IMG/VR virus record: IMGVR_UViG_3300020577_010873 | Span: 1 to 64,000 of that record | Origin: a virus | Lineage: Duplodnaviria > Caudoviricetes | DNA length: 64,000 nucleotides | Direction: 5' to 3' (one strand) | Shown: one piece after another, positions 1 through 64,000 of the stretch | Layout of the letters: every line of letters begins with the position of its first letter | How positions within the stretch are numbered: the stretch's first letter is position 1 | The notes under the pieces: model-generated | What the model was told of the DNA's origin: nothing | Seen by the model: only the letters and a program-made list of their open reading frames with translations | Databases searched by the model: none | Translations under genes and position numbers: made by a program

Positions 1-131
1 TACTCAATCACGCGCACGCGGTCACGACCCCAGGAGGGGGGGGGTGGGCATAAGTTGCCGGTCGGTGGTGGTCGGCGAATCGGACTGGTTGGAGTCCGGC
101 GAGGCGACCCAGGGAGCGAGGCGGAAACGGA

Positions 132-158
132 AACGCCCCGGGTTTCGTCCGGGGCGTT
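132..158 (-). terminator. GC-rich hairpin, likely terminator of the leftward early unit
   Basis: AACGCCCCGG/CCGGGGCGTT 10-bp stem followed on the minus strand by TCCGTTTCC. Confidence 0.55.
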
Positions 159-227
159 GGCGGGTGGGTCGGGTGTCAGCGTTCGATCTCGTCGCGATCC
201 CTCATGGCGTAGAGACGTGGTGAATGA

Positions 228-692
228 TCATTGGGCCACTCCCTGATCTCGAATCGTCACCATGGGATTATCTCCGGCGTACCCTCGCCGAGGTTCCGCG
301 ATTTCGCTGTCGTCGGTATTGACCTCTACGACCGTCACGGCGCATGAGACCAGAGCATAGGCTTCCGCCGCCGCTTCGGCGGTCGCGGCCTCCAATGTTT
401 TCACCACAAATCCGTCAGTACATTTCCAGCGCCTGGTCCGATTGGAGACGTCGGACTCCCACAGAGCCACCAGCGCGGTCCGCATACTCTCCGCGCTGAT
501 CTCCGACCATCGATCGTCTCCATCGGAGACTCGGTCGGAGAGGAGACCCATCTGGTATTCGGATGCGGCATCGAGGCCGAGCCGGGCGATGTCGGAGAGG
601 ACGGCGGCTTCGTCGGTTTTGATCCAGTCAGAGGCTGAGGGTTTCATGGTTGCTGCGATTTTTCGCTTCCGGGAACCGCCCGGTCGGGTCAT
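228..692 (-). CDS. Hypothetical phage protein
   Basis: 154-aa ORF, ATG 25 nt downstream of a TTGACA-N17-TACAAC promoter. Confidence 0.65.
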   Translation of the reverse strand: MTRPGGSRKRKIAATMKPSASDWIKTDEAAVLSDIARLGLDAASEYQMGLLSDRVSDGDDRWSEISAESMRTALVALWESDVSNRTRRWKCTDGFVVKTLEAATAEAAAEAYALVSCAVTVVEVNTDDSEIAEPRRGYAGDNPMVTIRDQGVAQ

Positions 693-716
693 CCGATTCT
701 CGGCTGACGTGCCGCT

Positions 717-745
717 GTTGTACTACTGCGCGCCGGCAGTGTCAA
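717..745 (-). promoter_or_regulatory. Sigma70-like promoter TTGACA-N17-TACAAC
   Basis: Perfect -35 hexamer and 17-nt spacer; shares GCGCAGTAGTACAAC with the promoter at 1948-1976. Confidence 0.7.
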
Positions 746-800
746 CAGGAAAACGGTTGACGCCGCGAGGCTCAATCCGTGGGGGGTGTGGCTACCGCGG

Positions 801-1640
801 CTACCGCGACGAGGGCAAGGACGGAGTCGAGACGCATGCTTCCTGCGTAGCGTCATCGGGTGCCACGAGCAAGCGCATTTGACCGCTGGCCGCCAGCACG
901 TTCTCGGTGTCGGAAAAGAAACTGTCGAGTTGGCGAGCCATGGCGCACAGTTGCGCCATGGCTGTGTGGAAGAACTCGGCGACTTCCGCAGTAAACGGCA
1001 CTTCGCGCACGCGTTGCATGTACGGGTGGCTGCTCCAGCGATCTGTTTCGATGCCGGTCCAGCTGTTGAGCTTCCAGATCGCGCAAGCGTCTCGGTTATT
1101 CCTGTCGTCCGGAGAGAATCCCGCGGACACGCGCTCGTACCGTGTCGTCGCTCCGGCTGACCGACGCGTCTCGATCTTGTCGAAGACCGCCGCGGCCAGC
1201 CCGATACGGTAAAGCGCGGTGCGGTTGATGGCGTCCAGCTGCGCAGCCCCGGCATACTTCGGTTGCCACCAGCCTCCACCGCTTCCGACGCTACCATTGG
1301 GAGCAATGACGCCGTCGTTCTGCTGCCAGAACGAGACTTGGCTGTCCATCACGAACCGGATGACACGGGTGCGAACCTCTTCACCGGCGGCGTACGCCTC
1401 AGCGGCCTTGCGCAACAGGACCTTCAACTTGTCGAGACTCGTACACGTGGCGACATGGCGCGTAGCGGTCTTTTCGATGCCAGCATCGAGCTTCGCCAGC
1501 GCGAGCACAGGCGCGTGCAACTCGGAAGGAATGCCTGCCTTAAAGATGCCTGCGTCGGTTACCCAGCAATCGGTTCGAAGGACGTAATGAACACCGTCGC
1601 GACCTTCGACTTTGGCCGTGATGTCAGGCAGCTTCGGCAT
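801..1640 (-). CDS. Hypothetical protein, 279 aa (start MPKLPD)
   Basis: Long ORF; start moved to ATG 1640, downstream of the 1684-1899 gene. Confidence 0.7.
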   Translation of the reverse strand: MPKLPDITAKVEGRDGVHYVLRTDCWVTDAGIFKAGIPSELHAPVLALAKLDAGIEKTATRHVATCTSLDKLKVLLRKAAEAYAAGEEVRTRVIRFVMDSQVSFWQQNDGVIAPNGSVGSGGGWWQPKYAGAAQLDAINRTALYRIGLAAAVFDKIETRRSAGATTRYERVSAGFSPDDRNNRDACAIWKLNSWTGIETDRWSSHPYMQRVREVPFTAEVAEFFHTAMAQLCAMARQLDSFFSDTENVLAASGQMRLLVAPDDATQEACVSTPSLPSSR

Positions 1641-1683
1641 GCGGAAACCGTATACGTTTCGGTGGTGGCGGGTGGGTCGGGTG

Positions 1684-1899
1684 TCAGCGTCGGCGAAGAC
1701 GGTCCGCGAGTGGGATCGAGCAATCGCTTTCCTGTTTCGAGTCGTAACACTCCGGACTGATCCGGAAGGTTCCCCGGGTGTTGCTGAGGGTGTGGCCGTT
1801 GGCCAGTAGCCAGCGTTCCATGGCGGCACCGCTGGCGAATACGCGGTTGCCTGGGGTGATCCTGATTTCGCGTCCGGCTATGTAGGCTGTCAGTTTCAT
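1684..1899 (-). CDS. Small hypothetical protein
   Basis: 71-aa ORF directly downstream of promoter 1908-1936. Confidence 0.65.
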   Translation of the reverse strand: MKLTAYIAGREIRITPGNRVFASGAAMERWLLANGHTLSNTRGTFRISPECYDSKQESDCSIPLADRLRRR

Positions 1900-1907
1900 G
1901 TGGTGCC

Positions 1908-1936
1908 TTTGTACTGCTTGGTCTTTCTCGTGTCAA
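1908..1936 (-). promoter_or_regulatory. Sigma70-like promoter TTGACA-N17-TACAAA
   Basis: Back-to-back with the plus-strand promoter; the two -35 boxes form the near-palindrome TGTCAACAGGATTCTTGTTGACA. Confidence 0.7.
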
Positions 1937-1947
1937 CAGGATTCTTG

Positions 1948-1976
1948 TTGACATCACCGGGGCGCAGTAGTACAAC
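1948..1976 (+). promoter_or_regulatory. Sigma70-like promoter TTGACA-N17-TACAAC, probably leaderless
   Basis: The -10 box ends 7 nt before ATG 1983. Confidence 0.7.
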
Positions 1977-1982
1977 ACGCAC

Positions 1983-2441
1983 ATGCCGCAACCGAAATTC
2001 CAATATCTATCAGCCTCAAACACGTACCAAGCGCGGCTGATCGCGCTGGGCAATGCGGGAGCGCAGGAGCGGGCCAATGCGCGAGCGAAACGGGCCGCGC
2101 AGGCGGCGGAGCGGCAGGCGGCACGGCAAGCCGCGTGTGAGGCGGGCCGGGCGGAGCGGGAGGCTAAAGCGGCGGCTGATGCGCAGGCGCAGGCGGAGGC
2201 GGAGCGCCGCAACCGCGAGCGGTTCGCGTGGCTCTTGGACGTTCTGCAATATCACACTGGCGGGTTTTGCCAGTCGATAGCGGCGGAGCTTGTCCGGTTC
2301 GGTCGTCTCCCGACGGGCCGCGGGCTGGGTATCCTGCGCGAGATTTACGCAAAGGACATGGGTGGGCGGGTGGGCTCGAAAGATTTCGAGGAAGCTTGCG
2401 AGCGGTTCGACACCCTTTTCCGGGGAGGGCTTGACGTATGA
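1983..2441 (+). CDS. Hypothetical coiled-coil protein
   Basis: First gene of the rightward unit; Ala/Arg/Glu-rich helix. Confidence 0.75.
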   Translation: MPQPKFQYLSASNTYQARLIALGNAGAQERANARAKRAAQAAERQAARQAACEAGRAEREAKAAADAQAQAEAERRNRERFAWLLDVLQYHTGGFCQSIAAELVRFGRLPTGRGLGILREIYAKDMGGRVGSKDFEEACERFDTLFRGGLDV

Positions 2442-2752
2442 ACCTGCGCGACGCACGGCGGGAGGTTCACCGGCTCGCCCGGTTGGACGCCTGGGGACCT
2501 GGGGACGGGCGGAAATGGGATGCCGCGTCGGCGGGGATGGTCGCGGCCGGGTGGTGCCCGGATTGCGAGGCGCAGGGGGTGCGCGAGGGTAACGGGCACC
2601 GGGCGAGGCTCGGGGAGTACAGCCATCCCGATCAGTGGAACCACGGCGGACGCTGGTGTCTGACGTGCGAGGAGTTTTTCCTGATGGGCGATCAGGACAT
2701 GGGGTTAGAGCCGGTCTATGGCGATATTTCGGACGCGGACCCCGGGCTATGA
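2438..2752 (+). CDS. Hypothetical Zn-ribbon-like protein
   Basis: ATGA overlap; CPDC and CLTC pairs. Confidence 0.7.
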   Translation: MNLRDARREVHRLARLDAWGPGDGRKWDAASAGMVAAGWCPDCEAQGVREGNGHRARLGEYSHPDQWNHGGRWCLTCEEFFLMGDQDMGLEPVYGDISDADPGL

Positions 2753-3147
2753 CTTCGGCGCGTGCCCCTTCGCGGGGGCACTGGCCGGCGCCAAGCCGGG
2801 ACAAACCTATGAGCGAGACCAAAACAGAGAGGTGCGGTAACTGCGGTTGGACGGGGCCGGAGTCGGCCTTGCGGTGCGGGTTTACGGAGATCGAAGACTT
2901 TTGGAGTCGTGTCGAACCCGGCGAAGTGGTCCCAGTTGGCGAGTGCCCCGAATGCGGTGGGCTTGCGGTGCCGTTCGATGATGCCAACGCGCGCCTGATC
3001 GCGGCGGCTCCGGAGTTGCTGGCCTCGCTTTCGGAGATTGTCCGCAAGTCGTATCTGCGGCCGGGGCAGCATGAGGATTGCCACGTGCATCCTGATTTGA
3101 TCGAGCGGGCGCGGGCGGTCGTGGCCTCAGTTCAACAATCCGCTTGA
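2749..3147 (+). CDS. Hypothetical phage protein with Zn finger and ANARLIAAAPEL motif (start 2749 or 2809)
   Basis: CGNC and CPEC pairs; common phage motif NARLIAAAPELL. Confidence 0.7.
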   Translation: MTSARAPSRGHWPAPSRDKPMSETKTERCGNCGWTGPESALRCGFTEIEDFWSRVEPGEVVPVGECPECGGLAVPFDDANARLIAAAPELLASLSEIVRKSYLRPGQHEDCHVHPDLIERARAVVASVQQSA

Positions 3148-3200
3148 CGCGCTCCTCCGCTAGCAATACAAAGCACCCCACGCAAAGCACCCCTGATCCT

Positions 3201-3578
3201 ATGCTCAAATGCTCTGGCCAGATTATTGAAATCCCCGGCGGCGGAACGATGACGATCGCGCGGGCCGACGTTTGGAAGTGGATAACGCCCGCAATTATCA
3301 CCCGCACGGGGACCGATGTTGAGGAGTGGCGCGTCCGGGCCTTCCTGCTTCTCGATGACGTGCCAACCTCGGACGAAGCCGACGAAGCTGACGAAGCATT
3401 CGAGGAGTTGCACGGTTGGATTCTGTCGAGGCTGTGCGCTTTGATGGCCATACCTGCACCTCGCCCCCGCATCAATCTGATGTGCCGGTCGTGGGTGGAG
3501 GATCCTGACTTGCGGATTTACACGCCAGGCCGTCCCACGATGGGATTTTTCTCGTGTGAGGGGGGGAGGATGGTTTGA
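3201..3578 (+). CDS. Hypothetical protein (start 3144 or 3201)
   Basis: ORF in a co-oriented gene run. Confidence 0.55.
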   Translation: MLKCSGQIIEIPGGGTMTIARADVWKWITPAIITRTGTDVEEWRVRAFLLLDDVPTSDEADEADEAFEELHGWILSRLCALMAIPAPRPRINLMCRSWVEDPDLRIYTPGRPTMGFFSCEGGRMV

Positions 3579-3658
3579 CCCAACGTCGCCCCCTGAGGTT
3601 CGGGGGGCTAGGCCGGGCCAACCGGAAACCAAAACCACAAACCCTAACCTGCAAAACC

Positions 3659-4093
3659 ATGACCGAAACGCAAAGACCCACACTGACCCGTGCCGACTCC
3701 GAGATCCTTCGGCACTTCATTCCCCCGCTGCAAATGCGGACCATCCGAAGCGCCATGATGGGCGAGGAAGGCGACTTCTTCCGCGCCAAAATGACGGAGT
3801 TGGCCGGCATCATCCGGGGCATGCCCAAGACCGGGGAGACCGATTCCCAGTCCGATCCTACGGTTTACCTGCATTACTTCGCGGGAGGGCAGGCGAATTT
3901 CTGGATCACCGAGAAGGACGCGGGGTGCGAGGATGACGCCCAGGAAGATCGCGGGGTTCAGCAGCAGGCTTTCGGGTGCGCTGACCTTTTCGGCGGCGAG
4001 TTAGGCTACATCTCCCTTCCCGAGATTTTCAGCGGCCGGGGGGAACTGGACCTGCATTGGACTCCTAAGCCCCTGAGCGAGTGCCGAAAATGA
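3659..4093 (+). CDS. DUF2958-like protein
   Basis: FWITEKD...FGCADL...ELGYISLPEI...ELDLHWTPKPLSE pattern. Confidence 0.7.
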   Translation: MTETQRPTLTRADSEILRHFIPPLQMRTIRSAMMGEEGDFFRAKMTELAGIIRGMPKTGETDSQSDPTVYLHYFAGGQANFWITEKDAGCEDDAQEDRGVQQQAFGCADLFGGELGYISLPEIFSGRGELDLHWTPKPLSECRK

Positions 4094-4389
4094 GCACCAC
4101 CACCCACATGGACGAACTTGCTGCGGCCGGCATCGCCATGGACAGCCACGAATCGGATTTGTACGTGGCGGATAGCCCGCAGGCGCGGGAGATCCTCGGT
4201 CGGCACGGCTACGGGTTCACGATGTTCCGGAATGAGGCACCGCCGCATGTGGGCGAGGTTTGGCTGGACGTGCCGTTCGCGTTCCTGCCGTGGTGGGCGA
4301 AGCGGGCCGATGACGCGGTGGTCGTCGAAGTGATTTTTGGCCACCGACGGCCATACAACGCAACACGAGGAACACCATGCGGGGGATGA
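4090..4389 (+). CDS. Conserved hypothetical phage protein
   Basis: ATGA overlap; DSHESDLYV...WLDVPFAF motif. Confidence 0.7.
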   Translation: MSTTTHMDELAAAGIAMDSHESDLYVADSPQAREILGRHGYGFTMFRNEAPPHVGEVWLDVPFAFLPWWAKRADDAVVVEVIFGHRRPYNATRGTPCGG

Positions 4390-4476
4390 CAAAGCCCCCA
4401 GTCGATTCGAGTGCCGGCCCAAGACACAATTTGCCACTTGGGCCGGCCAGCGAGGCGACAACCTCGAAAGAGAACC

Positions 4477-4803
4477 ATGAAAACGAAACCGACCATATAC
4501 CGACAAGGCGACGTGCTGCTTCAGCGGGTTGAGAATACACCCACGAACCTAACTCCCATCCCACGCGAGGGAGGAAAAGTTGTGTTGGCTCACGGAGAAG
4601 TCACCGGCCACGCGCACGCGATTGCGGATTCTGGAGTGCGATTCGGTCGCGACGGTTCCGGAGTCACATATCTCGAAATTGCTGATGCGCTGGCCATGCT
4701 GACGCACCAAGAGCACGGCACGATAGAGCTTCCGCAAGGGACATACCGTGTTACTCGACAACGCGAATATTCGCCCGAGGCAATCCGCAACGTCGCCGAT
4801 TAA
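4477..4803 (+). CDS. His-rich conserved protein (RQGDV...LAHGEVTGHAH...HQEH), usual partner of DUF6745 genes
   Basis: Motifs YRQGDVLL, GEVTGHAH, LTHQEHGTI, RQREY. Confidence 0.8.
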   Translation: MKTKPTIYRQGDVLLQRVENTPTNLTPIPREGGKVVLAHGEVTGHAHAIADSGVRFGRDGSGVTYLEIADALAMLTHQEHGTIELPQGTYRVTRQREYSPEAIRNVAD

Positions 4804-4807
4804 GACC

Positions 4808-6049
4808 ATGAAAACTCAACTCACACCCGAAGAATTAGAGCGGCTACCATCCGTGCGAGACAGGTGGCTGAAGGTCGGCTTGTCCACAGGACCGTGCAAT
4901 CGAGAAAAAGCGTGGCTGGGAATTTGTGATGCGTACCGAATTGCCGGACTCAATCCTCCGCGCTTCCAAGTTTGGATGGAATCACCGTTGAAATCGGTTC
5001 TTGCGTGCTCAATCCTCGCCCACGACCAAGTCCACGCCCAAGTCCGCGACCAAGTCCTCGCCCAAGTCCGCGCCCAAGTCCGCGACCAAGTCCACGCCCA
5101 AGTCAGCGACCAAGTCCGCGACCAAGTCCACGCCCAAGTCCGCGACCAAGTCCACGCCCAAGTCATCGACCAAGTCCGCGACCAAGTCCACGCCCAAGTC
5201 CGCGACCAAGTCCTCGCCCAAGTCCGCGCCCAAGTCCGCGACCAAGTCCGCGACCAAGTCCACGCCCAAGTCATCGACCAAGTCCGCGCCCAAGTCAGCG
5301 ACCAAGTCCTCGCCCAAGTCCACGCCCAAGTCAGCGACCAAGTCCTCGCCCAAGTCCACGACCAAGTCCGCGCCCAAGTCCACGCCCAAGTCCACGCCCA
5401 AGTCCTCGACCAAGTCGGCGACTTTACTTGGGGATGGTGGAATCCTGGGCAATTCGATTCGTTTTGGCTGTCGTTTTACGATGCACTTCGCAATTACTGC
5501 GAGTTTTCAAAACTTTCTGGACTCATAGCTATCGCCGAACACAGCGCCATGGTTTGGATGTTTCGGGATGTGGTTGTTTTCTGCGAACGTCCGACCTCCA
5601 TTTCCAGAGACGAGCAACATAGGATTCACAGCGATTCCGGACCTGCGGTTGGGTTCAGTGACGGTTGGGGAGTGTGGGCTATTCACGGCGTGCGTGTTCC
5701 GAGATACGTGGTTGAATCGCCTTCTGAGATCACGGTCGAAAAAATCGAGTCGGAGAACAACGCGGAGGTCCGGCGCGTGATGATCGAACGCTACAGCACG
5801 GATCGCTACTTGCTAGATTCTAAAGCCGAGAAGATCCACGAGGACGATTTTGGTACACTGTTGCGCAAAGAAATACCCGGAGACGAACCGCTTGTGATGG
5901 TAAAGGTGGTTAATTCAACCCCCGATCCAGACGGAAGCTTCAAGGATTACTTCTTGCGCGTTCCCCCGACAATGCAACGCGCCCGAGAGGCGGTGGCGTG
6001 GACGTTTGGAGTGGAAGAATCAGATTACGAACCCGCTATCGAGACATGA
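4808..6049 (+). CDS. DUF6745-like protein with an internal tetrapeptide repeat
   Basis: RIHSDSGPAVGFSDGWGVWAIHGVRVP and VVNSTPDPDGSFKDYFLRVPP motifs. Confidence 0.8.
   Translation: MKTQLTPEELERLPSVRDRWLKVGLSTGPCNREKAWLGICDAYRIAGLNPPRFQVWMESPLKSVLACSILAHDQVHAQVRDQVLAQVRAQVRDQVHAQVSDQVRDQVHAQVRDQVHAQVIDQVRDQVHAQVRDQVLAQVRAQVRDQVRDQVHAQVIDQVRAQVSDQVLAQVHAQVSDQVLAQVHDQVRAQVHAQVHAQVLDQVGDFTWGWWNPGQFDSFWLSFYDALRNYCEFSKLSGLIAIAEHSAMVWMFRDVVVFCERPTSISRDEQHRIHSDSGPAVGFSDGWGVWAIHGVRVPRYVVESPSEITVEKIESENNAEVRRVMIERYSTDRYLLDSKAEKIHEDDFGTLLRKEIPGDEPLVMVKVVNSTPDPDGSFKDYFLRVPPTMQRAREAVAWTFGVEESDYEPAIET
5021..5416 (+). repeat. 33 tandem 12-bp units encoding (R/H/L/S/I)(D/A)QV
   Basis: CAAGTC is invariant in every unit; units counted from the translation. 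Confidence 0.95.
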
Positions 6050-6276
6050 CAATCGAGAAAAAGATCGAGTGCAGGATTCGGGCAATCGCGTATTGCAACG
6101 CGGTTGACGTGGTTGGCAGGGCACGCCGGTCGTTGCCCGAGTGGGCTGGGGTGACACTGGCGAGGCAGCGCGAGCTTTCGTTCTGGTGCCGAAATCTTCC
6201 GGCCCTGAAGCCGGCGGTGCGCGAGGCTACCCGGGAAGGCATTCGGGCATGGAAGGAGGCCAGCCGTGCCGCGTAA
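6046..6276 (+). CDS. Hypothetical protein
   Basis: ATGA overlap with the upstream stop. Confidence 0.6.
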   Translation: MTIEKKIECRIRAIAYCNAVDVVGRARRSLPEWAGVTLARQRELSFWCRNLPALKPAVREATREGIRAWKEASRAA

Positions 6277-6469
6277 CCCTGCATGGAGGGCGGCGAGCCG
6301 CATCCGGTGGCGGGAGTCGGCGTCGAGCGCAGTGCGTTCCCGGGTGGGGGCGATGGTGGCGCGAGGCGTGACGGACGTGGGGACGATCGCGGTTCGTCTC
6401 GGCATCCACACTTCGACAGTCAACCGCGTGATCGAGGAGCTTCGGAAACCACAACCAACAAATCCATGA
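6266..6469 (+). CDS. Small HTH protein
   Basis: VGTIAVRLGIHTSTVNRVI helix-turn-helix pattern. Confidence 0.6.
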   Translation: MPRNPAWRAASRIRWRESASSAVRSRVGAMVARGVTDVGTIAVRLGIHTSTVNRVIEELRKPQPTNP

Positions 6470-6657
6470 GCGCCAAACTGACTACACCGACGGGTATGCA
6501 AATCGACAAAGCCTCATTTGAGGAGGCCGCAAGACCTCTAATGAAGTGGCTGGCCCTTCACATGCACCCCCACGCTACCGTTATCGTCGAGAACAACAGC
6601 GCCCAACTGGTGGAGGGCGTTGTGTGTTACCGAACCGACGAGTTTATCCCTGACTGA
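6466..6657 (+). CDS. Conserved small phage protein
   Basis: FEEAARPLMKWL...HPHATVIV motif. Confidence 0.7.
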   Translation: MSAKLTTPTGMQIDKASFEEAARPLMKWLALHMHPHATVIVENNSAQLVEGVVCYRTDEFIPD

Positions 6658-6731
6658 CGGTCCCGCCCCGTGCGCGAGTGCGGGGTGAGGCCGGGAGTCT
6701 CCCGGTCAAACCCAAAACCAAAAGGCAACAA

Positions 6732-7301
6732 ATGAGTCTGGCAAACATCCTCCAAGCGAGGGCAACACAAAGCGCGACGAAGCAAGACGGTATCGTGATC
6801 ACCGACCCCGAGACCATCGCCCAGGCCACGGAGTGGCTGAAGGCCAAGCGGGAGTTCGACGGCGCCGAGTCGTCGAAGAAGATGGCGGAGGCGAACCTCA
6901 AGCCGGCCCTGCTGATCGCGTGGCTGGCGGCGAATCACAAGCGGTCGAAGCCCGAGAGTTCGGTCAAGATCCAGACCCCGGCGGGGCGAGTGACTTGCTC
7001 GTTTCAAGCCCGCTGGTTCCCCCAGGCCCCGCTTTCCACGATGGGAGTGCCGGCGGAGTTCGTGCGGAGCAAGGCGAGCATCAAGATCGACATGGACAAG
7101 GTTCCGGAGGCCCAACAGGAGAAGCTGGCGACGGCCATCCTGGCGGCGGTCGATGGGCTGGGATGCTCCGAGGCGGCGGAGATCAAATTCTCCGAGTACC
7201 CGGCCACGACGTTCGAGGCTGGCCGGCATGCGCTGGACCCCGAGCGCAACTTGGCGTTCGAGACGGCTGGCCTTGGCACCGTGGTTTCTCTGCGCGCCTG
7301 A
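6732..7301 (+). CDS. Hypothetical protein
   Basis: 189-aa ORF with an A/C-rich leader. Confidence 0.7.
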   Translation: MSLANILQARATQSATKQDGIVITDPETIAQATEWLKAKREFDGAESSKKMAEANLKPALLIAWLAANHKRSKPESSVKIQTPAGRVTCSFQARWFPQAPLSTMGVPAEFVRSKASIKIDMDKVPEAQQEKLATAILAAVDGLGCSEAAEIKFSEYPATTFEAGRHALDPERNLAFETAGLGTVVSLRA

Positions 7302-7305
7302 TCCC

Positions 7306-7401
7306 ATGAACTCCCGACACCTTCGACTGCGGTGGTTCCTCGCCGGTCTCCTGATGGGATCGGCGGGGGTTTACCTCGCGGTCGTACTCACCACACTCTG
7401 A
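7306..7401 (+). CDS. 31-aa single-pass membrane peptide
   Basis: MNSRHLRLRWFLAGLLMGSAGVYLAVVLTTL; TGATG overlap with the next gene. Confidence 0.5.
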   Translation: MNSRHLRLRWFLAGLLMGSAGVYLAVVLTTL

Positions 7402-7631
7402 TGAATGCCACACTGAGATGGGGAATCCGCGCCATGCAAATGGTCGGATGGAACCGAACATTCAAGCCCGGCACACGGTGGGAGACCACCGCAGGTGGAA
7501 TCGTTGAAATCTGCTCCGAGTCATGGATCAGCCGCAGACTGAATATCGTGGCGGTAGTGAGTATCAACGGACGCACGCCACGTATCTCCTCGTTCGACGC
7601 CCTCAACCTAAAAGCCCTATGTATCGCGTGA
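7401..7631 (+). CDS. Hypothetical protein
   Basis: Translationally coupled ORF. Confidence 0.5.
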   Translation: MNATLRWGIRAMQMVGWNRTFKPGTRWETTAGGIVEICSESWISRRLNIVAVVSINGRTPRISSFDALNLKALCIA

Positions 7632-7861
7632 AATACCAAACCCCGACGGGATTCAAGGACGCCGGGGAGTTCGAGACGTTCGACGAGGCGAATGCCGAAT
7701 GCGCCCGCATTCTTGAATCCCACCCCGAGTCCTGCCCGGTGATCACTGGGGAACCGAGTGCCGTAAGTGGGCTGCTGGTGATCGGCGGGCTGCTGATCGC
7801 CATGGCCCTCGTGGGCTACGGCGTATTCCGACTGCTCAAACCGTACTTCCTGATCGAATGA
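7619..7861 (+). CDS. Small protein with a C-terminal transmembrane helix
   Basis: Hydrophobic segment GLLVIGGLLIAMALVGYGVF. Confidence 0.6.
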   Translation: MYRVKYQTPTGFKDAGEFETFDEANAECARILESHPESCPVITGEPSAVSGLLVIGGLLIAMALVGYGVFRLLKPYFLIE

Positions 7862-8442
7862 ACACCACCACCGCAATTCAACCTCCGCCGTGCCCGATGC
7901 GTCCAGGGCGGTCGCTGGGGGAGATACGCAACAACTGGACGCTCCCCGGATGGGGATGGCAACCGAAGGTGAACGAGGAGCGGGCGATCTTCCGCCACTT
8001 CGACGCCACCCTTTGGAACCGCCACGGGCAGCCGTTCGACACCTACAAAGCCGCGCACTTCCGCGATGCCCTGCAAGGCATGGCTTCCTTTGCCGGGGGC
8101 GACCGCGACTTGGTTGACCTGGGGCTGGTCGGGCTGCGGGACAAGTCGGCTTTCGGCGAGTCCCGCGGGGCGGTCATCGTCTACGACCTGCCGTCTTCCC
8201 TGCCCTGGAGGGAGCGTTACCGGATCCTGAGTGACTTGGTTCCACCGATCGACCTGATCGCGGGCGAGCGGATGTTGCCCGGGATGATCTACCGGCTGCC
8301 CGAGGAGTACCACGCCGGTCAGATTTTCGAGCGCACGGCCGGCGTTCCCGGGTTGGAGGGCGTGGTGGGGCGCAACCTCGAATCACCGTACATCTACGCC
8401 GAGACCGCGCAGATGGCCAAAGCGAAATGGAGTGGGAAATGA
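7858..8442 (+). CDS. Stand-alone ATP-dependent ligase adenylation (nucleotidyltransferase) domain
   Basis: Motif I-like QPKVNEERA, motif IV-like GLEGVVGRNLESPY, terminal AKAK; no OB domain. Confidence 0.6.
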   Translation: MNTTTAIQPPPCPMRPGRSLGEIRNNWTLPGWGWQPKVNEERAIFRHFDATLWNRHGQPFDTYKAAHFRDALQGMASFAGGDRDLVDLGLVGLRDKSAFGESRGAVIVYDLPSSLPWRERYRILSDLVPPIDLIAGERMLPGMIYRLPEEYHAGQIFERTAGVPGLEGVVGRNLESPYIYAETAQMAKAKWSGK

Positions 8443-8784
8443 GCGCCCACACTCTGGCCAAGTGCCCGTTCTGCGGGAGCGCGGCGTACACTCAACGGCG
8501 GGCGTCAATGGACGGATGCCCGCTCCGCCCGAGACCTACCCGAGCACGTGGTTCGCCTGCTGCGAGAACGACGAGACGTGCGGCGCCGAGGTCGGGCGGA
8601 GTCGAATTCCATGGCACGAGTTCAGGCGTTGGCCTTCGACCTGCTGAAACAGGCGGAGGAACTTCGCCGGTCGTCGCATCTGAAGTCCAAGCGCAGCAAC
8701 ATGGTGAAATGCTTGGTGCGTGAGGACGAGAAGCGCCGGGTGGCGACACTCCTGAACGACATCATCGAGGAGGCCGCACAATGA
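8439..8784 (+). pseudogene. Lar-like Zn-ribbon gene with two apparent -1 frameshifts
   Basis: CPFCG in frame 0, CCENDETCGA in frame 2, C-terminus in frame 1; both ends ATGA-coupled to neighbours. Confidence 0.5.
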
Positions 8785-9008
8785 AATGCACGGTCCATGG
8801 AGTGGGCGGGAACCTGCACGTCCACCTTGAAGCCGAGACCGCGCAGGATGCGGCGATCCTCGTGTCGCACGCGATCAACGCGGACGCCCAATCACGCCGG
8901 GTAGCCAGCACCTACTCCGACGAGCAGAAGGTGGAGACGGTGATCAATCTCCACCGCCGATCGTTCCCAGGTTATGGGAAGGTCCCCAAAACCAACGTCA
9001 ACGCCTAA
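8781..9008 (+). CDS. Hypothetical protein
   Basis: ATGA overlap. Confidence 0.6.
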   Translation: MKCTVHGVGGNLHVHLEAETAQDAAILVSHAINADAQSRRVASTYSDEQKVETVINLHRRSFPGYGKVPKTNVNA

Positions 9009-9015
9009 CCCCTTT

Positions 9016-9116
9016 CCACCCGTCGCCAAAAGCATCTGACGTCTACAGCACGCGGGTCCGGACTCCGAGCGAGCCGGGAGACACCGGGAAACCGGCACGC
9101 CGCGGGCGACGGGTGG
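9016..9116 (+). ncRNA. Candidate structured RNA
   Basis: Perfect 12-bp closing stem, inner CGCGG/CCGCG stem, two hairpins including CCGG-GAAA-CCGG. Confidence 0.4.
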
Positions 9117-9127
9117 GCCAATTCAAT

Positions 9128-9361
9128 ATGAATACCCAACAAGAACCATTGACACGTGAACAGCGCGACATCCTCCACCACACAGTCCACCGGGCGGCGG
9201 GTGGATTCTACTGCGGAGGCGGCAGGGACATGGACGTTCTGGTTTCCCGAGGGCTGATGCGTTCGGCCGGGAGGAAGTCGTTCGTCCCTGACGAGTATTT
9301 TGCGATCACCGTGGCAGGGCGTGTCGCGCTTCGGGAAGCCCAATCCGCAAGCCTCCCATGA
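9128..9361 (+). CDS. Hypothetical winged-helix-like protein
   Basis: LTREQRDILHH...LVSRGLM...ITVAGR pattern. Confidence 0.65.
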   Translation: MNTQQEPLTREQRDILHHTVHRAAGGFYCGGGRDMDVLVSRGLMRSAGRKSFVPDEYFAITVAGRVALREAQSASLP

Positions 9362-9509
9362 AACCGACCAAGAAGTATGCACGAAAGCTCACACGTGCGC
9401 GTGTGGAAGGCCGGGCGTGAAGATCGTGGACCGCACTTCGGTCTGCGATCGGTGCCTGTCCATGCCGCAGGCAGAGACGTACGTGCGAGACAACTACCGC
9501 AAGTCATGA
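9358..9509 (+). pseudogene. Small Zn-finger gene with one apparent -1 frameshift
   Basis: Coupled start MKPTKK lies in a different frame from CACG...CDRC; both ends ATGA-coupled. Confidence 0.4.
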
Positions 9510-9832
9510 AAGCCGCGCTCTTTCTCGTGATGCTGACGGCGAACGTGGACGCGTTTGCCGCCCAGGTCATCGACGTACACCGGATCGCCGACGCGATCTA
9601 CCGTGCGGAGGGCGGGCGGCGAGCCCGGCCGGCGTACGGGATCAAGGGGGTGAAGGTTCGGAACACCGCGCACGCCCGGGAAGTGTGCATTCGGACGATT
9701 CGCAGCGCCCACGCCGAGTGGGATGGGAAGAAGGACTTCGTTGAGCACCTGGGGCAAAAATATTGCCCTCCCGAAACCGACCCGATCGGGCACAAAAATT
9801 GGGTCAAGAACGTGAAGGAGTTCCTGAAATGA
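9506..9832 (+). CDS. Signal-peptide lysozyme/transglycosylase-like protein
   Basis: Signal peptide MKAALFLVMLTANVDAFA; IADAIYRAEGG...YGI...KYCP...NWVKNV pattern. Confidence 0.6.
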   Translation: MKAALFLVMLTANVDAFAAQVIDVHRIADAIYRAEGGRRARPAYGIKGVKVRNTAHAREVCIRTIRSAHAEWDGKKDFVEHLGQKYCPPETDPIGHKNWVKNVKEFLK

Positions 9833-10128
9833 AGATCATAGCAATAGTGAAGGATGAATACACCAAGACGTACATCGCGGAAGTGACGGACGACGAACTG
9901 GCCACGATTGCCGTTGGAGAATTGCGGTGCGGAGGCAATTACAGGTTCGGCGTCGGGACGGAAGTGAAGGTGGGCGACCACTGGACGCGCGTTAAAAACA
10001 TCGAATCCGCACAGGACAGGCTGAACAGTCTGGCGCAGTCGATCCGAGCGGTTGCCGACCTGCTCGGGACTATCAACGTGGTGGTTCCGCCTCAACCGCC
10101 GTCCAAATCCAACGACGACTGCAAATGA
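9829..10128 (+). CDS. Hypothetical protein
   Basis: ATGA overlap. Confidence 0.65.
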   Translation: MKIIAIVKDEYTKTYIAEVTDDELATIAVGELRCGGNYRFGVGTEVKVGDHWTRVKNIESAQDRLNSLAQSIRAVADLLGTINVVVPPQPPSKSNDDCK

Positions 10129-10277
10129 GCATGACATTCACAGTCTGGAAAAAGGTCGACGTGGAAGTGGTGGCGGTGGACTACGTGATGCTCAAGATCG
10201 ACAGCGGAGGAGTCATCACGAACTGGCCGAAGTCGCCCGACGTGTCGGCCTTCTTTCCGCGGGAGGATGAGCGATGA
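10125..10277 (+). CDS. 50-aa hypothetical protein
   Basis: MSMTFTVWKKVDVEVV...; ATGA overlaps at both ends. Confidence 0.55.
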   Translation: MSMTFTVWKKVDVEVVAVDYVMLKIDSGGVITNWPKSPDVSAFFPREDER

Positions 10278-10630
10278 GCGACATATCCCACGTCCTGTTG
10301 TGGCTCGACGGCCTGGAATACAGGAAACGGAAATCCTACTTAGCTGCGTTGGAGCAATCTAAGCAGGATCTTCACGACACCGTGCAGTCCGCGGTGAAGG
10401 TCATAGCCTTGGTCGCCGAAGTTTTGGTGGTTTCCGTAACCGAGGCACTCGACTTGCCCGCGCCCGGCGCAACCGGGGCATCCGCGAACGGAGCGCCGGC
10501 AGCCGACGGCCCAACGGGCGCCGGGTCGACGAACCGCCGGAAGAAAACCCGCCGCCACCCGATCCCGCGTGGGAAATCGGGGAAGTCACGGCCTGACTCG
10601 GGTTCACCATCGCCCGCCCCGTCGGGGTAG
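10274..10630 (+). CDS. Hypothetical protein overlapping the giant gene in antisense
   Basis: Coupled ATG; 230-bp convergent overlap. Confidence 0.45.
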   Translation: MSDISHVLLWLDGLEYRKRKSYLAALEQSKQDLHDTVQSAVKVIALVAEVLVVSVTEALDLPAPGATGASANGAPAADGPTGAGSTNRRKKTRRHPIPRGKSGKSRPDSGSPSPAPSG

Positions 10631-13600
10631 GAGTGGACGCGAGTGCCTGCGCCGCCGCCGCAACAGCCTTGGTCTCACGCACGACCTCCGGGTTCTCCAG
10701 AACTCCGGAGGTTTTCAGTTTGGCGTACTCGTCGGGCGTGACCGACCGACCGATGGCACGGGTGACGGGTTCGATCGAACTGACGGCCGACTGGACGGCC
10801 CGTTGCCCTGCCCTGTCCGCCTCGTCCTTCGCCTCGACCGGGTTAGTAAAGCCTCCGCGCTCGATCACGCGGTCGTACGCCCGCTGGTAGATCGCCTGGG
10901 CCACGCTGACGAGTCGTTTCTTTGCCGCCTCCCGGTCCTCCGGGTTGGCCTCGGAGAAGGCCAGGGCCGCGCCGAGAAGCTCCGGCTGGAGGGCCGCGTC
11001 CCGCTGGAAGGCGAAGGTGCTGGGGGCGGTTCGGCTCACCACCTGAACGCCCTGCGCGTTCGCGGCGTCACGGATGGCCGACGTGGTTTGCCGGCGTGGC
11101 GTGCCGTGGAAGAAGTTGGCGAGCACGCGACCGAGTTCACCGAACGATCCAAGGATGGACCGGGAGGCGTTGGCGGCGTCGACCTTGGCATCGACGTTCT
11201 TCCCGGTCATGACTTCCATGGTGGCGCGTGCGGCCAGAATTCCGGCCTCAGCGATCTGAAGAAGTATGCCAGGGCCGGGCGCCATGAATCCGTTGCCGGT
11301 GGCGATGCGGTCGACGCCGAGCGACTTTGCCGGGGTCTGGAGCACGTCCCAGGCGATGGCTAGGATCGGTCGATTCCACCACGACTTGTCCTTCGGGGTG
11401 AGTTGCGGGGCGGAGTTGATCTCCCAGGCCGAGACGAACCTGGCGAGGAGGTTCTGGATCCAGTCCCACAGGTCGTCGTCATCGTCCGGGGGTGAGGCGA
11501 TGGCCTCCGCCAGTTCCCGGGCGATGGTCGTCTGCACGTCGTTCATCGCCTGCCGGACGGCCACGCCGAAGTAATAGATTGCGAAGGAGGAGAGCAGCAT
11601 GGAACCCGCGGTGATGGCGGTGTTCATCAGCTTGCGGGTGGCCGATCGGTCCACCGGCTGACGGAACATATCGACCGTCCGACTGACTTCGAAGGTCATC
11701 CAGCCGAGGAGGAGGCTCCGGAGGCCACGGGCGCTCGGACGGTTGGTCCGGGTCGAGGCGTTCCACTCGCTGAGCACGGCGTTTCCGAACTTCGCTCCCA
11801 GAGGGTTAAGCCAGAACCGTCGATTGTCGATTTCCCCACGCGCCAAGGCAGCCATGAACTCCTCCGGGTGGACACCCGCCTCCCGCAGCATCTCGCGGAA
11901 GCCCGCGGAGTTCCCGATGTCGGCGTCGCCTATGGCCCACTCGCCCGTCACGTCGCCCGAGACTTCGATGTTCGCCTTGGCCAGCCGGTTGCGCCAGGAA
12001 TTGGCGATGGCGGTCATGCGCCGGAGCATCAGGGGCACCAGGGTCGTCGCGGCCATCCGGTTGAGGTGCGCGTCGGTGCCGGTGGTTCCGACCTTGCTGC
12101 CGACCGTTGACTCCAGCACCTCGCCCACCTGACCGATGCGACGGATCGTGGCGTTGCCCACGCCCCCGCCCATGTGGGCCTTCAGCCCTTCGAGTTCGGC
12201 ATAGCCGATGCGGCTACCCCACCCGATGGACTGCAACCACTCCATGACCTCCGGTGAAGTCCCAAGGCGAGGGAGATGGATGCCGACGGTCTTGCGCACC
12301 ATCCAGTCGGTCATGTTGTAGACCGCGTAGGACAGGGAGTGGAGCGTCAGTCCGAAGGCTGCCAAGTTGGCCAGAGGAGCACCGATGAGAGGAGTCAGAA
12401 TGCGCCGGGAACTCAATGGTCCACCCACCACGTTCGACAGGCCAACCCGTGGAGCGGCGAGCATGAACGGCATGAGCGCCCCAGTGAACTTCTGGAGACC
12501 GCCCGGTGAGACCGAAGGACTCTGGATGTGCGCCAAGTCCCGCTCGATCGCCTCGGCCACCGCCCGCACCTTGGTTGCCGCGCTGTTCGCCACCTCCTGC
12601 GTGACCTCCACATCGGGTCTGCTGTTGGTGAACCACCGGGCGACCGCCCGAACCTCGTCGTTCATCCGAGGATCCTGAATGTTCTTCAGGATGTCGGCGA
12701 TCGTCCGAAGGTGCTCCGCCGCGGCCTTGCCCGACCCCAACATCGAGACCTGGGAGACGTCGAGCACGTTGGACAGGGCGCCCCGCATGTCGTTGACCGA
12801 CCCGGATGCCCCGTACTCGTACATGGAACTCGGGTAGATCAGCTTCGCCGCCGGGCTGGTGAACTCGTTGGTGTCGTCCTCTCCGGTGTACGTCCCGACC
12901 CGGGTCATGGGCGTGGTGGAGTCCACGCTGGAGGCGCGGCGCGAGCGTGCGACGCGGGCGTAGACCATCAGTTCATCCGACAGGGCCTTGCGGATTGTCT
13001 CGTGCGGGCTGGCGATGCGGTTGTTCGCGTAGACCGCCAGGGCCGACACCGTGTCCTCGAAGGCCGACGCGATCGACGGGGGTGGAACCTTGCCCGACCG
13101 GATGTCCCGGGCGTACTGCTGCTCCAATTCGAGTAGAATGGGGTTGCGCTCGAACGCCAAGTCCGACCGCAGGGAGTCGAGGATGTGGAACCGAACGATG
13201 TCGGGGAATGCCACCCAGGTCTGACTCATGTCCGGGTTCTTCGGGTCAGCCCCCAGGGCTGCCTCGTAGTTCGCCGCGATCTGGCGCTCGATCTCGCTGT
13301 TGACCTTGCGGGCCAGACCGATGTCGCCAGTCTCCGCCGCCGGACGGACCAGCCGGATGCCACGGAGGTTCTCGCGGATACCGCCGTAGTCCTCGGACTG
13401 CATGATCCGCTGGGCCTCGCGGAATAGGTCGCGGTCGAACCGGAGGAGCGTCACGAGCTCCCGGGTGATCGGCTTGTTCCGGAGGCTGGTGTTCAGCAGG
13501 GTGTCGCCCACCGCCACCTTCGAACCGTGCTCGCGGTATCGGTGCGCCACCTCGGCGTAGGCGGTGGCAAGGTCCGACTGGTGGTTGGCGTTGTACGGGT

Positions 13601-16600
13601 CAAGCCCGAGCGACTCGTACGCCGAATGCAGGAGCTTCATCCGGCGGGCGTGGTTCTTCGCCGCGATGGCGTCGAGCAGGCGACCCAACCGGGCGTAGCC
13701 GGCGATGGACTCGGCGAACAGCCGGCCATGGATGCCCGGGATGAGGCGGGGCAGGATGGCTCGGATGGCGAACTCGGTCTTGGCCAGCCAGAGGTTGAAG
13801 ATCTTGTACCGGCTGGTCTTCAACAGGTTGTCCGGAGTGGAGTATGCGTCGATCGCGGCGAGTGCCTTCTCTGCCCCAACGGCCAAGCCGCGGGTGATGT
13901 GAGGCGCGTTCGGAGGGTTGGTCGGGTTGGCCTGGGCCTCCTCCACCGCCTCCTGCGCCGCCTGCCGCCACTCGATGATCTTCTGGATCACCTCGGCGGT
14001 GTACTCCTTGTTCGGACCGATGATGACGCTCTCCTGTTTCGTCCCGTCGGCTTTGATGAACTCCACGAAGTGCAGCCCGTGGGAGTTCGTGCGGTACACC
14101 ATCTCCGCCGTGCCGATGCGGTCGCCCATCTCGCCCCCCGCGAGTTCGACCGCCCTGGCTGCCAGTTGGTGCAGCATCGCGATCGAACGCTGCTCGATCT
14201 CCGCCTCCTGAATCTCCTTCTCCACCTCGGCCAATGTCGCGCTCGCCCCGCTGCGCTCAAGGCGAAGGCGTTCGAGCATGCCGCGGGCGGCAATGAATCC
14301 CTCCCGGGTCGCCCGCTCCTCCGCGTTCAGCGGTTGAGGGTGGGCCAACATACTCTCCCGCGCCGCCTCCACGCGCTCGATCACGTCCAGCATGCGCCGC
14401 TCCGACCGCGAATCCGCCTCGTCCGCCAGCATCAGCACGACGTTGCTGAATCCCATGTCGCGGTTGGCCATGTCCAGAATCTCGCGCAACACGTCATCCG
14501 TGATGCTCGCCCCCTGCGCGACCGCCCGGATCATCGCCACGTTCCGACCGAAAGCCTCGTCCGATGCGACGGGGCGCTCCTGCGAGGGTGCGCCGGCCGG
14601 AAGTTCCCCGGCTGATGCGCTGCCCATGGCGGCGAAGATGTCGCCCGAGGTCATGGCCTCGGTGAACTCCGCGGCCACGCTGTTCGGTTGGGCTTGGCCA
14701 AGGAACACCGCCAGCCGGGAGATCGCGAGCTCGCGCTCCCGCACCTGTTGGGCAACCGACCGGGAGAACAGACCGCCCGAAGCCTCGGCATCCCCGGCGA
14801 TGGAGGTGAGGAGTTCGTGGACACGCACGTCCACATCGCCCTGCTTCGACCGGAGTTCTCGGCGCCGCTGCTGGAGTTTCCGCAGGTTCTTCGCCAGCCG
14901 CTCGGACACCCGGTCCATCCGCTCCCGCATCGACCGCTGAATCTCCAGCGCGTGATGCCCGAACAGGCCGGACGCGACTTCGATGGGGGTGCGCAGGCTG
15001 GGCGACACCTCGTCCATCCCGCGGGGGATGGCACCCGACCGCTCGATCTCGTAGATCGTCTCGATCCACGGCTGGATCTCGGGCGCCGTGAGGGTCGCCC
15101 GCGCGGCCCTGGCTTCAGCCATGCCGTCGGTGGCCCGGCGGATGGAGTTGGCACGGTCGAACACCGCTGGGCGCTCGGTCTCGATGCGGTCAAGCCGTGC
15201 CTGCTGGCGGGCGATGCGGGACTTCAGGGCCTCGATCACGGACGACGATTGCTTGGTCAGGTCGCCCGAGCCGGTGCGCAGGTTCTCGTCGAGGAACCCC
15301 AGCGTCTCCCGGTTCTTGTCCAAGTTGTCCATCAGCGTGACCACCCGTCGCGCTTCAAGTTCGTCCAGCCACGTGTGGTGCGCCTGCACGTCCGACTGGT
15401 TGTGCGGGACCTGCAATGCCTCCAGTTCGGCGATGAACTGCGGGGAGTCGATGTTCAGCCGAATGCGCCGACCGCGTCCGATGGAAGCCGATTCCCCCTG
15501 CTCCGCCAGTTCTCCCAGGCGGTTCTTGATGCGCTGCCACTGGTTGTCCTCGATCGCCCGGGAGATGACTTCGTTCGCCGCATCCCGCAGGGCGTACACG
15601 TCGGACCGCAGCCCCCACACCGCGGCGTTCACGTCCGCATGGACCTGCTCCTGGGAGTCGGTGGCGAAGGTGTAGGGCGTCTCGGGGATGAAGTTCTCCG
15701 ACTGCTTGGCGATTTGACGCGCCACCCGGGCGACCACACGGGCCGTCGGCGACTCGGCACGGAACATCCGGAGGAGCGAGCGCACGAGACCGTAGCGGGT
15801 CGGTCCCTGCATGCGCTGTTCCACCAGCCGGCGGAGCACCGCCCGGCGACCAGAGGATTCACGCACGTCAACCTTCAGGGCGTCCGCCGCCCGCTTCAGC
15901 ATCTCCGGGTCGACCTTGCGGATGTCCTCCCAGGCCGAATCCCAAAAGGCTTCGGGGATGAGGTTGATGCCAGCGTCAGCCAGGGCCCCGAGGAACAACG
16001 ACCGGCGGGCGCCGCGAGTGCGGGGCAGCAGGCGGGGCACCACCACGATCTGACGGAAACCCGGGTCGTAGTAGACAGGCTCTTGAACAAGATCGTCCGG
16101 TTCGTCGCGGAACACGATCTCGGGGGCGCTCTTGTACTCGTTGCGGAACCACTGAACATCCTGCGCCAGCAGCGTCTCTCGGTTCTCGGTGGGAATGATA
16201 CTGAATTTCTGGCCATTGGCTTTCCGCTTGGCCTTAGGCTTCTTAGGTTCGGTGGATTCGGTTGTTTCGATCTCCAACTGCTTGCGCCATTGCTCGGTCA
16301 GAGTCGAACGCTGGGCATCGGCTTCGGCAGTCTTGACCGTAACTCTTGTCTTTTTATACGTCTCAGCATCCCGCATCGGCATCAGCACGTAGGCGAAGTC
16401 GGTTCCCAGGAACGACGCAGGGCCAAGCAATCCTTCGTCCGTTGCCACCCACAGGCTTTGATTCCCCATGCGAGCCGCCGCCTCAAGGCCATCGGCTAGG
16501 TAGTCGGCATTGAACGCTCCGATGATCTTCGACTTCTCCGTAACACCCGACTCGAACTCTCCAGAGTCCGGAACGATCGCCTTAACCCCGAAGTTTCCGT

Positions 16601-19600
16601 CGGAGTCCAAGAACAGTTGCATGGGTTTGGACGACGACTTCCTCTCCTCGCCAACCCAAAGTTGCAAAGCTCCACGCACCATCTTCAAAAGAACAGCCAC
16701 GTCGGCCTTCGCACGCCACTCCGGGTCGGATGGTAGGACTTGGCGCCAGTTCGGGTACTGCGCTAGGTCGGACTTCGCGCCCTTGTCGTCCACTTCGAAC
16801 TTCACTTGCTCGCCGGTTTGCGAGTTGAACTGGTGGACATCGGTGGTGCTTTCTCCCGCAGGGATGACAGCCATCTGACGACCATCGGTGGCGATGAGCA
16901 GCCCTCCGGCGTGCGCAACTCGGTTGACCACTTTGCGCGTCACATCGGTTGATGCGAACACGCCAACCACCTTGACCCGATCCGTGAACGTCTTGAGCGC
17001 CGCTTCCTTTGGGGTCGATTTCTCGGATGTCGACGCCATCTTGGGTTCGGACGAACGCCCATCGCCTTTTGGAAACCGCTTCTTCACCGTCTCCAAGAAC
17101 TTCCGCAGGGTCGGCTTGTCGTTTACCACGGTGAACACGCCGTCGCCAGGAACATCGAATGTGATGCCGGTTGGGCCTTGCCACTTGGCCTTCTTGATCT
17201 GATCCACCAGCAAAACCTGACGCTGGGAAAAGTCGAGTTCATTGGTCTTGCGTGGCACAACACCACCCGGACCTGGCTTTCCGTCAACCGCCAAGTCAAT
17301 CGTGGTGGGAGTCTTGTACTTCTCAAACAGGATTTCGATGCGACTTTGATACTTCTCCAGTGCGGATGCGTTTGCGGTCTCACGGTCGGACAAATTCTGC
17401 ATCTTCCCAGCCTCAAGCTTTGCCGCGTCCCATTCTTTCTGCGCGGCTGCGATCTCGTCGGAGTCTGGAGAACCAACCGATTCCGGAGCCTCCTCCAGAG
17501 CCTTCGTCACGGCTTCAACAAGGTACTCTTTCTGAACCTTCAACGCCTTTGCCGTGCTGGTCTTTCGCTCGTTCGAAGCCTCGGGCTTTCCTTCGACTCG
17601 TTCTTCTTTTCGAAGCTCAGATTCACCCGGGACAGGTGTCGGAGGTACGACTTCTGGAGCCGCGTGTGCCGGAGGTGCCGGCTGTGGCTGTGGCGTCTCG
17701 ATCGGTGCGGGCTCATGGGCCGCGAGCGGTGGTTGTTCAGGGGCAACATTTTGGGGTGCTGGTGTTGGTTCTGGTGTTGGCGCTGGATATGGCGTGGCCT
17801 CGACCGGAGGCAGGAGTTTCAGGCGATCCGATGCGAGCAGGTAGCGACGGCCAGAGGCATCATCGTCCACCGACACGCCCATGGCGTTCCGCTCAAGGAC
17901 AACGCCGGTTCGGCGCACTCCGTCATCGTCCCACTCGACGCGATCACCTTTGGATATGTCCTTGGTGGGAGTTGGTGCGGGCTGCGGGGTGCTTTCGGCC
18001 TTGGCCTTCTTCTGGCGGAGATGGGGAGGTGCGACGCGCTTGGGCTTGCGCCCTTTTGACTCCACGGAATCGGTAGCAGTTGTTCCTCCCTTGTCCTTGG
18101 TAGGTTCATGGGTTTCGGTCTGCCCGAGTTCGGCGTCGAGTTCGGCCTGGAGGTCAGCCTGCTCCTTCTTCTTCTGGATCTTCGCCTCCTCCTTCGGGGT
18201 GGGCGTGGGCTCCGGATGGGCCGGCGCTTCCGCCTTGGGTTCCGAAGGGGATTCGGGAGGCTTCGGAACGGGTTCGGAAGGCGTCTTCGTTTCCGACTTC
18301 GTTTCAACAGAAGGAGCTTTATTCGAAGCAGTTGCCTGTGATTCGGGCGGCTTCGTTTCCTGAGTTGGTTCGGCAACGGGAGGCGCTGGCTTTGGCGGTC
18401 CGAGCGACTTGGCATTATCTCGCGTCTCTGCCGTGCCGGAGAAGTGGGCTGGGGAGGCTCGGCGAGGCAGACCAGTGTCATCGTATGCCGGCTTCAGGAG
18501 CGGGCTATCGGATTCAAGGTCAACGTACCAGACGTTGCCACCATTCATCAGGGCATACCCTTCGGCGTAGTCGCGCGAAGCAGTCCAATCTCCTGACGCC
18601 TCTTTGAACCCGCCTCCGTGGTAGACGCGGACCTTGCCTTCAGCGATCGGAGGTTCGTCGCTTCTGGGGCGGTTCACTCCACCATCGAACGGTCGCTCGT
18701 CTTTCTGCGGAGTCGCTGGTGCGGGCGTGGATGCCTCGACCGTCGGTGCCACCGGAGGCTTAGGAGACTCGGCGGTGGCTGGGGCTGCTTTCCTGTTTTG
18801 GATCCAACGCTCGAACTCCGACGTCATGTCCATGCTTGGAATCCCAAGCTTGGAACGAACCGCAAGGACGATCGGCTTCTTATCCTGGGGTGTTGCGTAA
18901 CCGGGTACTACTATCGCGTTCGCAATCTCAAGAGCGGTTTTCCTTTGAGCTGCAAGCGACTCAATCTCGGGAACCACTCCGGCCTTTTGAGCAACGTCGA
19001 ACAGGCGTTTAATTTCATCATCAAGCCACCCAGGAAGATTCGATGGATGTGCGGATTGTGCGGGAATAGTTTCCGCACTTTGCGGAGACGCGGCCGGTGC
19101 GGCAGGAGCAGGTGTCGAAGCTGTCCCCGGCGCTGTGCCGGCCGCGTCAAGAACCGGAGGAACCGGCTGTGTTACTTCTTGGTCTTGGACTTGGGACTGC
19201 ACTTCTTGGCCATTTGGGATCACCCCCTTATTTCGAACGATACTCCGTGCCAGGATACGGCCAGCCACGGGGGCCGGTGCCGGACCGAGCTTCGGGAACC
19301 ATTCGGAAAGCTTTGCGCGGAGTCGGTCGACCGGCTCACGCCACCACTTCTTTTTCTCGTACAGATGGGCGATGTACTCCTCGGGGATGTCGCGCCCGTT
19401 GTACCGGCGGGCGAGTCCCCACACGTCATCCCGCATCTCCTGCGACCGCCCGATTTCCTGCGCGGCGAACTCGCTGATCTTCGCCTGACCCTCGGGAGTG
19501 TCCGCCGCTTGGTGAAGTCCCTCGTGCCGGGCGACCTCGCGGAGCCGCTGCGGATCACGGATGGACCCGCGGAAGAACACGACCTTCTTCGACTGCTGGT

Positions 19601-21356
19601 CGTACACACCTTCGATCTCTTGGTTGAGCCGTCCATCCGCATCCGTCGGCTGGTCGGTCGCGCGGCCGGTGAGGTTGTCCCGGTATCCCTTGCCCGGTCG
19701 GAGTTCGTACTGGTCGGGCGTGAAGTTCTCGGACTCGATGGCTTGGCGCCATGGCGCGTCAATCTGATCGCCCATCACAGCGCGGGCACGCCGAAGCTGT
19801 GGCACGCCTTGGACTGTCGGAACATCTCCCTTCGCGATGTCCTTTCCGAAGGCCATCCCGAATCCCTTGTTTACCTCGGGCGCCCGCTCGATCGCCTGCT
19901 GAAGACGCTCGACCACCGCACTATCCGGACCGAACTGCTCGATCGCCTGCTGAAGAACCTGTTGGGCATGCTGAGGATCTTCGAGTGCGCGGTTGATCTC
20001 CGCCGCCTTGAGCACCTCCGCCTCGGTTTGCTGCGCGATCTCGGCAGCCGTTGCGGTGCCCTTGGAGTATTCGAGAACTTTCTGGAGACGCAGCTTGTTG
20101 GCAAGGAGCATGGTTTGGTCGCCGCGTTGTGCCGCGACTTCCATCTTCATGCGGGCGCTCACCGCCTCGGGGATCGCCTTCTCGTCCTCCGGTCGAAGCG
20201 CCCCCTCTTTGCGAGCCGCGTCCAGTGACTCCTGCCACTGGTCGACCACACCCTTCGTAACCTCCGCTCGGAGGTTGTGCTTCGCCGCACGGATCTCCAG
20301 CGGAGTGAACCCCACGCCTCCGGTGAAACCACCGAGGAAGCTCATGAACAGATCGGTCACGAGGTCCGATACGTTGGTCATCTGCGTCGGGTCGAACAGC
20401 ATCGCCGCAGATACGTGCTGAGCCAGAGTGCTCGCGATCTCCTCCAGCCCTTCGGAGAATCCGGTGCGACCCAGCCGCTTCAGGAGAGACATTCCGCCTT
20501 CCTTGATCGCCTCCTTCAGTGCGTCGCGCGGAGCAACGTCGAAGAACTTCCGCAGCCCATCTGGAAGGAACGGCATCTTCCCGAGGAACTTCGAAGTGCG
20601 AGCCGCGGCGCTACCCAGGTATTCCGACCCAGCCTCGGCCAGAGTGGAGTTCCATGCGTGGAGATATGCCTTCTCTGGAGACGCTCCCTTGGAACGCGCC
20701 TCCTCATACGCCGGAGCGAACGTGGAGAGCGACGTGGCAAACAAGACGGGAAGTCCACCCACCGTGGCCGGAAGGGATGTGACAATTGAACCGCCGGAAC
20801 TACCAAGAAAGTCGACAGTCTGCTTCACCCCATCCGGCATTTCCGCCAATCGGTCGTCGTAATATTTGCGCTGATCTTCCGTTCCAGCCTTCGTCAGTTT
20901 CCCGTACGGTCCTTGCGTGAACCTTTCGTAGTTCTCCGCGGGATTCAGTGAAGGGGTTTTCCCGTCCATCAAATCCAAGAGGGGTTGAAGGCCGGGTAAG
21001 ATGCCGAGCGATGACCGTCCGGCGTTTGCCACAGTGCTCGAAACCGCATCAGCCGCACGATTCACCAACGCCGCGGGTAGATCAGGCACCGCACCCAACG
21101 CGGTTGTGACATTGTTCAACGTGTCGAACCCCGACTTCTGAGCGTCGGTCAGCGGGAAATCCACCGGAGGCTCTGGCTGCGGCGGAGGTCCAATCAAGTC
21201 GCCCGCCCCTTGGACGAACACCGTGTTGAGCTTCGGCATCTGCGGAAGGGTCGCCTGCCGGTGAAGTTCCGCCGCCGCTTGAACGATCTGGTCGTCCCCC
21301 ATGTCATCGGGGAAGTCGACCGGACCAACGCCTGGGACGTCGATGCGTTGTGGCAT
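10401..21356 (-). CDS. Giant internal virion/ejection protein, polyvalent type (3651 aa)
   Basis: Last of three ejection-position genes; hydrophobic Gly-rich helices; HEGLH zincin motif, ART-like YHG segment, SH3-like barrel, beta-clamp-like domain, Arg-rich C-terminus. Confidence 0.85.
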   Translation of the reverse strand: MPQRIDVPGVGPVDFPDDMGDDQIVQAAAELHRQATLPQMPKLNTVFVQGAGDLIGPPPQPEPPVDFPLTDAQKSGFDTLNNVTTALGAVPDLPAALVNRAADAVSSTVANAGRSSLGILPGLQPLLDLMDGKTPSLNPAENYERFTQGPYGKLTKAGTEDQRKYYDDRLAEMPDGVKQTVDFLGSSGGSIVTSLPATVGGLPVLFATSLSTFAPAYEEARSKGASPEKAYLHAWNSTLAEAGSEYLGSAAARTSKFLGKMPFLPDGLRKFFDVAPRDALKEAIKEGGMSLLKRLGRTGFSEGLEEIASTLAQHVSAAMLFDPTQMTNVSDLVTDLFMSFLGGFTGGVGFTPLEIRAAKHNLRAEVTKGVVDQWQESLDAARKEGALRPEDEKAIPEAVSARMKMEVAAQRGDQTMLLANKLRLQKVLEYSKGTATAAEIAQQTEAEVLKAAEINRALEDPQHAQQVLQQAIEQFGPDSAVVERLQQAIERAPEVNKGFGMAFGKDIAKGDVPTVQGVPQLRRARAVMGDQIDAPWRQAIESENFTPDQYELRPGKGYRDNLTGRATDQPTDADGRLNQEIEGVYDQQSKKVVFFRGSIRDPQRLREVARHEGLHQAADTPEGQAKISEFAAQEIGRSQEMRDDVWGLARRYNGRDIPEEYIAHLYEKKKWWREPVDRLRAKLSEWFPKLGPAPAPVAGRILARSIVRNKGVIPNGQEVQSQVQDQEVTQPVPPVLDAAGTAPGTASTPAPAAPAASPQSAETIPAQSAHPSNLPGWLDDEIKRLFDVAQKAGVVPEIESLAAQRKTALEIANAIVVPGYATPQDKKPIVLAVRSKLGIPSMDMTSEFERWIQNRKAAPATAESPKPPVAPTVEASTPAPATPQKDERPFDGGVNRPRSDEPPIAEGKVRVYHGGGFKEASGDWTASRDYAEGYALMNGGNVWYVDLESDSPLLKPAYDDTGLPRRASPAHFSGTAETRDNAKSLGPPKPAPPVAEPTQETKPPESQATASNKAPSVETKSETKTPSEPVPKPPESPSEPKAEAPAHPEPTPTPKEEAKIQKKKEQADLQAELDAELGQTETHEPTKDKGGTTATDSVESKGRKPKRVAPPHLRQKKAKAESTPQPAPTPTKDISKGDRVEWDDDGVRRTGVVLERNAMGVSVDDDASGRRYLLASDRLKLLPPVEATPYPAPTPEPTPAPQNVAPEQPPLAAHEPAPIETPQPQPAPPAHAAPEVVPPTPVPGESELRKEERVEGKPEASNERKTSTAKALKVQKEYLVEAVTKALEEAPESVGSPDSDEIAAAQKEWDAAKLEAGKMQNLSDRETANASALEKYQSRIEILFEKYKTPTTIDLAVDGKPGPGGVVPRKTNELDFSQRQVLLVDQIKKAKWQGPTGITFDVPGDGVFTVVNDKPTLRKFLETVKKRFPKGDGRSSEPKMASTSEKSTPKEAALKTFTDRVKVVGVFASTDVTRKVVNRVAHAGGLLIATDGRQMAVIPAGESTTDVHQFNSQTGEQVKFEVDDKGAKSDLAQYPNWRQVLPSDPEWRAKADVAVLLKMVRGALQLWVGEERKSSSKPMQLFLDSDGNFGVKAIVPDSGEFESGVTEKSKIIGAFNADYLADGLEAAARMGNQSLWVATDEGLLGPASFLGTDFAYVLMPMRDAETYKKTRVTVKTAEADAQRSTLTEQWRKQLEIETTESTEPKKPKAKRKANGQKFSIIPTENRETLLAQDVQWFRNEYKSAPEIVFRDEPDDLVQEPVYYDPGFRQIVVVPRLLPRTRGARRSLFLGALADAGINLIPEAFWDSAWEDIRKVDPEMLKRAADALKVDVRESSGRRAVLRRLVEQRMQGPTRYGLVRSLLRMFRAESPTARVVARVARQIAKQSENFIPETPYTFATDSQEQVHADVNAAVWGLRSDVYALRDAANEVISRAIEDNQWQRIKNRLGELAEQGESASIGRGRRIRLNIDSPQFIAELEALQVPHNQSDVQAHHTWLDELEARRVVTLMDNLDKNRETLGFLDENLRTGSGDLTKQSSSVIEALKSRIARQQARLDRIETERPAVFDRANSIRRATDGMAEARAARATLTAPEIQPWIETIYEIERSGAIPRGMDEVSPSLRTPIEVASGLFGHHALEIQRSMRERMDRVSERLAKNLRKLQQRRRELRSKQGDVDVRVHELLTSIAGDAEASGGLFSRSVAQQVRERELAISRLAVFLGQAQPNSVAAEFTEAMTSGDIFAAMGSASAGELPAGAPSQERPVASDEAFGRNVAMIRAVAQGASITDDVLREILDMANRDMGFSNVVLMLADEADSRSERRMLDVIERVEAARESMLAHPQPLNAEERATREGFIAARGMLERLRLERSGASATLAEVEKEIQEAEIEQRSIAMLHQLAARAVELAGGEMGDRIGTAEMVYRTNSHGLHFVEFIKADGTKQESVIIGPNKEYTAEVIQKIIEWRQAAQEAVEEAQANPTNPPNAPHITRGLAVGAEKALAAIDAYSTPDNLLKTSRYKIFNLWLAKTEFAIRAILPRLIPGIHGRLFAESIAGYARLGRLLDAIAAKNHARRMKLLHSAYESLGLDPYNANHQSDLATAYAEVAHRYREHGSKVAVGDTLLNTSLRNKPITRELVTLLRFDRDLFREAQRIMQSEDYGGIRENLRGIRLVRPAAETGDIGLARKVNSEIERQIAANYEAALGADPKNPDMSQTWVAFPDIVRFHILDSLRSDLAFERNPILLELEQQYARDIRSGKVPPPSIASAFEDTVSALAVYANNRIASPHETIRKALSDELMVYARVARSRRASSVDSTTPMTRVGTYTGEDDTNEFTSPAAKLIYPSSMYEYGASGSVNDMRGALSNVLDVSQVSMLGSGKAAAEHLRTIADILKNIQDPRMNDEVRAVARWFTNSRPDVEVTQEVANSAATKVRAVAEAIERDLAHIQSPSVSPGGLQKFTGALMPFMLAAPRVGLSNVVGGPLSSRRILTPLIGAPLANLAAFGLTLHSLSYAVYNMTDWMVRKTVGIHLPRLGTSPEVMEWLQSIGWGSRIGYAELEGLKAHMGGGVGNATIRRIGQVGEVLESTVGSKVGTTGTDAHLNRMAATTLVPLMLRRMTAIANSWRNRLAKANIEVSGDVTGEWAIGDADIGNSAGFREMLREAGVHPEEFMAALARGEIDNRRFWLNPLGAKFGNAVLSEWNASTRTNRPSARGLRSLLLGWMTFEVSRTVDMFRQPVDRSATRKLMNTAITAGSMLLSSFAIYYFGVAVRQAMNDVQTTIARELAEAIASPPDDDDDLWDWIQNLLARFVSAWEINSAPQLTPKDKSWWNRPILAIAWDVLQTPAKSLGVDRIATGNGFMAPGPGILLQIAEAGILAARATMEVMTGKNVDAKVDAANASRSILGSFGELGRVLANFFHGTPRRQTTSAIRDAANAQGVQVVSRTAPSTFAFQRDAALQPELLGAALAFSEANPEDREAAKKRLVSVAQAIYQRAYDRVIERGGFTNPVEAKDEADRAGQRAVQSAVSSIEPVTRAIGRSVTPDEYAKLKTSGVLENPEVVRETKAVAAAAQALASTPTPTGRAMVNPSQAVTSPISHAGSGGGGFSSGGSSTRRPLGRRLPALRSRMPRLRRARASRVPRLRKPPKLRRPRL

Positions 21357-21357
21357 G

Positions 21358-22536
21358 TCAGTAGCGGATAAGTTGTCCGGTCTTGGGGTCGAAGTATCCG
21401 ACGGATCCAGTCTTGGATACCTGTTGGGTGGTATTGGGCACCGAAACTAGGTTGAACCCGTACTGCGTCAGCAGTTCCAACAGAGGTTCGGCGTTGAAGT
21501 TGAGCGGTGGGAGTTGGGGGGTTGTCGTCCGGGGACGTGGGGTGTACGCCACCTTCTCCTTCGCCACCTGTGCCGCCTGCAAGTCGTTCAGAGCATTGCG
21601 AAGCTCCATCGCCTCTTGCGACTTCATCATGATGTTCGTCACGTCCGTAACACCCGATCCCGCCATCTGCCCCCCCTTGAGTTGGGCGACTCCGTTCGGA
21701 CCTTCGGTAACGACCAACCTCATTTCATCCGGGATGGAACCGCCGTTCACCTTCGCCGCCCTCTGGTTCCACGCCTTGGCCTCTTGCACCATGCGCTCGT
21801 TGTAGACCGATTGAGCCGACGTAAGTTTGGGGTACGCCGCGAGCATCGCGTCGGACGCGGCATTCCCCGCCTGCTTGTACGCCGCATCGTACCCGAGTTC
21901 GGAGTTGAGCTTCGACACGTCGAGTTGGTTCGAGAAGTCCTGCTGAGTCAGGCGACTCAGGCGATCGAGCAGCGCCAGCCGGTTGGCCTCCACGTCCTGC
22001 GACTGGCGCCACGCGTCGGTGCCCTCAGACCGCCGAAGCTGGGCTTGCTCAAGGTTCTGCCGAAACGCCTGCGCCGCCGACTGGAGATTGAAGTTCCGGT
22101 TCGACTCGATCTCGCGGAACTCCTGGGCGTCGTCCGCAAGCTTGGCCGACTGCATGCCACCGAAGTCGTTGCCGAAGATCCAGTTGCCCGAGGCGAATCG
22201 GTTTGCACCGCTTTCCCCTCCGGCCCGGGACAGCACGTCCGCGAGCTTGGCCACCACCTGGGCCTGCTCCTCCGGGGACTTCCGCTGGATCGTCGTGTTG
22301 TCCAGCCCGCTATAGCCGGGGAGCGAACCCACGGCGTCCGCCACCGGCTTGTAGAACGAGTAGCCCGAACTCGACGGAGTGTGCGAGGCGATGCCGATGG
22401 CCTTCACCGTGGCGATCCACTTGTTCGGGTCGGTGCCCGGCACGTACGCCGGGATGGCCACCCCCGGAACGAGGGTGTTTCGAGGCGACCCCAACCCGTG
22501 GGATTCGCTGAGATGGATGGCGTCGAGTTCGTTCAT
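21358..22536 (-). CDS. Internal virion/ejection protein
   Basis: Position between the nozzle and the giant gene; Gln/Ala-rich helical composition. Confidence 0.65.
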   Translation of the reverse strand: MNELDAIHLSESHGLGSPRNTLVPGVAIPAYVPGTDPNKWIATVKAIGIASHTPSSSGYSFYKPVADAVGSLPGYSGLDNTTIQRKSPEEQAQVVAKLADVLSRAGGESGANRFASGNWIFGNDFGGMQSAKLADDAQEFREIESNRNFNLQSAAQAFRQNLEQAQLRRSEGTDAWRQSQDVEANRLALLDRLSRLTQQDFSNQLDVSKLNSELGYDAAYKQAGNAASDAMLAAYPKLTSAQSVYNERMVQEAKAWNQRAAKVNGGSIPDEMRLVVTEGPNGVAQLKGGQMAGSGVTDVTNIMMKSQEAMELRNALNDLQAAQVAKEKVAYTPRPRTTTPQLPPLNFNAEPLLELLTQYGFNLVSVPNTTQQVSKTGSVGYFDPKTGQLIRY

Positions 22537-22542
22537 GGCTGG

Positions 22543-23259
22543 TTAGTCGGCTGTGGCGAGGCCGGTGAAGGAGTTCCCGAGGCTGAGTTGGAGGATGTTC
22601 GACAGGGCGGTGGCGAGTTTGGATTGGGCGTTGCTCGACACCTCACCCGGCTGGTTGAGCAGGCTGAGGAGCGAGGCGGCCAATGCCTGACGCTGACCCG
22701 CGGCGGAGGTGCGGGCGGAGAGCAGGGTGTTGGCGTCCGCCCGCTCAGCCGCGGCCACGCTCGCCGCGTTCTGGAGCCGAAGCTTGCCCGCCTCGGCCGC
22801 GGCGATCTTGGTCAGGAAGCTCGAAAGCCCACCCCCGGCGGTGCCGGAGGCGCCGACCCGACCGAGGCCAAGCCCCTTGGAGATGTCGGCCCGCAGGATG
22901 CTGTCCACCCCGTCCATCGCCTTCGTCTGGCGCTCGCGGATTCCCTGGAGCGTCGCCTGGATGCCGTTGGGGTCGAACACCGAGTTGACCGACGAAATCT
23001 CCTGCTTGTTCGCCCGTGCCAGGGTGGGGAAGACCTTCTGCAACGCGTCGTTGTAGTCGGCCACGCCCTTGTTGAGCGTCGAGGCCAGACCATCGGCGGA
23101 CAACGCGGCTTGGTAGATCATCGGGTCGAGTCCCGGGATCTTCGCCGCCCGTGCGGTTTCGAACGCCCCGCCGGAGTTGGTCCCGAAGTAATCGGGGACT
23201 TCGGTGGATGCGGTTGCCCCAGTTTTGCTGGCGGTTGGAATTGTCCACTTGGTGGCCAT
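22543..23259 (-). CDS. Small internal virion/ejection protein
   Basis: Ala/Gly/Ser-rich; podovirus gene order. Confidence 0.6.
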   Translation of the reverse strand: MATKWTIPTASKTGATASTEVPDYFGTNSGGAFETARAAKIPGLDPMIYQAALSADGLASTLNKGVADYNDALQKVFPTLARANKQEISSVNSVFDPNGIQATLQGIRERQTKAMDGVDSILRADISKGLGLGRVGASGTAGGGLSSFLTKIAAAEAGKLRLQNAASVAAAERADANTLLSARTSAAGQRQALAASLLSLLNQPGEVSSNAQSKLATALSNILQLSLGNSFTGLATAD

Positions 23260-23271
23260 AGGTCAATGGGG

Positions 23272-24027
23272 TTAAACGAGTTCGGCGAAAGCGTGGGTGA
23301 GTTTCACGGGACGGCCCAAGATGTCCTCCAGCCAAGTTACGCACGACACGTGCTCGATGGAGCCGGCGGCGATGCTGCCCTCGGGGATTGGTGGAGGGGT
23401 TGCGCGGGGGAGCGGCGACCGCTGGAACACCACCTTCTGCACCAAGTTCGAGGAGTCGATTCCGCCGTGAAGCGGTGCGTTCTGCGGAACCAGCGTCACC
23501 CGAAGCACGGGGAACAGGATGTCCGACTGGCGGGACTTCCACGCCGCCGGAACCGGCCACCCGGTGGTGTTGTACGAGCGCACGCCCTGCACGTCGACGT
23601 ACGGGGTGTCGACCGGAGGCACCGAGTATTGCACTTCGACCAGCGTGTCGACCGTGCTGATGCTGCCGTAGCGCCCGCTGTCCACCGGACCAACGGAGAT
23701 GGGCCACAAGCCGCTTCCGAAGGTGGTGACGAGCGACAGGCGAGACGCCTTCTCCAGCCCGCTGACGCGCGTCCACCCCAGCCGTTCGCTCGACGCTGTG
23801 GATGCCCCGGAGGCCAGCCGTTGCCGGGGGGTGGTGAGCGCCTGGACGCCTCGCCCCGGGTGAATCGGTGCGCCGCCCGAGGACTGCGCGATCTTCACCT
23901 GGGCCGACCACGCCTTCACGCGCCGGTCGTACTCGGTGAACACCGCGGTCAATCCTCCAGGGATCCCCGCACGGTAACAATCCGTTAGGGACGGTGGATC
24001 GGGGATGTTAATGATCGTCGGGTTCAT
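23272..24027 (-). CDS. Putative tail-associated protein
   Basis: ATGA overlap with the nozzle gene. Confidence 0.6.
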   Translation of the reverse strand: MNPTIINIPDPPSLTDCYRAGIPGGLTAVFTEYDRRVKAWSAQVKIAQSSGGAPIHPGRGVQALTTPRQRLASGASTASSERLGWTRVSGLEKASRLSLVTTFGSGLWPISVGPVDSGRYGSISTVDTLVEVQYSVPPVDTPYVDVQGVRSYNTTGWPVPAAWKSRQSDILFPVLRVTLVPQNAPLHGGIDSSNLVQKVVFQRSPLPRATPPPIPEGSIAAGSIEHVSCVTWLEDILGRPVKLTHAFAELV

Positions 24028-25793
24028 TCGACGGCGTTGGTGCTTCGGGCCACCCCGGCTTCCATGCGCGAGAACTGGACGGGACCACCCACCAGCGGTT
24101 CGATCCGCAGGTCGAACCACACGAACCGGCCCTCCAGCTTGAAGTTCCACCGGGCGGGCTTGGTCGACGGGGTGACGTTCGGCACCACCGGAGGCCCCTG
24201 GAGGGTGCGGGTGCTCAGTTGGATCAGCTTGTACGACACGTCGCCCAGGGCCAGCGGGTCGACCGGGGTGCCGGACAGGCCGACGTACAGCGTGAGGGTG
24301 GCCGGCGTGTCGGTCGATCGGGCCAGGAAGTCCACGAGCAACTGGGAAACGGTCTTAGCCATCGACAGCCCGAAGTTGGTGGGCGCCGTGACCAGCCGGC
24401 AGCCGTAGGCGTCCGTCACCCAGCCGTCGGCGGTGCGGCGCTCCATGCCGTAGAAGTCGGCGTCGAAGATCTTCACCGCGTTGTCCGACGCCGTGACAGC
24501 CACGACCACACCATCCCCGGCGCACGAGACCTCGCACGGGTGGTTGAACAGATCGCACGGACCGGCGGTGCGCTCGGCCGCGGGCAGGATTCGGGCGTCG
24601 TCCCTGGGACCGAGCGGGAAGTTCGCGTCGATTCCAGCCGAGTCGCACAGCCCATTTCGGGTCAGCCACATTGCGAAGTCGTCGCTCCGGTCGATGTGGC
24701 CAGAGATGATGGCGTTGAATCCCGCGGTCTTGATCGCCGTCGACTGCTCCCGGGTGTTGATCACGTACGTCTGGCCAAGTTCGGCGGAGGAGAACAGGAG
24801 TTCATGCCGAGTCGGGTCGTACTCCGCGGCGGAGATGCGACACGAGCCGCCTCCCAGGAACTCCTCGGGCAACCCCTTGTTCACCCACTCCACCCACTCC
24901 GGGGCCGACGAGTAGGGCGACAGCGCGTAGATGCCGTCGACCGCCATGAAGAACACGATCTCCCGATTGCAGGCGAATGCCGTGGGACTGACCAAACAGG
25001 CGTCGCGCTTCGAGTGGTAGTAGAGTTGCTGGAACGAGAACGAACCATCGTCGCCCACTCCGAGACGCCACGCCCCATGGGTGGTGAGGATGAGGAACAG
25101 CGTCCCGCACGCGACGGCGCCCAGCACTTCCTCGCCCGTGTTGAGGTCGCGGAACCCCGCGATGCTGTCGTCCCCGACCGAGAAGTCGACGGAGTCGGGA
25201 TTGCCCCACAGCACCCGGTTTCCCACCCGGTGCCCGTCCATCACCACGTTGGCCACGAACGGGCAGCCCTGGTAGGACCAGCAGACGGACGCGCCGGTTA
25301 CACCGATGGCCGTAAGCGTCTCGATCTCCGAGAACTGACCGATGCCCACCCGCTGCCACCGCACGTCCACGCCGTTGCCCGCCACCACCGCCGCGCTGGT
25401 GCTGCCGAAGCTCCACCGCCCGCCGCCCGTCCGGGTCGTCCCGCCGCAGTTGGTCCACCCCCCGTCCATCCGGTTCATCCAGATGTCCGACCCGGCCCCG
25501 GCGAACAGCCGGACACCGCTGGAGTTCCGGGTGTTCGGCTGGTGCAGATGCAACGACGTGATGGGATTCGACGCCCCGTGCTGGTCGTGCAAGTCGCAGT
25601 TCGGGTGGGTCGTCCAGTGGCCAAACCGGCGCCATCCGCTCATGCGGGCCAGCCGGCCAGCCTGGGGGGCGGTGAAGTTCTGGACGTGCCGCCAGCGTCC
25701 CCACGGGACAGCGTCGACCGCCGACTGACGGTCCATCGGGGCCGTCATCGACGGCCAGACAATCGGCTTCTGCCCTGTTTGGGAGAGGATCAT
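24024..25793 (-). CDS. Tail nozzle/stabilisation protein (P22 gp10/T7 gp12-like)
   Basis: 589 aa with repeated beta-propeller-like blades (VFFMAVDGIYAL, LLFSS); genomic position. Confidence 0.7.
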   Translation of the reverse strand: MILSQTGQKPIVWPSMTAPMDRQSAVDAVPWGRWRHVQNFTAPQAGRLARMSGWRRFGHWTTHPNCDLHDQHGASNPITSLHLHQPNTRNSSGVRLFAGAGSDIWMNRMDGGWTNCGGTTRTGGGRWSFGSTSAAVVAGNGVDVRWQRVGIGQFSEIETLTAIGVTGASVCWSYQGCPFVANVVMDGHRVGNRVLWGNPDSVDFSVGDDSIAGFRDLNTGEEVLGAVACGTLFLILTTHGAWRLGVGDDGSFSFQQLYYHSKRDACLVSPTAFACNREIVFFMAVDGIYALSPYSSAPEWVEWVNKGLPEEFLGGGSCRISAAEYDPTRHELLFSSAELGQTYVINTREQSTAIKTAGFNAIISGHIDRSDDFAMWLTRNGLCDSAGIDANFPLGPRDDARILPAAERTAGPCDLFNHPCEVSCAGDGVVVAVTASDNAVKIFDADFYGMERRTADGWVTDAYGCRLVTAPTNFGLSMAKTVSQLLVDFLARSTDTPATLTLYVGLSGTPVDPLALGDVSYKLIQLSTRTLQGPPVVPNVTPSTKPARWNFKLEGRFVWFDLRIEPLVGGPVQFSRMEAGVARSTNAVE

Positions 25794-26110
25794 CGGATGG
25801 ACCGCTTTCCGATGTTGTAGAAATGGTTTGGTACCGCCTTCAGTTCAGGCCATCCATCATCCCTGAACCCCACTTCGCGTACGCGCATCTCCTCCGCGTA
25901 ATGCGCTTCTCCACCCACAAACCTTCCAACGAGGAACCGTTGCTCCACCCTGTCCCCTGGGCGCAGACAAGCGAACTCCCAATCCGAAATATTGAGAGCG
26001 ATAGGGATCTCACAAAAAATCCGGCTGGTCTGCGCCTTCGGCTTGCAGCCCACGGCAGCCAGAGCGGGAGCGCAGAGCGCGGCGATGAATCCTCGGCGGG
26101 TGGTGTTCAT
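25790..26110 (-). CDS. Putative Tat-exported lipoprotein
   Basis: TRRGFI twin-arginine motif followed by LAAVGC lipobox. Confidence 0.55.
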   Translation of the reverse strand: MNTTRRGFIAALCAPALAAVGCKPKAQTSRIFCEIPIALNISDWEFACLRPGDRVEQRFLVGRFVGGEAHYAEEMRVREVGFRDDGWPELKAVPNHFYNIGKRSIR

Positions 26111-26119
26111 TTGTGCGTA

Positions 26120-27187
26120 TTACGAGAACGTGAGTCGGATGGCCCCACCCGCTCCAGCGGGTGCCTGGGATGTGTTGCTGTTAATGCCGTCCGTTCCGGA
26201 GCCAGCCGAATACCCGGAGGCCGAGACGCCCACACCACCGACACCGGCAACCGAAGTCGTTCCCGCCGTGCCTGGATTCCCGATTGAGGAAGCGGCATCG
26301 ACCGATCCGACGCCAAGGTTGTTGGCTCCCGAAACGGAAGGACTGGCGCCGGCCGTTCCTGGCACGCTGTAGGACTTCGCGATACCACCGTTCCCGCCGG
26401 GATTGGCGAAGGCATTCACCGCCGAACCGTGCGTGGTCTTGTAGAGCACGCTCGCGCTACCCGGTGCGCCGGGATCCAGAATGAACTTGTCGCCCACGTG
26501 AATCGGGATCCCGGTGATCTTCAGGTACGCACCCGAAGCGCCACCGCCACCGAAGGCCAGCGTGTTGGGAGCCACGATCCATCCGCTGTGGCTGTTGTTT
26601 CCCCCCGTTCCACCCGGGCCCCAAATCTCAGCCGTCATGGTGCCATCGGCGGCGACAACGTACTCCCCTGGAGTCACGGTGTTGGTGTAGGTGTAGGGGG
26701 TAGTGCCCGAACCCGACGCCATCTTACCCGATGCCACCGCCGAGAACCCGCTGTTGCTCAGCGTATTGTGCGCCTTGACCGCGTAGTAGTATACCGTGCC
26801 TGCCACCACGTCATCGTCGACAAACTCCGTGGCGTCGATGGCTGATGCGACGACCGCCATGTCCGACGGGTTGCTCGTCCCTCCCCGGTACACGCTGTAG
26901 CTGTTGGCCGAACTCACGCTGGACCACGTGACCTTCACGTCGGTCGTCCGGCTGGAGGTGGCGGCGACGTTCGAAGGGGCGCTCAGGCTGTTGCTGCCCG
27001 TGCCCGTTCCTCCTCCGCTCTCGTTCTTGAACGCGTCGGACAACGTGCCGTCCGCGTTATACATCCACGTCTTCTCCTGGCACACGAGGTCCAGCAGGGT
27101 GCGTAGGGACGTGAGCTGATCGCACGGGGATGCGGTGGGCGAAAGCTTGATGGCGCAGAACTGGGAGGGAGTGACGGGCGATCCCAT
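26120..27187 (-). CDS. FN3 plus glycine-rich virion protein
   Basis: SAPSNVAAT...VKVTW...YSVYR...YYYAVKAHN FN3 pattern; GGGGASG repeats. Confidence 0.75.
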   Translation of the reverse strand: MGSPVTPSQFCAIKLSPTASPCDQLTSLRTLLDLVCQEKTWMYNADGTLSDAFKNESGGGTGTGSNSLSAPSNVAATSSRTTDVKVTWSSVSSANSYSVYRGGTSNPSDMAVVASAIDATEFVDDDVVAGTVYYYAVKAHNTLSNSGFSAVASGKMASGSGTTPYTYTNTVTPGEYVVAADGTMTAEIWGPGGTGGNNSHSGWIVAPNTLAFGGGGASGAYLKITGIPIHVGDKFILDPGAPGSASVLYKTTHGSAVNAFANPGGNGGIAKSYSVPGTAGASPSVSGANNLGVGSVDAASSIGNPGTAGTTSVAGVGGVGVSASGYSAGSGTDGINSNTSQAPAGAGGAIRLTFS

Positions 27188-29579
27188 GGGCGAGAGTCAA
27201 CGCCCACTCGGTTGCAAAAGCAATACGCGCGTTGCATTTGCAAGCAGAAAGTGCTTGCCTGTTCCCGTGATTTCGAAACGCGCCATCAAGGCTTTCCGGC
27301 TGGATGCCGAGTCCCTCCGCCACCTGTTCGAACCCAAGCCGGGAGAGACGGCATGGACGCCCCATCCGGCGGTCAAACGGCTGGTCGACCGATGGAAGGC
27401 CCGCGCACAGCAAGGGCGCGACGAGAACCTCCGGCAGTACCGTCTCTACGCCGCGCTCGATCACTGCTGGGAGTCGGGATTCCGGCAGACGACTCAGACC
27501 CTCATGTCGATGGTCAGGGACCTTCAGGACTACGGTCCGAAGGGACAGGGCGGGGTTGACGCGGTGGCCATCGCCGAAAGCTGGGGCCTCACCCATCTCG
27601 TCTCCGCCACGCACGATCCGAAGACGGGGGTCACCAGCAAGACCCTGGACTTCCCGCTCTTGCAGGAGGTGATTCTTGGGCTGCCACGGGCGTTCACGAT
27701 GATGCGCGTCGCCCGCATTATGACCGAGCGATTGCAGGTCCCGCTCATGAAGTACGAACCGGCGTGGACGACCAAGATCAACCAGTTCCGAACCGAGGTC
27801 GGGACGCAGCGGATCGAGCAGGGCAACCGCGAGTTCGGCTACAGCGCCACCTACTGCGAGGCCACCCAGGGGGCGGCGAAGTACGGCCAGCAACTCATGT
27901 TCATCTCCGAGCAGTGGTACGAGATGAAGGACTACGTCGACCTTCAGGACGAGCAGGGGAACATCACGATCAAGGGCGTGGTCGGTAAAGAGGGCGTGCG
28001 CTACGTCCTTCCCCACCCCGGGCGCTCCTGCATCGACTCCGATTACGCGGCGTACACGATCAACAACGACGTGGGCCCGCGGTGGGCGAACTACTGGCGG
28101 ACGACCAAGGTGGGGAGCGCCAAGGCCGCGGGGTACTGGAACAAGGAACGCATCTCGCGCTCCGACCGATTCGGCGACCCGCAGTGGGTGGCGTACTTCC
28201 AGGCCACCGGAAGCTGCCGGATGGCCACCAACTTCGACCAGACGCGCTTCAGCCAACTCGATCGCGAACGCAACCTCGACCGCGGCACCACCTACTACTC
28301 GGCGCACGAGGACGATCAGCCGGTGTGGGAGACGCACCACTTCGAACGGTTCAACCCGAAGAACGAGTTCACGGACGTCAAGGACGGGTGCGCCATCACG
28401 GACGAGAATGGAAAGCCCGTGGACCTTCCGGACTGCGACGTGTGGTTCCGCGTCGTCCTGGCCTCGGACGACACTCCGCTGTACGTCACGGCCCTCCCGT
28501 CCTGCCCGGTCGTCTGCTGGCCATGGGAGCCGGTGGGCGCGAACTCCGTGCAATCGAGCATCCTCCTCGAACTCATGCCCTACGGAGACCACGGGTCGAA
28601 CATAATGACCCAAAGTCTGGTCGGCCTGGACCAGAACGGAGCGAACTTCACGATCTTCAACCAAGACGTGGGGCTGGACTACGCCAAGGTGGAGAAGGAG
28701 ATCATCGGATCGCGGGCCAAGCGGGCGCGCAAACTCTGCATCCTCGGTGCGTCGTTCAAGAACTTGGCCCACCGCGACGTCGACCTCGACAGCGTGTTCA
28801 AGTCCTACCGCTTCCCGCAGTTGGACGTGCAGGGGCACCTCGTGATGCTCGGTCAGTTGATCGGGATCATGAAGCAAGTGGCTGGAATGTCGGATCAGGA
28901 GGTCGGCGGGTCGGCCTCGCACGAGCAGTCGGCGGAGGAGATTCGAACGATCCACACCGCGACGGGCCACCGGGCGGAGTACGTGGCGGCGTGGCTGGAC
29001 TTCGCGTTCGAGGCGTGGAAGCGCCAGCTTTGGACCTATTATGCCGCTTATGGGACACTGCCGGCCTTCGCCAGCCTTGGGCCGGAGTTCCTGGCGACCA
29101 TCCAGCAACTCGCGGAGCAAAAGCTGGTGGACGTGGTGAGCGATCCGGACGAGGACGGGAACACCATCGTCTCCGTCGATTTCAGCCGGTGCCGCGTCGA
29201 GCAGTTCGTGGCGCAGCGCGACGGACCGAACCGCATCCCGTGGGTGACGATCGGAGGTCAGATGTTGAACTTCCTTCAGGTGTTCATGGCGGCGCCGGTC
29301 TCCCAGGCGATTCCGCCCGAGTCGATCATCGAGATGGTCAACGGCGCACTGGATGCCCTCCAGTTCCCGAGGTCCTTCCGGGTGCCCGTTGGACCGCAGG
29401 AGGCCACGGGTGGTGTCAGCCCGGCGACGCAGCAGTTCGTGTTGGAGAAGCTGAAGGAGTTGGTTCCTCAGATCAAAGCGTTCGTGGATCAGGAGGTGAA
29501 GAAGGGCATGGGGTCCGTACAGCCTCCTCCTCCGTCCGCACCGAATGAGGTGAACTACAACTTCGGGCAGGCTGCATGA
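27135..29579 (+). CDS. Portal protein (true start possibly TTG ~27255)
   Basis: ~800 aa; PLMKYEP, LPHPGRSCID, AGMSDQEVGG...SAEEIRTI segments typical of podovirus portals; no other portal candidate in the window. Confidence 0.7.
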   Translation: MGESLMAQNWEGVTGDPMGESQRPLGCKSNTRVAFASRKCLPVPVISKRAIKAFRLDAESLRHLFEPKPGETAWTPHPAVKRLVDRWKARAQQGRDENLRQYRLYAALDHCWESGFRQTTQTLMSMVRDLQDYGPKGQGGVDAVAIAESWGLTHLVSATHDPKTGVTSKTLDFPLLQEVILGLPRAFTMMRVARIMTERLQVPLMKYEPAWTTKINQFRTEVGTQRIEQGNREFGYSATYCEATQGAAKYGQQLMFISEQWYEMKDYVDLQDEQGNITIKGVVGKEGVRYVLPHPGRSCIDSDYAAYTINNDVGPRWANYWRTTKVGSAKAAGYWNKERISRSDRFGDPQWVAYFQATGSCRMATNFDQTRFSQLDRERNLDRGTTYYSAHEDDQPVWETHHFERFNPKNEFTDVKDGCAITDENGKPVDLPDCDVWFRVVLASDDTPLYVTALPSCPVVCWPWEPVGANSVQSSILLELMPYGDHGSNIMTQSLVGLDQNGANFTIFNQDVGLDYAKVEKEIIGSRAKRARKLCILGASFKNLAHRDVDLDSVFKSYRFPQLDVQGHLVMLGQLIGIMKQVAGMSDQEVGGSASHEQSAEEIRTIHTATGHRAEYVAAWLDFAFEAWKRQLWTYYAAYGTLPAFASLGPEFLATIQQLAEQKLVDVVSDPDEDGNTIVSVDFSRCRVEQFVAQRDGPNRIPWVTIGGQMLNFLQVFMAAPVSQAIPPESIIEMVNGALDALQFPRSFRVPVGPQEATGGVSPATQQFVLEKLKELVPQIKAFVDQEVKKGMGSVQPPPPSAPNEVNYNFGQAA
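27211..27244 (+). promoter_or_regulatory. Late regulatory motif (GCAATAC-GCGCGTTG; GTTGCATTTGCAA)
   Basis: Related motifs at 45521-45546 and 49171-49184. Confidence 0.5.
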
Positions 29580-30955
29580 ACCGCAAAACCTGCTGGATCA
29601 CGTTCCAGTTCCAGACCACCGAGGACTGGAGAATCCACGAACTCGCGCTGTCCGTGCTCTGCGCGGCCCACCACTACCACGTGCGGGTGGTGACGAACCT
29701 GGGTGAGAGGATTCGCCAGATCGGCCTGCCCTGCACCGTGGTCGACCGTACGTTCGTCCCAGCCATGCCATGGAGCGTCCACAAGCTGCGGACGTACGCC
29801 GAGGCTCCGTCGGGAGAGCCGTTCCTCCACATCGACTCCGACGTGTTCCTGTTCGATCCGCTGCCCGAGTGGCTGTTCGAGAAGTGGCTGTTCGCCCAGT
29901 CGCCGGAGGGGAAGGAGCACTACCTGTTGCCCATGCCGGCGGAGTGGGCGGCGAAGTACGAACCGAAGCCGCATTCGGCGTGGAACATGGGGATCTTCGG
30001 TGGCAACCCCGGCACGGTGCGCGAGTACGCCCGGTTCGCCATGGAGTCGGCCGCGCTTTGGCCGACGGCAAAGCCCACGTACGTCGAGCAGTTGGCGCTC
30101 GGGAAGTTCTCCCAGGTCTACAGGTTCGCCGTGGCCTCACCGCTGATCGACGGGAAGCTGCACGGGTACACCCACCTGATGGACGACTCGCGGAACACCG
30201 ACGTCCAGCACCGCATCCGCCTGCGCCTCTGCACCGACTATCCGGCGGTGGCCGAGCGGTTGGGCATCCGCCGGCCACTGCTGTCCATCTTGGTCAGTCG
30301 CGGACGATTCAGCCGGTTGCTCCGGACTATCGATACTTGGATTGAGACTCGCACGTTCGCCGACATGCTGGTCGTGTTGGATGATGATGATCCCGTGGCA
30401 GATCAAGTCTCGCTTGAGCTATCTCAGTACAAGGCTCCGATTCGCGTGGAGAAACGCCCGCGCGTGGGGTTCGCCCAGGCGTTCGACCAAGCGTGCCGCC
30501 GCCACTCCCGGGGGTACGACGTGATCGGCATGGCCGCGAACGACCTCGTCTTCTGCACCCGCGGCTGGGACAAGCGGTTCTACGACGAGCTCCTCCACCG
30601 GAACTTCATGGGCGTCGTCTACGGTCGGGACGGGCGGTGGGACAAGGATCTGGCGACCCACCCGTACATCGGGAGCCGGCTGTTCGAGGCGGCAGGAACG
30701 GTCGTCACCCCGGAGCAGCGTCACCTTTGGGTCGACAACAACCTGATGGAATTGGGGAAGCGCACGAACCTCATCTACCTCGACGACGTGCTGATCCGCC
30801 ACGACCACTACGGGGTGATGCCCAACCTCACGGACGACGCTTACCTCGCGTGCAACAGCCGGGAGAACTACGACCACGACCGCGCGTGCCACGAGCGTTA
30901 CGCGCAAACGGTCAGGGAGATGAAGCTATGGCCCGACTGCAAGACCTGTGGGTGA
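29576..30955 (+). CDS. Two-domain glycosyltransferase
   Basis: N-terminal FLHIDSDVFLF (DxD) domain plus a GT2-like domain (LVVLDDDD, DVIGMAAND, HLWVDN). Confidence 0.7.
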   Translation: MNRKTCWITFQFQTTEDWRIHELALSVLCAAHHYHVRVVTNLGERIRQIGLPCTVVDRTFVPAMPWSVHKLRTYAEAPSGEPFLHIDSDVFLFDPLPEWLFEKWLFAQSPEGKEHYLLPMPAEWAAKYEPKPHSAWNMGIFGGNPGTVREYARFAMESAALWPTAKPTYVEQLALGKFSQVYRFAVASPLIDGKLHGYTHLMDDSRNTDVQHRIRLRLCTDYPAVAERLGIRRPLLSILVSRGRFSRLLRTIDTWIETRTFADMLVVLDDDDPVADQVSLELSQYKAPIRVEKRPRVGFAQAFDQACRRHSRGYDVIGMAANDLVFCTRGWDKRFYDELLHRNFMGVVYGRDGRWDKDLATHPYIGSRLFEAAGTVVTPEQRHLWVDNNLMELGKRTNLIYLDDVLIRHDHYGVMPNLTDDAYLACNSRENYDHDRACHERYAQTVREMKLWPDCKTCG

Positions 30956-31029
30956 AGCTGGCGTTCCTGGCGCTGCTGGCGGCGGTCCATGCGGTGCGAC
31001 TGACCGATGCGCTTCGGCGATGGCTCTGA
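30928..31029 (+). CDS. 33-aa membrane peptide
   Basis: MARLQDLWVKLAFLALLAAVHAVRLTDALRRWL. Confidence 0.45.
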   Translation: MARLQDLWVKLAFLALLAAVHAVRLTDALRRWL

Positions 31030-31043
31030 CGATGGCACGGAGT

Positions 31044-31060
31044 CCGGGGGCTGCCCCCGG
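31044..31060. terminator. Hairpin between convergent units
   Basis: CCGGGGG-CTG-CCCCCGG. Confidence 0.4.
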
Positions 31061-31110
31061 CTAGGCAAGTTTTGGATACTCGCCCGAACGCTGGTCCCCT
31101 CCGTAGAAAT

Positions 31111-31185
31111 TGGAAGCGGGTGCTGGAATCGAACCAGCGACTTGCGCCTTATGAGGGCGCCCATCTGCCACTGATGTAACCCGCC
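31111..31185 (-). tRNA. tRNA with CAU anticodon (Met or Ile2), CCA encoded
   Basis: Full cloverleaf: GGCGGGT/ACCCGCT, D-arm CATC/GATG, anticodon stem GCGCC/GGCGC with loop CTCATAA, T-arm GCTGG-TTCGATT-CCAGC, TCCA. Confidence 0.92.
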
Positions 31186-31216
31186 GCCCGTGTGTTGCCA
31201 TGTACCGCACCCATGG

Positions 31217-32251
31217 TCAACAGCGATTGAGCACGAGGTGGCCTTTGACCAGCCTCTTGTCCGACCGGAGGTACGCCTTGTAGAAGCCGCGGTCGAACAC
31301 CAGATTGTACTCCACCCGCAGCCGTCCGACGCTCCCGGCCTCCGTCACGGTGAAGCTCAGGATCGCCCCGCCCACCTCCATCCGAAGCCGCTTCTTCCGC
31401 GCGAACACCGTCTGGTCCTGAAACCCCGGCATGTTGATCACGTGGACGTTTCGGTCGACCATGTAGTTCGAGACGTGGTAGTGGCCTTGCACGAGGATCT
31501 GCGGCTTCTCACCTCCACCCAAGGACTCGACCTGCTTCTGACCCGCGTATGATCTTGCGTAGGCTGCCCCTCCGCCTGGGTGTTGCACCTTGATCCGGAC
31601 GATCCCGTGCTTTGTCGTCACGTCCACGTCAGCCTCGACGTGGCCGAGGTAGCGGAGGTCCGATCGTCCGGACTTCTCGGCCAACCCCTGGAGGTAGGCG
31701 CCGAAGTTGAACCCCTCCTTCTGCCACCACCCCTCGTGATCGTCCCCGGTGATAAAGTGCGTGGTGATGCCCTTCCTAGCCGGGTAGTTGTCCACCACGT
31801 ACAGGGCTTGGTCGTCGATGCCAGAGACGATCACCGAGGCACCGTTGATCCGCGGGATGTAGCCGTCGACGATGTTGCCCGCGTGGAGGACGGTCGTGAT
31901 TCCCTCGGCGGCGAACAGGTCGTACTGCGCGTGAAGCGCGTCCAGGCGTTGCTCTTTGCAGCACAGGTGGGTGTCGGCCACGAGTCCGATGTGGATCCAC
32001 TCGCCGTGCCGCAGGAATTTCAGCGGGAGGTATCCGAACTCCGGCTTCTCCAGCGAAAGGAACGCACCATTGGAGAACACCTTGGTCTCCTTCTCCAGCA
32101 GCCGGAGTGCCGCGGTGAGCGTCCGGGAGTCGCACCCCAGGCCAGCCTCCAGCGATGCGGGCGTGCATGGGCCCTTCGACAGCGCACGCTTGAGCAGGGG
32201 AAGGATGTCCTTGGCCGTCCGCTTCTTCGGCAGGAGGTCGTCGATTCTCAT
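31217..32251 (-). CDS. Calcineurin-like metallophosphoesterase with an N-terminal wHTH
   Basis: ADTH, HAGNIVDG, GDDH, HPGGG and GHYH motifs. Confidence 0.85.
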   Translation of the reverse strand: MRIDDLLPKKRTAKDILPLLKRALSKGPCTPASLEAGLGCDSRTLTAALRLLEKETKVFSNGAFLSLEKPEFGYLPLKFLRHGEWIHIGLVADTHLCCKEQRLDALHAQYDLFAAEGITTVLHAGNIVDGYIPRINGASVIVSGIDDQALYVVDNYPARKGITTHFITGDDHEGWWQKEGFNFGAYLQGLAEKSGRSDLRYLGHVEADVDVTTKHGIVRIKVQHPGGGAAYARSYAGQKQVESLGGGEKPQILVQGHYHVSNYMVDRNVHVINMPGFQDQTVFARKKRLRMEVGGAILSFTVTEAGSVGRLRVEYNLVFDRGFYKAYLRSDKRLVKGHLVLNRC

Positions 32252-32538
32252 TCGGACCCCTTCTTCGCGCTGGCGATTGTGGCCTTCGATCCCCACCACC
32301 ACCGGCCTCGGTGCCTGATCCGATTTCCCTCCAGCAACTTGTGCGTCCGGCCCTCGTTGAACCTCGAAACGGCGTACCCCACGCGGTTGCGAAGCTCCTC
32401 CGAGTTGACGACGTTCCCCCTTGTAACCTTCTCCGCCGCCTCGGCGATCCGCTTCACCACTTCCGGAATCACTCCGGCAAGCACGTCATCGAGTTTGAGT
32501 TCCGTAGGGTTTGGTTTGGTCTTCGATGGTTTTGACAT
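32248..32538 (-). CDS. Hypothetical basic protein
   Basis: ATGA overlap with the downstream gene. Confidence 0.55.
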   Translation of the reverse strand: MSKPSKTKPNPTELKLDDVLAGVIPEVVKRIAEAAEKVTRGNVVNSEELRNRVGYAVSRFNEGRTHKLLEGNRIRHRGRWWWGSKATIASAKKGSE

Positions 32539-32674
32539 AGTCCTCCAACCCCGGAGGTGGACCTGGGTCGTCCGAACGACCTTTCGGCCACTGCATCCGG
32601 TAATGCTGGTAACGCAGGGCTTTGAGTTCAGCCACCATCTCAGTAGCCCGCGCCAACGCCTGTTCGATCGTCAT
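32486..32674 (-). CDS. 62-aa hypothetical protein
   Basis: MTIEQALARATEM...; TGATG overlap with the upstream stop. Confidence 0.45.
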   Translation of the reverse strand: MTIEQALARATEMVAELKALRYQHYRMQWPKGRSDDPGPPPGLEDYVKTIEDQTKPYGTQTR

Positions 32675-33798
32675 CAGATGTTCCCGATGCCGATTCCGCT
32701 GCCAGAGCTTCCGCAGCCTTCGCAGGCGATCCGAAGGATCGTGCCGGCGGTGGCGTGGACGTTCCCGGTGACGGAATCGAAAAACATGCACGGGCTGGCG
32801 GAAGACTGAAGTACGTCCCAGGCCGTGCGCGGCTGGTGACACCACGAGTAGACGAGGTCGCTCTCGTTCAGCGGCGTGACCACAGCGACGTGGATGCCAG
32901 CGTTCTTCGCCGCCGTGCAGGCGGAGAGCACGCTCGGGCTGCACCGACTCTCGCCTCCCGTGCTGAAGACCACGATGGCCTTGCGCACGCCCGTTCGCCC
33001 CGTCTGGTGCATCGCGTACGCCTGCATGATCGCCTTGCCCGGGTCGTCCGAACCTCCGGGGAACGGCATGATCGAATCAGACCACCCGGCGACTCCGGCA
33101 AAGGCGATGCGGTCGGTTCCGGTGCGCGTTCCAATGCTCGGCCTCGTGGGGTTTCCCGACTGGGTCCACCCGGACAGCAGGTCGAACGCTTGGTTGTCCC
33201 GCAGGTCCATCGACAACTGGAGGGACAGGATGGCCTGTGGATACTGGTTGGCCACGGACGACCGGAGTTCGCGAAGTGCCCGGCCGCGGATGACGTTCAC
33301 TCCTCGGGCTACCGATACAATTCCAGCCACCCACTCCGATCCGTTATCCGCCACGACCACCACGTCCCACGGCTGGCTGGCGGCGCAGACGTTGTCGAAC
33401 ACCGATACCGTTGCTGTGGCCAGCAGCCCACGCCATGTTCCGGTCATTCCGGAGGTTCCAACGTCCAGACCACGCACCAGACCGCCACCCGCCGAGCTCG
33501 CCACCACGCCGTTCTCGACTTTGAACGTCCCCTGGCCGGTGACGTCCGCCACCCGCCCGTCGGAGAATGTGGCGACCAGCCGGACGTACGATGACCGTCC
33601 CTTCGCCACATCGACGAAGGGCGGCATGATGTCCAGTTGGACGATCTCCAACTGGCCGCACGTGTCTTGATGGTCGATAGCGTAGAGCGGGTTCTGGCAC
33701 GATGAGTACCAGTCTCCGCAAGAGCCGGCCGTCGGAATATGCGCGTTCCCGTGGTCGGTCAGTATGGCGTCGCCGGGTGTGGTGGGTGGGCAGATCAT
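32674..33798 (-). CDS. Ig-like (Big_2) plus vWA-like protein
   Basis: ATFSDGRVADVT...GLVRG Ig pattern; DVVVVADNGS...KAIVVFSTG...AAKNAGIHVAVV vWA pattern. Confidence 0.7.
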   Translation of the reverse strand: MICPPTTPGDAILTDHGNAHIPTAGSCGDWYSSCQNPLYAIDHQDTCGQLEIVQLDIMPPFVDVAKGRSSYVRLVATFSDGRVADVTGQGTFKVENGVVASSAGGGLVRGLDVGTSGMTGTWRGLLATATVSVFDNVCAASQPWDVVVVADNGSEWVAGIVSVARGVNVIRGRALRELRSSVANQYPQAILSLQLSMDLRDNQAFDLLSGWTQSGNPTRPSIGTRTGTDRIAFAGVAGWSDSIMPFPGGSDDPGKAIMQAYAMHQTGRTGVRKAIVVFSTGGESRCSPSVLSACTAAKNAGIHVAVVTPLNESDLVYSWCHQPRTAWDVLQSSASPCMFFDSVTGNVHATAGTILRIACEGCGSSGSGIGIGNI

Positions 33799-34193
33799 CA
33801 GGATTTCCGGTTCCTCGCCAGTTCGTCGGTGAGGTTGTTGATGGCGTTGATCGAGTTTTTCAGGTCTTCCCGCGCCCCGTCGTGCAGCAACTTCAGTTGC
33901 GCCGCGTGGTCCTCGTCCTGCTTCCGCTGGTCGTCCTTGGACTGGATGGCGTACTTGATGAACTCCCGGGCCAGCCACCCGAGCGTGCCAATGGACGTCA
34001 GGGTGACGACCAGCAGAAGGTACTCGATGCTCTTTCCCTGGAGCGTTTCCGCCGCCTTCTCAGCAGCCGGAATCGGTACTTGCGCCAGAAGATGAGCCGC
34101 CTCAGCCCTCGTCCCTAGAAGCACGAGGGCCGAGATGGCGATAGCCAAGGCCGCGTTGAACATCACACGTAGTCTCAGTGGGGCGGTTTTCAT
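33798..34193 (-). CDS. Membrane protein, holin or i-spanin candidate
   Basis: Two hydrophobic segments and a C-terminal coiled coil with a basic tail. Confidence 0.55.
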   Translation of the reverse strand: MKTAPLRLRVMFNAALAIAISALVLLGTRAEAAHLLAQVPIPAAEKAAETLQGKSIEYLLLVVTLTSIGTLGWLAREFIKYAIQSKDDQRKQDEDHAAQLKLLHDGAREDLKNSINAINNLTDELARNRKS

Positions 34194-34549
34194 TTTGCGA
34201 TAACGCTAACTTTTAGTCTCGTCATCGGAGCACTCGTCACGACTCCCGACGGGACAGCGAAATGGGCCGGGTCCGAGATCGGCCCGTAGAGTCCCAGGAA
34301 GTTTCGGGGCGTGACGCGTGCGACGAGAGTGGCTCCGACGACCAGTTGGTTCGACGGCAGTTTGATTTCCGAAACGCCATTGGTGACGGCCGGTAGCGTG
34401 ATCCAGTTCGTTGCGGCCAGCGTGGGTTTCCACTCCACGCGGTACTCCGTCACCTGTTCTTCCGCTGGCGACTTGTCCCACGTGACGAACACATCGAGCG
34501 CAGATGCGCTGTATGCAAGAGCGACGATTGATGCAGCGAAAATCTTCAT
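34190..34549 (-). CDS. Signal-peptide FN3-like protein
   Basis: MKIFAASIVALAYSASA|LDVFVTWD...EYRVEW. Confidence 0.65.
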   Translation of the reverse strand: MKIFAASIVALAYSASALDVFVTWDKSPAEEQVTEYRVEWKPTLAATNWITLPAVTNGVSEIKLPSNQLVVGATLVARVTPRNFLGLYGPISDPAHFAVPSGVVTSAPMTRLKVSVIAK

Positions 34550-34656
34550 CGAAGTGTTATAAGTGGCTTTTTGTAGGACGACCCATCCCAGTTGCCTTTG
34601 CAACCGCATAGATAGGACGCGAGTACCAACAGAACTACTATGGCTTGCTTCTTCAC
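34546..34656 (-). CDS. 36-aa lipoprotein (absent from the ORF track)
   Basis: MKKQAIVVLLVLASYLCG|CKGNWDGSSYKKPLITLR; GTGA and ATGA overlaps at both ends. Confidence 0.65.
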   Translation of the reverse strand: MKKQAIVVLLVLASYLCGCKGNWDGSSYKKPLITLR

Positions 34657-35201
34657 GGGTGTAGTATTTTATCGGACTGCTCCCTTGTCAGTACACCAAT
34701 GGACACCGCCAACTCCATAAACGCCACTGTGTCTGAATTGTTATTTTTAACAGTAACGGCAAGCTGCGACTGTCGTATAGCCTTTCGAACGAGTGCTCGA
34801 ATCTCGTTCGGAAGTTCGACATTAACCGATGCGGCGTCCATTCGGTCCCATGCACCCGGAGCATTTGTCTCGACGTTGTTGTAGAACTCCAAGGCCGACC
34901 ACTCATGTTCGGATTCAAGCCTATCTCTCTCTTTGTTCCACGCTTCTTTTGCGGATGATAGAGCGACCAAAATATTCGTGTGCTCCTCAATCGTTAACAC
35001 CTTCCAGTCTCCCTGCTCTGGCAACGCATTCGTATCCGGAAGCTTCGATGTTGCGGACCTGATTGTCAGGTATGGCCAATTAGTCGGGCATCCCTTCTTA
35101 AACTCAGTAGTATTTGCGGAACCATGTGTGAGCACAAAAACGAATTGCGCGTTTGCGCTCAGACAGAACACCAAAGCCACAATTACCATGATAGTTTTCA
35201 T
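34653..35201 (-). CDS. Signal-peptide protein, possible tail-fibre assembly chaperone
   Basis: MKTIMVIVALVFCLSANA|Q; C-terminal LAVSIGVLTREQSDKIL resembles fibre-chaperone ends; low GC. Confidence 0.65.
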   Translation of the reverse strand: MKTIMVIVALVFCLSANAQFVFVLTHGSANTTEFKKGCPTNWPYLTIRSATSKLPDTNALPEQGDWKVLTIEEHTNILVALSSAKEAWNKERDRLESEHEWSALEFYNNVETNAPGAWDRMDAASVNVELPNEIRALVRKAIRQSQLAVTVKNNNSDTVAFMELAVSIGVLTREQSDKILHP

Positions 35202-36589
35202 CGTGCCGGGGTGTAGAATTGTTCGATGTGAACGTAGTCGATCTCCATAAGGTCCGCGTTTGCACCGACGGTGGACTCGATAACGATTCGAGTCCCAGTT
35301 CCACGCGCTGCACCGAGCGGAATTCCCGTCGTAATCGTGGCCTGCAAGGTCCCATCGACGAAGAAGTACGCGTACCCCAAAAACCCGTCGACTTGGACTT
35401 CAAGCTTTTGCCACGCGGTTGCCGACGGCCCGACGATTAGGTTGGAGGATTGGAGGGAGGAGTTCGAATATACCTTCGCCACCCAGTTACCCGAATTGAC
35501 GTTGTCCGTGTACTCGAAGTACGCGCCGTCCGTCGCGTTTCCCGCTGTGGCGTCGTAAAACCCACACCGAGCAATGTACCGATCCGTACCGTTCGACAGC
35601 ACCGGAAGCCGGGCGCGAAATTCGAATTTGCTGAAGTTGTTAGTTCCAAACACAATAGAGTCAGTAGAAGTAGCACCTAACTGCAATCGATTGTTCCCCG
35701 TAGCCGTGGTTCCAGTCGACAACCGGACAATCCCACACGCGTTCGTTTCGGACGCCACGATTGACGCACCGGAGCCAGATCCGTTGGCCGTCGTGACGAT
35801 CGGCCCCGTGGTCGGCAACGCCGCCCAATTGAGATCGTCGTAGTAGTCGTAGAATTTGTTCGGCTCGGTCAACACCGGATAAGCCACCGAGTTGGTGATG
35901 GACCACGCGATGTACTGAGTTCCGGCAATGTTGGTAACGGCCTGGCCAATGACGTAACCGCCCCCACTGGCCGGGAAGTTCGTGGCGTACCCCTCGATAT
36001 CCCCGTTGCCGTTGATCACGAACCGAAGGCCCCCCGTGGTCGCCGACGGCGCATTTGTCAGCCGGGCCGGTTGCTGCATGGTGCCGTTGACCACCAGGTT
36101 GGTGCCAAGGCCGCGCGCGTTCAGCGCTGTGATCACGGCCGCGTCCATTTTGTTGCTCGATACCGCGTTCGACTTGAGAGCGAACGTCAGGTTGGTTCCG
36201 GTGAGCGTTCCATCGATCTCCGCCGTGTCGGCTACGTTGACCGTCGCACCGTACGTCCCGTCGACGGACACCACCGTTCCTGAGTTCGTGGATGGCGGAG
36301 ACGAGCTACCACCGGCAGACACTAGCTTCCATTGTCCACCTCCGATGGCGTCGAAGATGTCGGTGTTGTTGGTCGCCCCCCATGACGCGGCGTGCGTGGC
36401 AATCCGCGCGGACGAGTCTCCTGCCGCGTTCTCTCCCAACACGATAGTCGTCTGGTTCGTCGATGGGCGGATCGACAAAAGGCCGTTGGTCCCTCGCAGG
36501 GTGTTGGCCACCGACATCGGCCGCAACGCCTGGGCCGCGACGATCAGTCCAATGAACAGGAACAGTACGATGATGATGAGGCGTTTCAT
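35198..36589 (-). CDS. Tail fibre/spike with a signal peptide and a C-terminal lectin-like (ConA-type) domain
   Basis: MKRLIIIVLFLFIGLIVAA|Q; N-terminal docking-type domain; WQKLEVQVD...YFFVDGTL beta-sandwich. Confidence 0.7.
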   Translation of the reverse strand: MKRLIIIVLFLFIGLIVAAQALRPMSVANTLRGTNGLLSIRPSTNQTTIVLGENAAGDSSARIATHAASWGATNNTDIFDAIGGGQWKLVSAGGSSSPPSTNSGTVVSVDGTYGATVNVADTAEIDGTLTGTNLTFALKSNAVSSNKMDAAVITALNARGLGTNLVVNGTMQQPARLTNAPSATTGGLRFVINGNGDIEGYATNFPASGGGYVIGQAVTNIAGTQYIAWSITNSVAYPVLTEPNKFYDYYDDLNWAALPTTGPIVTTANGSGSGASIVASETNACGIVRLSTGTTATGNNRLQLGATSTDSIVFGTNNFSKFEFRARLPVLSNGTDRYIARCGFYDATAGNATDGAYFEYTDNVNSGNWVAKVYSNSSLQSSNLIVGPSATAWQKLEVQVDGFLGYAYFFVDGTLQATITTGIPLGAARGTGTRIVIESTVGANADLMEIDYVHIEQFYTPAR

Positions 36590-36590
36590 C

Positions 36591-39500
36591 TCAGTACCTT
36601 TGGAGGAGAGCAGCACGGCAAGTGAAGTCGATGGGCTGACCCACGTTGTTCTGGAACGTCAGGTCGACCGCGTTCGACACCGTCGTATTCAGCGTGCCAG
36701 AGACGGTTGGGTTCTCGCGGGCCGGCATTAGCGGAGTTCCGGCGACGCTGTAGTTGTAGTCCAGTCGACCTCCGACCGATACCGCGGCGGATGAGCCGGC
36801 GGTCTTGACCGTCAGATACACCACGGTGTTCCACTCCCAACCTGTCGGCTGCCACGAATCCGCGTCGTGAATGGTGAAGCTCACGGTCAGTCCACCGAAT
36901 TTCGCTCGCACCACTCCGCCATCCCAGTTGGCCGGAGGAGCGGTGAACACCCCTGACGCCTCCAGCTTGTAGATCGACCCGGTGGTCATGCTGTTCGCCG
37001 GAAGAGTCTTGCTCTCGCCCACCCGCACCGCGCTGATCACAGTCGTCTCGGCCGACGTTCCTGTGTCGACCGTCACGTCCGAGGCGGAACCGAAGACCAC
37101 TGGACTGCTGGCCCCGATGTAGAGCGTACCGCTGTTGGTTCGAAGGATGATTCCGGGGTCGGCCAGGATGTTGGTGAAGGCGAAGGTCGTGGATGGCGTG
37201 ACCGGAACCCACGCCCCGTTCTGGCGACCATAGGTGATGCCGTTCGTCAGTGCGTCGGTCACGACCCACGAGCCGTTGATCCGCATCTTCTTATCCAGAA
37301 TGTACCAGTCGACGGACGACACGTCGTTCTGTAGGCGCTTGGCCGTCATCCAGAAGAACGTGGGGGATCCGGAGTCGGATGGAACTTCGAAGTTGAAGTC
37401 GGTGTACCCGTGGTCCAGAAGGCCGCTGGCGGTTGAAATACCCCACCGCTTGGAAATAGCCGGAGCGTCGGCGGAGTAGAACCATAGGGTCGGTCGTCCC
37501 ATGTCGGCCCTGCGGTCGATCGTGACGCCGTGGAACGTGTTCCATCCCGTCATGTCGTTGTCCGTCGTGAGCCCTGCCTTGCCGTCCAAAGCAGCCTGTA
37601 GGCCGGTGGTGTCGGCGATCACGTGCGTGTGGTTGGTGACGGACGCTCCGATTTGAGTCCGGAAGTCCGCCGCGGTCATCTTGCTGATCGCGAACCCCGA
37701 CTCGTCGATCACCAAAGGCTTGAGGTTCACGCCGGGCGTCACCACAGGAAGGTCGTAGGCGAACAGGCCAGCGGTGGAGGTCAGGCCCTCGGCACTCAAA
37801 CCCTCGGTCGCGATGAGCGAATAGCTGACCGTGTCGTCCAGAACCGTCTGGAGGCCGGTGATCGCTCCAATGCCAGGGCGCGTCCAGGCGTTGTTGTACC
37901 GGACGTACCACTTACTGTCCGCCGGGGCGTCGGGGATGCCGTTGGTCGGGCTGGGTGTGCTGGGAATCGTGGTGAACGCCCCAAGGCCGTTGAGCCACGT
38001 GTTCGAGCTTCCTGCACCAGTCCCAATCCGGTTGATGTCCAAGATGCCACTGACGATGTTGCTCGCCGCGTGCGTGTGGTCTCCCGTCGCCACGTTCAGC
38101 GCCCCGGCGTAGAGCACGCCCGTCGATGTGTCGCGCTTCACCTTCTGGACGTTGTTGCTGATGGTGATGGACAGCGGTGTGTCGACGTTGAGCGCCGGAG
38201 CCTCGACTCGGAATCGGCCATCACCGATTTCCATGGTGTCCAGACCGATCGACCAAGACTTCGAGTTCCCGTTGAATGCCACGATCTTGGTGTTCAGGTT
38301 CGAGATGGTTGCAGATATAGCGTCCCCGGCGTCGAGCGAGTCGATGCGAGTGAACGCGATGGACTTCCAAGAGTTCGTCGGCTCCAGGCCGGCTTGGGTC
38401 GTCCAGTCAGGAACGACCTGGGCAGCAACGATCGAGTTCAGGTCGGCGAACGGTTGGAAGTCGAAGTACGCCTTCTCCGAACCGATGTTGCGCACGACCC
38501 GGACGTGACCAATGGGATTGCCCGTGCCAGCCGCGTACGCCCAGTTGCGCGTCATCACGATCTGCGCGTCGCTGTAGTTCATTCCGACGTTGAACTCGGC
38601 GGAGGACGATGAGTAACCGCCTCCCGAGCCAATGGTAATCCGAGCGGAACCGCGGGTGCCGAAACCGATGGGGTTCAATTCGGCCACACGATACCAATTC
38701 GTCGACTGCAACCCACTGACGGTTGACACGCGAGTACCGATGTCTGGAGCCGCCCATTTCCGTCCGTCGTAGAAGGCCGGAAGCTTGTCCAGCGAGTCCC
38801 AAATGGTCTGTCCGCGGTCGGGCGTGCTTACGATCTGGTCCGCGTTCTCCGAGTGCAGGTAGAGAGGGCGGTAGAGTTTGAACGCACCGCTAACGCCGCC
38901 CGACAGCATGTTCTCCCACACCACGCCGTCCGGCGCCGTCTTGTTCAGCAGCAGAGGGCTTTCGGTTTGGGTGACGTGGTTCGCCGCCAGGAACGTGTTC
39001 GTCGACTCGCTGAGATCAATGCCGCCGCGGAAATTGTGAATGCGGTTGGCCACCACCATGTTTCCGCTCAGGGCGCCAGGAGGGTAGTTCGTGGAGTAAC
39101 GACCGAACCGAATGCCGCGCCCGACACCGTTCGTGGTCGATCCGTCAGGCCCGGGACTGCGGATGATGTTCCCGATGATCGTCGAGTCCGACACTGGGTT
39201 CCAAAACCAGATTCCGTACTGCACTGCCTCCAGGGTGTTGTTGATGATCGACATGCCCTGACTCATGAAGCAGGAGATTCCGATCGTCCCGAAACCACTG
39301 GTGCCGGACGTGGTGCCGTTCAACCCCCAGTTGGTGGACAGCAGGAACTCGTTGCCGGAGATAAGGCAGTTCGCCGCCTCGACCGTGGTGTCGATGAAGT
39401 GGCGGATACGTCCACCGTTGAACTTGTTTCCGATCACGCGGTGGTTTCGGCCGTACAAGCTGATGCACGAATACTGCTCCATCACCCCCGACACATCCAC

Positions 39501-40556
39501 CCAGCCGGTGTTCTGCACCGACCCGTTGAAGCTGTTGGTGAAGGTGTTCCCGATGAACAGCCCACCCGAACCGCTGGCCTTGATGCACCGCTTGCCGATG
39601 TCTTCGAAGAAGCAATGGCTGACCTCGACGTTCGCGTCGTCGTAGGTCCAGAGCGAATCGGTCCACCGAATTGCATCCGAGTCCTCTCCCGGCAGGATGC
39701 GCTTGAAATTGCAGTTGTGAATGAGGATCCGCTTCGGCTTACCCGGGTATGTGAATGGTAGCCGGTTGATGTAAATGCCGTGGGCGAAACCAGTGCCGGG
39801 TGCGGGGTTCCCGATGATCCCGTCCGGCTGGGAGTAGATGTCGACGAAGTTGCAGTCCTCGATCGTCGCATGCGTGTCGCCGTGGATTGAAATGGCAATC
39901 GCCGTGATCTTGTTCGTGAACTCCTGAAGGTTGGTGAAGGTGCAGCTTTGAGCAACGAACCGCTCCACCCCATCGGCCAAGTCCACGGCGCGATGGGACG
40001 TCCGGCGCCCGTCGAACTTGATGCCCTGGATTCGCACCGAACTGCTCGCCACTTGGAGCATGTTCGTCAGCGACGCCGGGTCCTGAAGGATCGTCACTCC
40101 GTCACCGAAGATGTTCTTGGGACGGGTGACGTGGAGGTGCGTGATCAGGTTGGTCCCGCGCAACTGGAGTCCGAAGGACGGCCAGTCCAAAGCCGCCTGG
40201 ATCGCAGCCGTGTCGTCCGTCACGCCATCGCCCTTCGCCCCCCACCATGCCGCGTCCTGAACTGGAGCTCTTCGGTCAGGAAACACCCATCGCCCGCCGT
40301 CGCGGCATGGGAAGACGTTCCCGGTGTTCGTCCCATCGGTGGACGTGCGGTCCCACTCAACCAGACGGTCCTGCCCCCAATCTCCGGACGCCTCACGTCC
40401 GCCCACGGAGTACGTGATCTTCCCAGCCGTGGCGAACGCCGTGGGCTTAAGCATCAGCAACTCGCCAAGGGTGTCGACGCGCCGCTGAGGGCCCTGGGCG
40501 TAGGAGGACAAACCGGCAAGCAGCACTGTCCAGCAAAGTATTGCCCATCGGATCAT
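36591..40556 (-). CDS. Tailspike with a pectate-lyase-like beta-helix and a signal peptide
   Basis: WWGAKGDGVTDDTAAIQAALD; many IxxNxF beta-helix rungs; start fixed by ATGA overlap. Confidence 0.85.
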   Translation of the reverse strand: MIRWAILCWTVLLAGLSSYAQGPQRRVDTLGELLMLKPTAFATAGKITYSVGGREASGDWGQDRLVEWDRTSTDGTNTGNVFPCRDGGRWVFPDRRAPVQDAAWWGAKGDGVTDDTAAIQAALDWPSFGLQLRGTNLITHLHVTRPKNIFGDGVTILQDPASLTNMLQVASSSVRIQGIKFDGRRTSHRAVDLADGVERFVAQSCTFTNLQEFTNKITAIAISIHGDTHATIEDCNFVDIYSQPDGIIGNPAPGTGFAHGIYINRLPFTYPGKPKRILIHNCNFKRILPGEDSDAIRWTDSLWTYDDANVEVSHCFFEDIGKRCIKASGSGGLFIGNTFTNSFNGSVQNTGWVDVSGVMEQYSCISLYGRNHRVIGNKFNGGRIRHFIDTTVEAANCLISGNEFLLSTNWGLNGTTSGTSGFGTIGISCFMSQGMSIINNTLEAVQYGIWFWNPVSDSTIIGNIIRSPGPDGSTTNGVGRGIRFGRYSTNYPPGALSGNMVVANRIHNFRGGIDLSESTNTFLAANHVTQTESPLLLNKTAPDGVVWENMLSGGVSGAFKLYRPLYLHSENADQIVSTPDRGQTIWDSLDKLPAFYDGRKWAAPDIGTRVSTVSGLQSTNWYRVAELNPIGFGTRGSARITIGSGGGYSSSSAEFNVGMNYSDAQIVMTRNWAYAAGTGNPIGHVRVVRNIGSEKAYFDFQPFADLNSIVAAQVVPDWTTQAGLEPTNSWKSIAFTRIDSLDAGDAISATISNLNTKIVAFNGNSKSWSIGLDTMEIGDGRFRVEAPALNVDTPLSITISNNVQKVKRDTSTGVLYAGALNVATGDHTHAASNIVSGILDINRIGTGAGSSNTWLNGLGAFTTIPSTPSPTNGIPDAPADSKWYVRYNNAWTRPGIGAITGLQTVLDDTVSYSLIATEGLSAEGLTSTAGLFAYDLPVVTPGVNLKPLVIDESGFAISKMTAADFRTQIGASVTNHTHVIADTTGLQAALDGKAGLTTDNDMTGWNTFHGVTIDRRADMGRPTLWFYSADAPAISKRWGISTASGLLDHGYTDFNFEVPSDSGSPTFFWMTAKRLQNDVSSVDWYILDKKMRINGSWVVTDALTNGITYGRQNGAWVPVTPSTTFAFTNILADPGIILRTNSGTLYIGASSPVVFGSASDVTVDTGTSAETTVISAVRVGESKTLPANSMTTGSIYKLEASGVFTAPPANWDGGVVRAKFGGLTVSFTIHDADSWQPTGWEWNTVVYLTVKTAGSSAAVSVGGRLDYNYSVAGTPLMPARENPTVSGTLNTTVSNAVDLTFQNNVGQPIDFTCRAALLQRY

Positions 40557-42625
40557 ACAAAACCCTCCCGCTTGTAGTGGATGCCCGCGGCGTTCACGAC
40601 GTTGTCCACCCCGTCATGGACCGTCGAAGTGTCGTCCCGCTTGAAGATCGTCGTCTGCTTGCGCGAGTCGAAGGCCAGCACCCAGGCGCAGGAGACGCGG
40701 CTCTTGGTCAGGTCGGCGTAGGTTGGGAACCCGATGACCGCGCTTGCCTGATAGCTCTCCTCGCCCGATGGCGGAGGAGCGATCACATCCGATCCACCCT
40801 CGCGCACGAACGTGCGGTAGATCACCCGCCCAAGGACGGTCATGCGGACGTCCGTCCCGTTCGGGATCACCGCAGGGTCCGTCACGGTCGACCACTCGCT
40901 GATGATACCGTCACCCGGATCCCAGTTGGTGACGCGAGCCTTCTGCCAACTCTTGGTGCTCGCCAGCATCTCATCCCGGCTTGAGAACTCCTCGAACTGC
41001 GAGACCGTGGGCGGCGTCCCTGGAGTCGGACCGACCGGAATGCTCGGACCTAGCTCGTCCGTCTTCGTCACGGTGTCGCGGACCGTCCCGTCGGTGTCGA
41101 TGAACTTCCACACCGCGCTGGTGCTCGTGGCGTCGACCATGAGGAACCCGAAGTCTGTGATTCGAACCTCCGACCCTGCCTCGGGCGTCGCCTCAAACCC
41201 GTCCTGCGGGGAACCGCCTCCGGTCCCAACGACGAAATGCAGGCGGTTCAAGAACGTCCCGCGCTCGTAGTTGTGGCTGTGGCCGGAGAGTACGGCGTTG
41301 ACCTCCATGTTCGAGGCCCACCGCTGGGACACCACTCCAGGGGCGTACCGCTCGCCCGAGGTGTACGGCGCGTGATGCAGGCACAGGAACTTCCAGCGGG
41401 CGCAGCTTCGGGCGACGATCGACTGGAGCGCCACCCACTGCGGAGCCCCGGCGAAGTTCCCATCCGTCTCCACCACGGTTCCAGCGGTGTTGATCCCGCT
41501 GTTGGCGATCACCAGCGTTACCGGACCGAGTTCGACAGAGAAGTATCGTCCGTTCCCGGGGTTGCCCACCGCTTCGGAGACGGTGGTCAGGCCAAGGTCC
41601 AAGTCGTGATTCCCCAGGGCCACGACCAGCTTGTGGGCGTCGATGAACGTCTGGTACGGAGCCAGCGCGGACTCGACCGTCGCCGGACTGTATACCGCGT
41701 CCCCCAGGAGAACCACGTAGTCCGGGTTCTGCGCGATCACCGCAGCCGCAACCGCCTGGGCGCCGGCATTGGCCGTCCCGGTGTCTCCGACGAAGCAGAT
41801 GCGAGTGGACGTTCGAACCTCCGGGGCGTCCGCCGGAGGATTGGCCGTGAAGTTGATCTCCGCCGCCGCGGCTTCAGAATCGTCCGGAATGTCGCCGTTG
41901 ATCTGGTTCTCGCGGTCGCACGCGATGATCTGCTCAGCGTGTTCCTCTCGGAAACTCCGCTCCCGCGTCTGGAGATCGGGCGATGCGAAGTCCCGGCCGT
42001 ACTCCATGGTCAGCCAGAGTCGGATCAGCCGCTTGAACGCCGGGTCATCCGGAACGAGGTCGGTGTCGCGCCACTCCTTTTTGATGCCCCGCCACTCCAC
42101 AACCAGCTTCTCGGTCGACTGCAACCACGGACCGACGATGAGCCGTTGGGTGTGCGGGTCGATGGAGTAGACTCCGCCGCCGGCACGCCCACCCGGACTG
42201 TCGAGCGTCGCCGACGGCTGAATGAAACCCTGGTCTCCCGAAGTGATGTTGTTGTTCCGGTAGACCCATCGGGCGTTGCGCCGGAACTTCGCCATCCACC
42301 TACGGAGCGTCGGCAGCGTGACCGGCGTGTACGGGACAGCCGCGTCCCACCCGCCGGCCTCTGACCCAATGGTGTAGACCCGCAGGATCTCTCCCGCGGG
42401 CTTGGTCAGAACGCTCGCCCCGTTCTGGAACATGAGCGAGCACGATGGGTAGACGTCAATATGCCGCTGCTGGTAGCAGGGGATGTGACGCTGGAGCACG
42501 AACATGCCTTCGGCCAGACGGTCGGCCAAAAGCGTCAGCAGATTCTCAGGTGGACCCTGGGGAAATGCCGAGCCAGTGGCGTCGGTCGTCCCGATCACCG
42601 AGGCTTTGAGTTCGGCGAAGTTCAT
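40553..42625 (-). CDS. Head-tail adaptor-like protein fused to a purple-acid-phosphatase-type metallophosphoesterase and two spike-docking-like domains
   Basis: GDTG, GDAVY, GNHD, HHAPY and GHSHNY motifs from about aa 275; adaptor-like N-terminus and position. Confidence 0.75.
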   Translation of the reverse strand: MNFAELKASVIGTTDATGSAFPQGPPENLLTLLADRLAEGMFVLQRHIPCYQQRHIDVYPSCSLMFQNGASVLTKPAGEILRVYTIGSEAGGWDAAVPYTPVTLPTLRRWMAKFRRNARWVYRNNNITSGDQGFIQPSATLDSPGGRAGGGVYSIDPHTQRLIVGPWLQSTEKLVVEWRGIKKEWRDTDLVPDDPAFKRLIRLWLTMEYGRDFASPDLQTRERSFREEHAEQIIACDRENQINGDIPDDSEAAAAEINFTANPPADAPEVRTSTRICFVGDTGTANAGAQAVAAAVIAQNPDYVVLLGDAVYSPATVESALAPYQTFIDAHKLVVALGNHDLDLGLTTVSEAVGNPGNGRYFSVELGPVTLVIANSGINTAGTVVETDGNFAGAPQWVALQSIVARSCARWKFLCLHHAPYTSGERYAPGVVSQRWASNMEVNAVLSGHSHNYERGTFLNRLHFVVGTGGGSPQDGFEATPEAGSEVRITDFGFLMVDATSTSAVWKFIDTDGTVRDTVTKTDELGPSIPVGPTPGTPPTVSQFEEFSSRDEMLASTKSWQKARVTNWDPGDGIISEWSTVTDPAVIPNGTDVRMTVLGRVIYRTFVREGGSDVIAPPPSGEESYQASAVIGFPTYADLTKSRVSCAWVLAFDSRKQTTIFKRDDTSTVHDGVDNVVNAAGIHYKREGFV

Positions 42626-43069
42626 TCACGGCTGGGCGCCGGAGCGCCGACGAAGGGGAGGCGCAGCGGATTGATCCGCGGGAGTAGCCGCAGGAGCGGG
42701 TGGAGCATCAGCCGCCGCAGCAGGAGCCGCGGGTTCGGACGATTGTTGGGGCGCTGGTGTGAGCCGGGGGGCGTGCAATGTATCGGAAGCTGTGGTCGGA
42801 CCCCCCAGGGACTCCCGCGTCTTGGGAACCCACCGACCCACCCTTTTTTCGAGGTCTCCGTATTCCGCTTCACCGATGGCAGTGATCTCGCCGCCGATGT
42901 GCTCTTTGATGCAGGTCTCCAGGCAGGCGATGTGCAGCGCCTCCTCGGCCTTCGCCTCGTCCAACGCGAGGATGCCGATGGCGTCGCCGATGCGCTGCCA
43001 CTTCAGCGTCTTGCACGACTTCGAACAGTACGGACGAATGTCTGGGGTCTTGGTCTGAAAATACTTCAT
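42626..43069 (-). CDS. Hypothetical head-completion-region protein
   Basis: ORF between the capsid-associated gene and the adaptor; Pro/Ala-rich tail. Confidence 0.6.
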   Translation of the reverse strand: MKYFQTKTPDIRPYCSKSCKTLKWQRIGDAIGILALDEAKAEEALHIACLETCIKEHIGGEITAIGEAEYGDLEKRVGRWVPKTRESLGGPTTASDTLHAPRLTPAPQQSSEPAAPAAAADAPPAPAATPADQSAAPPLRRRSGAQP

Positions 43070-43097
43070 GGCTCGGGTGTTGAGGTTATGGGAAGGA

Positions 43098-43127
43098 CGC
43101 ACCTCCGGCGGTTAAACCGGAGGTGCG
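43098..43127 (-). terminator. Intrinsic terminator-like hairpin after the capsid unit
   Basis: CGCACCTCCGG/CCGGAGGTGCG 11-bp stem. Confidence 0.65.
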
Positions 43128-43141
43128 CAAGACCGATGGCC

Positions 43142-43663
43142 TTACGGGTACGAGGTGTAGGGCCAAGTCAGCGCCCAAGGCTGCTTGCCCGCCACCCGAA
43201 CCGTGAGGTTGGTGACGTAGTTCGTGGCGCTCGACGTGTACCCACCGAACAGCAGGTAGGCCGCACCACCCGTGTTGATGTTGGTTCCCCATGCCCGCGG
43301 AGATGTTCCACTGAATGTCAGAACAAGCGTGGTAAACGCCGTGGTCTCCGCCGTAACACCGTCGATCGAGCGGTAGACCGGAACGCTGAGCGTGGCAGCC
43401 GCCGGGTTGGTGTACATCAGGGCCGCGCCGATCTGGACGTACACGTCGGTGTGGCGACTGACGTCCACGAACTCGGTGTTGTTCGACACGCCGGTAACGC
43501 CGAACGATCCACTGATGACCGACGGAACGTTGGTCAGTGTGATCGGCGTGTAGGGCGTCAGGACGGTCTTCACGCCTCCGCGCACCTGGGGGATGCACAG
43601 AGCGAGCAGAGCCAGCACGCCCAGGAGCAGCCCTCCGATCTTGAAACGAGTCTTCGTATTCAT
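43142..43663 (-). CDS. Capsid-adjacent beta-rich protein with a signal peptide (decoration candidate)
   Basis: Immediately after the MCP gene; MNTKTRFKIGGLLLGVLALLALCIPQVRG. Confidence 0.6.
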   Translation of the reverse strand: MNTKTRFKIGGLLLGVLALLALCIPQVRGGVKTVLTPYTPITLTNVPSVISGSFGVTGVSNNTEFVDVSRHTDVYVQIGAALMYTNPAAATLSVPVYRSIDGVTAETTAFTTLVLTFSGTSPRAWGTNINTGGAAYLLFGGYTSSATNYVTNLTVRVAGKQPWALTWPYTSYP

Positions 43664-43705
43664 GGTGATGGTTTTCTGGTGATTGCGATTGCTGGTTCAG
43701 TCGGG

Positions 43706-45472
43706 TTACGGAGCGGCCACGCCGGAGACGAGGCGCTTGTAGTTGCCGATGACGATGGAGTTCAGAGGGCACTCCACGACCGCGGTGGTGATCTGCGAAG
43801 TCAGCGTCCGCTTGATCGTCGGGTTTTCCATCACGCAGGAGAACGAGGAGTCGACGCGCGACAGGTCGTTGATCTCGCCCACCGTGTACTGCTTCCGGTT
43901 CGAACCGAGCATGCCGGGGTAGATCGACCCGCCGTTGCCCCAGTCGCACACCCACAGGTAGTTTCCGAGGGACTCCAGGCCGGAGGCGAAGGCGTTCGCG
44001 AAGTCGTCGAGAGCGGGGTCGGTGATGAAGTTCACCGTCACGCCCTGCGGCTTGTACAAGCGGAACTTGGTGTAGGGGAAGCCCCACTCGTTCTGCCCGA
44101 ACTCAGGCTGATTGATGCGGACGATGTCGCCCGTGATGTCCTTCGAGTAGGCGACGAACGCACGCTGGAACTCCAGGGCGGCGTTGGACGTGCCCCACAC
44201 GTCGACCTCGGCCGCGTTCTTGCCCTGACCTTTGCGGGCTCGGACGATGTCGTAGATCGTGTTTTCGAGGAACGTGTTGATCGGGAAGTCCTGATTCGCC
44301 ACGTCCGTGAACCGGCCGCAGTCCTTCAGTTGCGGCAGCACGCCGATCATGTTCGCCCGGTAGAACATGGCCTGACCGCCAGTACCGGGATCTACCGAGG
44401 CACCAGAGAGTGACGTGATCGCGTCGAGCGAACCCCAGTTGTCGAGGTTCTGCTTGTTCGAGATGCGCTCGCCAAAGAGGAAGGCGTGGATCCACTCCGC
44501 CCGCTGGCGCACCTCGTCCTGCCGGTTGCGCTCCGCCTGCGGCAAGTCTTGGAAGATCTTGAAATACTCGTTGTTGGTCGCCAAGTGCTGGAACACCTTC
44601 TCGTACTCCGACCCGGTGGAGCGGGCGTTGCGGAAGAACTGATACCAGAACGGAACACGCTTCTCCGTGTTCACGTTGATCATGTTCCGGCACCACTGCT
44701 CGACATCGTGAATGTTGTTGATTCCCAACAGCACGAGACCCGTGGTGGCGGTGGCGTTGGGAGGGAACGAGGCGTTGGCCAAAGTTCCGCCCTCGGACTG
44801 GGACGCCGGCTGGTCAAGCGTTACTTCCACGTCGAGCGTGACGTCCGTATTGCGGGCGGCGTACACGATCTTGAACTGAGTCAGTTGGAACGCCCCGGTG
44901 CTGGCGTTGCGGCTGATCACGTGGATGCGCTTGTCCGGAAGGAAATAGTCGGGGTGCAGGTTCATCGTCCCGGCGTAGGACGACTGGACGGTCAAGCAGC
45001 GGTTGTTGGATCCGATGGACCGGCTGCCGGCGGTCAGACCAGGGCCGGCGGTGGCATCGCCGTAGGTCTTGGACGTGTCGAGCGGCGTGTAGGCGTCGCC
45101 CTTGACGTTGCCCGTGAGTTGCCAGTGGTTTACCTGTGTTTCCCACAGGGACTTCTGTCGACCCAAGATGTACGGGCGCACCAGGGACGGGCCGCGATCG
45201 ACCCGCTCGGGGGTAATCAGGTGGCCCATCGGCCGGGCGCTGGACATCAGCCAGTCCCACAATCCGGATCGAGGGATTCCGCACTGGGCCATCTCGATCT
45301 GGTGCTTGAAGAAAGCCTGGAACTCGTTCCACACGTCGGTCGTGGTGTTCCGGAACAGGGCCTCCATCTGAGCCGGGGACAGGCGAGAAATCTTCGCCTT
45401 CGTGACGGTCCCGACCGTGTCGTAGTTGTTTCGCGCCGCCACCTCGCACGCGGTGTAAAATCCAGATGCCAT
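43706..45472 (-). CDS. Major capsid protein (588 aa, with an insertion domain)
   Basis: Position after TerL and scaffold; HK97-like C-terminus TTAVVECPLNSIVIGNY; dedicated upstream motif. Confidence 0.7.
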   Translation of the reverse strand: MASGFYTACEVAARNNYDTVGTVTKAKISRLSPAQMEALFRNTTTDVWNEFQAFFKHQIEMAQCGIPRSGLWDWLMSSARPMGHLITPERVDRGPSLVRPYILGRQKSLWETQVNHWQLTGNVKGDAYTPLDTSKTYGDATAGPGLTAGSRSIGSNNRCLTVQSSYAGTMNLHPDYFLPDKRIHVISRNASTGAFQLTQFKIVYAARNTDVTLDVEVTLDQPASQSEGGTLANASFPPNATATTGLVLLGINNIHDVEQWCRNMINVNTEKRVPFWYQFFRNARSTGSEYEKVFQHLATNNEYFKIFQDLPQAERNRQDEVRQRAEWIHAFLFGERISNKQNLDNWGSLDAITSLSGASVDPGTGGQAMFYRANMIGVLPQLKDCGRFTDVANQDFPINTFLENTIYDIVRARKGQGKNAAEVDVWGTSNAALEFQRAFVAYSKDITGDIVRINQPEFGQNEWGFPYTKFRLYKPQGVTVNFITDPALDDFANAFASGLESLGNYLWVCDWGNGGSIYPGMLGSNRKQYTVGEINDLSRVDSSFSCVMENPTIKRTLTSQITTAVVECPLNSIVIGNYKRLVSGVAAP

Positions 45473-45606
45473 AATGAAGAACAGCGTACGCGGTACGCGT
45501 GCGGTCTCCACATGACGTTTCTTGCACCCAACGCGCATTGTATTGCGCGAAGGGCGTAAAGAGTGGCGGCTTCCTTTTGGGCGCCTATCGTGGTTTGATT
45601 CTGCTG

Positions 45607-45822
45607 ATGAAGACTGTCCTTCCCGCGTCCGCCGCTTCCGCCCTGGGCTTGGCTGTGGTGGGCGACGAAATCGAGCTTACGGTGTCCGCGGTGAACCCCG
45701 ACGGTTCGGTCGAGGTGGAGTCCTACGCCGACACTCCGGCGGAAGATGCGGCTACGTCGTCCGAGCCGCCGAAAGCGATTGGACCGGCGGACCTACCGAT
45801 GCCTCCCATGACCTACGCGTAA
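45607..45822 (+). CDS. Small acidic protein antisense to the late operon
   Basis: 71 aa, VGDEIELTVSAVNPDGSVEV; fills the TerL-MCP gap. Confidence 0.55.
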   Translation: MKTVLPASAASALGLAVVGDEIELTVSAVNPDGSVEVESYADTPAEDAATSSEPPKAIGPADLPMPPMTYA

Positions 45823-47405
45823 CCCACGCTGGCCTTCGAATGAGTCTCCGCCGTCTGCTTCCCCGACACGATTTCGTCCAGGGCGAACATCGAAATCGCG
45901 TAGCTCATGGCGTCCCACGCGTGCTTATGCTTCTGGCCCAACGCCACAGCCTCGTTGCGCGTCTCGCCTTTGCGCAGGCCGCGGAACATATCCACGATGC
46001 CCTTGCAGTTGGCGCTTACGACGATCCGATTTTTCCGCAGCAGCATGGCCACGTAGTTCACGCGTTTCCGCACCCATCCCGGCCGCTTCACGTTCGCCGA
46101 CCCTACGAGACTGATCCTCCCTTCGGACTCCCGGTACACCTCTGCGGCGTCGGTTAGCTCCGCGTCCTCCGGCAGATCCTTGCGCGAGATCGCGGCCCTG
46201 AACTCGAAGGCGCTGCTGTCCGAGAAGTGGCGCCACGTGACGGGGAAGCCGGCGAACTTCTCCAGCGCATCCATCCGCTCCATCACCATCTCGGTGAACT
46301 CCCCGATCGTCACCTCCTGCTTTACGCATACCACCTCGTCGAGAACGCGGAAGTGGACCTTGTCCCCCACGTAGACCGGCTGGATTGCCGCCCAGGCGTG
46401 GTTCACGTCGCCGAGGTCCCAGCCGCCGAGGAGAAGCGGAAGGCCACCGTCGACCTCGACGTTCATCCCGTTGTCCGGGGCCAACACCACCCACTCGTTC
46501 TCGTCCCCGGACGAGATGTCCCCGAGGACGTGGGTGTTCGACCGGAAGGCGTTTCCGAACACGCCCTTGGTGGATCCGGCGATCCACTCGGACCCGATGT
46601 ACCGGCGGTAGAGAATCGGGTCGTGCGCGTAGGTGGCAATCAGGTCCGCCTTTTGGTCCGGGTGGAGGTACGTGTTCGACTCGATGGGCATGCACATCCG
46701 CTCCATCTGTTCGATCACGCGCTTCTTCGCCGCGATCATCTCGGGCGTGAAGTGCTCCGGCCACTCGTTGTTCGTGGCCCACTCCATCTCCGTGAAGAAC
46801 GGAGGGTACAGCCAATGATCTGGACCCTCGTCCGGAGGGTTCGTGTCGATCATCACCATGCGGTTCTCGAACGGGCAGGGACCGAACCGAAGCTGGGAAA
46901 TCGCGGTGTCGAGAATCTGCCGGTTCTCCGCCATCTCCTCCGCATCGTCTCCTCGGTAAAGGTGCCCCTCGGAAATCCACACGCCACTCCAGACGGTGGA
47001 CAGCAGCTTGTCCCGCGCCTCCTTCGCCTTCTCGATCGGGAACAGAACGAAGGTCGAGCGGGTGCCGTACTTGTTGAAAATCTGGCACTGCTCGATCTTG
47101 CTGATGCTGTCGCGCCAGGGCTGACGCGCCCACCCGAAGTCCGCCTCGTTCGAACCGATGCCGGCGTTGTTCCAGATCCCGAACGTGCCCTCTGTGAACT
47201 CCGGCCAGATGCCGAAATTGCCCTGGCGGTTGGTGCGGGTGATGAAAGCCACGCGGGCCTCATTGTGCCACCCGTGGTGCATCCACGCCTGCTCGACACC
47301 GATGGTCTTTCCGGAGCATCGCGCCCCGTAGACCATGCGGATCCGCTTACGCTTCTCGTTGAGATACCACTGTCGTTGGAGGTCCGTCAGTGGGGGGAGC
47401 CACAC
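45813..47405 (-). CDS. terL: Terminase large subunit
   Basis: Walker A GARCSGKT, coupling motif DTNPP, RNase H WDLG and HAWDAMSY. Confidence 0.92.
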   Translation of the reverse strand: MWLPPLTDLQRQWYLNEKRKRIRMVYGARCSGKTIGVEQAWMHHGWHNEARVAFITRTNRQGNFGIWPEFTEGTFGIWNNAGIGSNEADFGWARQPWRDSISKIEQCQIFNKYGTRSTFVLFPIEKAKEARDKLLSTVWSGVWISEGHLYRGDDAEEMAENRQILDTAISQLRFGPCPFENRMVMIDTNPPDEGPDHWLYPPFFTEMEWATNNEWPEHFTPEMIAAKKRVIEQMERMCMPIESNTYLHPDQKADLIATYAHDPILYRRYIGSEWIAGSTKGVFGNAFRSNTHVLGDISSGDENEWVVLAPDNGMNVEVDGGLPLLLGGWDLGDVNHAWAAIQPVYVGDKVHFRVLDEVVCVKQEVTIGEFTEMVMERMDALEKFAGFPVTWRHFSDSSAFEFRAAISRKDLPEDAELTDAAEVYRESEGRISLVGSANVKRPGWVRKRVNYVAMLLRKNRIVVSANCKGIVDMFRGLRKGETRNEAVALGQKHKHAWDAMSYAISMFALDEIVSGKQTAETHSKASVGYA

Positions 47406-47761
47406 CGGGCCTCCTTTCGCCGATCGAGCGCATCGTCGAGTTGGGCTGCGAACTTCGCGATGGCTGCCTTGGTCGTCGGCATTTTGTTGGCAGCCAAGTG
47501 CATCTTCAACGCGACGTGGATCTTTCGGTCAGGGTAGGACCACCTAACCCGGGCCATCTGTTCTTCCGTCACATCCAGCCGCCAGAAGTCCAGGCCGCAG
47601 CAGGAGCAGAATTTATCCGCCAGCGCCACGCGCCACGCCCCCCACCCGTCGGCAATCCACTTCTGGAGCGTGCGGATGGGAATGCCGATGGCCTGGGCGA
47701 TCTGCGAGTTAGACTTCTGGCAGATCGCCCGCACCACCGCCGGATGGACTTTGGTGGGCAT
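47387..47761 (-). CDS. HTH protein, terminase small subunit candidate
   Basis: NSQIAQAIGIPIRTLQKWI; immediately upstream of terL. Confidence 0.55.
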   Translation of the reverse strand: MPTKVHPAVVRAICQKSNSQIAQAIGIPIRTLQKWIADGWGAWRVALADKFCSCCGLDFWRLDVTEEQMARVRWSYPDRKIHVALKMHLAANKMPTTKAAIAKFAAQLDDALDRRKEARCGSPH

Positions 47762-49131
47762 CAGACGAAGTGGAAGCGCCCGCTGCCTCCAGTGGGCTCG
47801 GCGTTGGATGACCCGCCCCCGAGGGGGATGCGCTCGGTCGTGGGCGGAGGAACCACCGTGACCGTCGGAGACGGCGGCTTTGGTGGGGCGGCCGGTGCAG
47901 CGGGAGAGGGAGCGGTTCCGCGGGCGGCTTGGTAGATGCGCTGAATGTTCTGCTTCCCGTGGGCCAAAGCGGTGGCCATGAATGCCGCTGGCTCGTACCG
48001 AAATGAGAAGAACTGAGAACGCTTATCCGCCGGCAGCTTCTCGTATTCGGAACGAGGAATGAACTTGCGACCGTCCAACTCCACGGACGATCCGGATGCC
48101 TGAGCCTGGGATGCCAGGGTTTCGAACACGTCGACCATCTGCAAGATTTCGGCGTCCGGCTGGAATGGCGAATTGGGAGTCAGGGACTTGGTGGCCCGCT
48201 CCGCCACGGACTTCAGTTTGACCGCCGCGGGTTGGGCCAGGGCATAGGCGAATGCGTCCTTTGCCTTCAGTTCCTCCAAGTTCGCCACGCCAAACTGGGA
48301 CACCACGTCGGTCTCGGCGATGATTCCAGCGCCCGCAGCCTCGCCTTCCAACCTGACCCCAAACTCCCGCTGCTCCCGCTCGCGGAAGATTTTGTCGACC
48401 TTGGCCTCGGCAATCCGGTTGATCTTGATCTCGGTCTCAATCTGCTGGATTTCCTCCTCGTCGATGTTCGGCTTGTGCTGCTCCAAGACCGCCACGTGCT
48501 CAGGAGCGTTCTCGTCGAAGTCCTTTCCAGGGTTGTTCTTGGTCCAGTTCTCCACGTAGTCGGTGTAGAACTTCGTGTACCGATCGTTCCCTCCAACGAT
48601 GTCCTGCCCCTTGTAGTGCGGACGTGCGCTGGCGATCTTCACCGCCTCCCGGCGAAGCTCGAACGGGTCGTCCGGATTGGGCGTGGCCGCTGGCGGAGTT
48701 GAGGGCGGCTGCGTCTCGGTGGTCTGCGGCTTGATAGCCTCGGCGATCTTCTTCGCCAACTCATCGGGATTCAGCCGGTCGAGCTTCTTCGGTTCCCGCG
48801 GAGTCTCGGGCGCCGGGGTTGCGGGTGCCGCGGGTGCCGCGGGTGCCGCTGGTGCCGGAGGCGGAGTGCCGGCGGCGGGAGGGGCATCCGGAGTCTCGGG
48901 CGGCGGGAAGACCGGGTCGGGGATGACCGGGCGAACCGGCTCGGGGCTGCGGCGGATGCCGAAGGACGCCAGGAGTTCGCTGTCGCGGTCGTACGCCGAA
49001 ACCCCTTGATAGAGGTCGGCCTTGTGGAAAACCGCGAACTCTCCGGAGTTTCCGGACGGTTGCGCGGGCGCTGGAGGCGGGGTGGGTTGAACCGGCTGAA
49101 CGGGTTGCGTGGGCTGGATCTCGTCTGCCAT
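47761..49131 (-). CDS. Capsid scaffolding protein
   Basis: Pro-rich termini, charged helical core, first gene of the late unit. Confidence 0.65.
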   Translation of the reverse strand: MADEIQPTQPVQPVQPTPPPAPAQPSGNSGEFAVFHKADLYQGVSAYDRDSELLASFGIRRSPEPVRPVIPDPVFPPPETPDAPPAAGTPPPAPAAPAAPAAPATPAPETPREPKKLDRLNPDELAKKIAEAIKPQTTETQPPSTPPAATPNPDDPFELRREAVKIASARPHYKGQDIVGGNDRYTKFYTDYVENWTKNNPGKDFDENAPEHVAVLEQHKPNIDEEEIQQIETEIKINRIAEAKVDKIFREREQREFGVRLEGEAAGAGIIAETDVVSQFGVANLEELKAKDAFAYALAQPAAVKLKSVAERATKSLTPNSPFQPDAEILQMVDVFETLASQAQASGSSVELDGRKFIPRSEYEKLPADKRSQFFSFRYEPAAFMATALAHGKQNIQRIYQAARGTAPSPAAPAAPPKPPSPTVTVVPPPTTERIPLGGGSSNAEPTGGSGRFHFV

Positions 49132-49170
49132 ACGCGCAAACCCATACACCTAACGCGCACCCCTTGTCAC

Positions 49171-49184
49171 GTTGCAAATGCAAC
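49171..49184. promoter_or_regulatory. Palindrome GTTGCA-AA-TGCAAC upstream of the late unit
   Basis: 13 of 14 bases shared with 27231-27244. Confidence 0.55.
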
Positions 49185-49275
49185 CTGTGGGTTACTTGTG
49201 GTGGCACGTAGCCTACATGTAGTGGTTGGGTCCAGAAATGTATTGCACCCCGAAGCCCGCTGGTGTTTCTTGTGA

Positions 49276-49708
49276 GCGTCCGTTCGCTATAAGAGGCGAG
49301 TGGCTCGAACGACCGGTCCGGCCAGCGGATGGCAACGCCCCGGAAACCCTGCCAAGGGTCTCTTATCCGGTCGCCAATTTACCGAGCCCCGATTCGCATG
49401 CGTGCGGATCGGGGTTCTTCTTTCCCGGGCAATAAGGAGAGTCTCCGGGGGACCACATATGCCTCGGCGCCAAGCAGTCTTGTGCGGCCAATCGTGGGCG
49501 CCCAACGCTGTGCAAGCATGGAGCGGGCAGCACACCTCACCGCTTAATGGGCCACTGGGTGTCCAGTGGGGCCTCGGATGCCGCGAAAGAGCTAAGGGTT
49601 TACGCAGACAGCCACGCGCCCGAATACCGAGTGAAAAGCGAACGACGACCGACCGACGGTTAAGGTCCGTGAGCGAAGCCTTCCCCGGATGGGTGGGCTA
49701 TCGCTCAC
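49276..49708. ncRNA. Candidate large structured RNA (~430 nt)
   Basis: ORF-poor gap containing at least 8 stems and a long-range closing helix. Confidence 0.45.
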
Positions 49709-49745
49709 TCCTCCCTCCCTCCGATTAAGGTTCTGGTTCCCCGCA

Positions 49746-50612
49746 TTACTTCCTCTCCTCACGTCCGTACCCCGCATCATGTGGGACAATCCGCCAGAAT
49801 TTTGCAGCCTCCTCCGGCCCGATCATCTCGTAGTAGTGGGAGAGCAACACCCTGGGGCTGTTGCCCATGTCGCGCGAGACCGTGTCCGCCGAATCCCCAG
49901 CGGCGAGGCGCATGCTCGCGTGGGTGTGGCGCAGGATGTCTTGGTCCCAGGTGATGCCGGCGGCGGTGGCCAGGGATCGGCGGGCCCGGCGAAGGGTCGA
50001 GTGGGACGAGACGATCGGTCCCGATTCCTGGCGGTCGAGCGACAGCCACGCCGGAGCCGGATCCCTGAGCCGCACGACCCTCCGACTTCGGACCTTCGAG
50101 GCCGCGGCGTCGATGACGATGCACGGGTCGCCCGAGAGACGCACATGGGCCCAGGTGAGGCGCGACGCCTCCAGCGGTCGAAGGCCGGCGAACAGCCCGA
50201 GAACCACCCATGCGCGGATGCGGGTGTCCGCCAGTTGGAGCAGACGGGCGCACTCATTGGCCGTCAGAATGCGCGGGTGACGGCGCTCCACCGTGATGCG
50301 TTCGATGAAATCGCACGGGTTCTCGCGGATCCAGCCGCGGCGCTTGCAGAAGGAAAAGAGGGAACGTAGCCGGCCGACGTTCGAAGCCATGGTCGACGGT
50401 GATTCTGTTCGTGACGCGAACCACTCGTCGATCGCCTGGGCATTGATGGTCGAGACCTGTTGGGTTTCTCGACCCCGGCAAAACTGAGTGAGGTACTGGC
50501 GGAGGCTGGCGATGTAGGCCGGGCGCCGCTTCGCCGCCTCTTTCGCCCTTAGAACTGCGGACACGGCGGTGGAAAATCCGGGGCAGGAGCAGTGGGGCGG
50601 AAGTGGGTACAA
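49746..50612 (-). CDS. int: Tyrosine integrase (start TTG 50612, or upstream ATG 50750/50807)
   Basis: AGLRPLE (R), SKVRSRR (K), DILRH (xxxRH), MGNSP, SHYY (Y). Confidence 0.9.
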   Translation of the reverse strand: MYPLPPHCSCPGFSTAVSAVLRAKEAAKRRPAYIASLRQYLTQFCRGRETQQVSTINAQAIDEWFASRTESPSTMASNVGRLRSLFSFCKRRGWIRENPCDFIERITVERRHPRILTANECARLLQLADTRIRAWVVLGLFAGLRPLEASRLTWAHVRLSGDPCIVIDAAASKVRSRRVVRLRDPAPAWLSLDRQESGPIVSSHSTLRRARRSLATAAGITWDQDILRHTHASMRLAAGDSADTVSRDMGNSPRVLLSHYYEMIGPEEAAKFWRIVPHDAGYGREERK

Positions 50613-50677
50613 AGTGATGAGTTGGCGCAGATCACGACCGGGTATCGGATCTTCCTGGGAACTACTTAAGCGCCGAC

Positions 50678-50720
50678 CCACAATGCCATTGTGGTGCTCT
50701 ACCAACTGAGCTACGACCCC
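50678..50720 (-). other. attP-like core: 5' half (nt 1-43) of tRNA-Ala(GGC)
   Basis: GGGGTCG TA GCTC AGTTGGTA GAGC A CCACA ATGGCAT TGTGG, then no T-arm, acceptor 3' strand or CCA; directly upstream of the integrase core. Confidence 0.75.
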
Positions 50721-50770
50721 ACTTGCCTCGCGGCGGTGGAAGTCAGCCATCTCGGCGAGAGCACTGTCAA
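50721..50770 (-). promoter_or_regulatory. Stable-RNA-like promoter in front of the tRNA half
   Basis: Perfect TTGACA at 50765-50770; GC-rich CCACCGCCGCG discriminator-like tract; weak -10. Confidence 0.45.
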
Positions 50771-50818
50771 GGCCATCATGGTCGGCTCCATCCACGTGAT
50801 GCCTCATCGCTAGGGTCG

Positions 50819-51091
50819 TTACGCAGCGAGAGGCAGGTTAAAAGGCAGCGTGAGCGTTTTGGCGCCACCGGCCTTCAGGAGCAGCACTTCGATGACCTTG
50901 CGCGGATGCAAGTTGTACTTGTCGGCCATGCGCTTCAACACCGCCTCCGCCTCCTCGCCGAACTGGCGCTTGAACATCACGCTGTCTTCGATGATGCAGG
51001 TTTTCGAGCGCCCCGACCGCTCGTAAATGCGATTGATTTCATCGACGACAGGGCGCCCCAATCTATAGGTAGTTGCTTTTTTGTTGGTCAT
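50819..51091 (-). CDS. Ribbon-helix-helix regulator (repressor candidate)
   Basis: KATTYRLGRPVVDEINRIYERSGRSKTCII RHH pattern; co-oriented with int. Confidence 0.7.
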   Translation of the reverse strand: MTNKKATTYRLGRPVVDEINRIYERSGRSKTCIIEDSVMFKRQFGEEAEAVLKRMADKYNLHPRKVIEVLLLKAGGAKTLTLPFNLPLAA

Positions 51092-51130
51092 ACGAACCTC
51101 GCGTTTGCCCAAGTGGGCCTTTCGATTCTG

Positions 51131-51202
51131 AATTTACGGCTATAACATTTGGCGTCAAGTGGAAGTTTGATATTGTCGGGTGCAATACACGGCTATACGT
51201 TA
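51131..51202. promoter_or_regulatory. Divergent promoter/operator region
   Basis: TTGACG-N16-TAAATT (minus), TTGTCG-N17-TACGTT (plus); ACGGCTATA at 51136 and 51189. Confidence 0.6.
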
Positions 51203-51208
51203 ATTCCC

Positions 51209-51412
51209 ATGACGACGCCACACCCCAAAAAGGTCGGGCGCCCCGCAACAGGACGTACGAAAAAGGGCGCGTTCCTTTGGATGAGCAAGAAGACGGATTC
51301 GGACAGGAAGCAGATTGCCCGACGATTCCGGCTGACCCTAACCGATTCCGTTGCAGCCGCATTGGCCTTTGCCAATACCCACCCTGATTTCCGCGGCGTG
51401 GTGCCGCAGTAA
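51209..51412 (+). CDS. RHH/Arc-like regulator (Cro-position)
   Basis: GRPATGRTKKGAFLWMSKKTDSDRKQIARRFRLTLTDSV. Confidence 0.65.
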   Translation: MTTPHPKKVGRPATGRTKKGAFLWMSKKTDSDRKQIARRFRLTLTDSVAAALAFANTHPDFRGVVPQ

Positions 51413-51418
51413 CGGAAA

Positions 51419-51442
51419 AGGCCCCCGGACACCCGGGGGCCT
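51419..51442 (-). terminator. Hairpin with a U-tract on the minus strand
   Basis: AGGCCCCCGG-ACAC-CCGGGGGCCT preceded by AAAA. Confidence 0.55.
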
Positions 51443-51480
51443 CCAACCCAAATCCCGCAACAGCCGAAAGCTACCGAACC

Positions 51481-52458
51481 ATGAACGAATCGTCAACGTC
51501 GAGTATGGCTACTGCAACACAAGCAGAGCCGTCGTCCCAACAGGTGCAGTCCACCGAAGTGCAACCTACAGCACCGAAGGCCGTGGTTCCGATGGGAACG
51601 CGCGGTCTGGTGTTCGCCGATCTGGATGGACTGTGGCGCTTCAGCAAGTATGTCGCGGCGTCCGGATTGGCCCCGAAGGGCATCACCACTCCCGAGGCCA
51701 TTTTCGTCGCAATCCAGATGGGGCTTGAGGTGGGTCTGACCCCGATGGCCGCACTGCAAAACATTGCGGTCATCAACGGTCGCCCTTCGATTTGGGGTGA
51801 CGCGCAACTCGCGGTTGTCCGATCCACCGGCGATCTCACCGAGTTTTCCGAATGGTACGAGGTGGACGGCAAGCGTCTTCCGCGCAATCCCACTGCTTAC
51901 CCCGACAACCTCGTCGCGGTGTGCCGCGTCCAACGGCGGGGATATGCAGCGTCCGAACAGTCGTTCAGCGTGGCTGACGCCAAGTCCGCAGACCTGTGGG
52001 GAAAGGTCGGTCCGTGGAAACAATACCCGAGTCGCATGCTGCGCATGCGGGCACGCTCCTTTGCCCTGCGGGACCAGTTTGGTGACGCGCTGCGCGGACT
52101 CCGATCGACTGAGGAGGCCATGGACGGACCCACGATTGAAGTCGAGACCGAGACCGTGGCTCGGAACATTCCACCCACCGAATCCGCTCCACCACAGGCG
52201 ACGGTCAGCGAGCCCGCGCCGGCCGCGACGACCAAGCCCAAGCAGGCACGCGCGGCCAAGTCCGCGACGCCATCGTTCGCGCAGTGGTGCGCCGACCGTC
52301 AGATCGGTGAGTCCGATGCGCTGAATGCCATCCACCGCCTGTGGCCGGCGACCGAGACCATCGGGAGTCTGGACGAGATCGAGAAGAACCACCCGGCGCA
52401 GGCCAAGTACATCGTGGAGCACGAGGCGGAGTTCATCGCCGAGGTGAAAGCCAACTGA
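51481..52458 (+). CDS. recT: RecT-family single-strand annealing protein
   Basis: IQMGLEVGLTPMAALQNIAVINGRPSIWG and WKQYPSRMLRMRA motifs. Confidence 0.85.
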   Translation: MNESSTSSMATATQAEPSSQQVQSTEVQPTAPKAVVPMGTRGLVFADLDGLWRFSKYVAASGLAPKGITTPEAIFVAIQMGLEVGLTPMAALQNIAVINGRPSIWGDAQLAVVRSTGDLTEFSEWYEVDGKRLPRNPTAYPDNLVAVCRVQRRGYAASEQSFSVADAKSADLWGKVGPWKQYPSRMLRMRARSFALRDQFGDALRGLRSTEEAMDGPTIEVETETVARNIPPTESAPPQATVSEPAPAATTKPKQARAAKSATPSFAQWCADRQIGESDALNAIHRLWPATETIGSLDEIEKNHPAQAKYIVEHEAEFIAEVKAN

Positions 52459-52461
52459 TTT

Positions 52462-52596
52462 CCCGCGGGTCACGTGGGTCGCACCAGTTTCGGGAGTGCG
52501 AGTGTCCATGTCCACGCTACCGGCACCCGAGCATACGCGGGCGCATCAGAGACAACGGGCCTCATCTCTGGCCGGGCAATCCCGAAACCGAGGCCC
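52462..52596 (+). ncRNA. Candidate multi-pseudoknot RNA 5' of the RNA ligase
   Basis: Six complementary segments, including a 9-bp loop pairing GTTTCGGGA/TCCCGAAAC. Confidence 0.5.
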
Positions 52597-52609
52597 AAAC
52601 TTTCCTTCC

Positions 52610-53545
52610 ATGAAAACCGCAAGCATCGAATCCATCGTCAGCATCAAGCCTCATCCAAACGCCGAGCGCCTCGAACTTGCCACCGTGCTTGGGTGGCAGT
52701 GCGTGGTGAAGAAGGGAGAGTTCAAGCCCGGCGACCAAATCGTCTTCGTGCCGATCGACACGATTTTACCGAAGGAACCGTGGACCGAGTTTTTGGGAGA
52801 CAAGCTGCGAGTCCGCACGATCAAACTCCGCGGCGAGTACAGCCAGGGCATCGTCTTCCCTACATCCATCCTTCCCGGTGGGCGAGTGTGGCATGAGGGA
52901 TCCGATGTCGGGTGCGAACTCGGGGTGAAGAAGTACGAGAAAGAGATCCCGCTGGCGCTCTCCGGAACCCAACGCGGCAACTTCCCGTCTTATCTGGCGC
53001 CCAAGACAGACGAGGACAACGGTCTCTCGAATCCGCGTTTGGTCGAGGCGGTGTTAGCCAACCCCTGTTTCGCCACACTCAAACTCGACGGGTCGTCCTG
53101 TACCGTCATCGTGCAGAACAACAAGATCAAACACGTGTGCTCTCGCAACGTCGATCTCGTGGAAGATCCTGGCAACGCCTTTTGGTACGCGGCGCGCAAG
53201 ATCAACTGGGGTGCTCTGCCTGGACAGTGGGTTGTTCAGGGCGAGTTGATGGGGCCTGGAATCCAAGGGAACCAACTCGGGTTGTCCGAGCCAACTCTGT
53301 TCGTGTTCCAAGTGAAGTGGCCGTGCGGAAAGTGGACTGCTAACGGCATCGGATTGCCCAACGAAGTTCCATTCCTTGGTCCGGCGCCAGCGACGCTCGC
53401 GGAGTGTCAGGAGATGGCGGACAGACAAGTGCTCCCCAGCGGAAAGCCAGCCGAGGGCATCGTTATTCGCCCAGTCGGAATGCCCTCCTCTGGGATCGGT
53501 CGGCCTTTGGGGTTCAAGATCATCAACCGGAATTACGGCGAATGA
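52610..53545 (+). CDS. ATP-dependent RNA ligase, DRB0094-like
   Basis: HPNAERLELATVLGWQCVVKKG N-terminus; TLKLDGSS, QGELMG, EGIV and FKII motifs. Confidence 0.88.
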   Translation: MKTASIESIVSIKPHPNAERLELATVLGWQCVVKKGEFKPGDQIVFVPIDTILPKEPWTEFLGDKLRVRTIKLRGEYSQGIVFPTSILPGGRVWHEGSDVGCELGVKKYEKEIPLALSGTQRGNFPSYLAPKTDEDNGLSNPRLVEAVLANPCFATLKLDGSSCTVIVQNNKIKHVCSRNVDLVEDPGNAFWYAARKINWGALPGQWVVQGELMGPGIQGNQLGLSEPTLFVFQVKWPCGKWTANGIGLPNEVPFLGPAPATLAECQEMADRQVLPSGKPAEGIVIRPVGMPSSGIGRPLGFKIINRNYGE

Positions 53546-54372
53546 ACCTCCCCACCCAATACACCGACGGCGAGCAAGGCGCGTTCGACATCCCGTTCAA
53601 CGCCTACCGCGACGCAGATGGAGTGAACAACTCAACGCTGAAGCTGATGTACCCCACCCCGGCGCACGTGCTCGCCCCACGCGACAAAGAGGAGGAGACG
53701 CCGGAGATGATCCTGGGTTCGCTCATCCATCGGGCAATCCTAGAACCCGAAGTCCCCCTCTCGCGCATCGCGATAAAGCCCGAAGGGATGTCCTTTGCCA
53801 CCCGCGAGGGAAAGGCGTGGCGGGCGCAGCGCGAGGAGGCTGGCATGCTCATCGTGCCGGCCAAGGACTGGGAGTCGCTCGGCGGGTGCGTCAAGGCCGC
53901 GGCGACGAACCAATTCATCCGCGACGCCCTGCGCGGGGCAATGACCGAGGTCAGCCTGTTCGCCCAACTTCCGACCGACACGCTGATGCGCAAGGCCCGG
54001 GTCGATGCGGTGCCGGTCGGGAACTACCTGGGGGACATCAAGACCGTGGAGGACGCGTCTCCCGAGGCGATGCGGAAGTACCTCGCCGACCGCGGATACG
54101 TCCGTCAGGCCGCGTGGTATCTCAAGCTGTGGAACCATCTGTTTCCGAAAGACCAGCGCGACACCTTCGTTTTCTTCCTGCTGGAGAAGCGCCCCCCGTA
54201 CCTCTCCGCCTGCTATCAGGTGAGCACCGAGGCGCTGCGCATCGCAGACGATAAGAACGAGGAGCAGTTCACGTTGTTCCAACGGTGCGTCGAGACCAAC
54301 GAGTGGCCGGCGTACCCGCTCGAACCGCAGATCGTCGGCTTCAACCGCTGGACCACGAAGGAGAACCTGTGA
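53542..54372 (+). CDS. RecE/exonuclease VIII-like PD-(D/E)XK nuclease
   Basis: MILGSLIH, KARVDA, DIKT, YVRQAAWY. Confidence 0.85.
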   Translation: MNLPTQYTDGEQGAFDIPFNAYRDADGVNNSTLKLMYPTPAHVLAPRDKEEETPEMILGSLIHRAILEPEVPLSRIAIKPEGMSFATREGKAWRAQREEAGMLIVPAKDWESLGGCVKAAATNQFIRDALRGAMTEVSLFAQLPTDTLMRKARVDAVPVGNYLGDIKTVEDASPEAMRKYLADRGYVRQAAWYLKLWNHLFPKDQRDTFVFFLLEKRPPYLSACYQVSTEALRIADDKNEEQFTLFQRCVETNEWPAYPLEPQIVGFNRWTTKENL

Positions 54373-54452
54373 AGCAGTGCCCCCCGTGCAATCCGTACGT
54401 CATCGCCCGACGGAACACCCGAAAGCCTTCGAACAAGCGAGGACTCTAATCA

Positions 54453-54890
54453 ATGAACGTCAACATCTGCATCATCGGCGGACGACTCACGCGAGACCCC
54501 GAGCTTCGGTTCACGCCCAAGGGAGTGGCCATCGCAAACTTCGGCATCGCCACGAGTCGGAAGTTCAAAAAGGACGACGGCTCCGAGAACGAGGAGACGC
54601 TGTTCCTTGACGTCACGGCCTTCCAGAAGCAGGCCGAACTCGTCGGCCAGCACTTCAAGAAAGGCAGCCCGATCTTCATCAAGGGACGCCTGAAGCTCGA
54701 CCAGTGGGACGACAAGTCCACCGGGGCGAAGCGCACCAAGATCAGCCTCTTGATGGAGGAGTTCCAGTTCGTGGGCGGCAAGCGCGAGGAGTCTGACCCT
54801 GGCGCCGCACCCGCATCGCGAACGCAACCGAAGCCTACGACATCGCCGAATCCGGACGCGGCTGGTGAGCCGGACGATTGTCCTTTTTGA
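54453..54890 (+). CDS. ssb: Single-stranded DNA-binding protein
   Basis: GRLTRDPELRFTPKG...; acidic C-terminus DDCPF. Confidence 0.95.
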   Translation: MNVNICIIGGRLTRDPELRFTPKGVAIANFGIATSRKFKKDDGSENEETLFLDVTAFQKQAELVGQHFKKGSPIFIKGRLKLDQWDDKSTGAKRTKISLLMEEFQFVGGKREESDPGAAPASRTQPKPTTSPNPDAAGEPDDCPF

Positions 54891-54893
54891 TCC

Positions 54894-55375
54894 ATGAAGC
54901 GTTGTTTCAAATGCGGCAATACTTTGCCGTTAGACGACTTCTACAGCCATCCACAGATGGCAGATGGCAGACTTGGCAAGTGCAAGGCATGCACCAAAAC
55001 GGACGTTGCCAATCGCGTTTCAATACTCAAAGCCGATCCGGCGGGGTTGCCCAAGAGCGGGCGCGCTGTCGCGCCAAACAACTCGCGTATCGCATGATCG
55101 GAAAGGTGACGCTGTCACCGGGCGCGCAAGCGAGATGGTCCATCAAGTATCCCGAAAAACGCATGGCTCAACAGCAGGCACGCCGGGCGCTGTTGTCTGG
55201 CCGTATTCAGCGCAAGACCTCCTGCGAGCACTGCGGTTATGCGGGGAAGTTGCAAATGCACCACCCCGACTACTCGAAACCACTTGAAGTCGTCTTCCTG
55301 TGTACCAAGTGCCACGGGAAGGCTCATTGGAAAGACAACCAACCCCAAAACCCATGGCATCCAAGAACACACTGA
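54894..55375 (+). pseudogene. HNH endonuclease with one apparent -1 frameshift near 55048
   Basis: CFKCG/CKAC N-terminus in one frame; CEHCG...HHPDYSKPLEVVFLCTKCH in another. Confidence 0.7.
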
Positions 55376-55629
55376 AACTCCGTGCCGAGCTTCCTCGGCT
55401 TCACCCCACCCCGCTCGGCGAGTACCTCTGCTCCACCCAAGGCGAGTGGCGTCGGGACAAGAGTAAGAAGGACATCGTGTCCCGCGACGGGCGCGAGTAC
55501 CGGCTGCTCGATTCGGGCCAACTGATCCGGCTGGACCGAGCGCCGCGCGAACGTGGGTTGAAGCCGCACCCGCGCCGACCCAAGTCTGGCAACTCCATGT
55601 TGTTCGGACGGACCCGACTCAAGCACTGA
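55354..55629 (+). CDS. Hypothetical basic protein
   Basis: A/C-rich leader; ORF. Confidence 0.55.
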   Translation: MASKNTLKLRAELPRLHPTPLGEYLCSTQGEWRRDKSKKDIVSRDGREYRLLDSGQLIRLDRAPRERGLKPHPRRPKSGNSMLFGRTRLKH

Positions 55630-55656
55630 CTTCCAACCCAACCCTAAATCCCAACC

Positions 55657-56085
55657 ATGAAAGAGATCACCGAGCAGGAGTTCCACAGTCACCTTGAACA
55701 CGGGGCGGCGATTGAGCACGCGACCAAAACCATCATGCGCGACCCGACCGTTCTGTATCGGAGAGGCGACATATCGACCTGCGCCGAATGGGTGTTCGAG
55801 TGCTACGTCGAGAAACGAACGCAGGAGCGATGGATGCGGGCGGACAAGTGGAAGGAGTGGACCAAGCGCATGTCGTCTTCGTACAAGCAGTCGAAGATTC
55901 GCCGCGCCGAGCAGAAGCAGCGCATCCTTCGTCCGGCTTTCGGCTTCATCTACGCGGTGAAGCGATACCTCGCCCGTGGCATGACGACTGCGCAGATCGC
56001 GGACATGACGCAGAAGCCGGAGTCGGAGGTGATCGCCGCCCGCAACGTCTTCAACCGGGATTTCTCCCAACCTCAACCCAAGTAA
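55657..56085 (+). CDS. Hypothetical protein with a C-terminal HTH
   Basis: GMTTAQIADMTQKPESEV. Confidence 0.65.
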   Translation: MKEITEQEFHSHLEHGAAIEHATKTIMRDPTVLYRRGDISTCAEWVFECYVEKRTQERWMRADKWKEWTKRMSSSYKQSKIRRAEQKQRILRPAFGFIYAVKRYLARGMTTAQIADMTQKPESEVIAARNVFNRDFSQPQPK

Positions 56086-56112
56086 CCCACACCCAACCCA
56101 AACCCAAAAACC

Positions 56113-56784
56113 ATGAATCAGAAGATCGAAAAGAAACCCATCAGGCACGAGTTCACCAAGGAAGAACTCCTACGCCTGGGCGAGCAACTGTCGGCCGCTC
56201 TGTCGGACTACCGGGCGATCGACAACGAGTTCACCAGCATCAAGTCGCAGTACAAGTCGCGCCTCGACACGAAGGAAGCCGAGGCCGCGTTGTTCGGAGA
56301 CAAGATCCAGTCGAAGTTCGAAATGCGCGAGATGAGCGTCTTCGCCGTCTACCGGGCGAAGGACGGCCTGAAGGACTACTACGCCGAGGGCGTGGACCCG
56401 AAGGCCAAGGACGCGGTGGTGCTGCTGACCGAGACCATGGATCCCAGCGACTACCAAGTCGAGCTGATCCAGAACAAGGCGCAGTTCGAGAACGTGGTAG
56501 AGATCAACCTGTGGCCGATCGCGGAGGAGTCGTACGGCAAGCTCTGCCTCGGTCGACACGAGGGCCAGTGGTACACCGCGCTGGACCTGCGGGTGGGCGG
56601 CAACTCCATCTCGGAGCGCCTGGACGTGGAAGGCCATTCGTACAAGCAGCGTAAGGACGCGGTGGCCAAGGGTGGGAAGCGGGCGAAGGAGTGGCTGCTC
56701 CGCGAGTTGGGCAAGGAAACGGCCAAGGGCTTCGAGAACGCCATCCGCGACGCCGTGGAGTCGCAGAAGGAGGTGGTGGAGTGA
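56113..56784 (+). CDS. Hypothetical protein
   Basis: 223-aa ORF with a strong A/C leader. Confidence 0.7.
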   Translation: MNQKIEKKPIRHEFTKEELLRLGEQLSAALSDYRAIDNEFTSIKSQYKSRLDTKEAEAALFGDKIQSKFEMREMSVFAVYRAKDGLKDYYAEGVDPKAKDAVVLLTETMDPSDYQVELIQNKAQFENVVEINLWPIAEESYGKLCLGRHEGQWYTALDLRVGGNSISERLDVEGHSYKQRKDAVAKGGKRAKEWLLRELGKETAKGFENAIRDAVESQKEVVE

Positions 56785-57545
56785 GCACCGAGACCACCGC
56801 CATCGTCCTCAGCGGGTTCGACGAACCGAAACTCGCGATGGACAGTCAGTTCGCCGAGGCCAAGGCCCAGGCGCTCGAACGCGCCAGGGGTATCGGCGCC
56901 GTCGAAAGCCCCATGCAACAGGGGTTCGCCACCGAAGTCCTGTCCGGACTGAACTCGATGATCCGAACGATCGAGAAGTCCCGCAAGGACGTGAAGGAAC
57001 GACCGTTCGAACTGTGCAAGCGCATCGACGCCATCGCCCGTCAGGCGTCGTCGGACCTCGAGCTCGCAGCCCGGGACATCAGCCTGAAGCTCGGGGCGTA
57101 CCAGAAGAAGCTGGACGACGAGGCTGCCCGTCTCCGCCGGGTGGAACAGGAGCGACTTGCGGAGATCGAGCGACAGAAGCAGGCGGAGATTGCCCGAGCC
57201 GCGGCTGAGGCTGCGGAGGAGGCGAAGAACAAGACGGCGGAGGAGGTTCGTCAGGCCGTCACCAAGGCCACGCAGGCGGTGGTGGAGGCAGCCCAAGTGG
57301 CGACTCAGAACGTGCTCTGCCAGAACCTCGCGGCGACGGTGCCGCGCAAGGTCGAAGGTCAGGTGGTGCGCCGGCCGTGGAAGTACGAGGTCGTGGACAT
57401 CCGCGCCCTCTACGCCGCCCGACCCGACCTCGTCACGCTCTCCGAGAAAGCATCGGAGATCAACTCGCTCATCCGCGGCGACGACGGACTGCGCGAAATC
57501 CCGGGCCTCCGCATCTTCCAGGCCGTGGAGGTCTCGACACGATGA
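56781..57545 (+). CDS. Coiled-coil protein, Gam/Gp157-like
   Basis: GTGA overlap; IEKSRKDVKERP...WKYEVVD...IPGLRIF pattern. Confidence 0.6.
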   Translation: MSTETTAIVLSGFDEPKLAMDSQFAEAKAQALERARGIGAVESPMQQGFATEVLSGLNSMIRTIEKSRKDVKERPFELCKRIDAIARQASSDLELAARDISLKLGAYQKKLDDEAARLRRVEQERLAEIERQKQAEIARAAAEAAEEAKNKTAEEVRQAVTKATQAVVEAAQVATQNVLCQNLAATVPRKVEGQVVRRPWKYEVVDIRALYAARPDLVTLSEKASEINSLIRGDDGLREIPGLRIFQAVEVSTR

Positions 57546-57814
57546 ACCCGATGACACTAGATGCGGAAATGGTCGTCGCGGCGTACGCGCAGTGGTTCGT
57601 TGTTTCGGCCATCTGTTGGTCCATCGCTTCACTGGCTGCCCTGTTTTTTGGATTCGGCGTGGCCACCACCAAGGATGCGGATGAACACGCTATCGTCTTT
57701 GGGTTAGTGATCCTTGTCATGGGGGTGATTGGCCTGTGCCACAACCTCCCAACGGCTATTCATCCACGGGGATACGCCATACACCAACTCATCACGGACA
57801 CTCACTCCAAATGA
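57542..57814 (+). CDS. Two-TM membrane protein
   Basis: Two hydrophobic segments. Confidence 0.65.
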   Translation: MNPMTLDAEMVVAAYAQWFVVSAICWSIASLAALFFGFGVATTKDADEHAIVFGLVILVMGVIGLCHNLPTAIHPRGYAIHQLITDTHSK

Positions 57815-58143
57815 GCGCCCGCCAACCCAGTACCCTCGAACGCGACTTCATGTTCCGCTGGCGGGCAATCAACGGCCCGGCGTACGAACCGGAGTTCAAG
57901 TTCCATCCCGAACGACGGTGGCGATTCGACTTCGCCTTCCCCAAGGCCAAGGTCGCGATCGAACTCGAAGGGGGGCACTGGACCAACGGTCGCCACACCC
58001 GCGGCTCCGGATTCGAAGCCGACTGCTCCAAGTACAACGAGGCGGCGCTGGCCGGCTGGACCGTCTTCCGGCTGACCAGCGGCCTCATCCCTCTGCCGTA
58101 CCTCGAACGTATTGCGTTGCACATCAAGTGCAGGACGCCGTAA
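57811..58143 (+). CDS. PD-(D/E)XK (Vsr/DUF559-like) endonuclease, resolvase candidate
   Basis: EFKFHPERRWRFDFA...AIELEGG...KYNEAALAGW. Confidence 0.85.
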   Translation: MSARQPSTLERDFMFRWRAINGPAYEPEFKFHPERRWRFDFAFPKAKVAIELEGGHWTNGRHTRGSGFEADCSKYNEAALAGWTVFRLTSGLIPLPYLERIALHIKCRTP

Positions 58144-58155
58144 CTGAACCACGCA

Positions 58156-58824
58156 ATGCTCTCCGACCCCAAATCCTCCACGGAGACCGTCCAAGTAGGC
58201 CAATGCACACTCATCCACGGTGATGCGCTTCAATGCCTTCCCGTTCAGGCGAACGTCGTAATCACGGATCCGGTGTGGCCAAACTGCCCACCCGGCTTGC
58301 TCGCCGGATCCGACGGCCTTCAACACGGATTGCTCTACGGAGCCCTGGCGGCGATGGACGGCGCCAGGACGTGGGTGGTGATTCTTGGTTTCGACTCTGA
58401 TCCCAGGTGGCTGAACCGGGCGGTCCCTTCGAATAAGCCGTTCATCAGAACACAGTCGTTGCCGTACGCCGTTCCAGGCTATCGAGGTAGACTGCTTGGT
58501 GGAGACGAGATTGCGTACGCGTTCGGAGCCATCCCTCCGGGTCGCGGCCTGATACCTGGGAGGGTTACGACGGAAGTTAAGCCCAAGTCGAAGCGCAAAG
58601 TGAACCACCCTTGCCCGCGAAGCCCGGTTCACATGGCGGCTTTGGTGCGGTGGTGGTCGGTGGACACCGATACGGTTTTGGACCCGTTCATGGGATCCGG
58701 AACCACTGGCATCGCCTGCGTGCGTGGTGCTCGACGGTTTATCGGAATCGAGCGCGACGCCACCCATTTCGCAACAGCCGTCGACCGCATTCGCCGCGAG
58801 GTTTCACAAGGAAGGCTTCTATGA
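58156..58824 (+). CDS. Beta-class N4/N6 DNA methyltransferase
   Basis: Motif IV variant DPVW; motif I VLDPFMGSGTTG; FIGIE. Confidence 0.85.
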   Translation: MLSDPKSSTETVQVGQCTLIHGDALQCLPVQANVVITDPVWPNCPPGLLAGSDGLQHGLLYGALAAMDGARTWVVILGFDSDPRWLNRAVPSNKPFIRTQSLPYAVPGYRGRLLGGDEIAYAFGAIPPGRGLIPGRVTTEVKPKSKRKVNHPCPRSPVHMAALVRWWSVDTDTVLDPFMGSGTTGIACVRGARRFIGIERDATHFATAVDRIRREVSQGRLL

Positions 58825-60017
58825 GAATCCGCACCATCAAGCCGGAGTTTTGGACGGACTCCCTAATGGTATCCATGCCGAGGGATGTCCGATTGCTCTA
58901 CATAGGGCTGTGGAATGTGTCCGATGATCACGGGTGGCTCCCTGACGACGCCAACCAAATCAAGATGCTCCTATTCCCTGGCGACCCCGACGCAAAGGTG
59001 TCGCTCTGGTTGGAGACACTCATCGCCGCAGATAGGCTGGAAAGGTTCCTTACACCAGAAGGACGCACGGTGCTAAGAATCCCCCACTGGAAGGAGCACC
59101 AGCGAGTTGATCACCCATCGAATTCAAAGTTGGCTCGCGAGGGCTCGCGAAAGCTCGCGATACCTAACGAGGTTCGCCGAGGGGTTGCCAGGAAGTACGG
59201 ATGCTCTCCTGGGATGGAGATTGAGGCTGAGTGTTATTTCTGTGGAGCAAAGGGGTTGATCCACTGGTTCGATCAGCCGGCTGGGTGGGTTATTTTCCCG
59301 GATCTTGAGTTGGACCACTTTACTCCAGAAAGCTCTGGCGGAGATGGATCTGTGGAAAACATCGTGCTGTCTTGCAGGGCGTGCAATCGAGGTAGGCACG
59401 CCGCATCTCCGTTTGATTTTTTTGACAAGTTATCACTGAAATTCGCGAGGGCTCGCGAGGGCTCGCGCCTGAATGGATCAGGGAATGGATCAGGGATCAG
59501 GGATCAGGGATCTTCGTCTCCTCCGTACAATGAAGATCCTAAAGAGGAGCAGCCCGAGACGCCAAACGGTGACGTGACGGATGCGCTGAGGGCTGTCGAA
59601 GCCGTCTGGTCGGTCTGGCCGAAGAAGGTGAAGACGCTGGAGGCGAAGATGGCGATTCGGACGGCCATCGCCCGGGACGGGCTGGATGTGGTTCTGTCCG
59701 GAACCAAGGCGATTGTCGCGGCCCACGGGCATCAGGGTCCGACCCCCGGGCGATTCCTCCCCGACCCCGTCCTGTTCTTCGGCAACTCCCGCTACCTCGA
59801 CGACCCGGCGCAGTACGCCCCACGGGAGGCCGTGCAGTCCAAGGCATCGGTCATGGCCGAGATCAAGCTGTTGGAGGAGGCCTACGCCAAACATCCGGCA
59901 AACCCCCCTGCCGCCGGCTACATCCGCGAGAACGTGACCCAGGCCATGCGGGACGAACTTGAGGCCCTTCGCCAGAAGCTCGCGAAGGCAAAAGCCGCTC
60001 TCTCCACCCTCGGATGA
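58821..60017 (+). CDS. Replication initiator with an inserted HNH domain
   Basis: MRIRTIKPEFWTD N-terminus; CYFC...LDHFTP...NIVLSCRACN; WPKKV C-terminal domain; upstream of dnaB. Confidence 0.85.
   Translation: MRIRTIKPEFWTDSLMVSMPRDVRLLYIGLWNVSDDHGWLPDDANQIKMLLFPGDPDAKVSLWLETLIAADRLERFLTPEGRTVLRIPHWKEHQRVDHPSNSKLAREGSRKLAIPNEVRRGVARKYGCSPGMEIEAECYFCGAKGLIHWFDQPAGWVIFPDLELDHFTPESSGGDGSVENIVLSCRACNRGRHAASPFDFFDKLSLKFARAREGSRLNGSGNGSGIRDQGSSSPPYNEDPKEEQPETPNGDVTDALRAVEAVWSVWPKKVKTLEAKMAIRTAIARDGLDVVLSGTKAIVAAHGHQGPTPGRFLPDPVLFFGNSRYLDDPAQYAPREAVQSKASVMAEIKLLEEAYAKHPANPPAAGYIRENVTQAMRDELEALRQKLAKAKAALSTLG
59131..59512 (+). repeat. Iteron-like repeats, probable replication origin
   Basis: Two arrays of three 10-bp TCGCG(A/C)-core units (59131-59160, 59441-59470) and GATCAGG x4 (59476-59508). 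Confidence 0.55.
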
Positions 60018-60071
60018 GGTCAGGACGCTCCCAGCGAAGCCCCTGACCCCTACGTCTTGCGTTTACCACAC

Positions 60072-61466
60072 ATGTCTGACGCCAAAAAACAGCCCTCGGG
60101 CCCCCTGGACCGCCTGCCGCCCCACTCGGAGGAGGCCGAGCGGGGGATTTTGGGGTGCCTCATGACCGACCCGTGGGTGGCCTTCCCCGAGGCGACCCGG
60201 GCGGTTCCCCGGCTGGACGCGACGATTTTCTACGACCTCCGGCATCAGGCGATCTTCGCCGCCCTGGTTTCGATGTACGACCAGTCGATGCCGATCGACC
60301 TGATCACGGTGCAGCAGCGGTTGCGGGAGCACGGGCAGTTGGAGGCCGTGGGCGGTCTGACCTACCTGAACCAGATCCTCGACTGCATCCCCTCGGCTTC
60401 GAACATCGGCTACTACCTCGAAATCGCGGTGGAGAAGCAGAAGACCCGCCGGGTGATCCAAGTCTGTTCCGCCGCGGTGTGCAGGGCCTACGAGGAGGCG
60501 TCGGAGGTTGAGACGGTCATCCACGACGTGGAGAGCGAGATCCTGAAGATCAAGGACGGGCAGGCCACGGAGTTCGTCCGGGGCGCCCGGCTGTCCGAAC
60601 TGGTGATGAACCGGATCGACCGGGAGCACAACGACCAGCGCACCGGGATTTTCAGCGGCCTCGGGGACTTGGACCGGCTGACCGGCGGGTGGCAGGAGGG
60701 TGAGATCGTGGTGCTCGCCGGTCGTCCGGCGGCGGGAAAGACCGCCCTGGCGCTCCAGATCGCGCTCCACAACGCGGTCGAACTCGGGATTCCCGTTGGA
60801 ATCTTCTCCCTGGAGATGATGGCCGAAGCCCTGGGCATCCGGATGACCGCGAACTTGGCGGACGTGGACTCCCGGGCGGCGAGGGACCACCTGCTGGACG
60901 AGCGGGACATCCCGAAGCTGGTCAACGCGGTGGGGCGACTCAGGGACTCGAAGCTGGTGATCGACGAGAACAGCGACCACGACATCCGGAGCATCAGGGC
61001 CGCGGCCCGACGTATGGCCCACGACGACCACGTGAAGCTCCTGATCGTCGACTACGTGCAACTCGTGGGCGGGGTGTCGCGCAAGGCCGCGGACAACCGT
61101 CAGGCGGAGGTGGCGGAGGTGTCGACCGGGCTGAAGCGCATGGCCAAGGAACTCCGGATCCCCGTGATCGTCCTAGCCCAACTCAACCGTGAGGCGGAGA
61201 AGCGGGATGGCAAGCCCCGCATGTCCGACCTGAACGAGAGCGGGCGCATCGAGGCCGACGCGTCGTTTGTGGGGATTCTCTACCGCGCCACCCAGGACCC
61301 GGTGAAGCAGGAGGAGGAGAACATCCGGAAGATCGTTCCGGTGAACATGTTCGTTCCGAAACAGCGCGAGGGCGACTCGGGGAACGACGTGCGCTTGGTC
61401 TTCCACAAGCGGGTCCAACGATTCACCGGAGCGGCGAAGGTTTCGGACGAGGACATCCCACGATGA
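60072..61466 (+). CDS. dnaB: Replicative DNA helicase
   Basis: LPPHSEEAE, AGRPAAGKT, IVDYVQL, LAQLNRE, ESGRIEADA. Confidence 0.95.
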   Translation: MSDAKKQPSGPLDRLPPHSEEAERGILGCLMTDPWVAFPEATRAVPRLDATIFYDLRHQAIFAALVSMYDQSMPIDLITVQQRLREHGQLEAVGGLTYLNQILDCIPSASNIGYYLEIAVEKQKTRRVIQVCSAAVCRAYEEASEVETVIHDVESEILKIKDGQATEFVRGARLSELVMNRIDREHNDQRTGIFSGLGDLDRLTGGWQEGEIVVLAGRPAAGKTALALQIALHNAVELGIPVGIFSLEMMAEALGIRMTANLADVDSRAARDHLLDERDIPKLVNAVGRLRDSKLVIDENSDHDIRSIRAAARRMAHDDHVKLLIVDYVQLVGGVSRKAADNRQAEVAEVSTGLKRMAKELRIPVIVLAQLNREAEKRDGKPRMSDLNESGRIEADASFVGILYRATQDPVKQEEENIRKIVPVNMFVPKQREGDSGNDVRLVFHKRVQRFTGAAKVSDEDIPR

Positions 61467-61978
61467 ACGAGAACCAGATCATCCAGCGCATCATGGCCGA
61501 ACGGTATCGCCGTTCCACCGTGTGCCCGCGCTACACCCCGACCCGCTGGTGGGAGTGCGACGTGTTCGAACTGACGGAGGCCGGGTTCTTCCGCGAGTAC
61601 GAGGTGAAGATCAGCAAGGGAGACTTCGCGGCCGACCGCCTGAAGGACCGAACGGTCAGGCCATACGAATCCCACATGCCGAACGCCGCGCGTGAGACCA
61701 AGCACAGCCTGTTGGCCAACGGATCGACCGACGGCCAGGTTCAGTTCTGGTACGTCACGCCCGCGGAGTTGGTGGACGTGGATGAGATCCCCACCTGGGC
61801 CGGGCTGATATGGGTCCGGCAATCCCAGTGGGGAAACCTCGTGGAGATTCCGAGGCGACAAGCCCCACGCCTGCACAACCAGAAGGCGCCGTCGGTCGTC
61901 CGCAACCACCTTACCGGCATCTTCTACTACCGATTCCACGACGCGTTCCAAGCGGCGTTCAAACCCAAAACCCAATGA
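61463..61978 (+). CDS. MmcB-like PD-(D/E)XK protein
   Basis: ECDVF...EYEVKISKGDF...FWYVTP...WAGLI. Confidence 0.7.
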   Translation: MNENQIIQRIMAERYRRSTVCPRYTPTRWWECDVFELTEAGFFREYEVKISKGDFAADRLKDRTVRPYESHMPNAARETKHSLLANGSTDGQVQFWYVTPAELVDVDEIPTWAGLIWVRQSQWGNLVEIPRRQAPRLHNQKAPSVVRNHLTGIFYYRFHDAFQAAFKPKTQ

Positions 61979-62106
61979 AAAAATCCAAGGGCGAAATCAT
62001 CATCGACGCGGTGGTCAGGGCCGCGGCGATCAATCGAGTCATCGTCGGAATCGACGGAACCACAACCTTCGTGTGGGAGGCCAACTCCCCGGAGGTGAAG
62101 CCGTGA
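61975..62106 (+). CDS. 43-aa hypothetical protein
   Basis: ATGA-coupled start and GTGA-coupled end. Confidence 0.5.
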   Translation: MKKSKGEIIIDAVVRAAAINRVIVGIDGTTTFVWEANSPEVKP

Positions 62107-62381
62107 GTGCGCTGGAGCAACTGGCGAAGCGCATCCCGTTCAAAATGGTGATGCACATGAACTGCACCACGGTTCACTACCTCGACTACATCAACGAGCC
62201 ACTGAACCTCGCGTGTTGCATCACGACCAAGTACCGGAACGGAAAGCCGGGAAAGGCGGTTCGTGAATTTGGGATCAATGAGAAGAAGGCCAAGTCGTAC
62301 AAGACTCTGGACGCACTGCTCGAAGCTCACCCCGAAATCGCGAAGAAGGCGCAGGAGCTTTATCCGGAGGTGAAGCCGTGA
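62103..62381 (+). CDS. Hypothetical protein flanked by 19-bp direct repeats
   Basis: GTG start with GGAGG SD; coupled on both sides. Confidence 0.65.
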   Translation: MSALEQLAKRIPFKMVMHMNCTTVHYLDYINEPLNLACCITTKYRNGKPGKAVREFGINEKKAKSYKTLDALLEAHPEIAKKAQELYPEVKP

Positions 62382-62686
62382 GCCTCGCCATTGCCCAGTC
62401 CGCTTTCTCCCGCTGCGTCGAAGCCGCGTCCCGCGTCTGGTACATCTCGCCCGAGGCTATCACCAGCCAGCGGAGGTCCATGTGGGAGGTTGTCCCTCGC
62501 TTCGCCTGCTACCGATACCTCCGCGAACTCGGCTTCTCCTACACCGTCATCCGCGACGTGATGGAGCGAAAGGACCACGGGGCCGTGATGAACGGATGCG
62601 CGAAGTTCCAGCACATGCTCGAAACCGACCAGAAGATCCTCCGGCAGTGGGAGGAGTTCAAACGCCTGATCCAGCAAAACCCATGA
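62378..62686 (+). CDS. DnaA C-terminal (domain IV)-like DNA-binding protein
   Basis: ITSQRR...PRFACYRYLRELGFSYTVI...RKDHGAVMNG. Confidence 0.65.
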   Translation: MSLAIAQSAFSRCVEAASRVWYISPEAITSQRRSMWEVVPRFACYRYLRELGFSYTVIRDVMERKDHGAVMNGCAKFQHMLETDQKILRQWEEFKRLIQQNP

Positions 62687-63174
62687 AACCCGAAGACCTC
62701 GTCAAAGGCACACGCCTCATCAAGAAAGGCGTCCGACCGGAGCACCAGCGCCGGTACACCGTCGAACTCACGGCGAAGGAGCACTGGGGGCACCTGATGC
62801 TCTACCTCCGGAACGAAAGCACCCAGCAACTCAAGCACGTGAAGGTCCAGAACGTGCTGGAGAACTTCGAGTTGGCGGACGCTCGCGAGTCGGACGACCA
62901 GTACGTCCAGAAGCTCAAGGACCAACTCGAACGTGCGTGCCTCGATCGCGATGCGCTGAAGGCCGAACTCGCCGAACGCAACGCCACATCCGATGCCGAG
63001 ATCATTCAACGCCTTGGTGCGGACCTTGGCGCCGCTCAAGCCAGACTGGACAAGGCCATCTTGGACCGCGATGCCGAGCACCGCCTGCGCCTCGAAGCCG
63101 AGGCGTCGCTCCTCCGACTCCAGCGCGAGTTCGAGGCGTTCAAGGTCGGTGTCGCTCACATAATTGACGGATAA
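62683..63174 (+). CDS. Hypothetical coiled-coil protein
   Basis: ATGA overlap. Confidence 0.65.
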   Translation: MKPEDLVKGTRLIKKGVRPEHQRRYTVELTAKEHWGHLMLYLRNESTQQLKHVKVQNVLENFELADARESDDQYVQKLKDQLERACLDRDALKAELAERNATSDAEIIQRLGADLGAAQARLDKAILDRDAEHRLRLEAEASLLRLQREFEAFKVGVAHIIDG

Positions 63175-63177
63175 CTC

Positions 63178-63408
63178 ATGAAAACCTACTACATCGTGTT
63201 CGTGCGCCCCGTTGGGTCGTCCTGCTGGACCAGCGAGCGCATCGCAACCACCGAAGCCATGGCAGAGCAGTACGCCGAGGAGGAGCGAAACAGGAAGATC
63301 AGGTTCGCTGACGGCAGCGTCCATCTTCAATCGACGGCCATTGTCAGCGTCAATCTGCCGGACTCCCCCGATCGGTGGGTCAATGGCTATAACCTTGTCG
63401 ACGAATGA
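63178..63408 (+). CDS. Hypothetical protein
   Basis: ORF in a co-oriented run. Confidence 0.6.
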   Translation: MKTYYIVFVRPVGSSCWTSERIATTEAMAEQYAEEERNRKIRFADGSVHLQSTAIVSVNLPDSPDRWVNGYNLVDE

Positions 63409-63626
63409 AAACCCCCACGTACGAAACCGCGGAGTGCCCGCACTGCCGGCGCCAGTTCAAGCGCATCGCCAACGTCTCGCGCAAACGACGCTGCTGCTAC
63501 AGGTCGAAATGCCAAGCCATCGCAAAGCTCGGCCGCGAAAAACCCGTGTCGCTCGATTCCATCCCGAACTCCGGCGGCTCGTTCTTCCAACAGCAAAACC
63601 AGTATCACGGAGGGTTCACAACATGA
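63405..63626 (+). CDS. Small Zn-finger protein
   Basis: CPHC...CCYRSKC; ATGA overlap. Confidence 0.6.
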   Translation: MKTPTYETAECPHCRRQFKRIANVSRKRRCCYRSKCQAIAKLGREKPVSLDSIPNSGGSFFQQQNQYHGGFTT

Positions 63627-63726
63627 TGCGTCACCACATGATGCGCCAAGTGTTCGAAGCATTGCGCTCAGGCGAGCGCGTGGAGCAACTGCACGAGTGC
63701 TCATCCGAGAAGTGCAGCGCCCCGGC

Positions 63727-63840
63727 ATGGTCGAGGCCCTGACCATCGACTTCCTGGGCGTGCAGTACCGGGTCGCCTACTGGGACAACTCCGACCGAAA
63801 AACCGTCTGGCTCAAGGAAGACGAAATCGAACCGCGATGA
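63727..63840 (+). CDS. Small SH3-like phage protein (start uncertain)
   Basis: LTIDFLGVQYRVAYWD...WLKEDEI. Confidence 0.45.
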   Translation: MVEALTIDFLGVQYRVAYWDNSDRKTVWLKEDEIEPR

Positions 63841-64000
63841 ACCTCATCCGCTACATCACCCGCCGCTGCTGGCGCCACGTCGAGATCGTCCAGGCGGGCA
63901 TCCGCGGCATGCGCTACCGACGTACCATCGGGGCTCCGTGGATCCGAGATGCACTCCTCCTTCCCATCCGCGCCCTCATGCTCTGGCGCACCACCACGCC

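Follow-up and report, generated by a model that had tools for sequence, protein, structure and literature searches.

Why does a giant protein encoded among the virion genes of a tailed phage carry a piece of the bacterial beta sliding clamp? Bacterial replication and repair proteins use the clamp as their central docking hub, and it is also a target for antibiotics. We asked which parts of it persist in the phage protein and what they might do there.

A clamp-derived segment in a giant phage protein

The protein (P0001, 3651 aa) is encoded on the minus strand at 10401..21356 of the 64,000-nucleotide stretch of DNA that was analysed (the window). Its frame is uninterrupted across all 3651 codons, and the GC3 of the gene (0.77) is similar to that of its neighbours. 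The gene closes a minus-strand virion arm, with genes for a virion structural protein, tail proteins, a tailspike and terL lying upstream on the same strand. In being very large and encoded together with virion and packaging genes, P0001 resembles the giant, multi-module polyvalent proteins of phages (Iyer, Burroughs, Anand, de Souza and Aravind 2017, PMC5512222). From this gene position and synteny, and from the polyvalent domains found in its relatives, we infer that P0001 is packaged and injected with the phage DNA. Outside the clamp module P0001 matched no Pfam or PHROG family: the remainder, searched as five fragments against both collections, gave no credible match, and none of the polyvalent-protein families in Pfam was detected. 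The signature domains of the polyvalent class are zincin metallopeptidases, LPDs and effector enzymes, and P0001 shows only an HEGLH motif (HExxH; aa 611-615, 19512..19526, minus strand). The original prediction had called this region a zincin. The motif is present, but no metallopeptidase family in Pfam or PHROG recognizes the region, so the term stands here for an HExxH motif only.

The clamp module itself spans aa 1453-1663 (16368..17000, minus strand) and corresponds to residues 131-365 of E. coli DnaN (2POL/1MMI; PF00712, PF02767, PF02768) minus about 40 residues. A single-sequence search of the PDB returned beta clamps as all six best matches (E 2e-3), and PHROG 947, 'DNA polymerase processivity factor', matched P0001 1533-1665 with an E-value of 9e-7. 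Pfam scans of the whole of P0001 and of aa 1440-1680 detected none of the three DnaN families up to E 1, and PF02768 searched directly over the whole phage record gave no match; in the relative P0021, PF02768 scores above its curated cut-off (45 bits vs 27). A family profile built from 13 relatives, with DnaN absent from the set, matched the E. coli clamp in the PDB with an E-value of 2.5e-22, and hhalign of the family against a DnaN alignment gave a probability of 99.9 and an E-value of 2e-33, both of which demonstrate homology to the DnaN C-terminal domain (PF02768).

Structural comparison led to the same assignment. The AlphaFold model of the module (pLDDT 89.4, pTM 0.87) retrieved exclusively beta clamps as its top Foldseek matches (E about 1e-12, TM 0.70), and VIA-align placed P0001 1453-1662 onto DnaN 131-365 with a Z-score of 19.6 and an rmsd of 3.2 A over 189 aligned residues. 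The model and both comparisons display the beta-alpha-beta-beta-beta repeats of the clamp fold. P0001 1453-1663 therefore truly derives from the bacterial beta sliding clamp. The original prediction had recognized DnaN in five short strings, which indeed occur in order at aa 1467-1480, 1488-1496, 1533-1542, 1611-1624 and 1654-1662 (window 16371-16958); its proposal of DnaN homology is borne out by the profile, hhalign and VIA-align results, and the Foldseek comparison with DnaN that it called for found the clamp fold. Whereas DnaN is a free homodimer of 366-aa subunits, the module sits mid-chain within P0001, a protein of 3651 aa. Likewise, the full-length phage clamps of PHROG 947 are encoded by replication-module genes, whereas P0001 matches only positions 238-367 of the 368 in that profile and carries this fragment fused into a virion-block protein.

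Loss of ring-forming parts and conservation of the pocket

The segment had been described as clamp domains II and III. Domain III is whole (aa 1533-1663, 16368..16760, minus strand), running from YPNWRQVLP to VLMPMR with profile positions 92-218 on DnaN 237-366, and the pocket-forming part is covered; however, only half of domain II is present. The domain II remnant (aa 1453-1532, 16761..17000, minus strand; profile positions 16-74 on DnaN 133-197) keeps helix 1 and three strands, including the STD.TR and ATDGR motifs. In the model, a helix (model residues 7-15) and strands (29-49) are followed in domain II by short strands only, so that the second half of this domain is predicted to consist of short strands with its helix missing. 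At the sequence level, the family has no counterpart of E. coli DnaN 182-207 and 226-237; these stretches form the latter half of domain II, helix included. The three-domain organization of DnaN is thus broken twice, with domain I giving no significant match and half of domain II gone.

The dimer interface has also lost its conservation. The equivalents of I272 and L273 rank 150 and 101 of 196 alignment columns and vary freely, as mixtures of A/V/E and L/M/V, and the acidic interface positions near them are variable as well. Relative to DnaN, the module therefore has no recognizable domain I, no second half of domain II and no conserved dimer interface: its ring-forming parts have been lost. 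Because DnaN 182-207 and 226-237 are absent, I272/L273 are unconserved and no DnaN Pfam family is listed for P0001, we infer that the module is a monomeric docking pocket and not a DNA-encircling clamp. A DnaN I272A/L273A variant, which is monomeric, presents its pocket while failing to tether the polymerase to DNA (PMC11139829), and by analogy the module should likewise display a pocket without polymerase tethering.

The pocket for the clamp-binding motif (CBM) presents the opposite pattern. Conservation was evaluated in an alignment of 132 relatives (median pairwise identity 27.5%), comparing the 18 pocket residues published in PMC11139829 with the other 178 of the 196 columns. Median column entropy was 1.27 bits for the pocket vs 2.77 bits for the others (Mann-Whitney p 6e-8), and pocket residues account for eight of the top 20 columns by conservation (hypergeometric p 6.5e-5), with the equivalents of R152, P242, G174, T172, M362 and P363 ranking 1, 2, 3, 4, 6 and 8. 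In P0001, 12 of these 18 subsite I and II residues are the same as in E. coli and the remainder are conservative replacements. The residues of the pocket that the original prediction had placed here are thus retained, and they are under strong purifying selection. Because domains II and III meet at the pocket, part of this conservation could reflect a folding constraint rather than ligand binding.

A cassette shared among giant phage proteins

The clamp segment lies where it had been predicted, but the conserved unit is larger: the module is part of a conserved cassette, about 400 residues long and starting near aa 1268. At its N-terminal end is a helix motif (aa 1268-1294, 17475..17555, minus strand) with the consensus K.QK.[YF]LL..[LI]D.AI..APE, which is predicted to be helical with moderate confidence. 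The motif occurs in 101 of about 137 polyvalent-type representatives, about a quarter of the family having none, and always lies 45-180 aa N-terminal of the clamp module, apart from one exception in which it directly abuts the module. Between the two lies a hairpin and helix (aa 1397-1429, 17070..17168, minus strand; I.I.VPGDG.FT.VN ... FP) with invariant P, G, D, G, F, N, F and P columns (alignments A4 and A6), after which a Pro-rich linker leads to the clamp module. DnaN domain I was considered as a candidate identity for this upstream region. Aligned alone by hhalign, the region gave a non-significant E-value of 0.18, and the protein atlas returned uninformative leads scoring 0.86 or lower.

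The module recurs in giant phage proteins belonging to more than 130 clusters (at 50% identity, 147 clusters match at E < 1e-3) and is common in uncultured phages. A tblastn search of 50,697 deposited phages gave no match, a related-locus search of viral contigs with the single protein and a search of 185,579 genomes with a three-sequence alignment each returned no relatives, and a word-indexed protein search found one 98% twin and one distant match only. The clusters that share the module have little else in common. Relatives bearing the cassette carry LPD1, LPD5, LPD38, InPase and Kinase-PolyVal, and the gene for one of them adjoins an SU10-type portal gene. The cassette is shuffled among otherwise unrelated giant polyvalent proteins of tailed phages. 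The main text of PMC5512222 mentions no clamp, DnaN, processivity factor or PCNA domain, so that the module adds to the inventory of polyvalent domains described in that text; the literature searched contains no description of it. A stand-alone 242-aa form (P0080) is encoded on a 1.5-kb contig without usable context.

Possible ligands and roles of the pocket

The loss of the ring parts together with retention of the partner-docking pocket suggests that the phage may use this ringless module, carried in its giant protein, to capture host replication or repair proteins. The source phage is temperate, and its 74-kb record encodes an integrase, RecT, a PDDEXK nuclease, SSB and DnaB. No family A, family B or Pol III alpha DNA polymerase was found in this record, and the phage appears to rely on the host DNA polymerase. 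Neither the window's predicted proteins, among which no canonical CBM was found, nor the 125 giant relatives, in which CBMs are not enriched (2 observed vs 1 expected; 8 vs 8.5), offer an obvious partner, and the ligand of the pocket is therefore probably not encoded by the phage. The record has an estimated completeness of 69%, and a phage polymerase or a CBM-bearing protein could therefore sit off the contig.

Our main reading, to which we assign a probability of roughly 0.55, is that the shrunken clamp acts after delivery as a monomeric pocket that binds host clamp-motif proteins, as a decoy or a recruiter. According to this model, the giant protein would enter the cell together with the phage DNA, and its module would bind the short clamp-binding peptides of partners such as Pol III alpha, clamp-loader delta, translesion polymerases, MutS/MutL, Hda or ligase. 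The bound partners would then be either titrated off the host clamp or held at the incoming phage genome. For the clamp-loader delta subunit, monomeric beta is a much tighter binding partner than the dimer. More tentatively, the module may be an injected mimic of the hub's docking site, its monomeric pocket out-competing the host clamp for delta, Pol III alpha or repair polymerases; this would stall host replication and repair, or put the host replisome at the service of the phage genome, ahead of any phage gene expression.

Other readings of the same features were considered. The pocket might bind a phage peptide, either the upstream helix motif or a motif in a co-packaged protein, making the module an assembly or tethering device that organizes the giant protein or its cargo; the helix motif, as a non-canonical ligand, could be bound within one chain or head-to-tail between chains. 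The repeated co-occurrence of motif and module across linkers of such variable length does suggest physical coupling, and the motif contains a Gln followed by paired hydrophobic residues. However, it is predicted to form a long helix rather than an extended peptide, its spacing misfits QL[SD]LF and QLxLxL, and about a quarter of the family members do without it. The lack of canonical CBMs in the window's predicted proteins and of CBM enrichment in the giant relatives also counts against such a ligand, as does the identity of the pocket residues with those of cellular DnaN, which would be expected if the ligands were those of the host clamp. We consider a phage-encoded ligand unlikely. The pocket might alternatively have no ligand, the clamp fold serving as a rigid spacer or a capsid-internal scaffold. 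Much of the clamp is eroded, the rest of the giant protein is unrecognizable, and residues where two domains meet can be conserved for structural reasons. On the other hand, surface residues of the pocket such as M362, P363, T172, P242 and V247 belong to the best-conserved set, whereas many positions that face the core are variable, and the module persists in clusters that otherwise share little, which makes a structural relic improbable.

The remaining two possibilities depend on parts of the clamp other than the pocket. Domain III, which contributes one half of the natural dimer interface, is complete, and the module could in principle pair through it with domain I of host beta, so that it would cap opened clamps or give rise to dead-end mixed oligomers. 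The clamp is a known phage target (Twort Gp168, PMC8565349; Mu MuC, PMC12867686), but with the I272/L273 equivalents unconserved and the nearby acidic positions varying, selection acts on the pocket and not on the interface, and such poisoning of the host clamp seems very improbable. We give least credence to a working sliding clamp, in which several copies, or the module combined with a decayed domain I upstream, would ring the phage DNA. The long hhalign alignment does start as early as DnaN residue 80 and matches the VPGDG hairpin to the final strands of domain I (DnaN 80-118); by eye, the upstream helix motif also looks like the way a clamp domain begins, with a strand and then a helix. 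A two-domain form of the E. coli clamp, beta*, is also reported to act as a clamp. However, the upstream region on its own is not significantly similar to DnaN (E 0.18), has no informative atlas match and is modelled with low to moderate confidence; domain II lacks one of its channel-lining helices, and the interface residues are not conserved.

Capture of host clamp-motif proteins, the reading that we prefer, can be compared with known ways in which phages act on the clamp. Twort Gp168 blocks the clamp channel (PMC8565349), and Mu MuC uses the host clamp (PMC12867686). Both bind the clamp itself, whereas the module, which has no sequence relationship to either, would imitate the docking site and bind the partners; all three would interfere at one host hub, formed by the clamp and its partners. 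If this is correct, a ringless pocket in probably injected proteins would represent a third phage strategy, imitation of the hub to capture its clients, and the module's clusters would form a widespread and undescribed class of phage takeover effector. Natural high-affinity variants of the pocket could also help in studying clamp-motif recognition. Because the module is small, confidently folded and has a clear set of pocket mutants, the idea is directly testable. The chain of P0001 continues after the MPMR that ends the module, and by analogy this C-terminal extension is compatible with a working pocket, since the solved clamp-MutL fusions 6E8D and 6E8E also carry their extension C-terminal to the clamp.

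Identity and fold of the clamp module

The original prediction was that the giant protein P0001 (a single 3651-residue ORF on the minus strand, window 21356 down to 10401) carries a segment related to the beta sliding clamp DnaN, marked by five DnaN-like sequence strings. All five were found, in the right order, within aa 1467-1662. A single-sequence search of the PDB returned beta clamps as its top six matches (best E 2e-3), with alignments that take in the C-terminal domain as well as the terminal MPMR, and PHROG 947, 'DNA polymerase processivity factor', covers aa 1533-1665 with the last third of its profile (E 9e-7); the clamp models of Pfam fell under threshold. A profile was built from an alignment of 13 relatives of the clamp-derived module (A3; aa 1453-1663 in P0001, window 16368-17000, minus strand), with no DnaN among them. 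This profile matched the E. coli clamp with E 2.5e-22, in an alignment split between DnaN 133-197 and DnaN 237-366, and profile-profile comparison (hhalign) of the module with seven DnaN-sized proteins gave a probability of 99.9 and E 2e-33. Using A3 as input, AlphaFold2 produced a model of the module with a pLDDT of 89.4 and a pTM of 0.87. Foldseek with this model yielded solely beta clamps as top matches (E about 1e-12, TM 0.70), and VIA-align superposed P0001 1453-1662 onto DnaN 131-365 with Z 19.6 and an rmsd of 3.2 Å over 189 aligned residues. The profile, hhalign and Foldseek results bear out the predicted DnaN-like identity.

Ring-forming parts and the motif-binding pocket

The segment had been expected to correspond to domains II and III of DnaN. 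Domain II is not complete: E. coli DnaN residues 182-207 and 226-237 have no equivalent anywhere in the module family alignment, and the second half of the domain is predicted in the model to consist of a few short strands, with its helix absent. Domain I of DnaN had no significant match, and the equivalents of I272 and L273, the hydrophobic core of the natural dimer interface, are not conserved (150th and 101st by conservation among 196 columns). With these stretches missing, no recognisable domain I and the interface unconserved, the module is therefore without the features that a beta clamp requires for ring closure.

The groove in which DnaN docks clamp-binding motifs (CBMs) comprises, according to a 2024 review (PMC11139829), subsite I (R152, L155, T172, G174, H175, R176, L177, P242, R246, V247, V360 and M362) and subsite II (H175, N320, Y323, V344, M362, P363, M364 and R365). 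Column entropy was scored across 132 representatives, either polyvalent-type or stand-alone, which share a median of 27.5% pairwise identity. The median was 1.27 bits for pocket columns versus 2.77 bits for the other columns (Mann-Whitney p 6e-8), and pocket residues occupy eight of the 20 most conserved columns (p 6.5e-5). Positions matching R152, P242, G174 and T172 take ranks 1-4, that matching M362 rank 6 and that matching P363 rank 8. Within P0001, 12 of the 18 pocket residues are the same as in E. coli, with conservative substitutions at the rest; among these, H175R and R246Q are the usual state in other DnaNs. The P0001 counterparts of P242, V247, M362 and P363 are P1535, V1540, M1659 and P1660. 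The claim that the segment bears a pocket thus stood, given this retention of its residues and the conservation of its columns. The P0001 chain runs on beyond MPMR, and a C-terminal extension at this position is tolerated in solved clamp-MutL fusions.

A cassette shared among giant phage proteins

The conserved cassette is larger than the clamp unit as first described and includes upstream elements. A helix motif with the consensus K.QK.[YF]LL..[LI]D.AI..APE (aa 1268-1294 of P0001; window 17475-17555, minus strand) is present in 101 of ~137 representatives, with about 45-180 residues between it and the downstream module, except in one relative, where the two abut directly. A second element, which occurs in many representatives, combines an invariant VPGDG hairpin with a following helix that ends in FP (aa 1397-1429; window 17070-17168, minus strand); a Pro-rich linker comes after it. 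When aa 1180-1670 were modelled, the clamp part stayed confident and the upstream part reached moderate confidence only, its predicted structure being three long helices followed by strand-strand-helix-strand-strand-helix. In a long hhalign alignment the VPGDG hairpin aligns with the final strands of DnaN domain I; alone, it is not significant (E 0.18). The helix motif and hairpin could be what is left of clamp domain I, or could partner the pocket; the cassette may even be a whole clamp, heavily eroded, although we do not claim this.

An exhaustive HMMER search over 1.84 billion cluster representatives returned 147 proteins related to the module at E <1e-3. Almost all span 1200-5700 residues, the matching part of 200-230 residues lying in mid-chain, and a handful are DnaN-sized (357-367 residues), aligned from residue ~120 or ~240 to the C-terminus. 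Ten giant relatives with DNA were examined and their contigs are phage-like; an SU10-type portal gene directly adjoins one giant relative. Precomputed Pfam matches flag PF02768 on several giant relatives, and the family scores above its curated cut-off in the relative P0021. Pfam scanning of another 19 relatives detected InPase, LPD1, LPD5, LPD38 and Kinase-PolyVal, signature families of phage polyvalent proteins, as well as PF02768 in three of the 19; LPD38 lies close to the C-terminus in two other relatives. Comparison of the whole 3651-residue protein with these relatives by phmmer revealed only aa 1200-1700 in common, and by this sequence criterion the module is a shuffled cassette. The G+C content of the giant gene is 0.59-0.61 in the N-terminal half (16001-22000), which includes the cassette, versus 0.65-0.67 in the C-terminal half (10001-16000); because only aa 1200-1700 are common to the relatives, the lower value would fit exchange of the cassette between phages. 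On one relative's contig (L003), an Acb2/Tad1-hairpin family gene (5229-5591; anti-CBASS/Thoeris sponge family) and a Lar restriction-alleviation gene lie a few kb upstream of the clamp-bearing giant gene.

In full-text literature searches, no description of a clamp domain turned up for polyvalent, internal-virion or ejection proteins, and the main text of the founding polyvalent-protein survey makes no mention of a clamp, DnaN, PCNA or processivity domain.

Genome context and possible function

The IMG/VR virus record is linear, 73,988 bp long and an estimated 69% complete, and its first 64 kb form the window. The giant ORF is the end of a minus-strand arm that holds genes for the large terminase (45813-47405), a tailspike (36591-40556) and a virion structural protein (24024-25793), together with a tail-protein-like gene. 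This gene order and the polyvalent-protein family lead us to infer that the virion packages the giant protein and injects it. Outside the virion arm are an integrase, RecT, a PDDEXK nuclease, SSB, an RNA ligase, an HNH protein and a DnaB helicase, and a search of the whole record, ~69% complete, found no family A, family B or Pol III alpha polymerase. This combination makes the phage look temperate and reliant on the host replicase, with the incomplete record as a caveat.

The pattern of selection speaks for a pocket that binds peptides and has kept the chemistry of cellular clamps, as would be expected if its ligands were CBMs of host proteins. A search for canonical CBMs found none in the phage's predicted proteins, and 125 giant relatives were not enriched in them; this is weak evidence against a built-in canonical ligand. 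A candidate non-canonical partner is the conserved upstream helix. Monomeric beta binds the clamp-loader delta about 50-fold tighter than the dimer does and is unable to tether Pol III (PMC11139829), properties that make it plausible that a delivered monomeric pocket would serve as a sink or recruiter. The original prediction is partly supported: identity and pocket stand, complete domains II-III do not, and the function is a proposed one.

Elsewhere in P0001, a proposed zincin is represented by an HEGLH motif (19512-19526, minus strand), but scanning the region whole and in fragments gave no Pfam or PHROG metallopeptidase match. The last 45 residues (window 10401-10540, minus strand) include 18 Arg/Lys (RRPLGRRLP...RRPRL) and are preceded by a Gly/Ser run; this extremely basic tail may bind DNA or act in packaging. 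Two virion-arm genes, 40553-42625 and 31217-32302 (both minus strand), encode calcineurin-like metallophosphoesterase domains (PF00149 at E 9e-12; PF12850 at E 2e-5), unusual amid structural genes. The RNA ligase-like gene (52496-53545, plus strand; PHROG 968, E 1.7e-49) lies in the early region between RecT and the PDDEXK nuclease.

Follow-up and report, generated by a model that had tools for sequence, protein, structure and literature searches.

The 6.8-kb block at 33798-40556 of the window (the whole 64,000-nt stretch of phage DNA analysed here) is best explained as the host-recognition module of the phage, and its members, together with p173, as bearers of genuine Sec signals cut by signal peptidase I. 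Since the spike, the fibre and their helpers bear export-type signals, their production seems to take place outside of the cytoplasm in which the particle is built. Our best explanation of the whole, put forward tentatively, is that an exported host-recognition module arms the particle at lysis. The phage is temperate, with a genome of 74 kb, and the genes encoding the spike, fibre, p182, p119, p131 and p173 all lie on the minus strand in one tightly packed late operon (Table 1). The fibre gene falls within a low-GC island (GC 54.6% at 34-36 kb).

Table 1. Positions of the genes discussed in the text; the arrow marks the predicted cut site
Feature	Position	Strand	Description
p173	43142..43663	-	signal-like N-terminus (aa 1-29), then beta-rich body; accessory gene after 610-aa capsid-like gene
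p158	42626..43102	-	conserved small late protein without signal
p690	40553..42625	-	no signal; N-domain, phosphatase fold, C-terminal module
spike, 1321 aa	36591..40556	-	predicted signal aa 1-20 (nt 40497-40556); cut site ...SSYA↓QG
fibre, 463 aa	35198..36589	-	predicted signal aa 1-19; cut site ...IVAA↓QA
p182	34653..35201	-	predicted signal aa 1-18; cut site ...SANA↓QF
p119	34190..34549	-	predicted signal aa 1-17; cut site ...SASA↓LD; one FN3-like domain
p131	33798..34193	-	two membrane segments and charged coiled C-tail; holin-like
p374	32674..33798	-	no signal; 11 Cys; family-conserved
p106	25790..26110	-	N-terminus with twin-arginine-like and lipobox-like motifs; between two virion genes
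p108	9506..9832	+	small; signal-like N-terminus (FAA↓QV or AFA↓AQ)

Spike, fibre, p182, p119 and p173 satisfy a hand-written n/h/c and -3/-1 heuristic for Sec export and signal peptidase I (not SignalP or another trained predictor), which demands a positive n-region, an uncharged hydrophobic h-region of ~8-16 residues and small residues at -3 and -1. All five N-termini quoted in the first-pass annotation are present in the sequence on the minus strand, with Gln at +1 in three of the proteins (spike, fibre and p182). The p173 cut site reads ...QVRG↓GV, and the hydrophobic cores of the fibre and p173 signals are long (~16 residues). The starts of the first four proteins had been regarded as fixed, which is borne out for three: ATGA overlaps join the start of the spike to the stop of the gene before it and the start of p182 to the fibre stop, and a single nucleotide separates the spike stop from the fibre ATG. 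The start of p119 is not fixed: 103 nt separate it from the gene before, and another ATG stands in frame further upstream, at 34609; in the block, the fourth stop/start overlap is that of p131. This loose start, and the better reading of p131 as a two-pass membrane protein, would suit the view that the hydrophobic N-termini are start-codon artefacts, membrane anchors or tail-buried helices instead of secretion signals, a view that we consider scarcely credible given the firmly placed starts of spike, fibre and p182 and the retention of the feature and its cut-site motif across orthologues with unrelated sequences.

Among 901 distinct genes from related loci, 5.3% are signal-like when the rule is applied strictly. 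From this base rate four adjacent positives would arise by chance with a probability of ~1e-5, and because orthologues also keep the feature, chance is unlikely as an explanation. Cys is not enriched in the signal-bearing proteins, a point against the proposed export and arming. Judged from their sequences, genuine export of these proteins is quite likely, and cleavage of their signals by signal peptidase I probable. Six further proteins elsewhere in the genome are signal-like by the hand-written rule, and family searches with p106 and p108 gave no match.

The case for the signals rests on the relatives, in which the cut site is conserved and the signal sequence diverged. A survey of related phages, proposed earlier as a check, revealed that orthologues retain the signal and its cut-site motif despite unrelated signal sequences: the signal segment diverges freely, and the small -3/-1 residues, Gln at +1 and the mature N-domain stay fixed. 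When the spike of the window (WIN) was aligned with those of L003, L001 and P0121 over 120 residues, Met1 was the sole invariant column of the signals; the -3/-1 residues were S.A, A.A, A.G and A.A, respectively, and Gln at +1 and Gly at +2 were invariant, as were 25 further columns in the rest of the alignment. Gln at +1 is invariant in both N-domain families, those of the spike and of the fibre, and a signal and then Gln are present in all homologues of the fibre N-terminus. Between p119 and its orthologue in L140, the mature parts share 99% identity, the two signals being unrelated; the p182 orthologues of L139 and L140 (37-40% identical) both carry a signal; homologues of p173 keep signal and cut site (AKA↓GVKT in L003, AHA↓GVNT in L141 and SAFA↓ATPQ in L142); and in L141 the fibre consists of two genes, each with its own signal. 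These N-termini thus appear to act like true cleavable Sec signals on receptor-binding-type proteins, in agreement with the original reading.

The same conservation bears on a dual fate of the products, in which late export would be partial, the virion pool would come from a cytoplasmic precursor that assembles normally, and the exported share would have a side role. This is the simplest way of retaining ordinary assembly; a fast-folding beta-helix trimer could escape Sec, and the long cores of fibre and p173 lie between those of a signal and a membrane anchor. However, selection on the -3/-1 cut site and on Gln at +1 is of consequence only for a protein cleaved beyond the cytoplasm, both halves of the split fibre have a signal of their own, and small accessory proteins keep signals even where the signal sequence has been replaced. 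We regard a dual fate as improbable.

The Gln at +1 had been taken as the pattern of Bacteroidota signal peptidase I substrates, a reading that comparison with the likely host does not support. The 45-nt attP core is identical to tRNA-Ala(GGC) of one Verrucomicrobiae MAG, a match absent in 300 other Verrucomicrobiota genomes, and the host of the phage is probably a member of Verrucomicrobiota rather than Bacteroidota; the host and all relatives are uncultured. By a rough heuristic, Gln occupies +1 in only 8 of 56 predicted signals (~14%) in 747 kb of this MAG, against >48% genome-wide in Bacteroidota Q-rule hosts (Bochtler et al. 2018). The plant-type glutaminyl cyclase PF05096 was not found in the MAG, which is incomplete. 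The findings as a whole suggest that N-terminal Gln is under selection on exported fibre proteins outside Bacteroidota.

The spike matches tail spike PHROG 2234 (E 1.9e-9) and is laid out as a conserved N-domain (aa 21-106), a beta-helix that begins at aa ~104, a stretch of fibre-like repeats and, at aa 1136-1318, a C-terminal domain with 39% identity to a signal-less fibre of L002. As modelled, its body is a beta-helix nearest to phage tailspike depolymerases, the best Foldseek matches being CBA120 TSP2, Depo32 and Fri1 gp49, although TM reaches only 0.3-0.4 for a model of 300 residues. A low-confidence linker at the cut site separates the first helix in the model. Confidence is low in the predicted models of both the spike N-domain and the C-terminal end of p690. 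The fibre N-domain begins QALRPMSVAN and is followed by a widespread tip domain (aa ~240-463), which is present in 3171 proteins and which, to judge from these matches, is a true fibre domain: among the 140 top matches that begin with Met, 120 lack a signal at the N-terminus, which in many is of the classic fibre type. L002 has a 1221-aa protein with a signal, and an ATGA overlap couples to it a signal-less ORF of 105 aa whose N-terminus is that of a classic fibre. Counting against an exported host-recognition apparatus, there are signal-less candidate receptor binders, namely p374 and, elsewhere in the genome at 68263-69408, a beta-helix-looking protein of 381 aa.

p690 is composed of an adaptor-like N-domain (aa 1-264), a purple-acid-phosphatase fold (aa 272-527; Pfam Metallophos, E 9e-12) and a C-terminal module (aa ~541-690). 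Its N-domain aligns with chain d of 9k09 (cyanophage A4 portal-tail complex, 216 aa) over 196 residues (VIA-align Z 10.8, with a high rmsd of 6.2 Å); the chain is taken to be the adaptor from its size and from PMC12002296, according to which fibres attach at the adaptor-nozzle junction of the podovirus portal-tail. A spike-type fibre lies directly behind the C-terminal module in each of four settings. The module is part of p690 in the window's own lineage and part of the p690 homologue in L001; L136 has it as a stand-alone ORF (E 8e-16), and in L142 it belongs to a different protein, of 264 aa (E 5e-17). The pairing had been predicted beforehand for L141, which belongs to the window's own lineage, and for L142, and was found at both, and p690 homologues that lack the module have no spike-type fibre downstream. 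Across the sequences compared, a new regularity emerges, namely that each fibre with a spike-type N-domain sits directly behind a signal-less module.

The constant position of the module immediately upstream, with translational coupling, is an arrangement common among dedicated chaperones; this, and its existence as a small stand-alone ORF in L136, would also agree with a cytoplasmic helper that holds the nascent fibre for export or guides it to Sec and offers no docking site. Fusion in two lineages to a virion-type protein that is large, conserved and adaptor-like in its N-domain, and to another protein in L142, fits a structural stub better than a chaperone, and we judge the helper role very improbable. 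A docking site for the spike is the function that we favour for the module.

The p182 protein, called chaperone-like at first, fits that name only by its position behind the fibre: Pfam and PHROG gave no match, an Atlas search returned only viral clusters of unknown function, and a lead to XkdW was at chance level. For p119, labelled FN3, searches gave no family match; a paralogue of it lies at genome 66109-66492. The 610-aa protein named as MCP has no sequence match in Pfam, PHROG or PDB and is presumed to be the capsid protein from position alone. The gene for p173 finds no support as a conserved head-associated gene and is an accessory insert in a few lineages, and in most of the family a p158 homologue, not p173, follows the capsid-like gene; the true start of p158 is probably the internal Met of MKYFQTK. 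No known family in Pfam or PHROG matches p131, in the sequence of which we read the features of a class II holin (two membrane segments, charged C-tail, small size); the segments and the tail make it resemble a holin more than a secreted protein. Its homologue in L140 starts at Met11. In signal-less relatives, p374 directly follows the p690 homologue.

In the mechanism that we propose, the spike, fibre, p182 and p119 would be exported late in infection to the periplasm of a diderm host, probably of Verrucomicrobiota, would have their signals removed by signal peptidase I behind the small residues at -3/-1 and would fold in the periplasm, the spike and the fibre being left with an N-terminal Gln that may cyclise. 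The DNA-filled particle would assemble in the cytoplasm, bearing as its signal-less docking module the C-terminal end of the adaptor-like p690. Holin-like p131 and lysis would then join the two compartments, whereupon the spike N-domain would bind the p690 module and the fibre would bind next, perhaps to the spike. Docking after membrane breach had been put forward from the signals; it is strengthened by the signal-less partner module on an adaptor-like protein and by the holin-like gene in the block, and we still infer it, so that the attachment of exported spikes to particles at lysis is plausible but by no means assured. That export would keep depolymerases away from cytoplasmic precursors, as first suggested, is conjectural. 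The fuller picture of a two-compartment assembly, with stubs in the cytoplasm and a Sec-exported, Gln-trimmed receptor apparatus snapping on at lysis, in which stub and N-domain would form a cassette moving between unrelated phages, is speculative.

Action on the surface of the lysogen, offered originally as the alternative to docking, is unlikely: translational coupling ties the genes into the late operon, and promoter-like and terminator-like sites are at or below chance (with the sigma-70 consensus only). A lysogenic-conversion moron was rejected, the stops and starts being overlapping or near-abutting and no promoter or terminator of its own standing above chance.

It is also conceivable, though on balance rather unlikely, that the exported spike, fibre and small proteins never join the particle and serve the infected cell as enzymes and adhesins, either free or bound to its envelope, where they could remove or cover receptors (sparing progeny from being trapped and blocking superinfection) or provide a soluble depolymerase freed at lysis, the particle adsorbing through other, signal-less proteins. 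A membrane does separate the exported proteins from the cytoplasmic particles, L002 has two signal-less fibres beside its signal-bearing protein, and p374 is conserved, signal-less and Cys-rich. Among the fold matches of the spike, Pantoea stewartii WceF (PDB 6tgf) is a bacterial, exported, tailspike-like beta-helix enzyme that modifies glycans, but its gene is chromosomal and belongs to an exopolysaccharide cluster, not to a phage late operon. Q-rule proteins of Porphyromonas gingivalis prophages (Matrishin et al. 2023, PMC10367356) are likewise phage-encoded, with predicted signal peptidase I signals and Gln at +1, and have been read as envelope modifiers; they differ in being of unknown function, in having a Bacteroidota host and in including no named tail part, whereas here a spike and a fibre are involved. 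Against proteins that stay off the particle, exchange of distal parts behind a conserved N-domain is the hallmark of anchoring to the particle, and this N-domain is always paired with the signal-less module, here on an adaptor-like virion protein. Moreover, ordinary fibres have the same tip domain as the fibre here, ATGA overlaps couple the genes to late structural genes, and the late operon holds no clear signal-less spike or fibre. Arming of the particle remains the preferred reading.

Podovirus tailspikes and fibres (P22 gp9, CBA120 TSP2, Klebsiella Depo32, T7 gp17 and cyanophage A4 gp24) resemble the present proteins in their beta-helix body, their conserved N-domain with swapped distal parts, the fibre tip domain in common and the position of the gene behind an adaptor-like gene, but they have no Sec signal before the N-domain, in contrast to the cleavable-looking signal and separate signal-less partner module found here. 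In textbook accounts tailed phages assemble entirely in the cytoplasm, and we know of none that assembles receptor-binding parts via export. Phage lysis proteins (signal-bearing or SAR endolysins and spanins) are made late, use host Sec and act in the periplasm; they are lysis factors and not virion parts, whereas the exported set here is built like receptor-binding proteins. WceF presumably carries a Tat signal. In P22 tailspike 'tailing', and with Dec and Hoc/Soc, spikes or decorations bind finished particles in vitro, as the docking step needs, although both partners are cytoplasmic and normally joined before lysis. In the literature, export of receptor-binding parts was found described for no tailed phage, and tailspikes without signals are the stated norm (bioRxiv 10.64898/2026.09.13.751334, legend of Fig. 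S23).

The signal-less stub and the signal-bearing fibre make a concrete, testable protein-protein interaction. If the explanation is true, the annotation and expression of fibre and depolymerase genes would change, the signal having to be removed for recombinant work, and the misbehaviour of such proteins in cytoplasmic expression would be explained. In some phages the host-recognition parts would mature in the periplasm and be added to the particle at lysis, which would open a new attack point for host defence and phage engineering.

All five signal-like N-termini reported in the first-pass annotation, namely those of the spike, the fibre, p182, p119 and p173 (proteins are named here by their length in residues), are present in the sequence, and in the spike, the fibre and p182 the residue right after the predicted cut is Gln. 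Gene coupling had been held to fix four of these starts; those of the spike and p182 are indeed set by ATGA overlaps with the preceding gene and that of the fibre by an ATG 1 nt past the spike stop codon, but the start of p119 is not fixed in this way. The start of the p131 gene in the same region is set by an ATGA overlap too, and its product, possessing two hydrophobic segments and a charged C-terminal tail, reads as a putative holin rather than a secreted protein. Signal-like N-termini were found on six more proteins of the genome. A hand-written rule (net positive start, uncharged hydrophobic core, small residues at -3 and -1) was positive for 5.3% of the 901 distinct genes that the related loci provided, and at this base rate four adjacent positives are far from chance. 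Paired Cys residues, a sign of periplasmic folding, were not enriched in the signal-bearing proteins, and the small ones gave no match in Pfam or PHROG. An Atlas search with p173 and p182 returned only viral clusters of unknown function. The chaperone label given to p182 is unsupported.

Features of the window and of the genome part beyond it (locus L135), with related coordinates
Feature	Coordinates	Strand	Observation
Small signal-bearing protein	window 9506-9832		AEGG motif, two Cys, no family match; may be an exported wall-active enzyme
3651-aa giant protein	window 10401-21356		no Cys
p392 and p238	window 21358-23259		no Cys
tRNA-Met (CAT)	window 31111-31185		inside late region
Second metallophosphatase-like gene	window 31217-32302		neighbours tRNA-Met
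Low-GC island	window 34000-36000		54.6% GC (vs 62%); spans fibre, p182 and p119
Fibre	window 35198-36589	-	463 aa
Spike	window 36591-40556	-	1321 aa
p690	window 40553-42625	-	complete purple-acid-phosphatase fold (Z 29 to pig PAP) between adaptor-like N-domain and C-terminal stub
462-aa protein	window 47761-49149	-	no Cys
attP core	window 50677-50721		45 nt
Signal- or lipobox-bearing protein	genome 66109-66492		
Signal- or lipobox-bearing protein	genome 66734-67345		203 aa, Cys-rich, unrelated to the fibre; carries the fibre signal MKRLIII...
381-aa protein	genome 68263-69408 (L135:4263-5408)		signal-less, beta-helix-like sequence, no Pfam match; possible alternative to the signal-bearing spike, or a depolymerase
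Signal- or lipobox-bearing protein	genome 70264-71196		
Signal- or lipobox-bearing protein	genome 71287-71790		
Split fibre of related locus L141	L141:6924-8698		204-aa N-domain gene and 387-aa tip-bearing gene

The window, which makes up the initial 64 kb of one 73,988-bp virus record (GC ~62%), comes from a temperate tailed phage that carries genes for an integrase, RecT, an exonuclease VIII-like protein, a DnaB-like helicase, the large subunit of terminase and the giant protein. An N4-like phage, considered on account of the giant protein, was dropped since integrase, RecT and DnaB are present and the giant protein has no polymerase match. The late genes lie on the minus strand without intergenic gaps of note, in the order 462-aa protein, terminase, 610-aa capsid-like protein, p173, p158, p690, spike, fibre, p182, p119, p131 and p374; internal promoters and terminators in this block occurred at counts at or below chance. 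The tRNA-Met gene within the region is also flanked by a plus-strand pair including a DUF6734/glycosyltransferase-like gene. In contrast to the four Cys-free proteins of the table, p589 and p374 possess 13 and 11 Cys, respectively. The capsid-like protein, the spike and the fibre have no sequence match among solved structures, and a tblastn search of 50,697 phage records for cultured relatives, with the capsid-like protein and the fibre as queries, gave none either. The capsid-like protein has 163 homologues, mostly on contigs of 70-80 kb, and about 90 related loci were retrieved for comparison. In many distant relatives (L020, L023-L027, L032, L034, L036, L058 and L063) its ORF is extended in-frame at the N-terminus by ~30-45 residues containing one or two hydrophobic segments, e.g. 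MSPKKLFGLTALLWCAAFLLAPMWALSALA; the extension may represent a leader for membrane targeting, a small gene of its own that lacks a stop codon or a wrongly called start.

Comparison across the related loci argues that the signals are real. When the first 120 residues of four spikes (from the window, L003, L001 and P0121) were aligned, Met1 was the only residue common to the first ~20 columns, the -3/-1 residues were small throughout (S.A, A.A, A.G and A.A), and Gln +1, Gly +2 and 25 further columns of the remainder were invariant, a textbook pattern for cleaved signals ahead of a constrained mature domain. The mature part of p119 is 99% identical to that of its orthologue in L140, with signals unrelated in sequence, and a third signal variant is found in L139. 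Both orthologues of p182 (37-40% identical) bear a signal, and homologues of p173 in L003, L141 and L142 retain the signal with a canonical cut site. The most telling case is the fibre of L141, which is split into two genes with a signal of its own on each. Judged from these sequence patterns, genuine export is likely. No report of signals on the spikes or fibres of tailed phages was found in the literature; the nearest concerns Porphyromonas phages (Matrishin et al. 2023, PMC10367356), and the norm as given in a 2026 preprint is that the P22 tailspike lacks a signal (bioRxiv 10.64898/2026.09.13.751334).

Gln at +1 had been taken as a Bacteroidota pattern, and a host from that phylum is unsupported. 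The attP core matches, without a single difference, the 5′ part of the tRNA-Ala(GGC) of a Verrucomicrobiae MAG (G001, the candidate host; GC 62.4%), the best match in 300 other Verrucomicrobiota genomes being 93%, and in 747 kb sampled from this MAG the hand-written rule gave Gln +1 in 8 of 56 signals (14%), second only to Ala. The corresponding share in Bacteroidetes, 48-77% in a study whose test lay outside Verrucomicrobia (PMC5837995), is far higher. A plant-type glutaminyl cyclase was sought in the MAG and not found. Host assignment by prophage failed, since 401 Verrucomicrobiota genomes contained no prophage relative and species-representative genomes yielded only six related loci, all in MAGs of mixed phyla. 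Gln +1, invariant in both families of fibre N-domain but not in the small accessory proteins, therefore looks like a trait selected in these fibre proteins, where it perhaps blocks the N-terminus, rather than a host-wide rule.

Only the closest clade has signals on genes of the spike/fibre block. Further out in the family the p374 homologue directly follows that of p690, thus the signal-bearing block is an insertion where variable tail genes sit. The GC3 of p182 is only 0.51, suggesting recent acquisition. The p173 gene had been regarded as a conserved head gene but is an accessory insert too; in most family members the capsid-like gene is followed by p158. The cluster of four signal- or lipobox-bearing proteins beyond the window includes a p119 paralogue and a lipoprotein-like protein, the latter also found adjoining a signal-bearing fibre in L136.

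The spike matches tailspike PHROG 2234, and its residues 1-300 were modelled as a beta-helix closest to phage depolymerases. At the other end, its final 180 residues are similar to the end of a signal-less fibre of L002. The C-terminal domain of the fibre occurs in 3171 library proteins; among the best 140 Met-starting matches, 120 have signal-less N-termini, many of classic fibre type. By contrast, every homologue of the fibre's own N-terminus bears a signal with Gln after it. Identical kinds of working end are therefore found both on signal-bearing and on signal-less proteins. A homologue search with spike residues 1-130 recovered mostly the WWGxxGDG beta-helix motif and only one true N-domain relative; N-domain scans gave two loci in the viral and one in the metagenome scan, so this domain is rare, and its model was too weak for a fold match.

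Residues 1-522 of p690, comprising an N-domain and the phosphatase fold, are conserved family-wide, the phosphatase insertion being kept in the whole phage family. A 216-aa chain in the portal-tail complex of cyanophage A4 can be aligned with the N-domain (Z 10.8, rmsd 6.2 Å) and is, judged by its size, most likely the adaptor; fibres of A4 are attached at the adaptor-nozzle junction (PMC12002296). Residues ~541-690, a signal-less module, are confined to loci in which a spike-type fibre comes next. In the unrelated phage L136, whose capsid gene encodes 410 aa, the module forms a small ORF of its own immediately ahead of the fibre. We predicted beforehand that further spike-type fibres should have the module upstream, and this was found both in L141 and in L142, the sole metagenome-scan match, where it ends a different 264-aa signal-less protein ATGA-coupled to the fibre. 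L002 has another kind of stub: here a short signal-less ORF (105 aa), whose N-terminus is of classic fibre type, is coupled to a signal-bearing 1221-aa protein. The pairing of a cytoplasmic piece with an exported fibre N-domain is the best argument here for docking once the compartments have merged; alternatively, the signal-less piece could be a cytoplasmic export helper. Arming of the virion at lysis is plausible, now with a specific candidate partner, and is an inference.

Follow-up and report, generated by a model that had tools for sequence, protein, structure and literature searches.

The window studied here comprises the first 64 kb of an IMG/VR virus record, which is linear, 73,988 bp long, and about 69% complete. 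On its minus strand, ahead of a gene for a tyrosine integrase, lies the 5′ part of a tRNA-Ala(GGC) gene, and this site is quite probably the attP of a temperate phage of Verrucomicrobiota: the phage would carry the 5′ fragment of its target and would recombine with the host gene in the anticodon loop. This interpretation draws on a block of identity with the host tRNA that ends at the loop and on the place at which related integrases cross over.

The tRNA fragment and its surroundings

Positions 50720..50678 (minus strand) correspond to nt 1–43 of tRNA-Ala(GGC): the 5′ strand of the acceptor, the D arm, and a complete anticodon arm with the loop ATGGCAT, the anticodon GGC, and the pair of loop residues A32/U38. 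A first-pass annotation, made by a model from the sequence of the window, had described nt 1–43 of a tRNA that end abruptly; both the sequence and its comparison with the host tRNA bear this out. Past nt 43, a decayed copy continues (50677..50668), in which the variable loop has lost 2 nt and the T arm is unrelated. ARAGORN called no tRNA at 50720..50678, and the Rfam tRNA model gave the piece 26.8 bits (gathering score, 29) in an alignment that skips the T arm.

The minus strand presents, in order, a promoter-like site, a 97-aa gene, a 98-nt spacer, the tRNA piece, the integrase gene, a 462-aa gene, and the large terminase gene (Table 1). On the plus strand, genes for RecT, an RNA ligase, and an exonuclease diverge from the site. 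Because both flanks are phage DNA, the site is an attP rather than the end of a prophage. The 97-aa gene, which resembles those for ribbon-helix-helix (RHH) proteins, had no match in Pfam or PHROG. We also considered whether the truncation of the tRNA could be an artifact of assembly, and it is not: a Logan contig that covers 49845–50984, possibly derived from the source sample, has zero differences from the window, and eight contigs from other samples are truncated in the same way.

Table 1. Features at the putative att site, in window coordinates.
Feature	Position	Strand	Basis
Short tyrosine integrase, core-binding and catalytic domains; start uncertain (TTG 50612 or GTG 50564)	49746..50612	-	phrog_1, E 6.7e-25
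Decayed tRNA continuation: 3′ strand of anticodon stem, shortened variable loop, T-stem-like start	50668..50682	-	Comparison with host tRNA; absent from relatives
Anticodon loop ATGGCAT, inferred crossover (overlap) segment	50683..50689	-	Repeats of three standard islands start here; two split lysogens break here; 18 viral 3′-type stretches
Identity block, host tRNA-Ala(GGC) nt 1–38 (5′ acceptor strand to end of anticodon loop)	50683..50720	-	Exact match in at least 120 genome contigs; eight other phage attP regions have the same sequence
Conserved upstream segment with TTGACA (50770..50765) and TGGCTGAC motif (within 50750..50740), then small GC-rich hairpin-like spacer	50721..50801	-	Nucleotide conservation in eight phages; also precedes a complete tRNA in two bacterial contigs
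Hairpin spanning the RHH stop codon	50802..50833	-	Folds in six loci; stem sequences differ, GACCC loop conserved
97-aa small gene resembling RHH protein, oriented as tRNA half and int	50819..51112	-	ORF; homologues at equivalent position in L003, L029, and L012
Promoter-like site TTGACG-16-TAAATT ahead of the RHH gene	51131..51158	-	Only sigma-70-like match in 50400–51500

Two further features of this region were observed. The hairpin at 50802–50833 (minus strand) has a stem of 9–10 bp and recurs at the equivalent place in L003, L164, L029, L033, and L095 with its pairing kept; as no T run follows, it is not an obvious terminator. The upstream segment (50721–50801) and its counterparts in the relatives have a weak but significant similarity to the tRNA itself, forward or reverse depending on the locus, and its orientation is ambiguous.

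The identity block and the host

A search for the host tRNA gene, as the first-pass annotation had suggested, found nt 1–38 exactly in at least 120 genome contigs, nearly all of them from Verrucomicrobiota (e.g., Limisphaerales and Pedosphaera). Among the matches listed, every 38-mer that is not ended by a contig edge runs on into a complete tRNA-Ala(GGC) gene. This gene is present as a single copy in the genomes examined. The 74-kb phage record (~69% complete) contains no tRNA-Ala of its own; its tRNAs are tRNA-Met and tRNA-Gly only.

The identical 38-mer also lies just upstream of int in eight further phage contigs (L003, L004, L009, L164, and L203–L206), whose integrases are 41–58% identical to that of the window. 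All eight become unalignable 0–3 nt past the loop ATGGCAT, i.e., after nt 38–41, and the window additionally matches nt 39–43 of the host tRNA. Nine lineages thus have a block of identity, adjacent to int, that ends at the anticodon loop (nt 1–38, extended to 43 in the window). Judged by these alignments, identity with the host on one side of the loop, with free drift on the other, marks an att identity block terminating at the crossover. The proposal that the site is attP-like and carries the 5′ part of tRNA-Ala(GGC), already made in the first pass, gains support from this block and from the crossover position of the relatives described below. The finding assigns the phage to hosts among the Verrucomicrobiota, and it predicts exact junction sequences that can be searched for.

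In two of the related phages, genes just downstream of int match Imm_superinfect (PF14373), and one further gene matches an AcrF31-like family; the genes concerned are at 1511–1804 in L203 and at 1657–1884 and 2726–2917 in L204.

Crossover position of related integrases

Homologous integrases (36–42% identity, with an extra N-terminal domain) are encoded in three bacterial genomes (G001, G002, and G004) approximately 300 nt downstream of a full tRNA gene. Direct repeats 96, 8.5, and 47 kb away extend from (C)CACA plus ATGGCAT to four nucleotides past CCA. By the extent of these repeats, the islands are of the usual 3′ type, with the crossover in the anticodon loop. Matching 3′-type attP sites are carried by the free phages L006, L007, and L012. 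Among viral contigs, 18 stretches contain the segment from the loop to the 3′ end, starting with (C)CACA and the loop, vs. three records with the 5′ part, the window’s own included. One of the free phages, L012, has the RHH-att-int order of the window, and its loop-to-3′-end segment of the tRNA points the same way; the reaction hence keeps its polarity. On this comparison, all that differs from the 3′-type relatives is which arm of attP resembles the tRNA gene.

The three islands (L156/L159, L158/L161, and L160/L157) also have paired 9-nt direct repeats near both ends (e.g., GGGCAGTAT, present twice). These repeats look like arm-type integrase sites.

Integrated forms

The closest genomic integrases found (~45% identity) belong to two lysogens, G719 and G519, in which the host tRNA is split after nt 38. 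Their attL consists of the host promoter, nt 1–38, a short spacer, a complete but different tRNA-Ala(GGC) that is the element’s own, and int. The loop and the host 3′ half lie 13.7 or 12.2 kb away, preceded by the reverse complement of a tRNA 3′ half. As this attL demonstrates, the integrase family yields a junction at which host nt 1–38 are followed by int. The elements themselves (L201/L199 in G719:C14, ~36.4–50.1 kb; L202/L200 in G519:C1, ~235.8–248.1 kb) are integrative elements of 12–14 kb that leave the host tRNA-Ala(GGC) unrebuilt and place their own copy behind the host tRNA promoter. The attR arm of each is an inverted copy of a tRNA 3′ half, so that the junction forms a long palindrome.

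Most of the at least 120 genomic tRNA copies listed have a host-type promoter (TTGACA, ~17 nt, TAnAnT). In two of the listed copies (L033 and L095), the phage-type upstream segment and hairpin take the place of such a promoter; a complete tRNA comes next, with unrelated host DNA beyond it. L033 is on an 884-kb contig with pilus ATPase genes downstream and a degraded small upstream ORF, and its sole tRNA-Ala(GGC) copy is the one behind the phage-type segment; L095 lies ~1.8 kb from a phage-like primase gene. In their sequence layout, both match the attR that would be predicted for a 5′-type element. The MAGs that contain these contigs (G405 and G406) have neither an int homologue nor a second 5′ half. 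The contigs could be old remnants, or they could be donors of the segment that the phages captured.

The search for attL and attR recovered attR-like contigs and, in the G719/G519 relatives, an attL of the expected form, but not both junctions in one genome, nor either junction for the window phage. No lysogen with both junctions was found for this phage or for a close relative (>45% Int identity) in the genomes and metagenomes searched. A metagenome scan with the integrase alignment returned three loci only; 401 genomes of the phylum held no close relative of the integrase; and among 401 genomes of the host order, 29 had homologues, none closer than 45% identity. Contigs from four runs, aligned to 49700–51700, represent the attP form and deletion variants, with no attL or attR junction. 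One 151-nt contig from run X1 ends exactly at 50679, which is only suggestive.

Two junction variants occur in contigs of related phages. In those that are ~90% identical, from wastewater and sludge runs, 50430 is joined to 51094 (X1 and X5); in others, 75 foreign letters separate 50224 from 50984 (X1 and X2). Missing from both are the att site, the start of int (its 5′ part), and the bulk of the small upstream gene; these contigs may represent deletion variants unable to lysogenize.

The integrase

The integrase matches phrog_1 (Table 1) and scores 24.5 bits against Pfam PF00589, under the cutoff of 27.1; most of the 173 homologues found carry PF00589. In 16 sequences, R210, K238, R293, and Y325 are invariant (residues assigned by motif order only). 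Also invariant, and likewise assigned by motif order only, are Asp290 and Asn316 (353-aa ORF numbering), at the places usual for the two catalytic histidines of tyrosine recombinases; many members of the family do have histidine at both. These substitutions may explain the sub-threshold Pfam score. The extra N-terminal domain of the 3′-type homologues is absent from the window integrase.

The reading frame extends well upstream of the conserved domains. As the first-pass annotation had noted, it is open from an upstream ATG through the tRNA half: the ORF 50807..49746 (353 aa) is continuous, and the frame runs up to 50807. Sequence conservation starts near residue 76 of this long ORF, and in the window the integrase likely starts at TTG 50612 or GTG 50564. 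An ORF on the opposite strand over the site (a JGI call in L003) was considered and rejected, as it is not consistently open and has a stop in L029.

Transcription across the site

The TTGACA upstream of the tRNA half is present, as had been reported in the first pass. Its further proposal, that this is a replacement promoter, fared less evenly: TTGAC(A/G) is conserved in most relatives as one part of a two-part motif, at a fixed 15-nt distance from the (C)TGGCAGCC motif in close relatives, but a consensus scan found no promoter at TTGACA 50770..50765 and no recognizable -10 hexamer. Between the (C)TGGCAGCC motif and the tRNA there is a small hairpin spacer of variable length. Among the relatives, a good pair (TTGACC-18-TAAAGT) is seen only in L004. 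On inspection by eye, we rejected the TGGCAGCC motif as a sigma-54 element because neither the spacing nor the GC element fits. The TTGAC...TGGCAGCC element is thus plausible, but unproven, as a promoter. Indirect support for the sufficiency of the upstream segment for tRNA expression in vivo comes from L033, where the sole gene copy lies behind such a segment.

Read-through from the promoter of the RHH gene is a possible alternative source of transcription across the att site. No terminator-like site was found on the minus strand between TTGACG-16-TAAATT (51158..51131) and int. Because the only sigma-70-like site of this region is the one ahead of the RHH gene, and no terminator-like site follows, co-transcription of the RHH gene, the rebuilt tRNA, and int could account for expression equally well.

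Proposed integration reaction

In the reaction that we propose, the integrase would recombine the phage ATGGCAT with the same segment of the host’s single tRNA-Ala(GGC) gene. As the phage homology lies 5′ of the crossover (nt 1–38), the layout of both junctions can be predicted. At attL, the host promoter and host nt 1–38 would be followed by the phage spacer and int, leaving a dead tRNA fragment and placing int downstream of the host tRNA promoter. That integration puts int behind this promoter had been suggested in the first pass; it follows from the geometry and is the arrangement seen in attL of the two related lysogens. At attR, the phage RHH gene, the conserved upstream segment, and phage nt 1–38 would be joined to host nt 39–76, forming an intact chimeric tRNA gene; the host continuation after nt 38 would read TGTGGGGGTC. 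The rebuilt gene would have to be transcribed from phage DNA, either by the TTGAC...TGGCAGCC element or by read-through from the RHH promoter. In most relatives, attP to the right of the loop is unlike the right half-site of the host, and such a mismatch is unusual for an integrase that has no arm-binding domain. It speaks against the proposal, as do the failure to find a lysogen with both junctions in the material searched, the attR-like contigs whose MAGs have no int, the negative promoter scan at the TTGACA, and the Asp and Asn in place of the catalytic histidines.

Variants among the relatives

A quick maximum-likelihood tree of 41 integrases placed the window, L003, L164, L029, and L165 in one clade with 100% SH-aLRT. 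Of these, L029 has a whole tRNA at the site and L165 an inverted tRNA-Val-like segment. Two phages with the identical 38-mer, L004 and L009, fall outside the window clade, the latter next to the 3′-type L012. The well-supported branches require at least two changes of the 5′-type label; from these forced changes, we conclude that the side of homology has switched more than once.

In L028 (10120–10194) and L029 (2455–2530), the small upstream gene and int flank a complete tRNA-Ala(GGC) whose anticodon stem differs, with compensated pairing; after recombination in its loop, each junction would contain a whole tRNA gene. In L165 (4807–4866), and also in L166, the Ala 5′ half is replaced by an inverted tRNA-Val(GAC)-like segment that has a clear T arm and a CCA end and that scores only 15.3 bits with the Rfam tRNA model. 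A search of five host genomes did not recover the tRNA-Val-like pattern of L165.

Alternative explanations

The tRNA half could be something other than a recombination site: a phage tRNA-Ala gene in decay, or a fragment captured beside int by aberrant excision. The complete tRNA-Ala(GGC) at the equivalent position in L028 and L029, the decayed 3′ continuation of the window copy, and the presence of other tRNA genes in the phage all favor this notion. Against it, nt 1–38 are unchanged in nine lineages while everything after the loop is unalignable, and the break coincides with the crossover point of the related integrases; a gene in decay would not keep its identity with the host copy on a single side. 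We regard this explanation as very improbable. The site might also be an attP whose rebuilt attR gene is silent or dispensable, so that tRNA-Ala(GGC) is inactivated by integration and other alanine tRNAs cover for it. The lack of a recognizable -10 upstream of the tRNA half is compatible with this idea, as are the G719/G519 elements, which leave the host gene split. Yet these same elements carry their own complete tRNA-Ala(GGC), implying that its function is needed, and the window phage has none in 74 kb. Moreover, nt 1–31 are conserved more strictly than a core site needs, pointing to selection on a working chimeric tRNA, and in L033 the only tRNA-Ala(GGC) copy stands behind the phage-type segment. 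A silent attR gene is hence unlikely, and an attP that rebuilds a functional host gene is the reading that we prefer.

A different question is whether translation of Int begins at ATG 50807 or 50750 and passes through the tRNA half, such that integration would swap the N-terminus of the protein and the phage and prophage isoforms would differ, an SSV1-like arrangement that the first-pass annotation had put forward. If this were true, and the ORF started upstream of the tRNA half, ~65 N-terminal residues would be replaced on integration; bacteria would then have an equivalent of the SSV1 arrangement, and the swap could determine which way recombination runs. An open frame is present in the window, L003, L164, L028, and L029, and in the window no ATG occurs from the tRNA half to the conserved domain. 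The spacer from the TGGCAGCC motif to the tRNA, measured in 10 loci, is 18, 21, 24, 33, or 36 nt long, lengths that differ only by multiples of three. The frames of L203–L206 and L028/L029 are to be read as ascertained rather than observed, as these loci were selected via proteins that already contained the translated tRNA. The swap nonetheless seems highly doubtful to us. In the upstream stretch, the three codon positions are equally variable (0.62, 0.69, and 0.67 bits for positions 1, 2, and 3), so that it shows no coding signature; the conserved motifs are invariant even at third positions, indicating a constraint on DNA or RNA; and DNA of 62% G+C readily keeps frames open. In the distant relatives L004 and L009, int and the tRNA half are in different frames; in close relatives, a conserved Met start lies past the tRNA half, ~20 aa ahead of the core-binding domain. 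Likelier than an N-terminus swap is that this integrase family records a stepwise switch of att-sidedness, from the 3′ type through a split site with the element’s own tRNA, then a whole tRNA at attP, to the 5′ type.

Comparison with known systems

Archaeal viruses with SSV1-type integrases have their attP within the int gene. The window is similar in that a tRNA-derived att sequence falls within an open frame continuous with int. Unlike in SSV1-type viruses, this stretch shows no translation signature, and the conserved integrase domains lie wholly downstream of it; the enzyme would therefore not be split.

Elements with a 5′ tDNA fragment were reportedly the subject of work by Zhao and Williams in J Bacteriol in 2002 (184:859). 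Since elements that use the 5′ part of a tRNA gene are already documented, the present arrangement is of a known, uncommon kind. In Islander, 5′ tDNA fragments are counted for 159 islands and 3′ fragments for 3760 (3919 in total, ~4% of the 5′ type; PMC4383910), and the passage of PMC6563490 that cites Zhao & Williams 2002 calls elements using the 5′ part “considerably less frequent”. Like the islands and prophages with 5′ tDNA fragments (Zhao & Williams 2002; Islander), the window element carries the 5′ portion of its target; the rebuilt gene would be distal to int, the 5′ fragment would be displaced, and the crossover would be at the anticodon-loop sublocation. Unlike those elements, it is encountered as a free phage attP, it belongs to a lineage of Verrucomicrobiota phages, and its conserved upstream segment is also found ahead of chromosomal tRNA genes. 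Few 5′-type elements have been observed in this free form.

In tRNA-dependent lysogeny (Guerrero-Bustamante & Hatfull 2024, PMC10865867), phages integrate in a tRNA gene with which they share ~10 bp, and a whole tRNA borne by the phage keeps the function. The G719/G519 elements, which split the host gene and carry their own tRNA-Ala(GGC), fit this description (PMC10865867). The window phage is similar in that it would target a tRNA gene and that phage-borne tRNA sequence would be needed for function. It differs in sharing 38 nt, in carrying half a gene that would rebuild the host copy at attR, and in having no whole tRNA of the same isotype in its 74-kb record (~69% complete).

One integrase family, acting at one anticodon loop, thus has four arrangements: the 3′ type, the 5′ type, the whole tRNA, and the split gene with the element’s own tRNA. 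The added value of the present site is this side-by-side series, which bears on how the side of homology switches and on how a phage supplies transcription for a host tRNA. The standard anticodon-loop (“A” site) integrases (L006, L007, L012, G001, G002, and G004) belong to the same family (36–42% identity) and share the tRNA, the loop, and the orientation with that of the window. Their elements, by contrast, carry the segment from the loop to the 3′ end and rebuild the gene next to int, and most of these integrases have the extra N-terminal domain and paired arm-type repeats, whereas the window integrase is without that domain.
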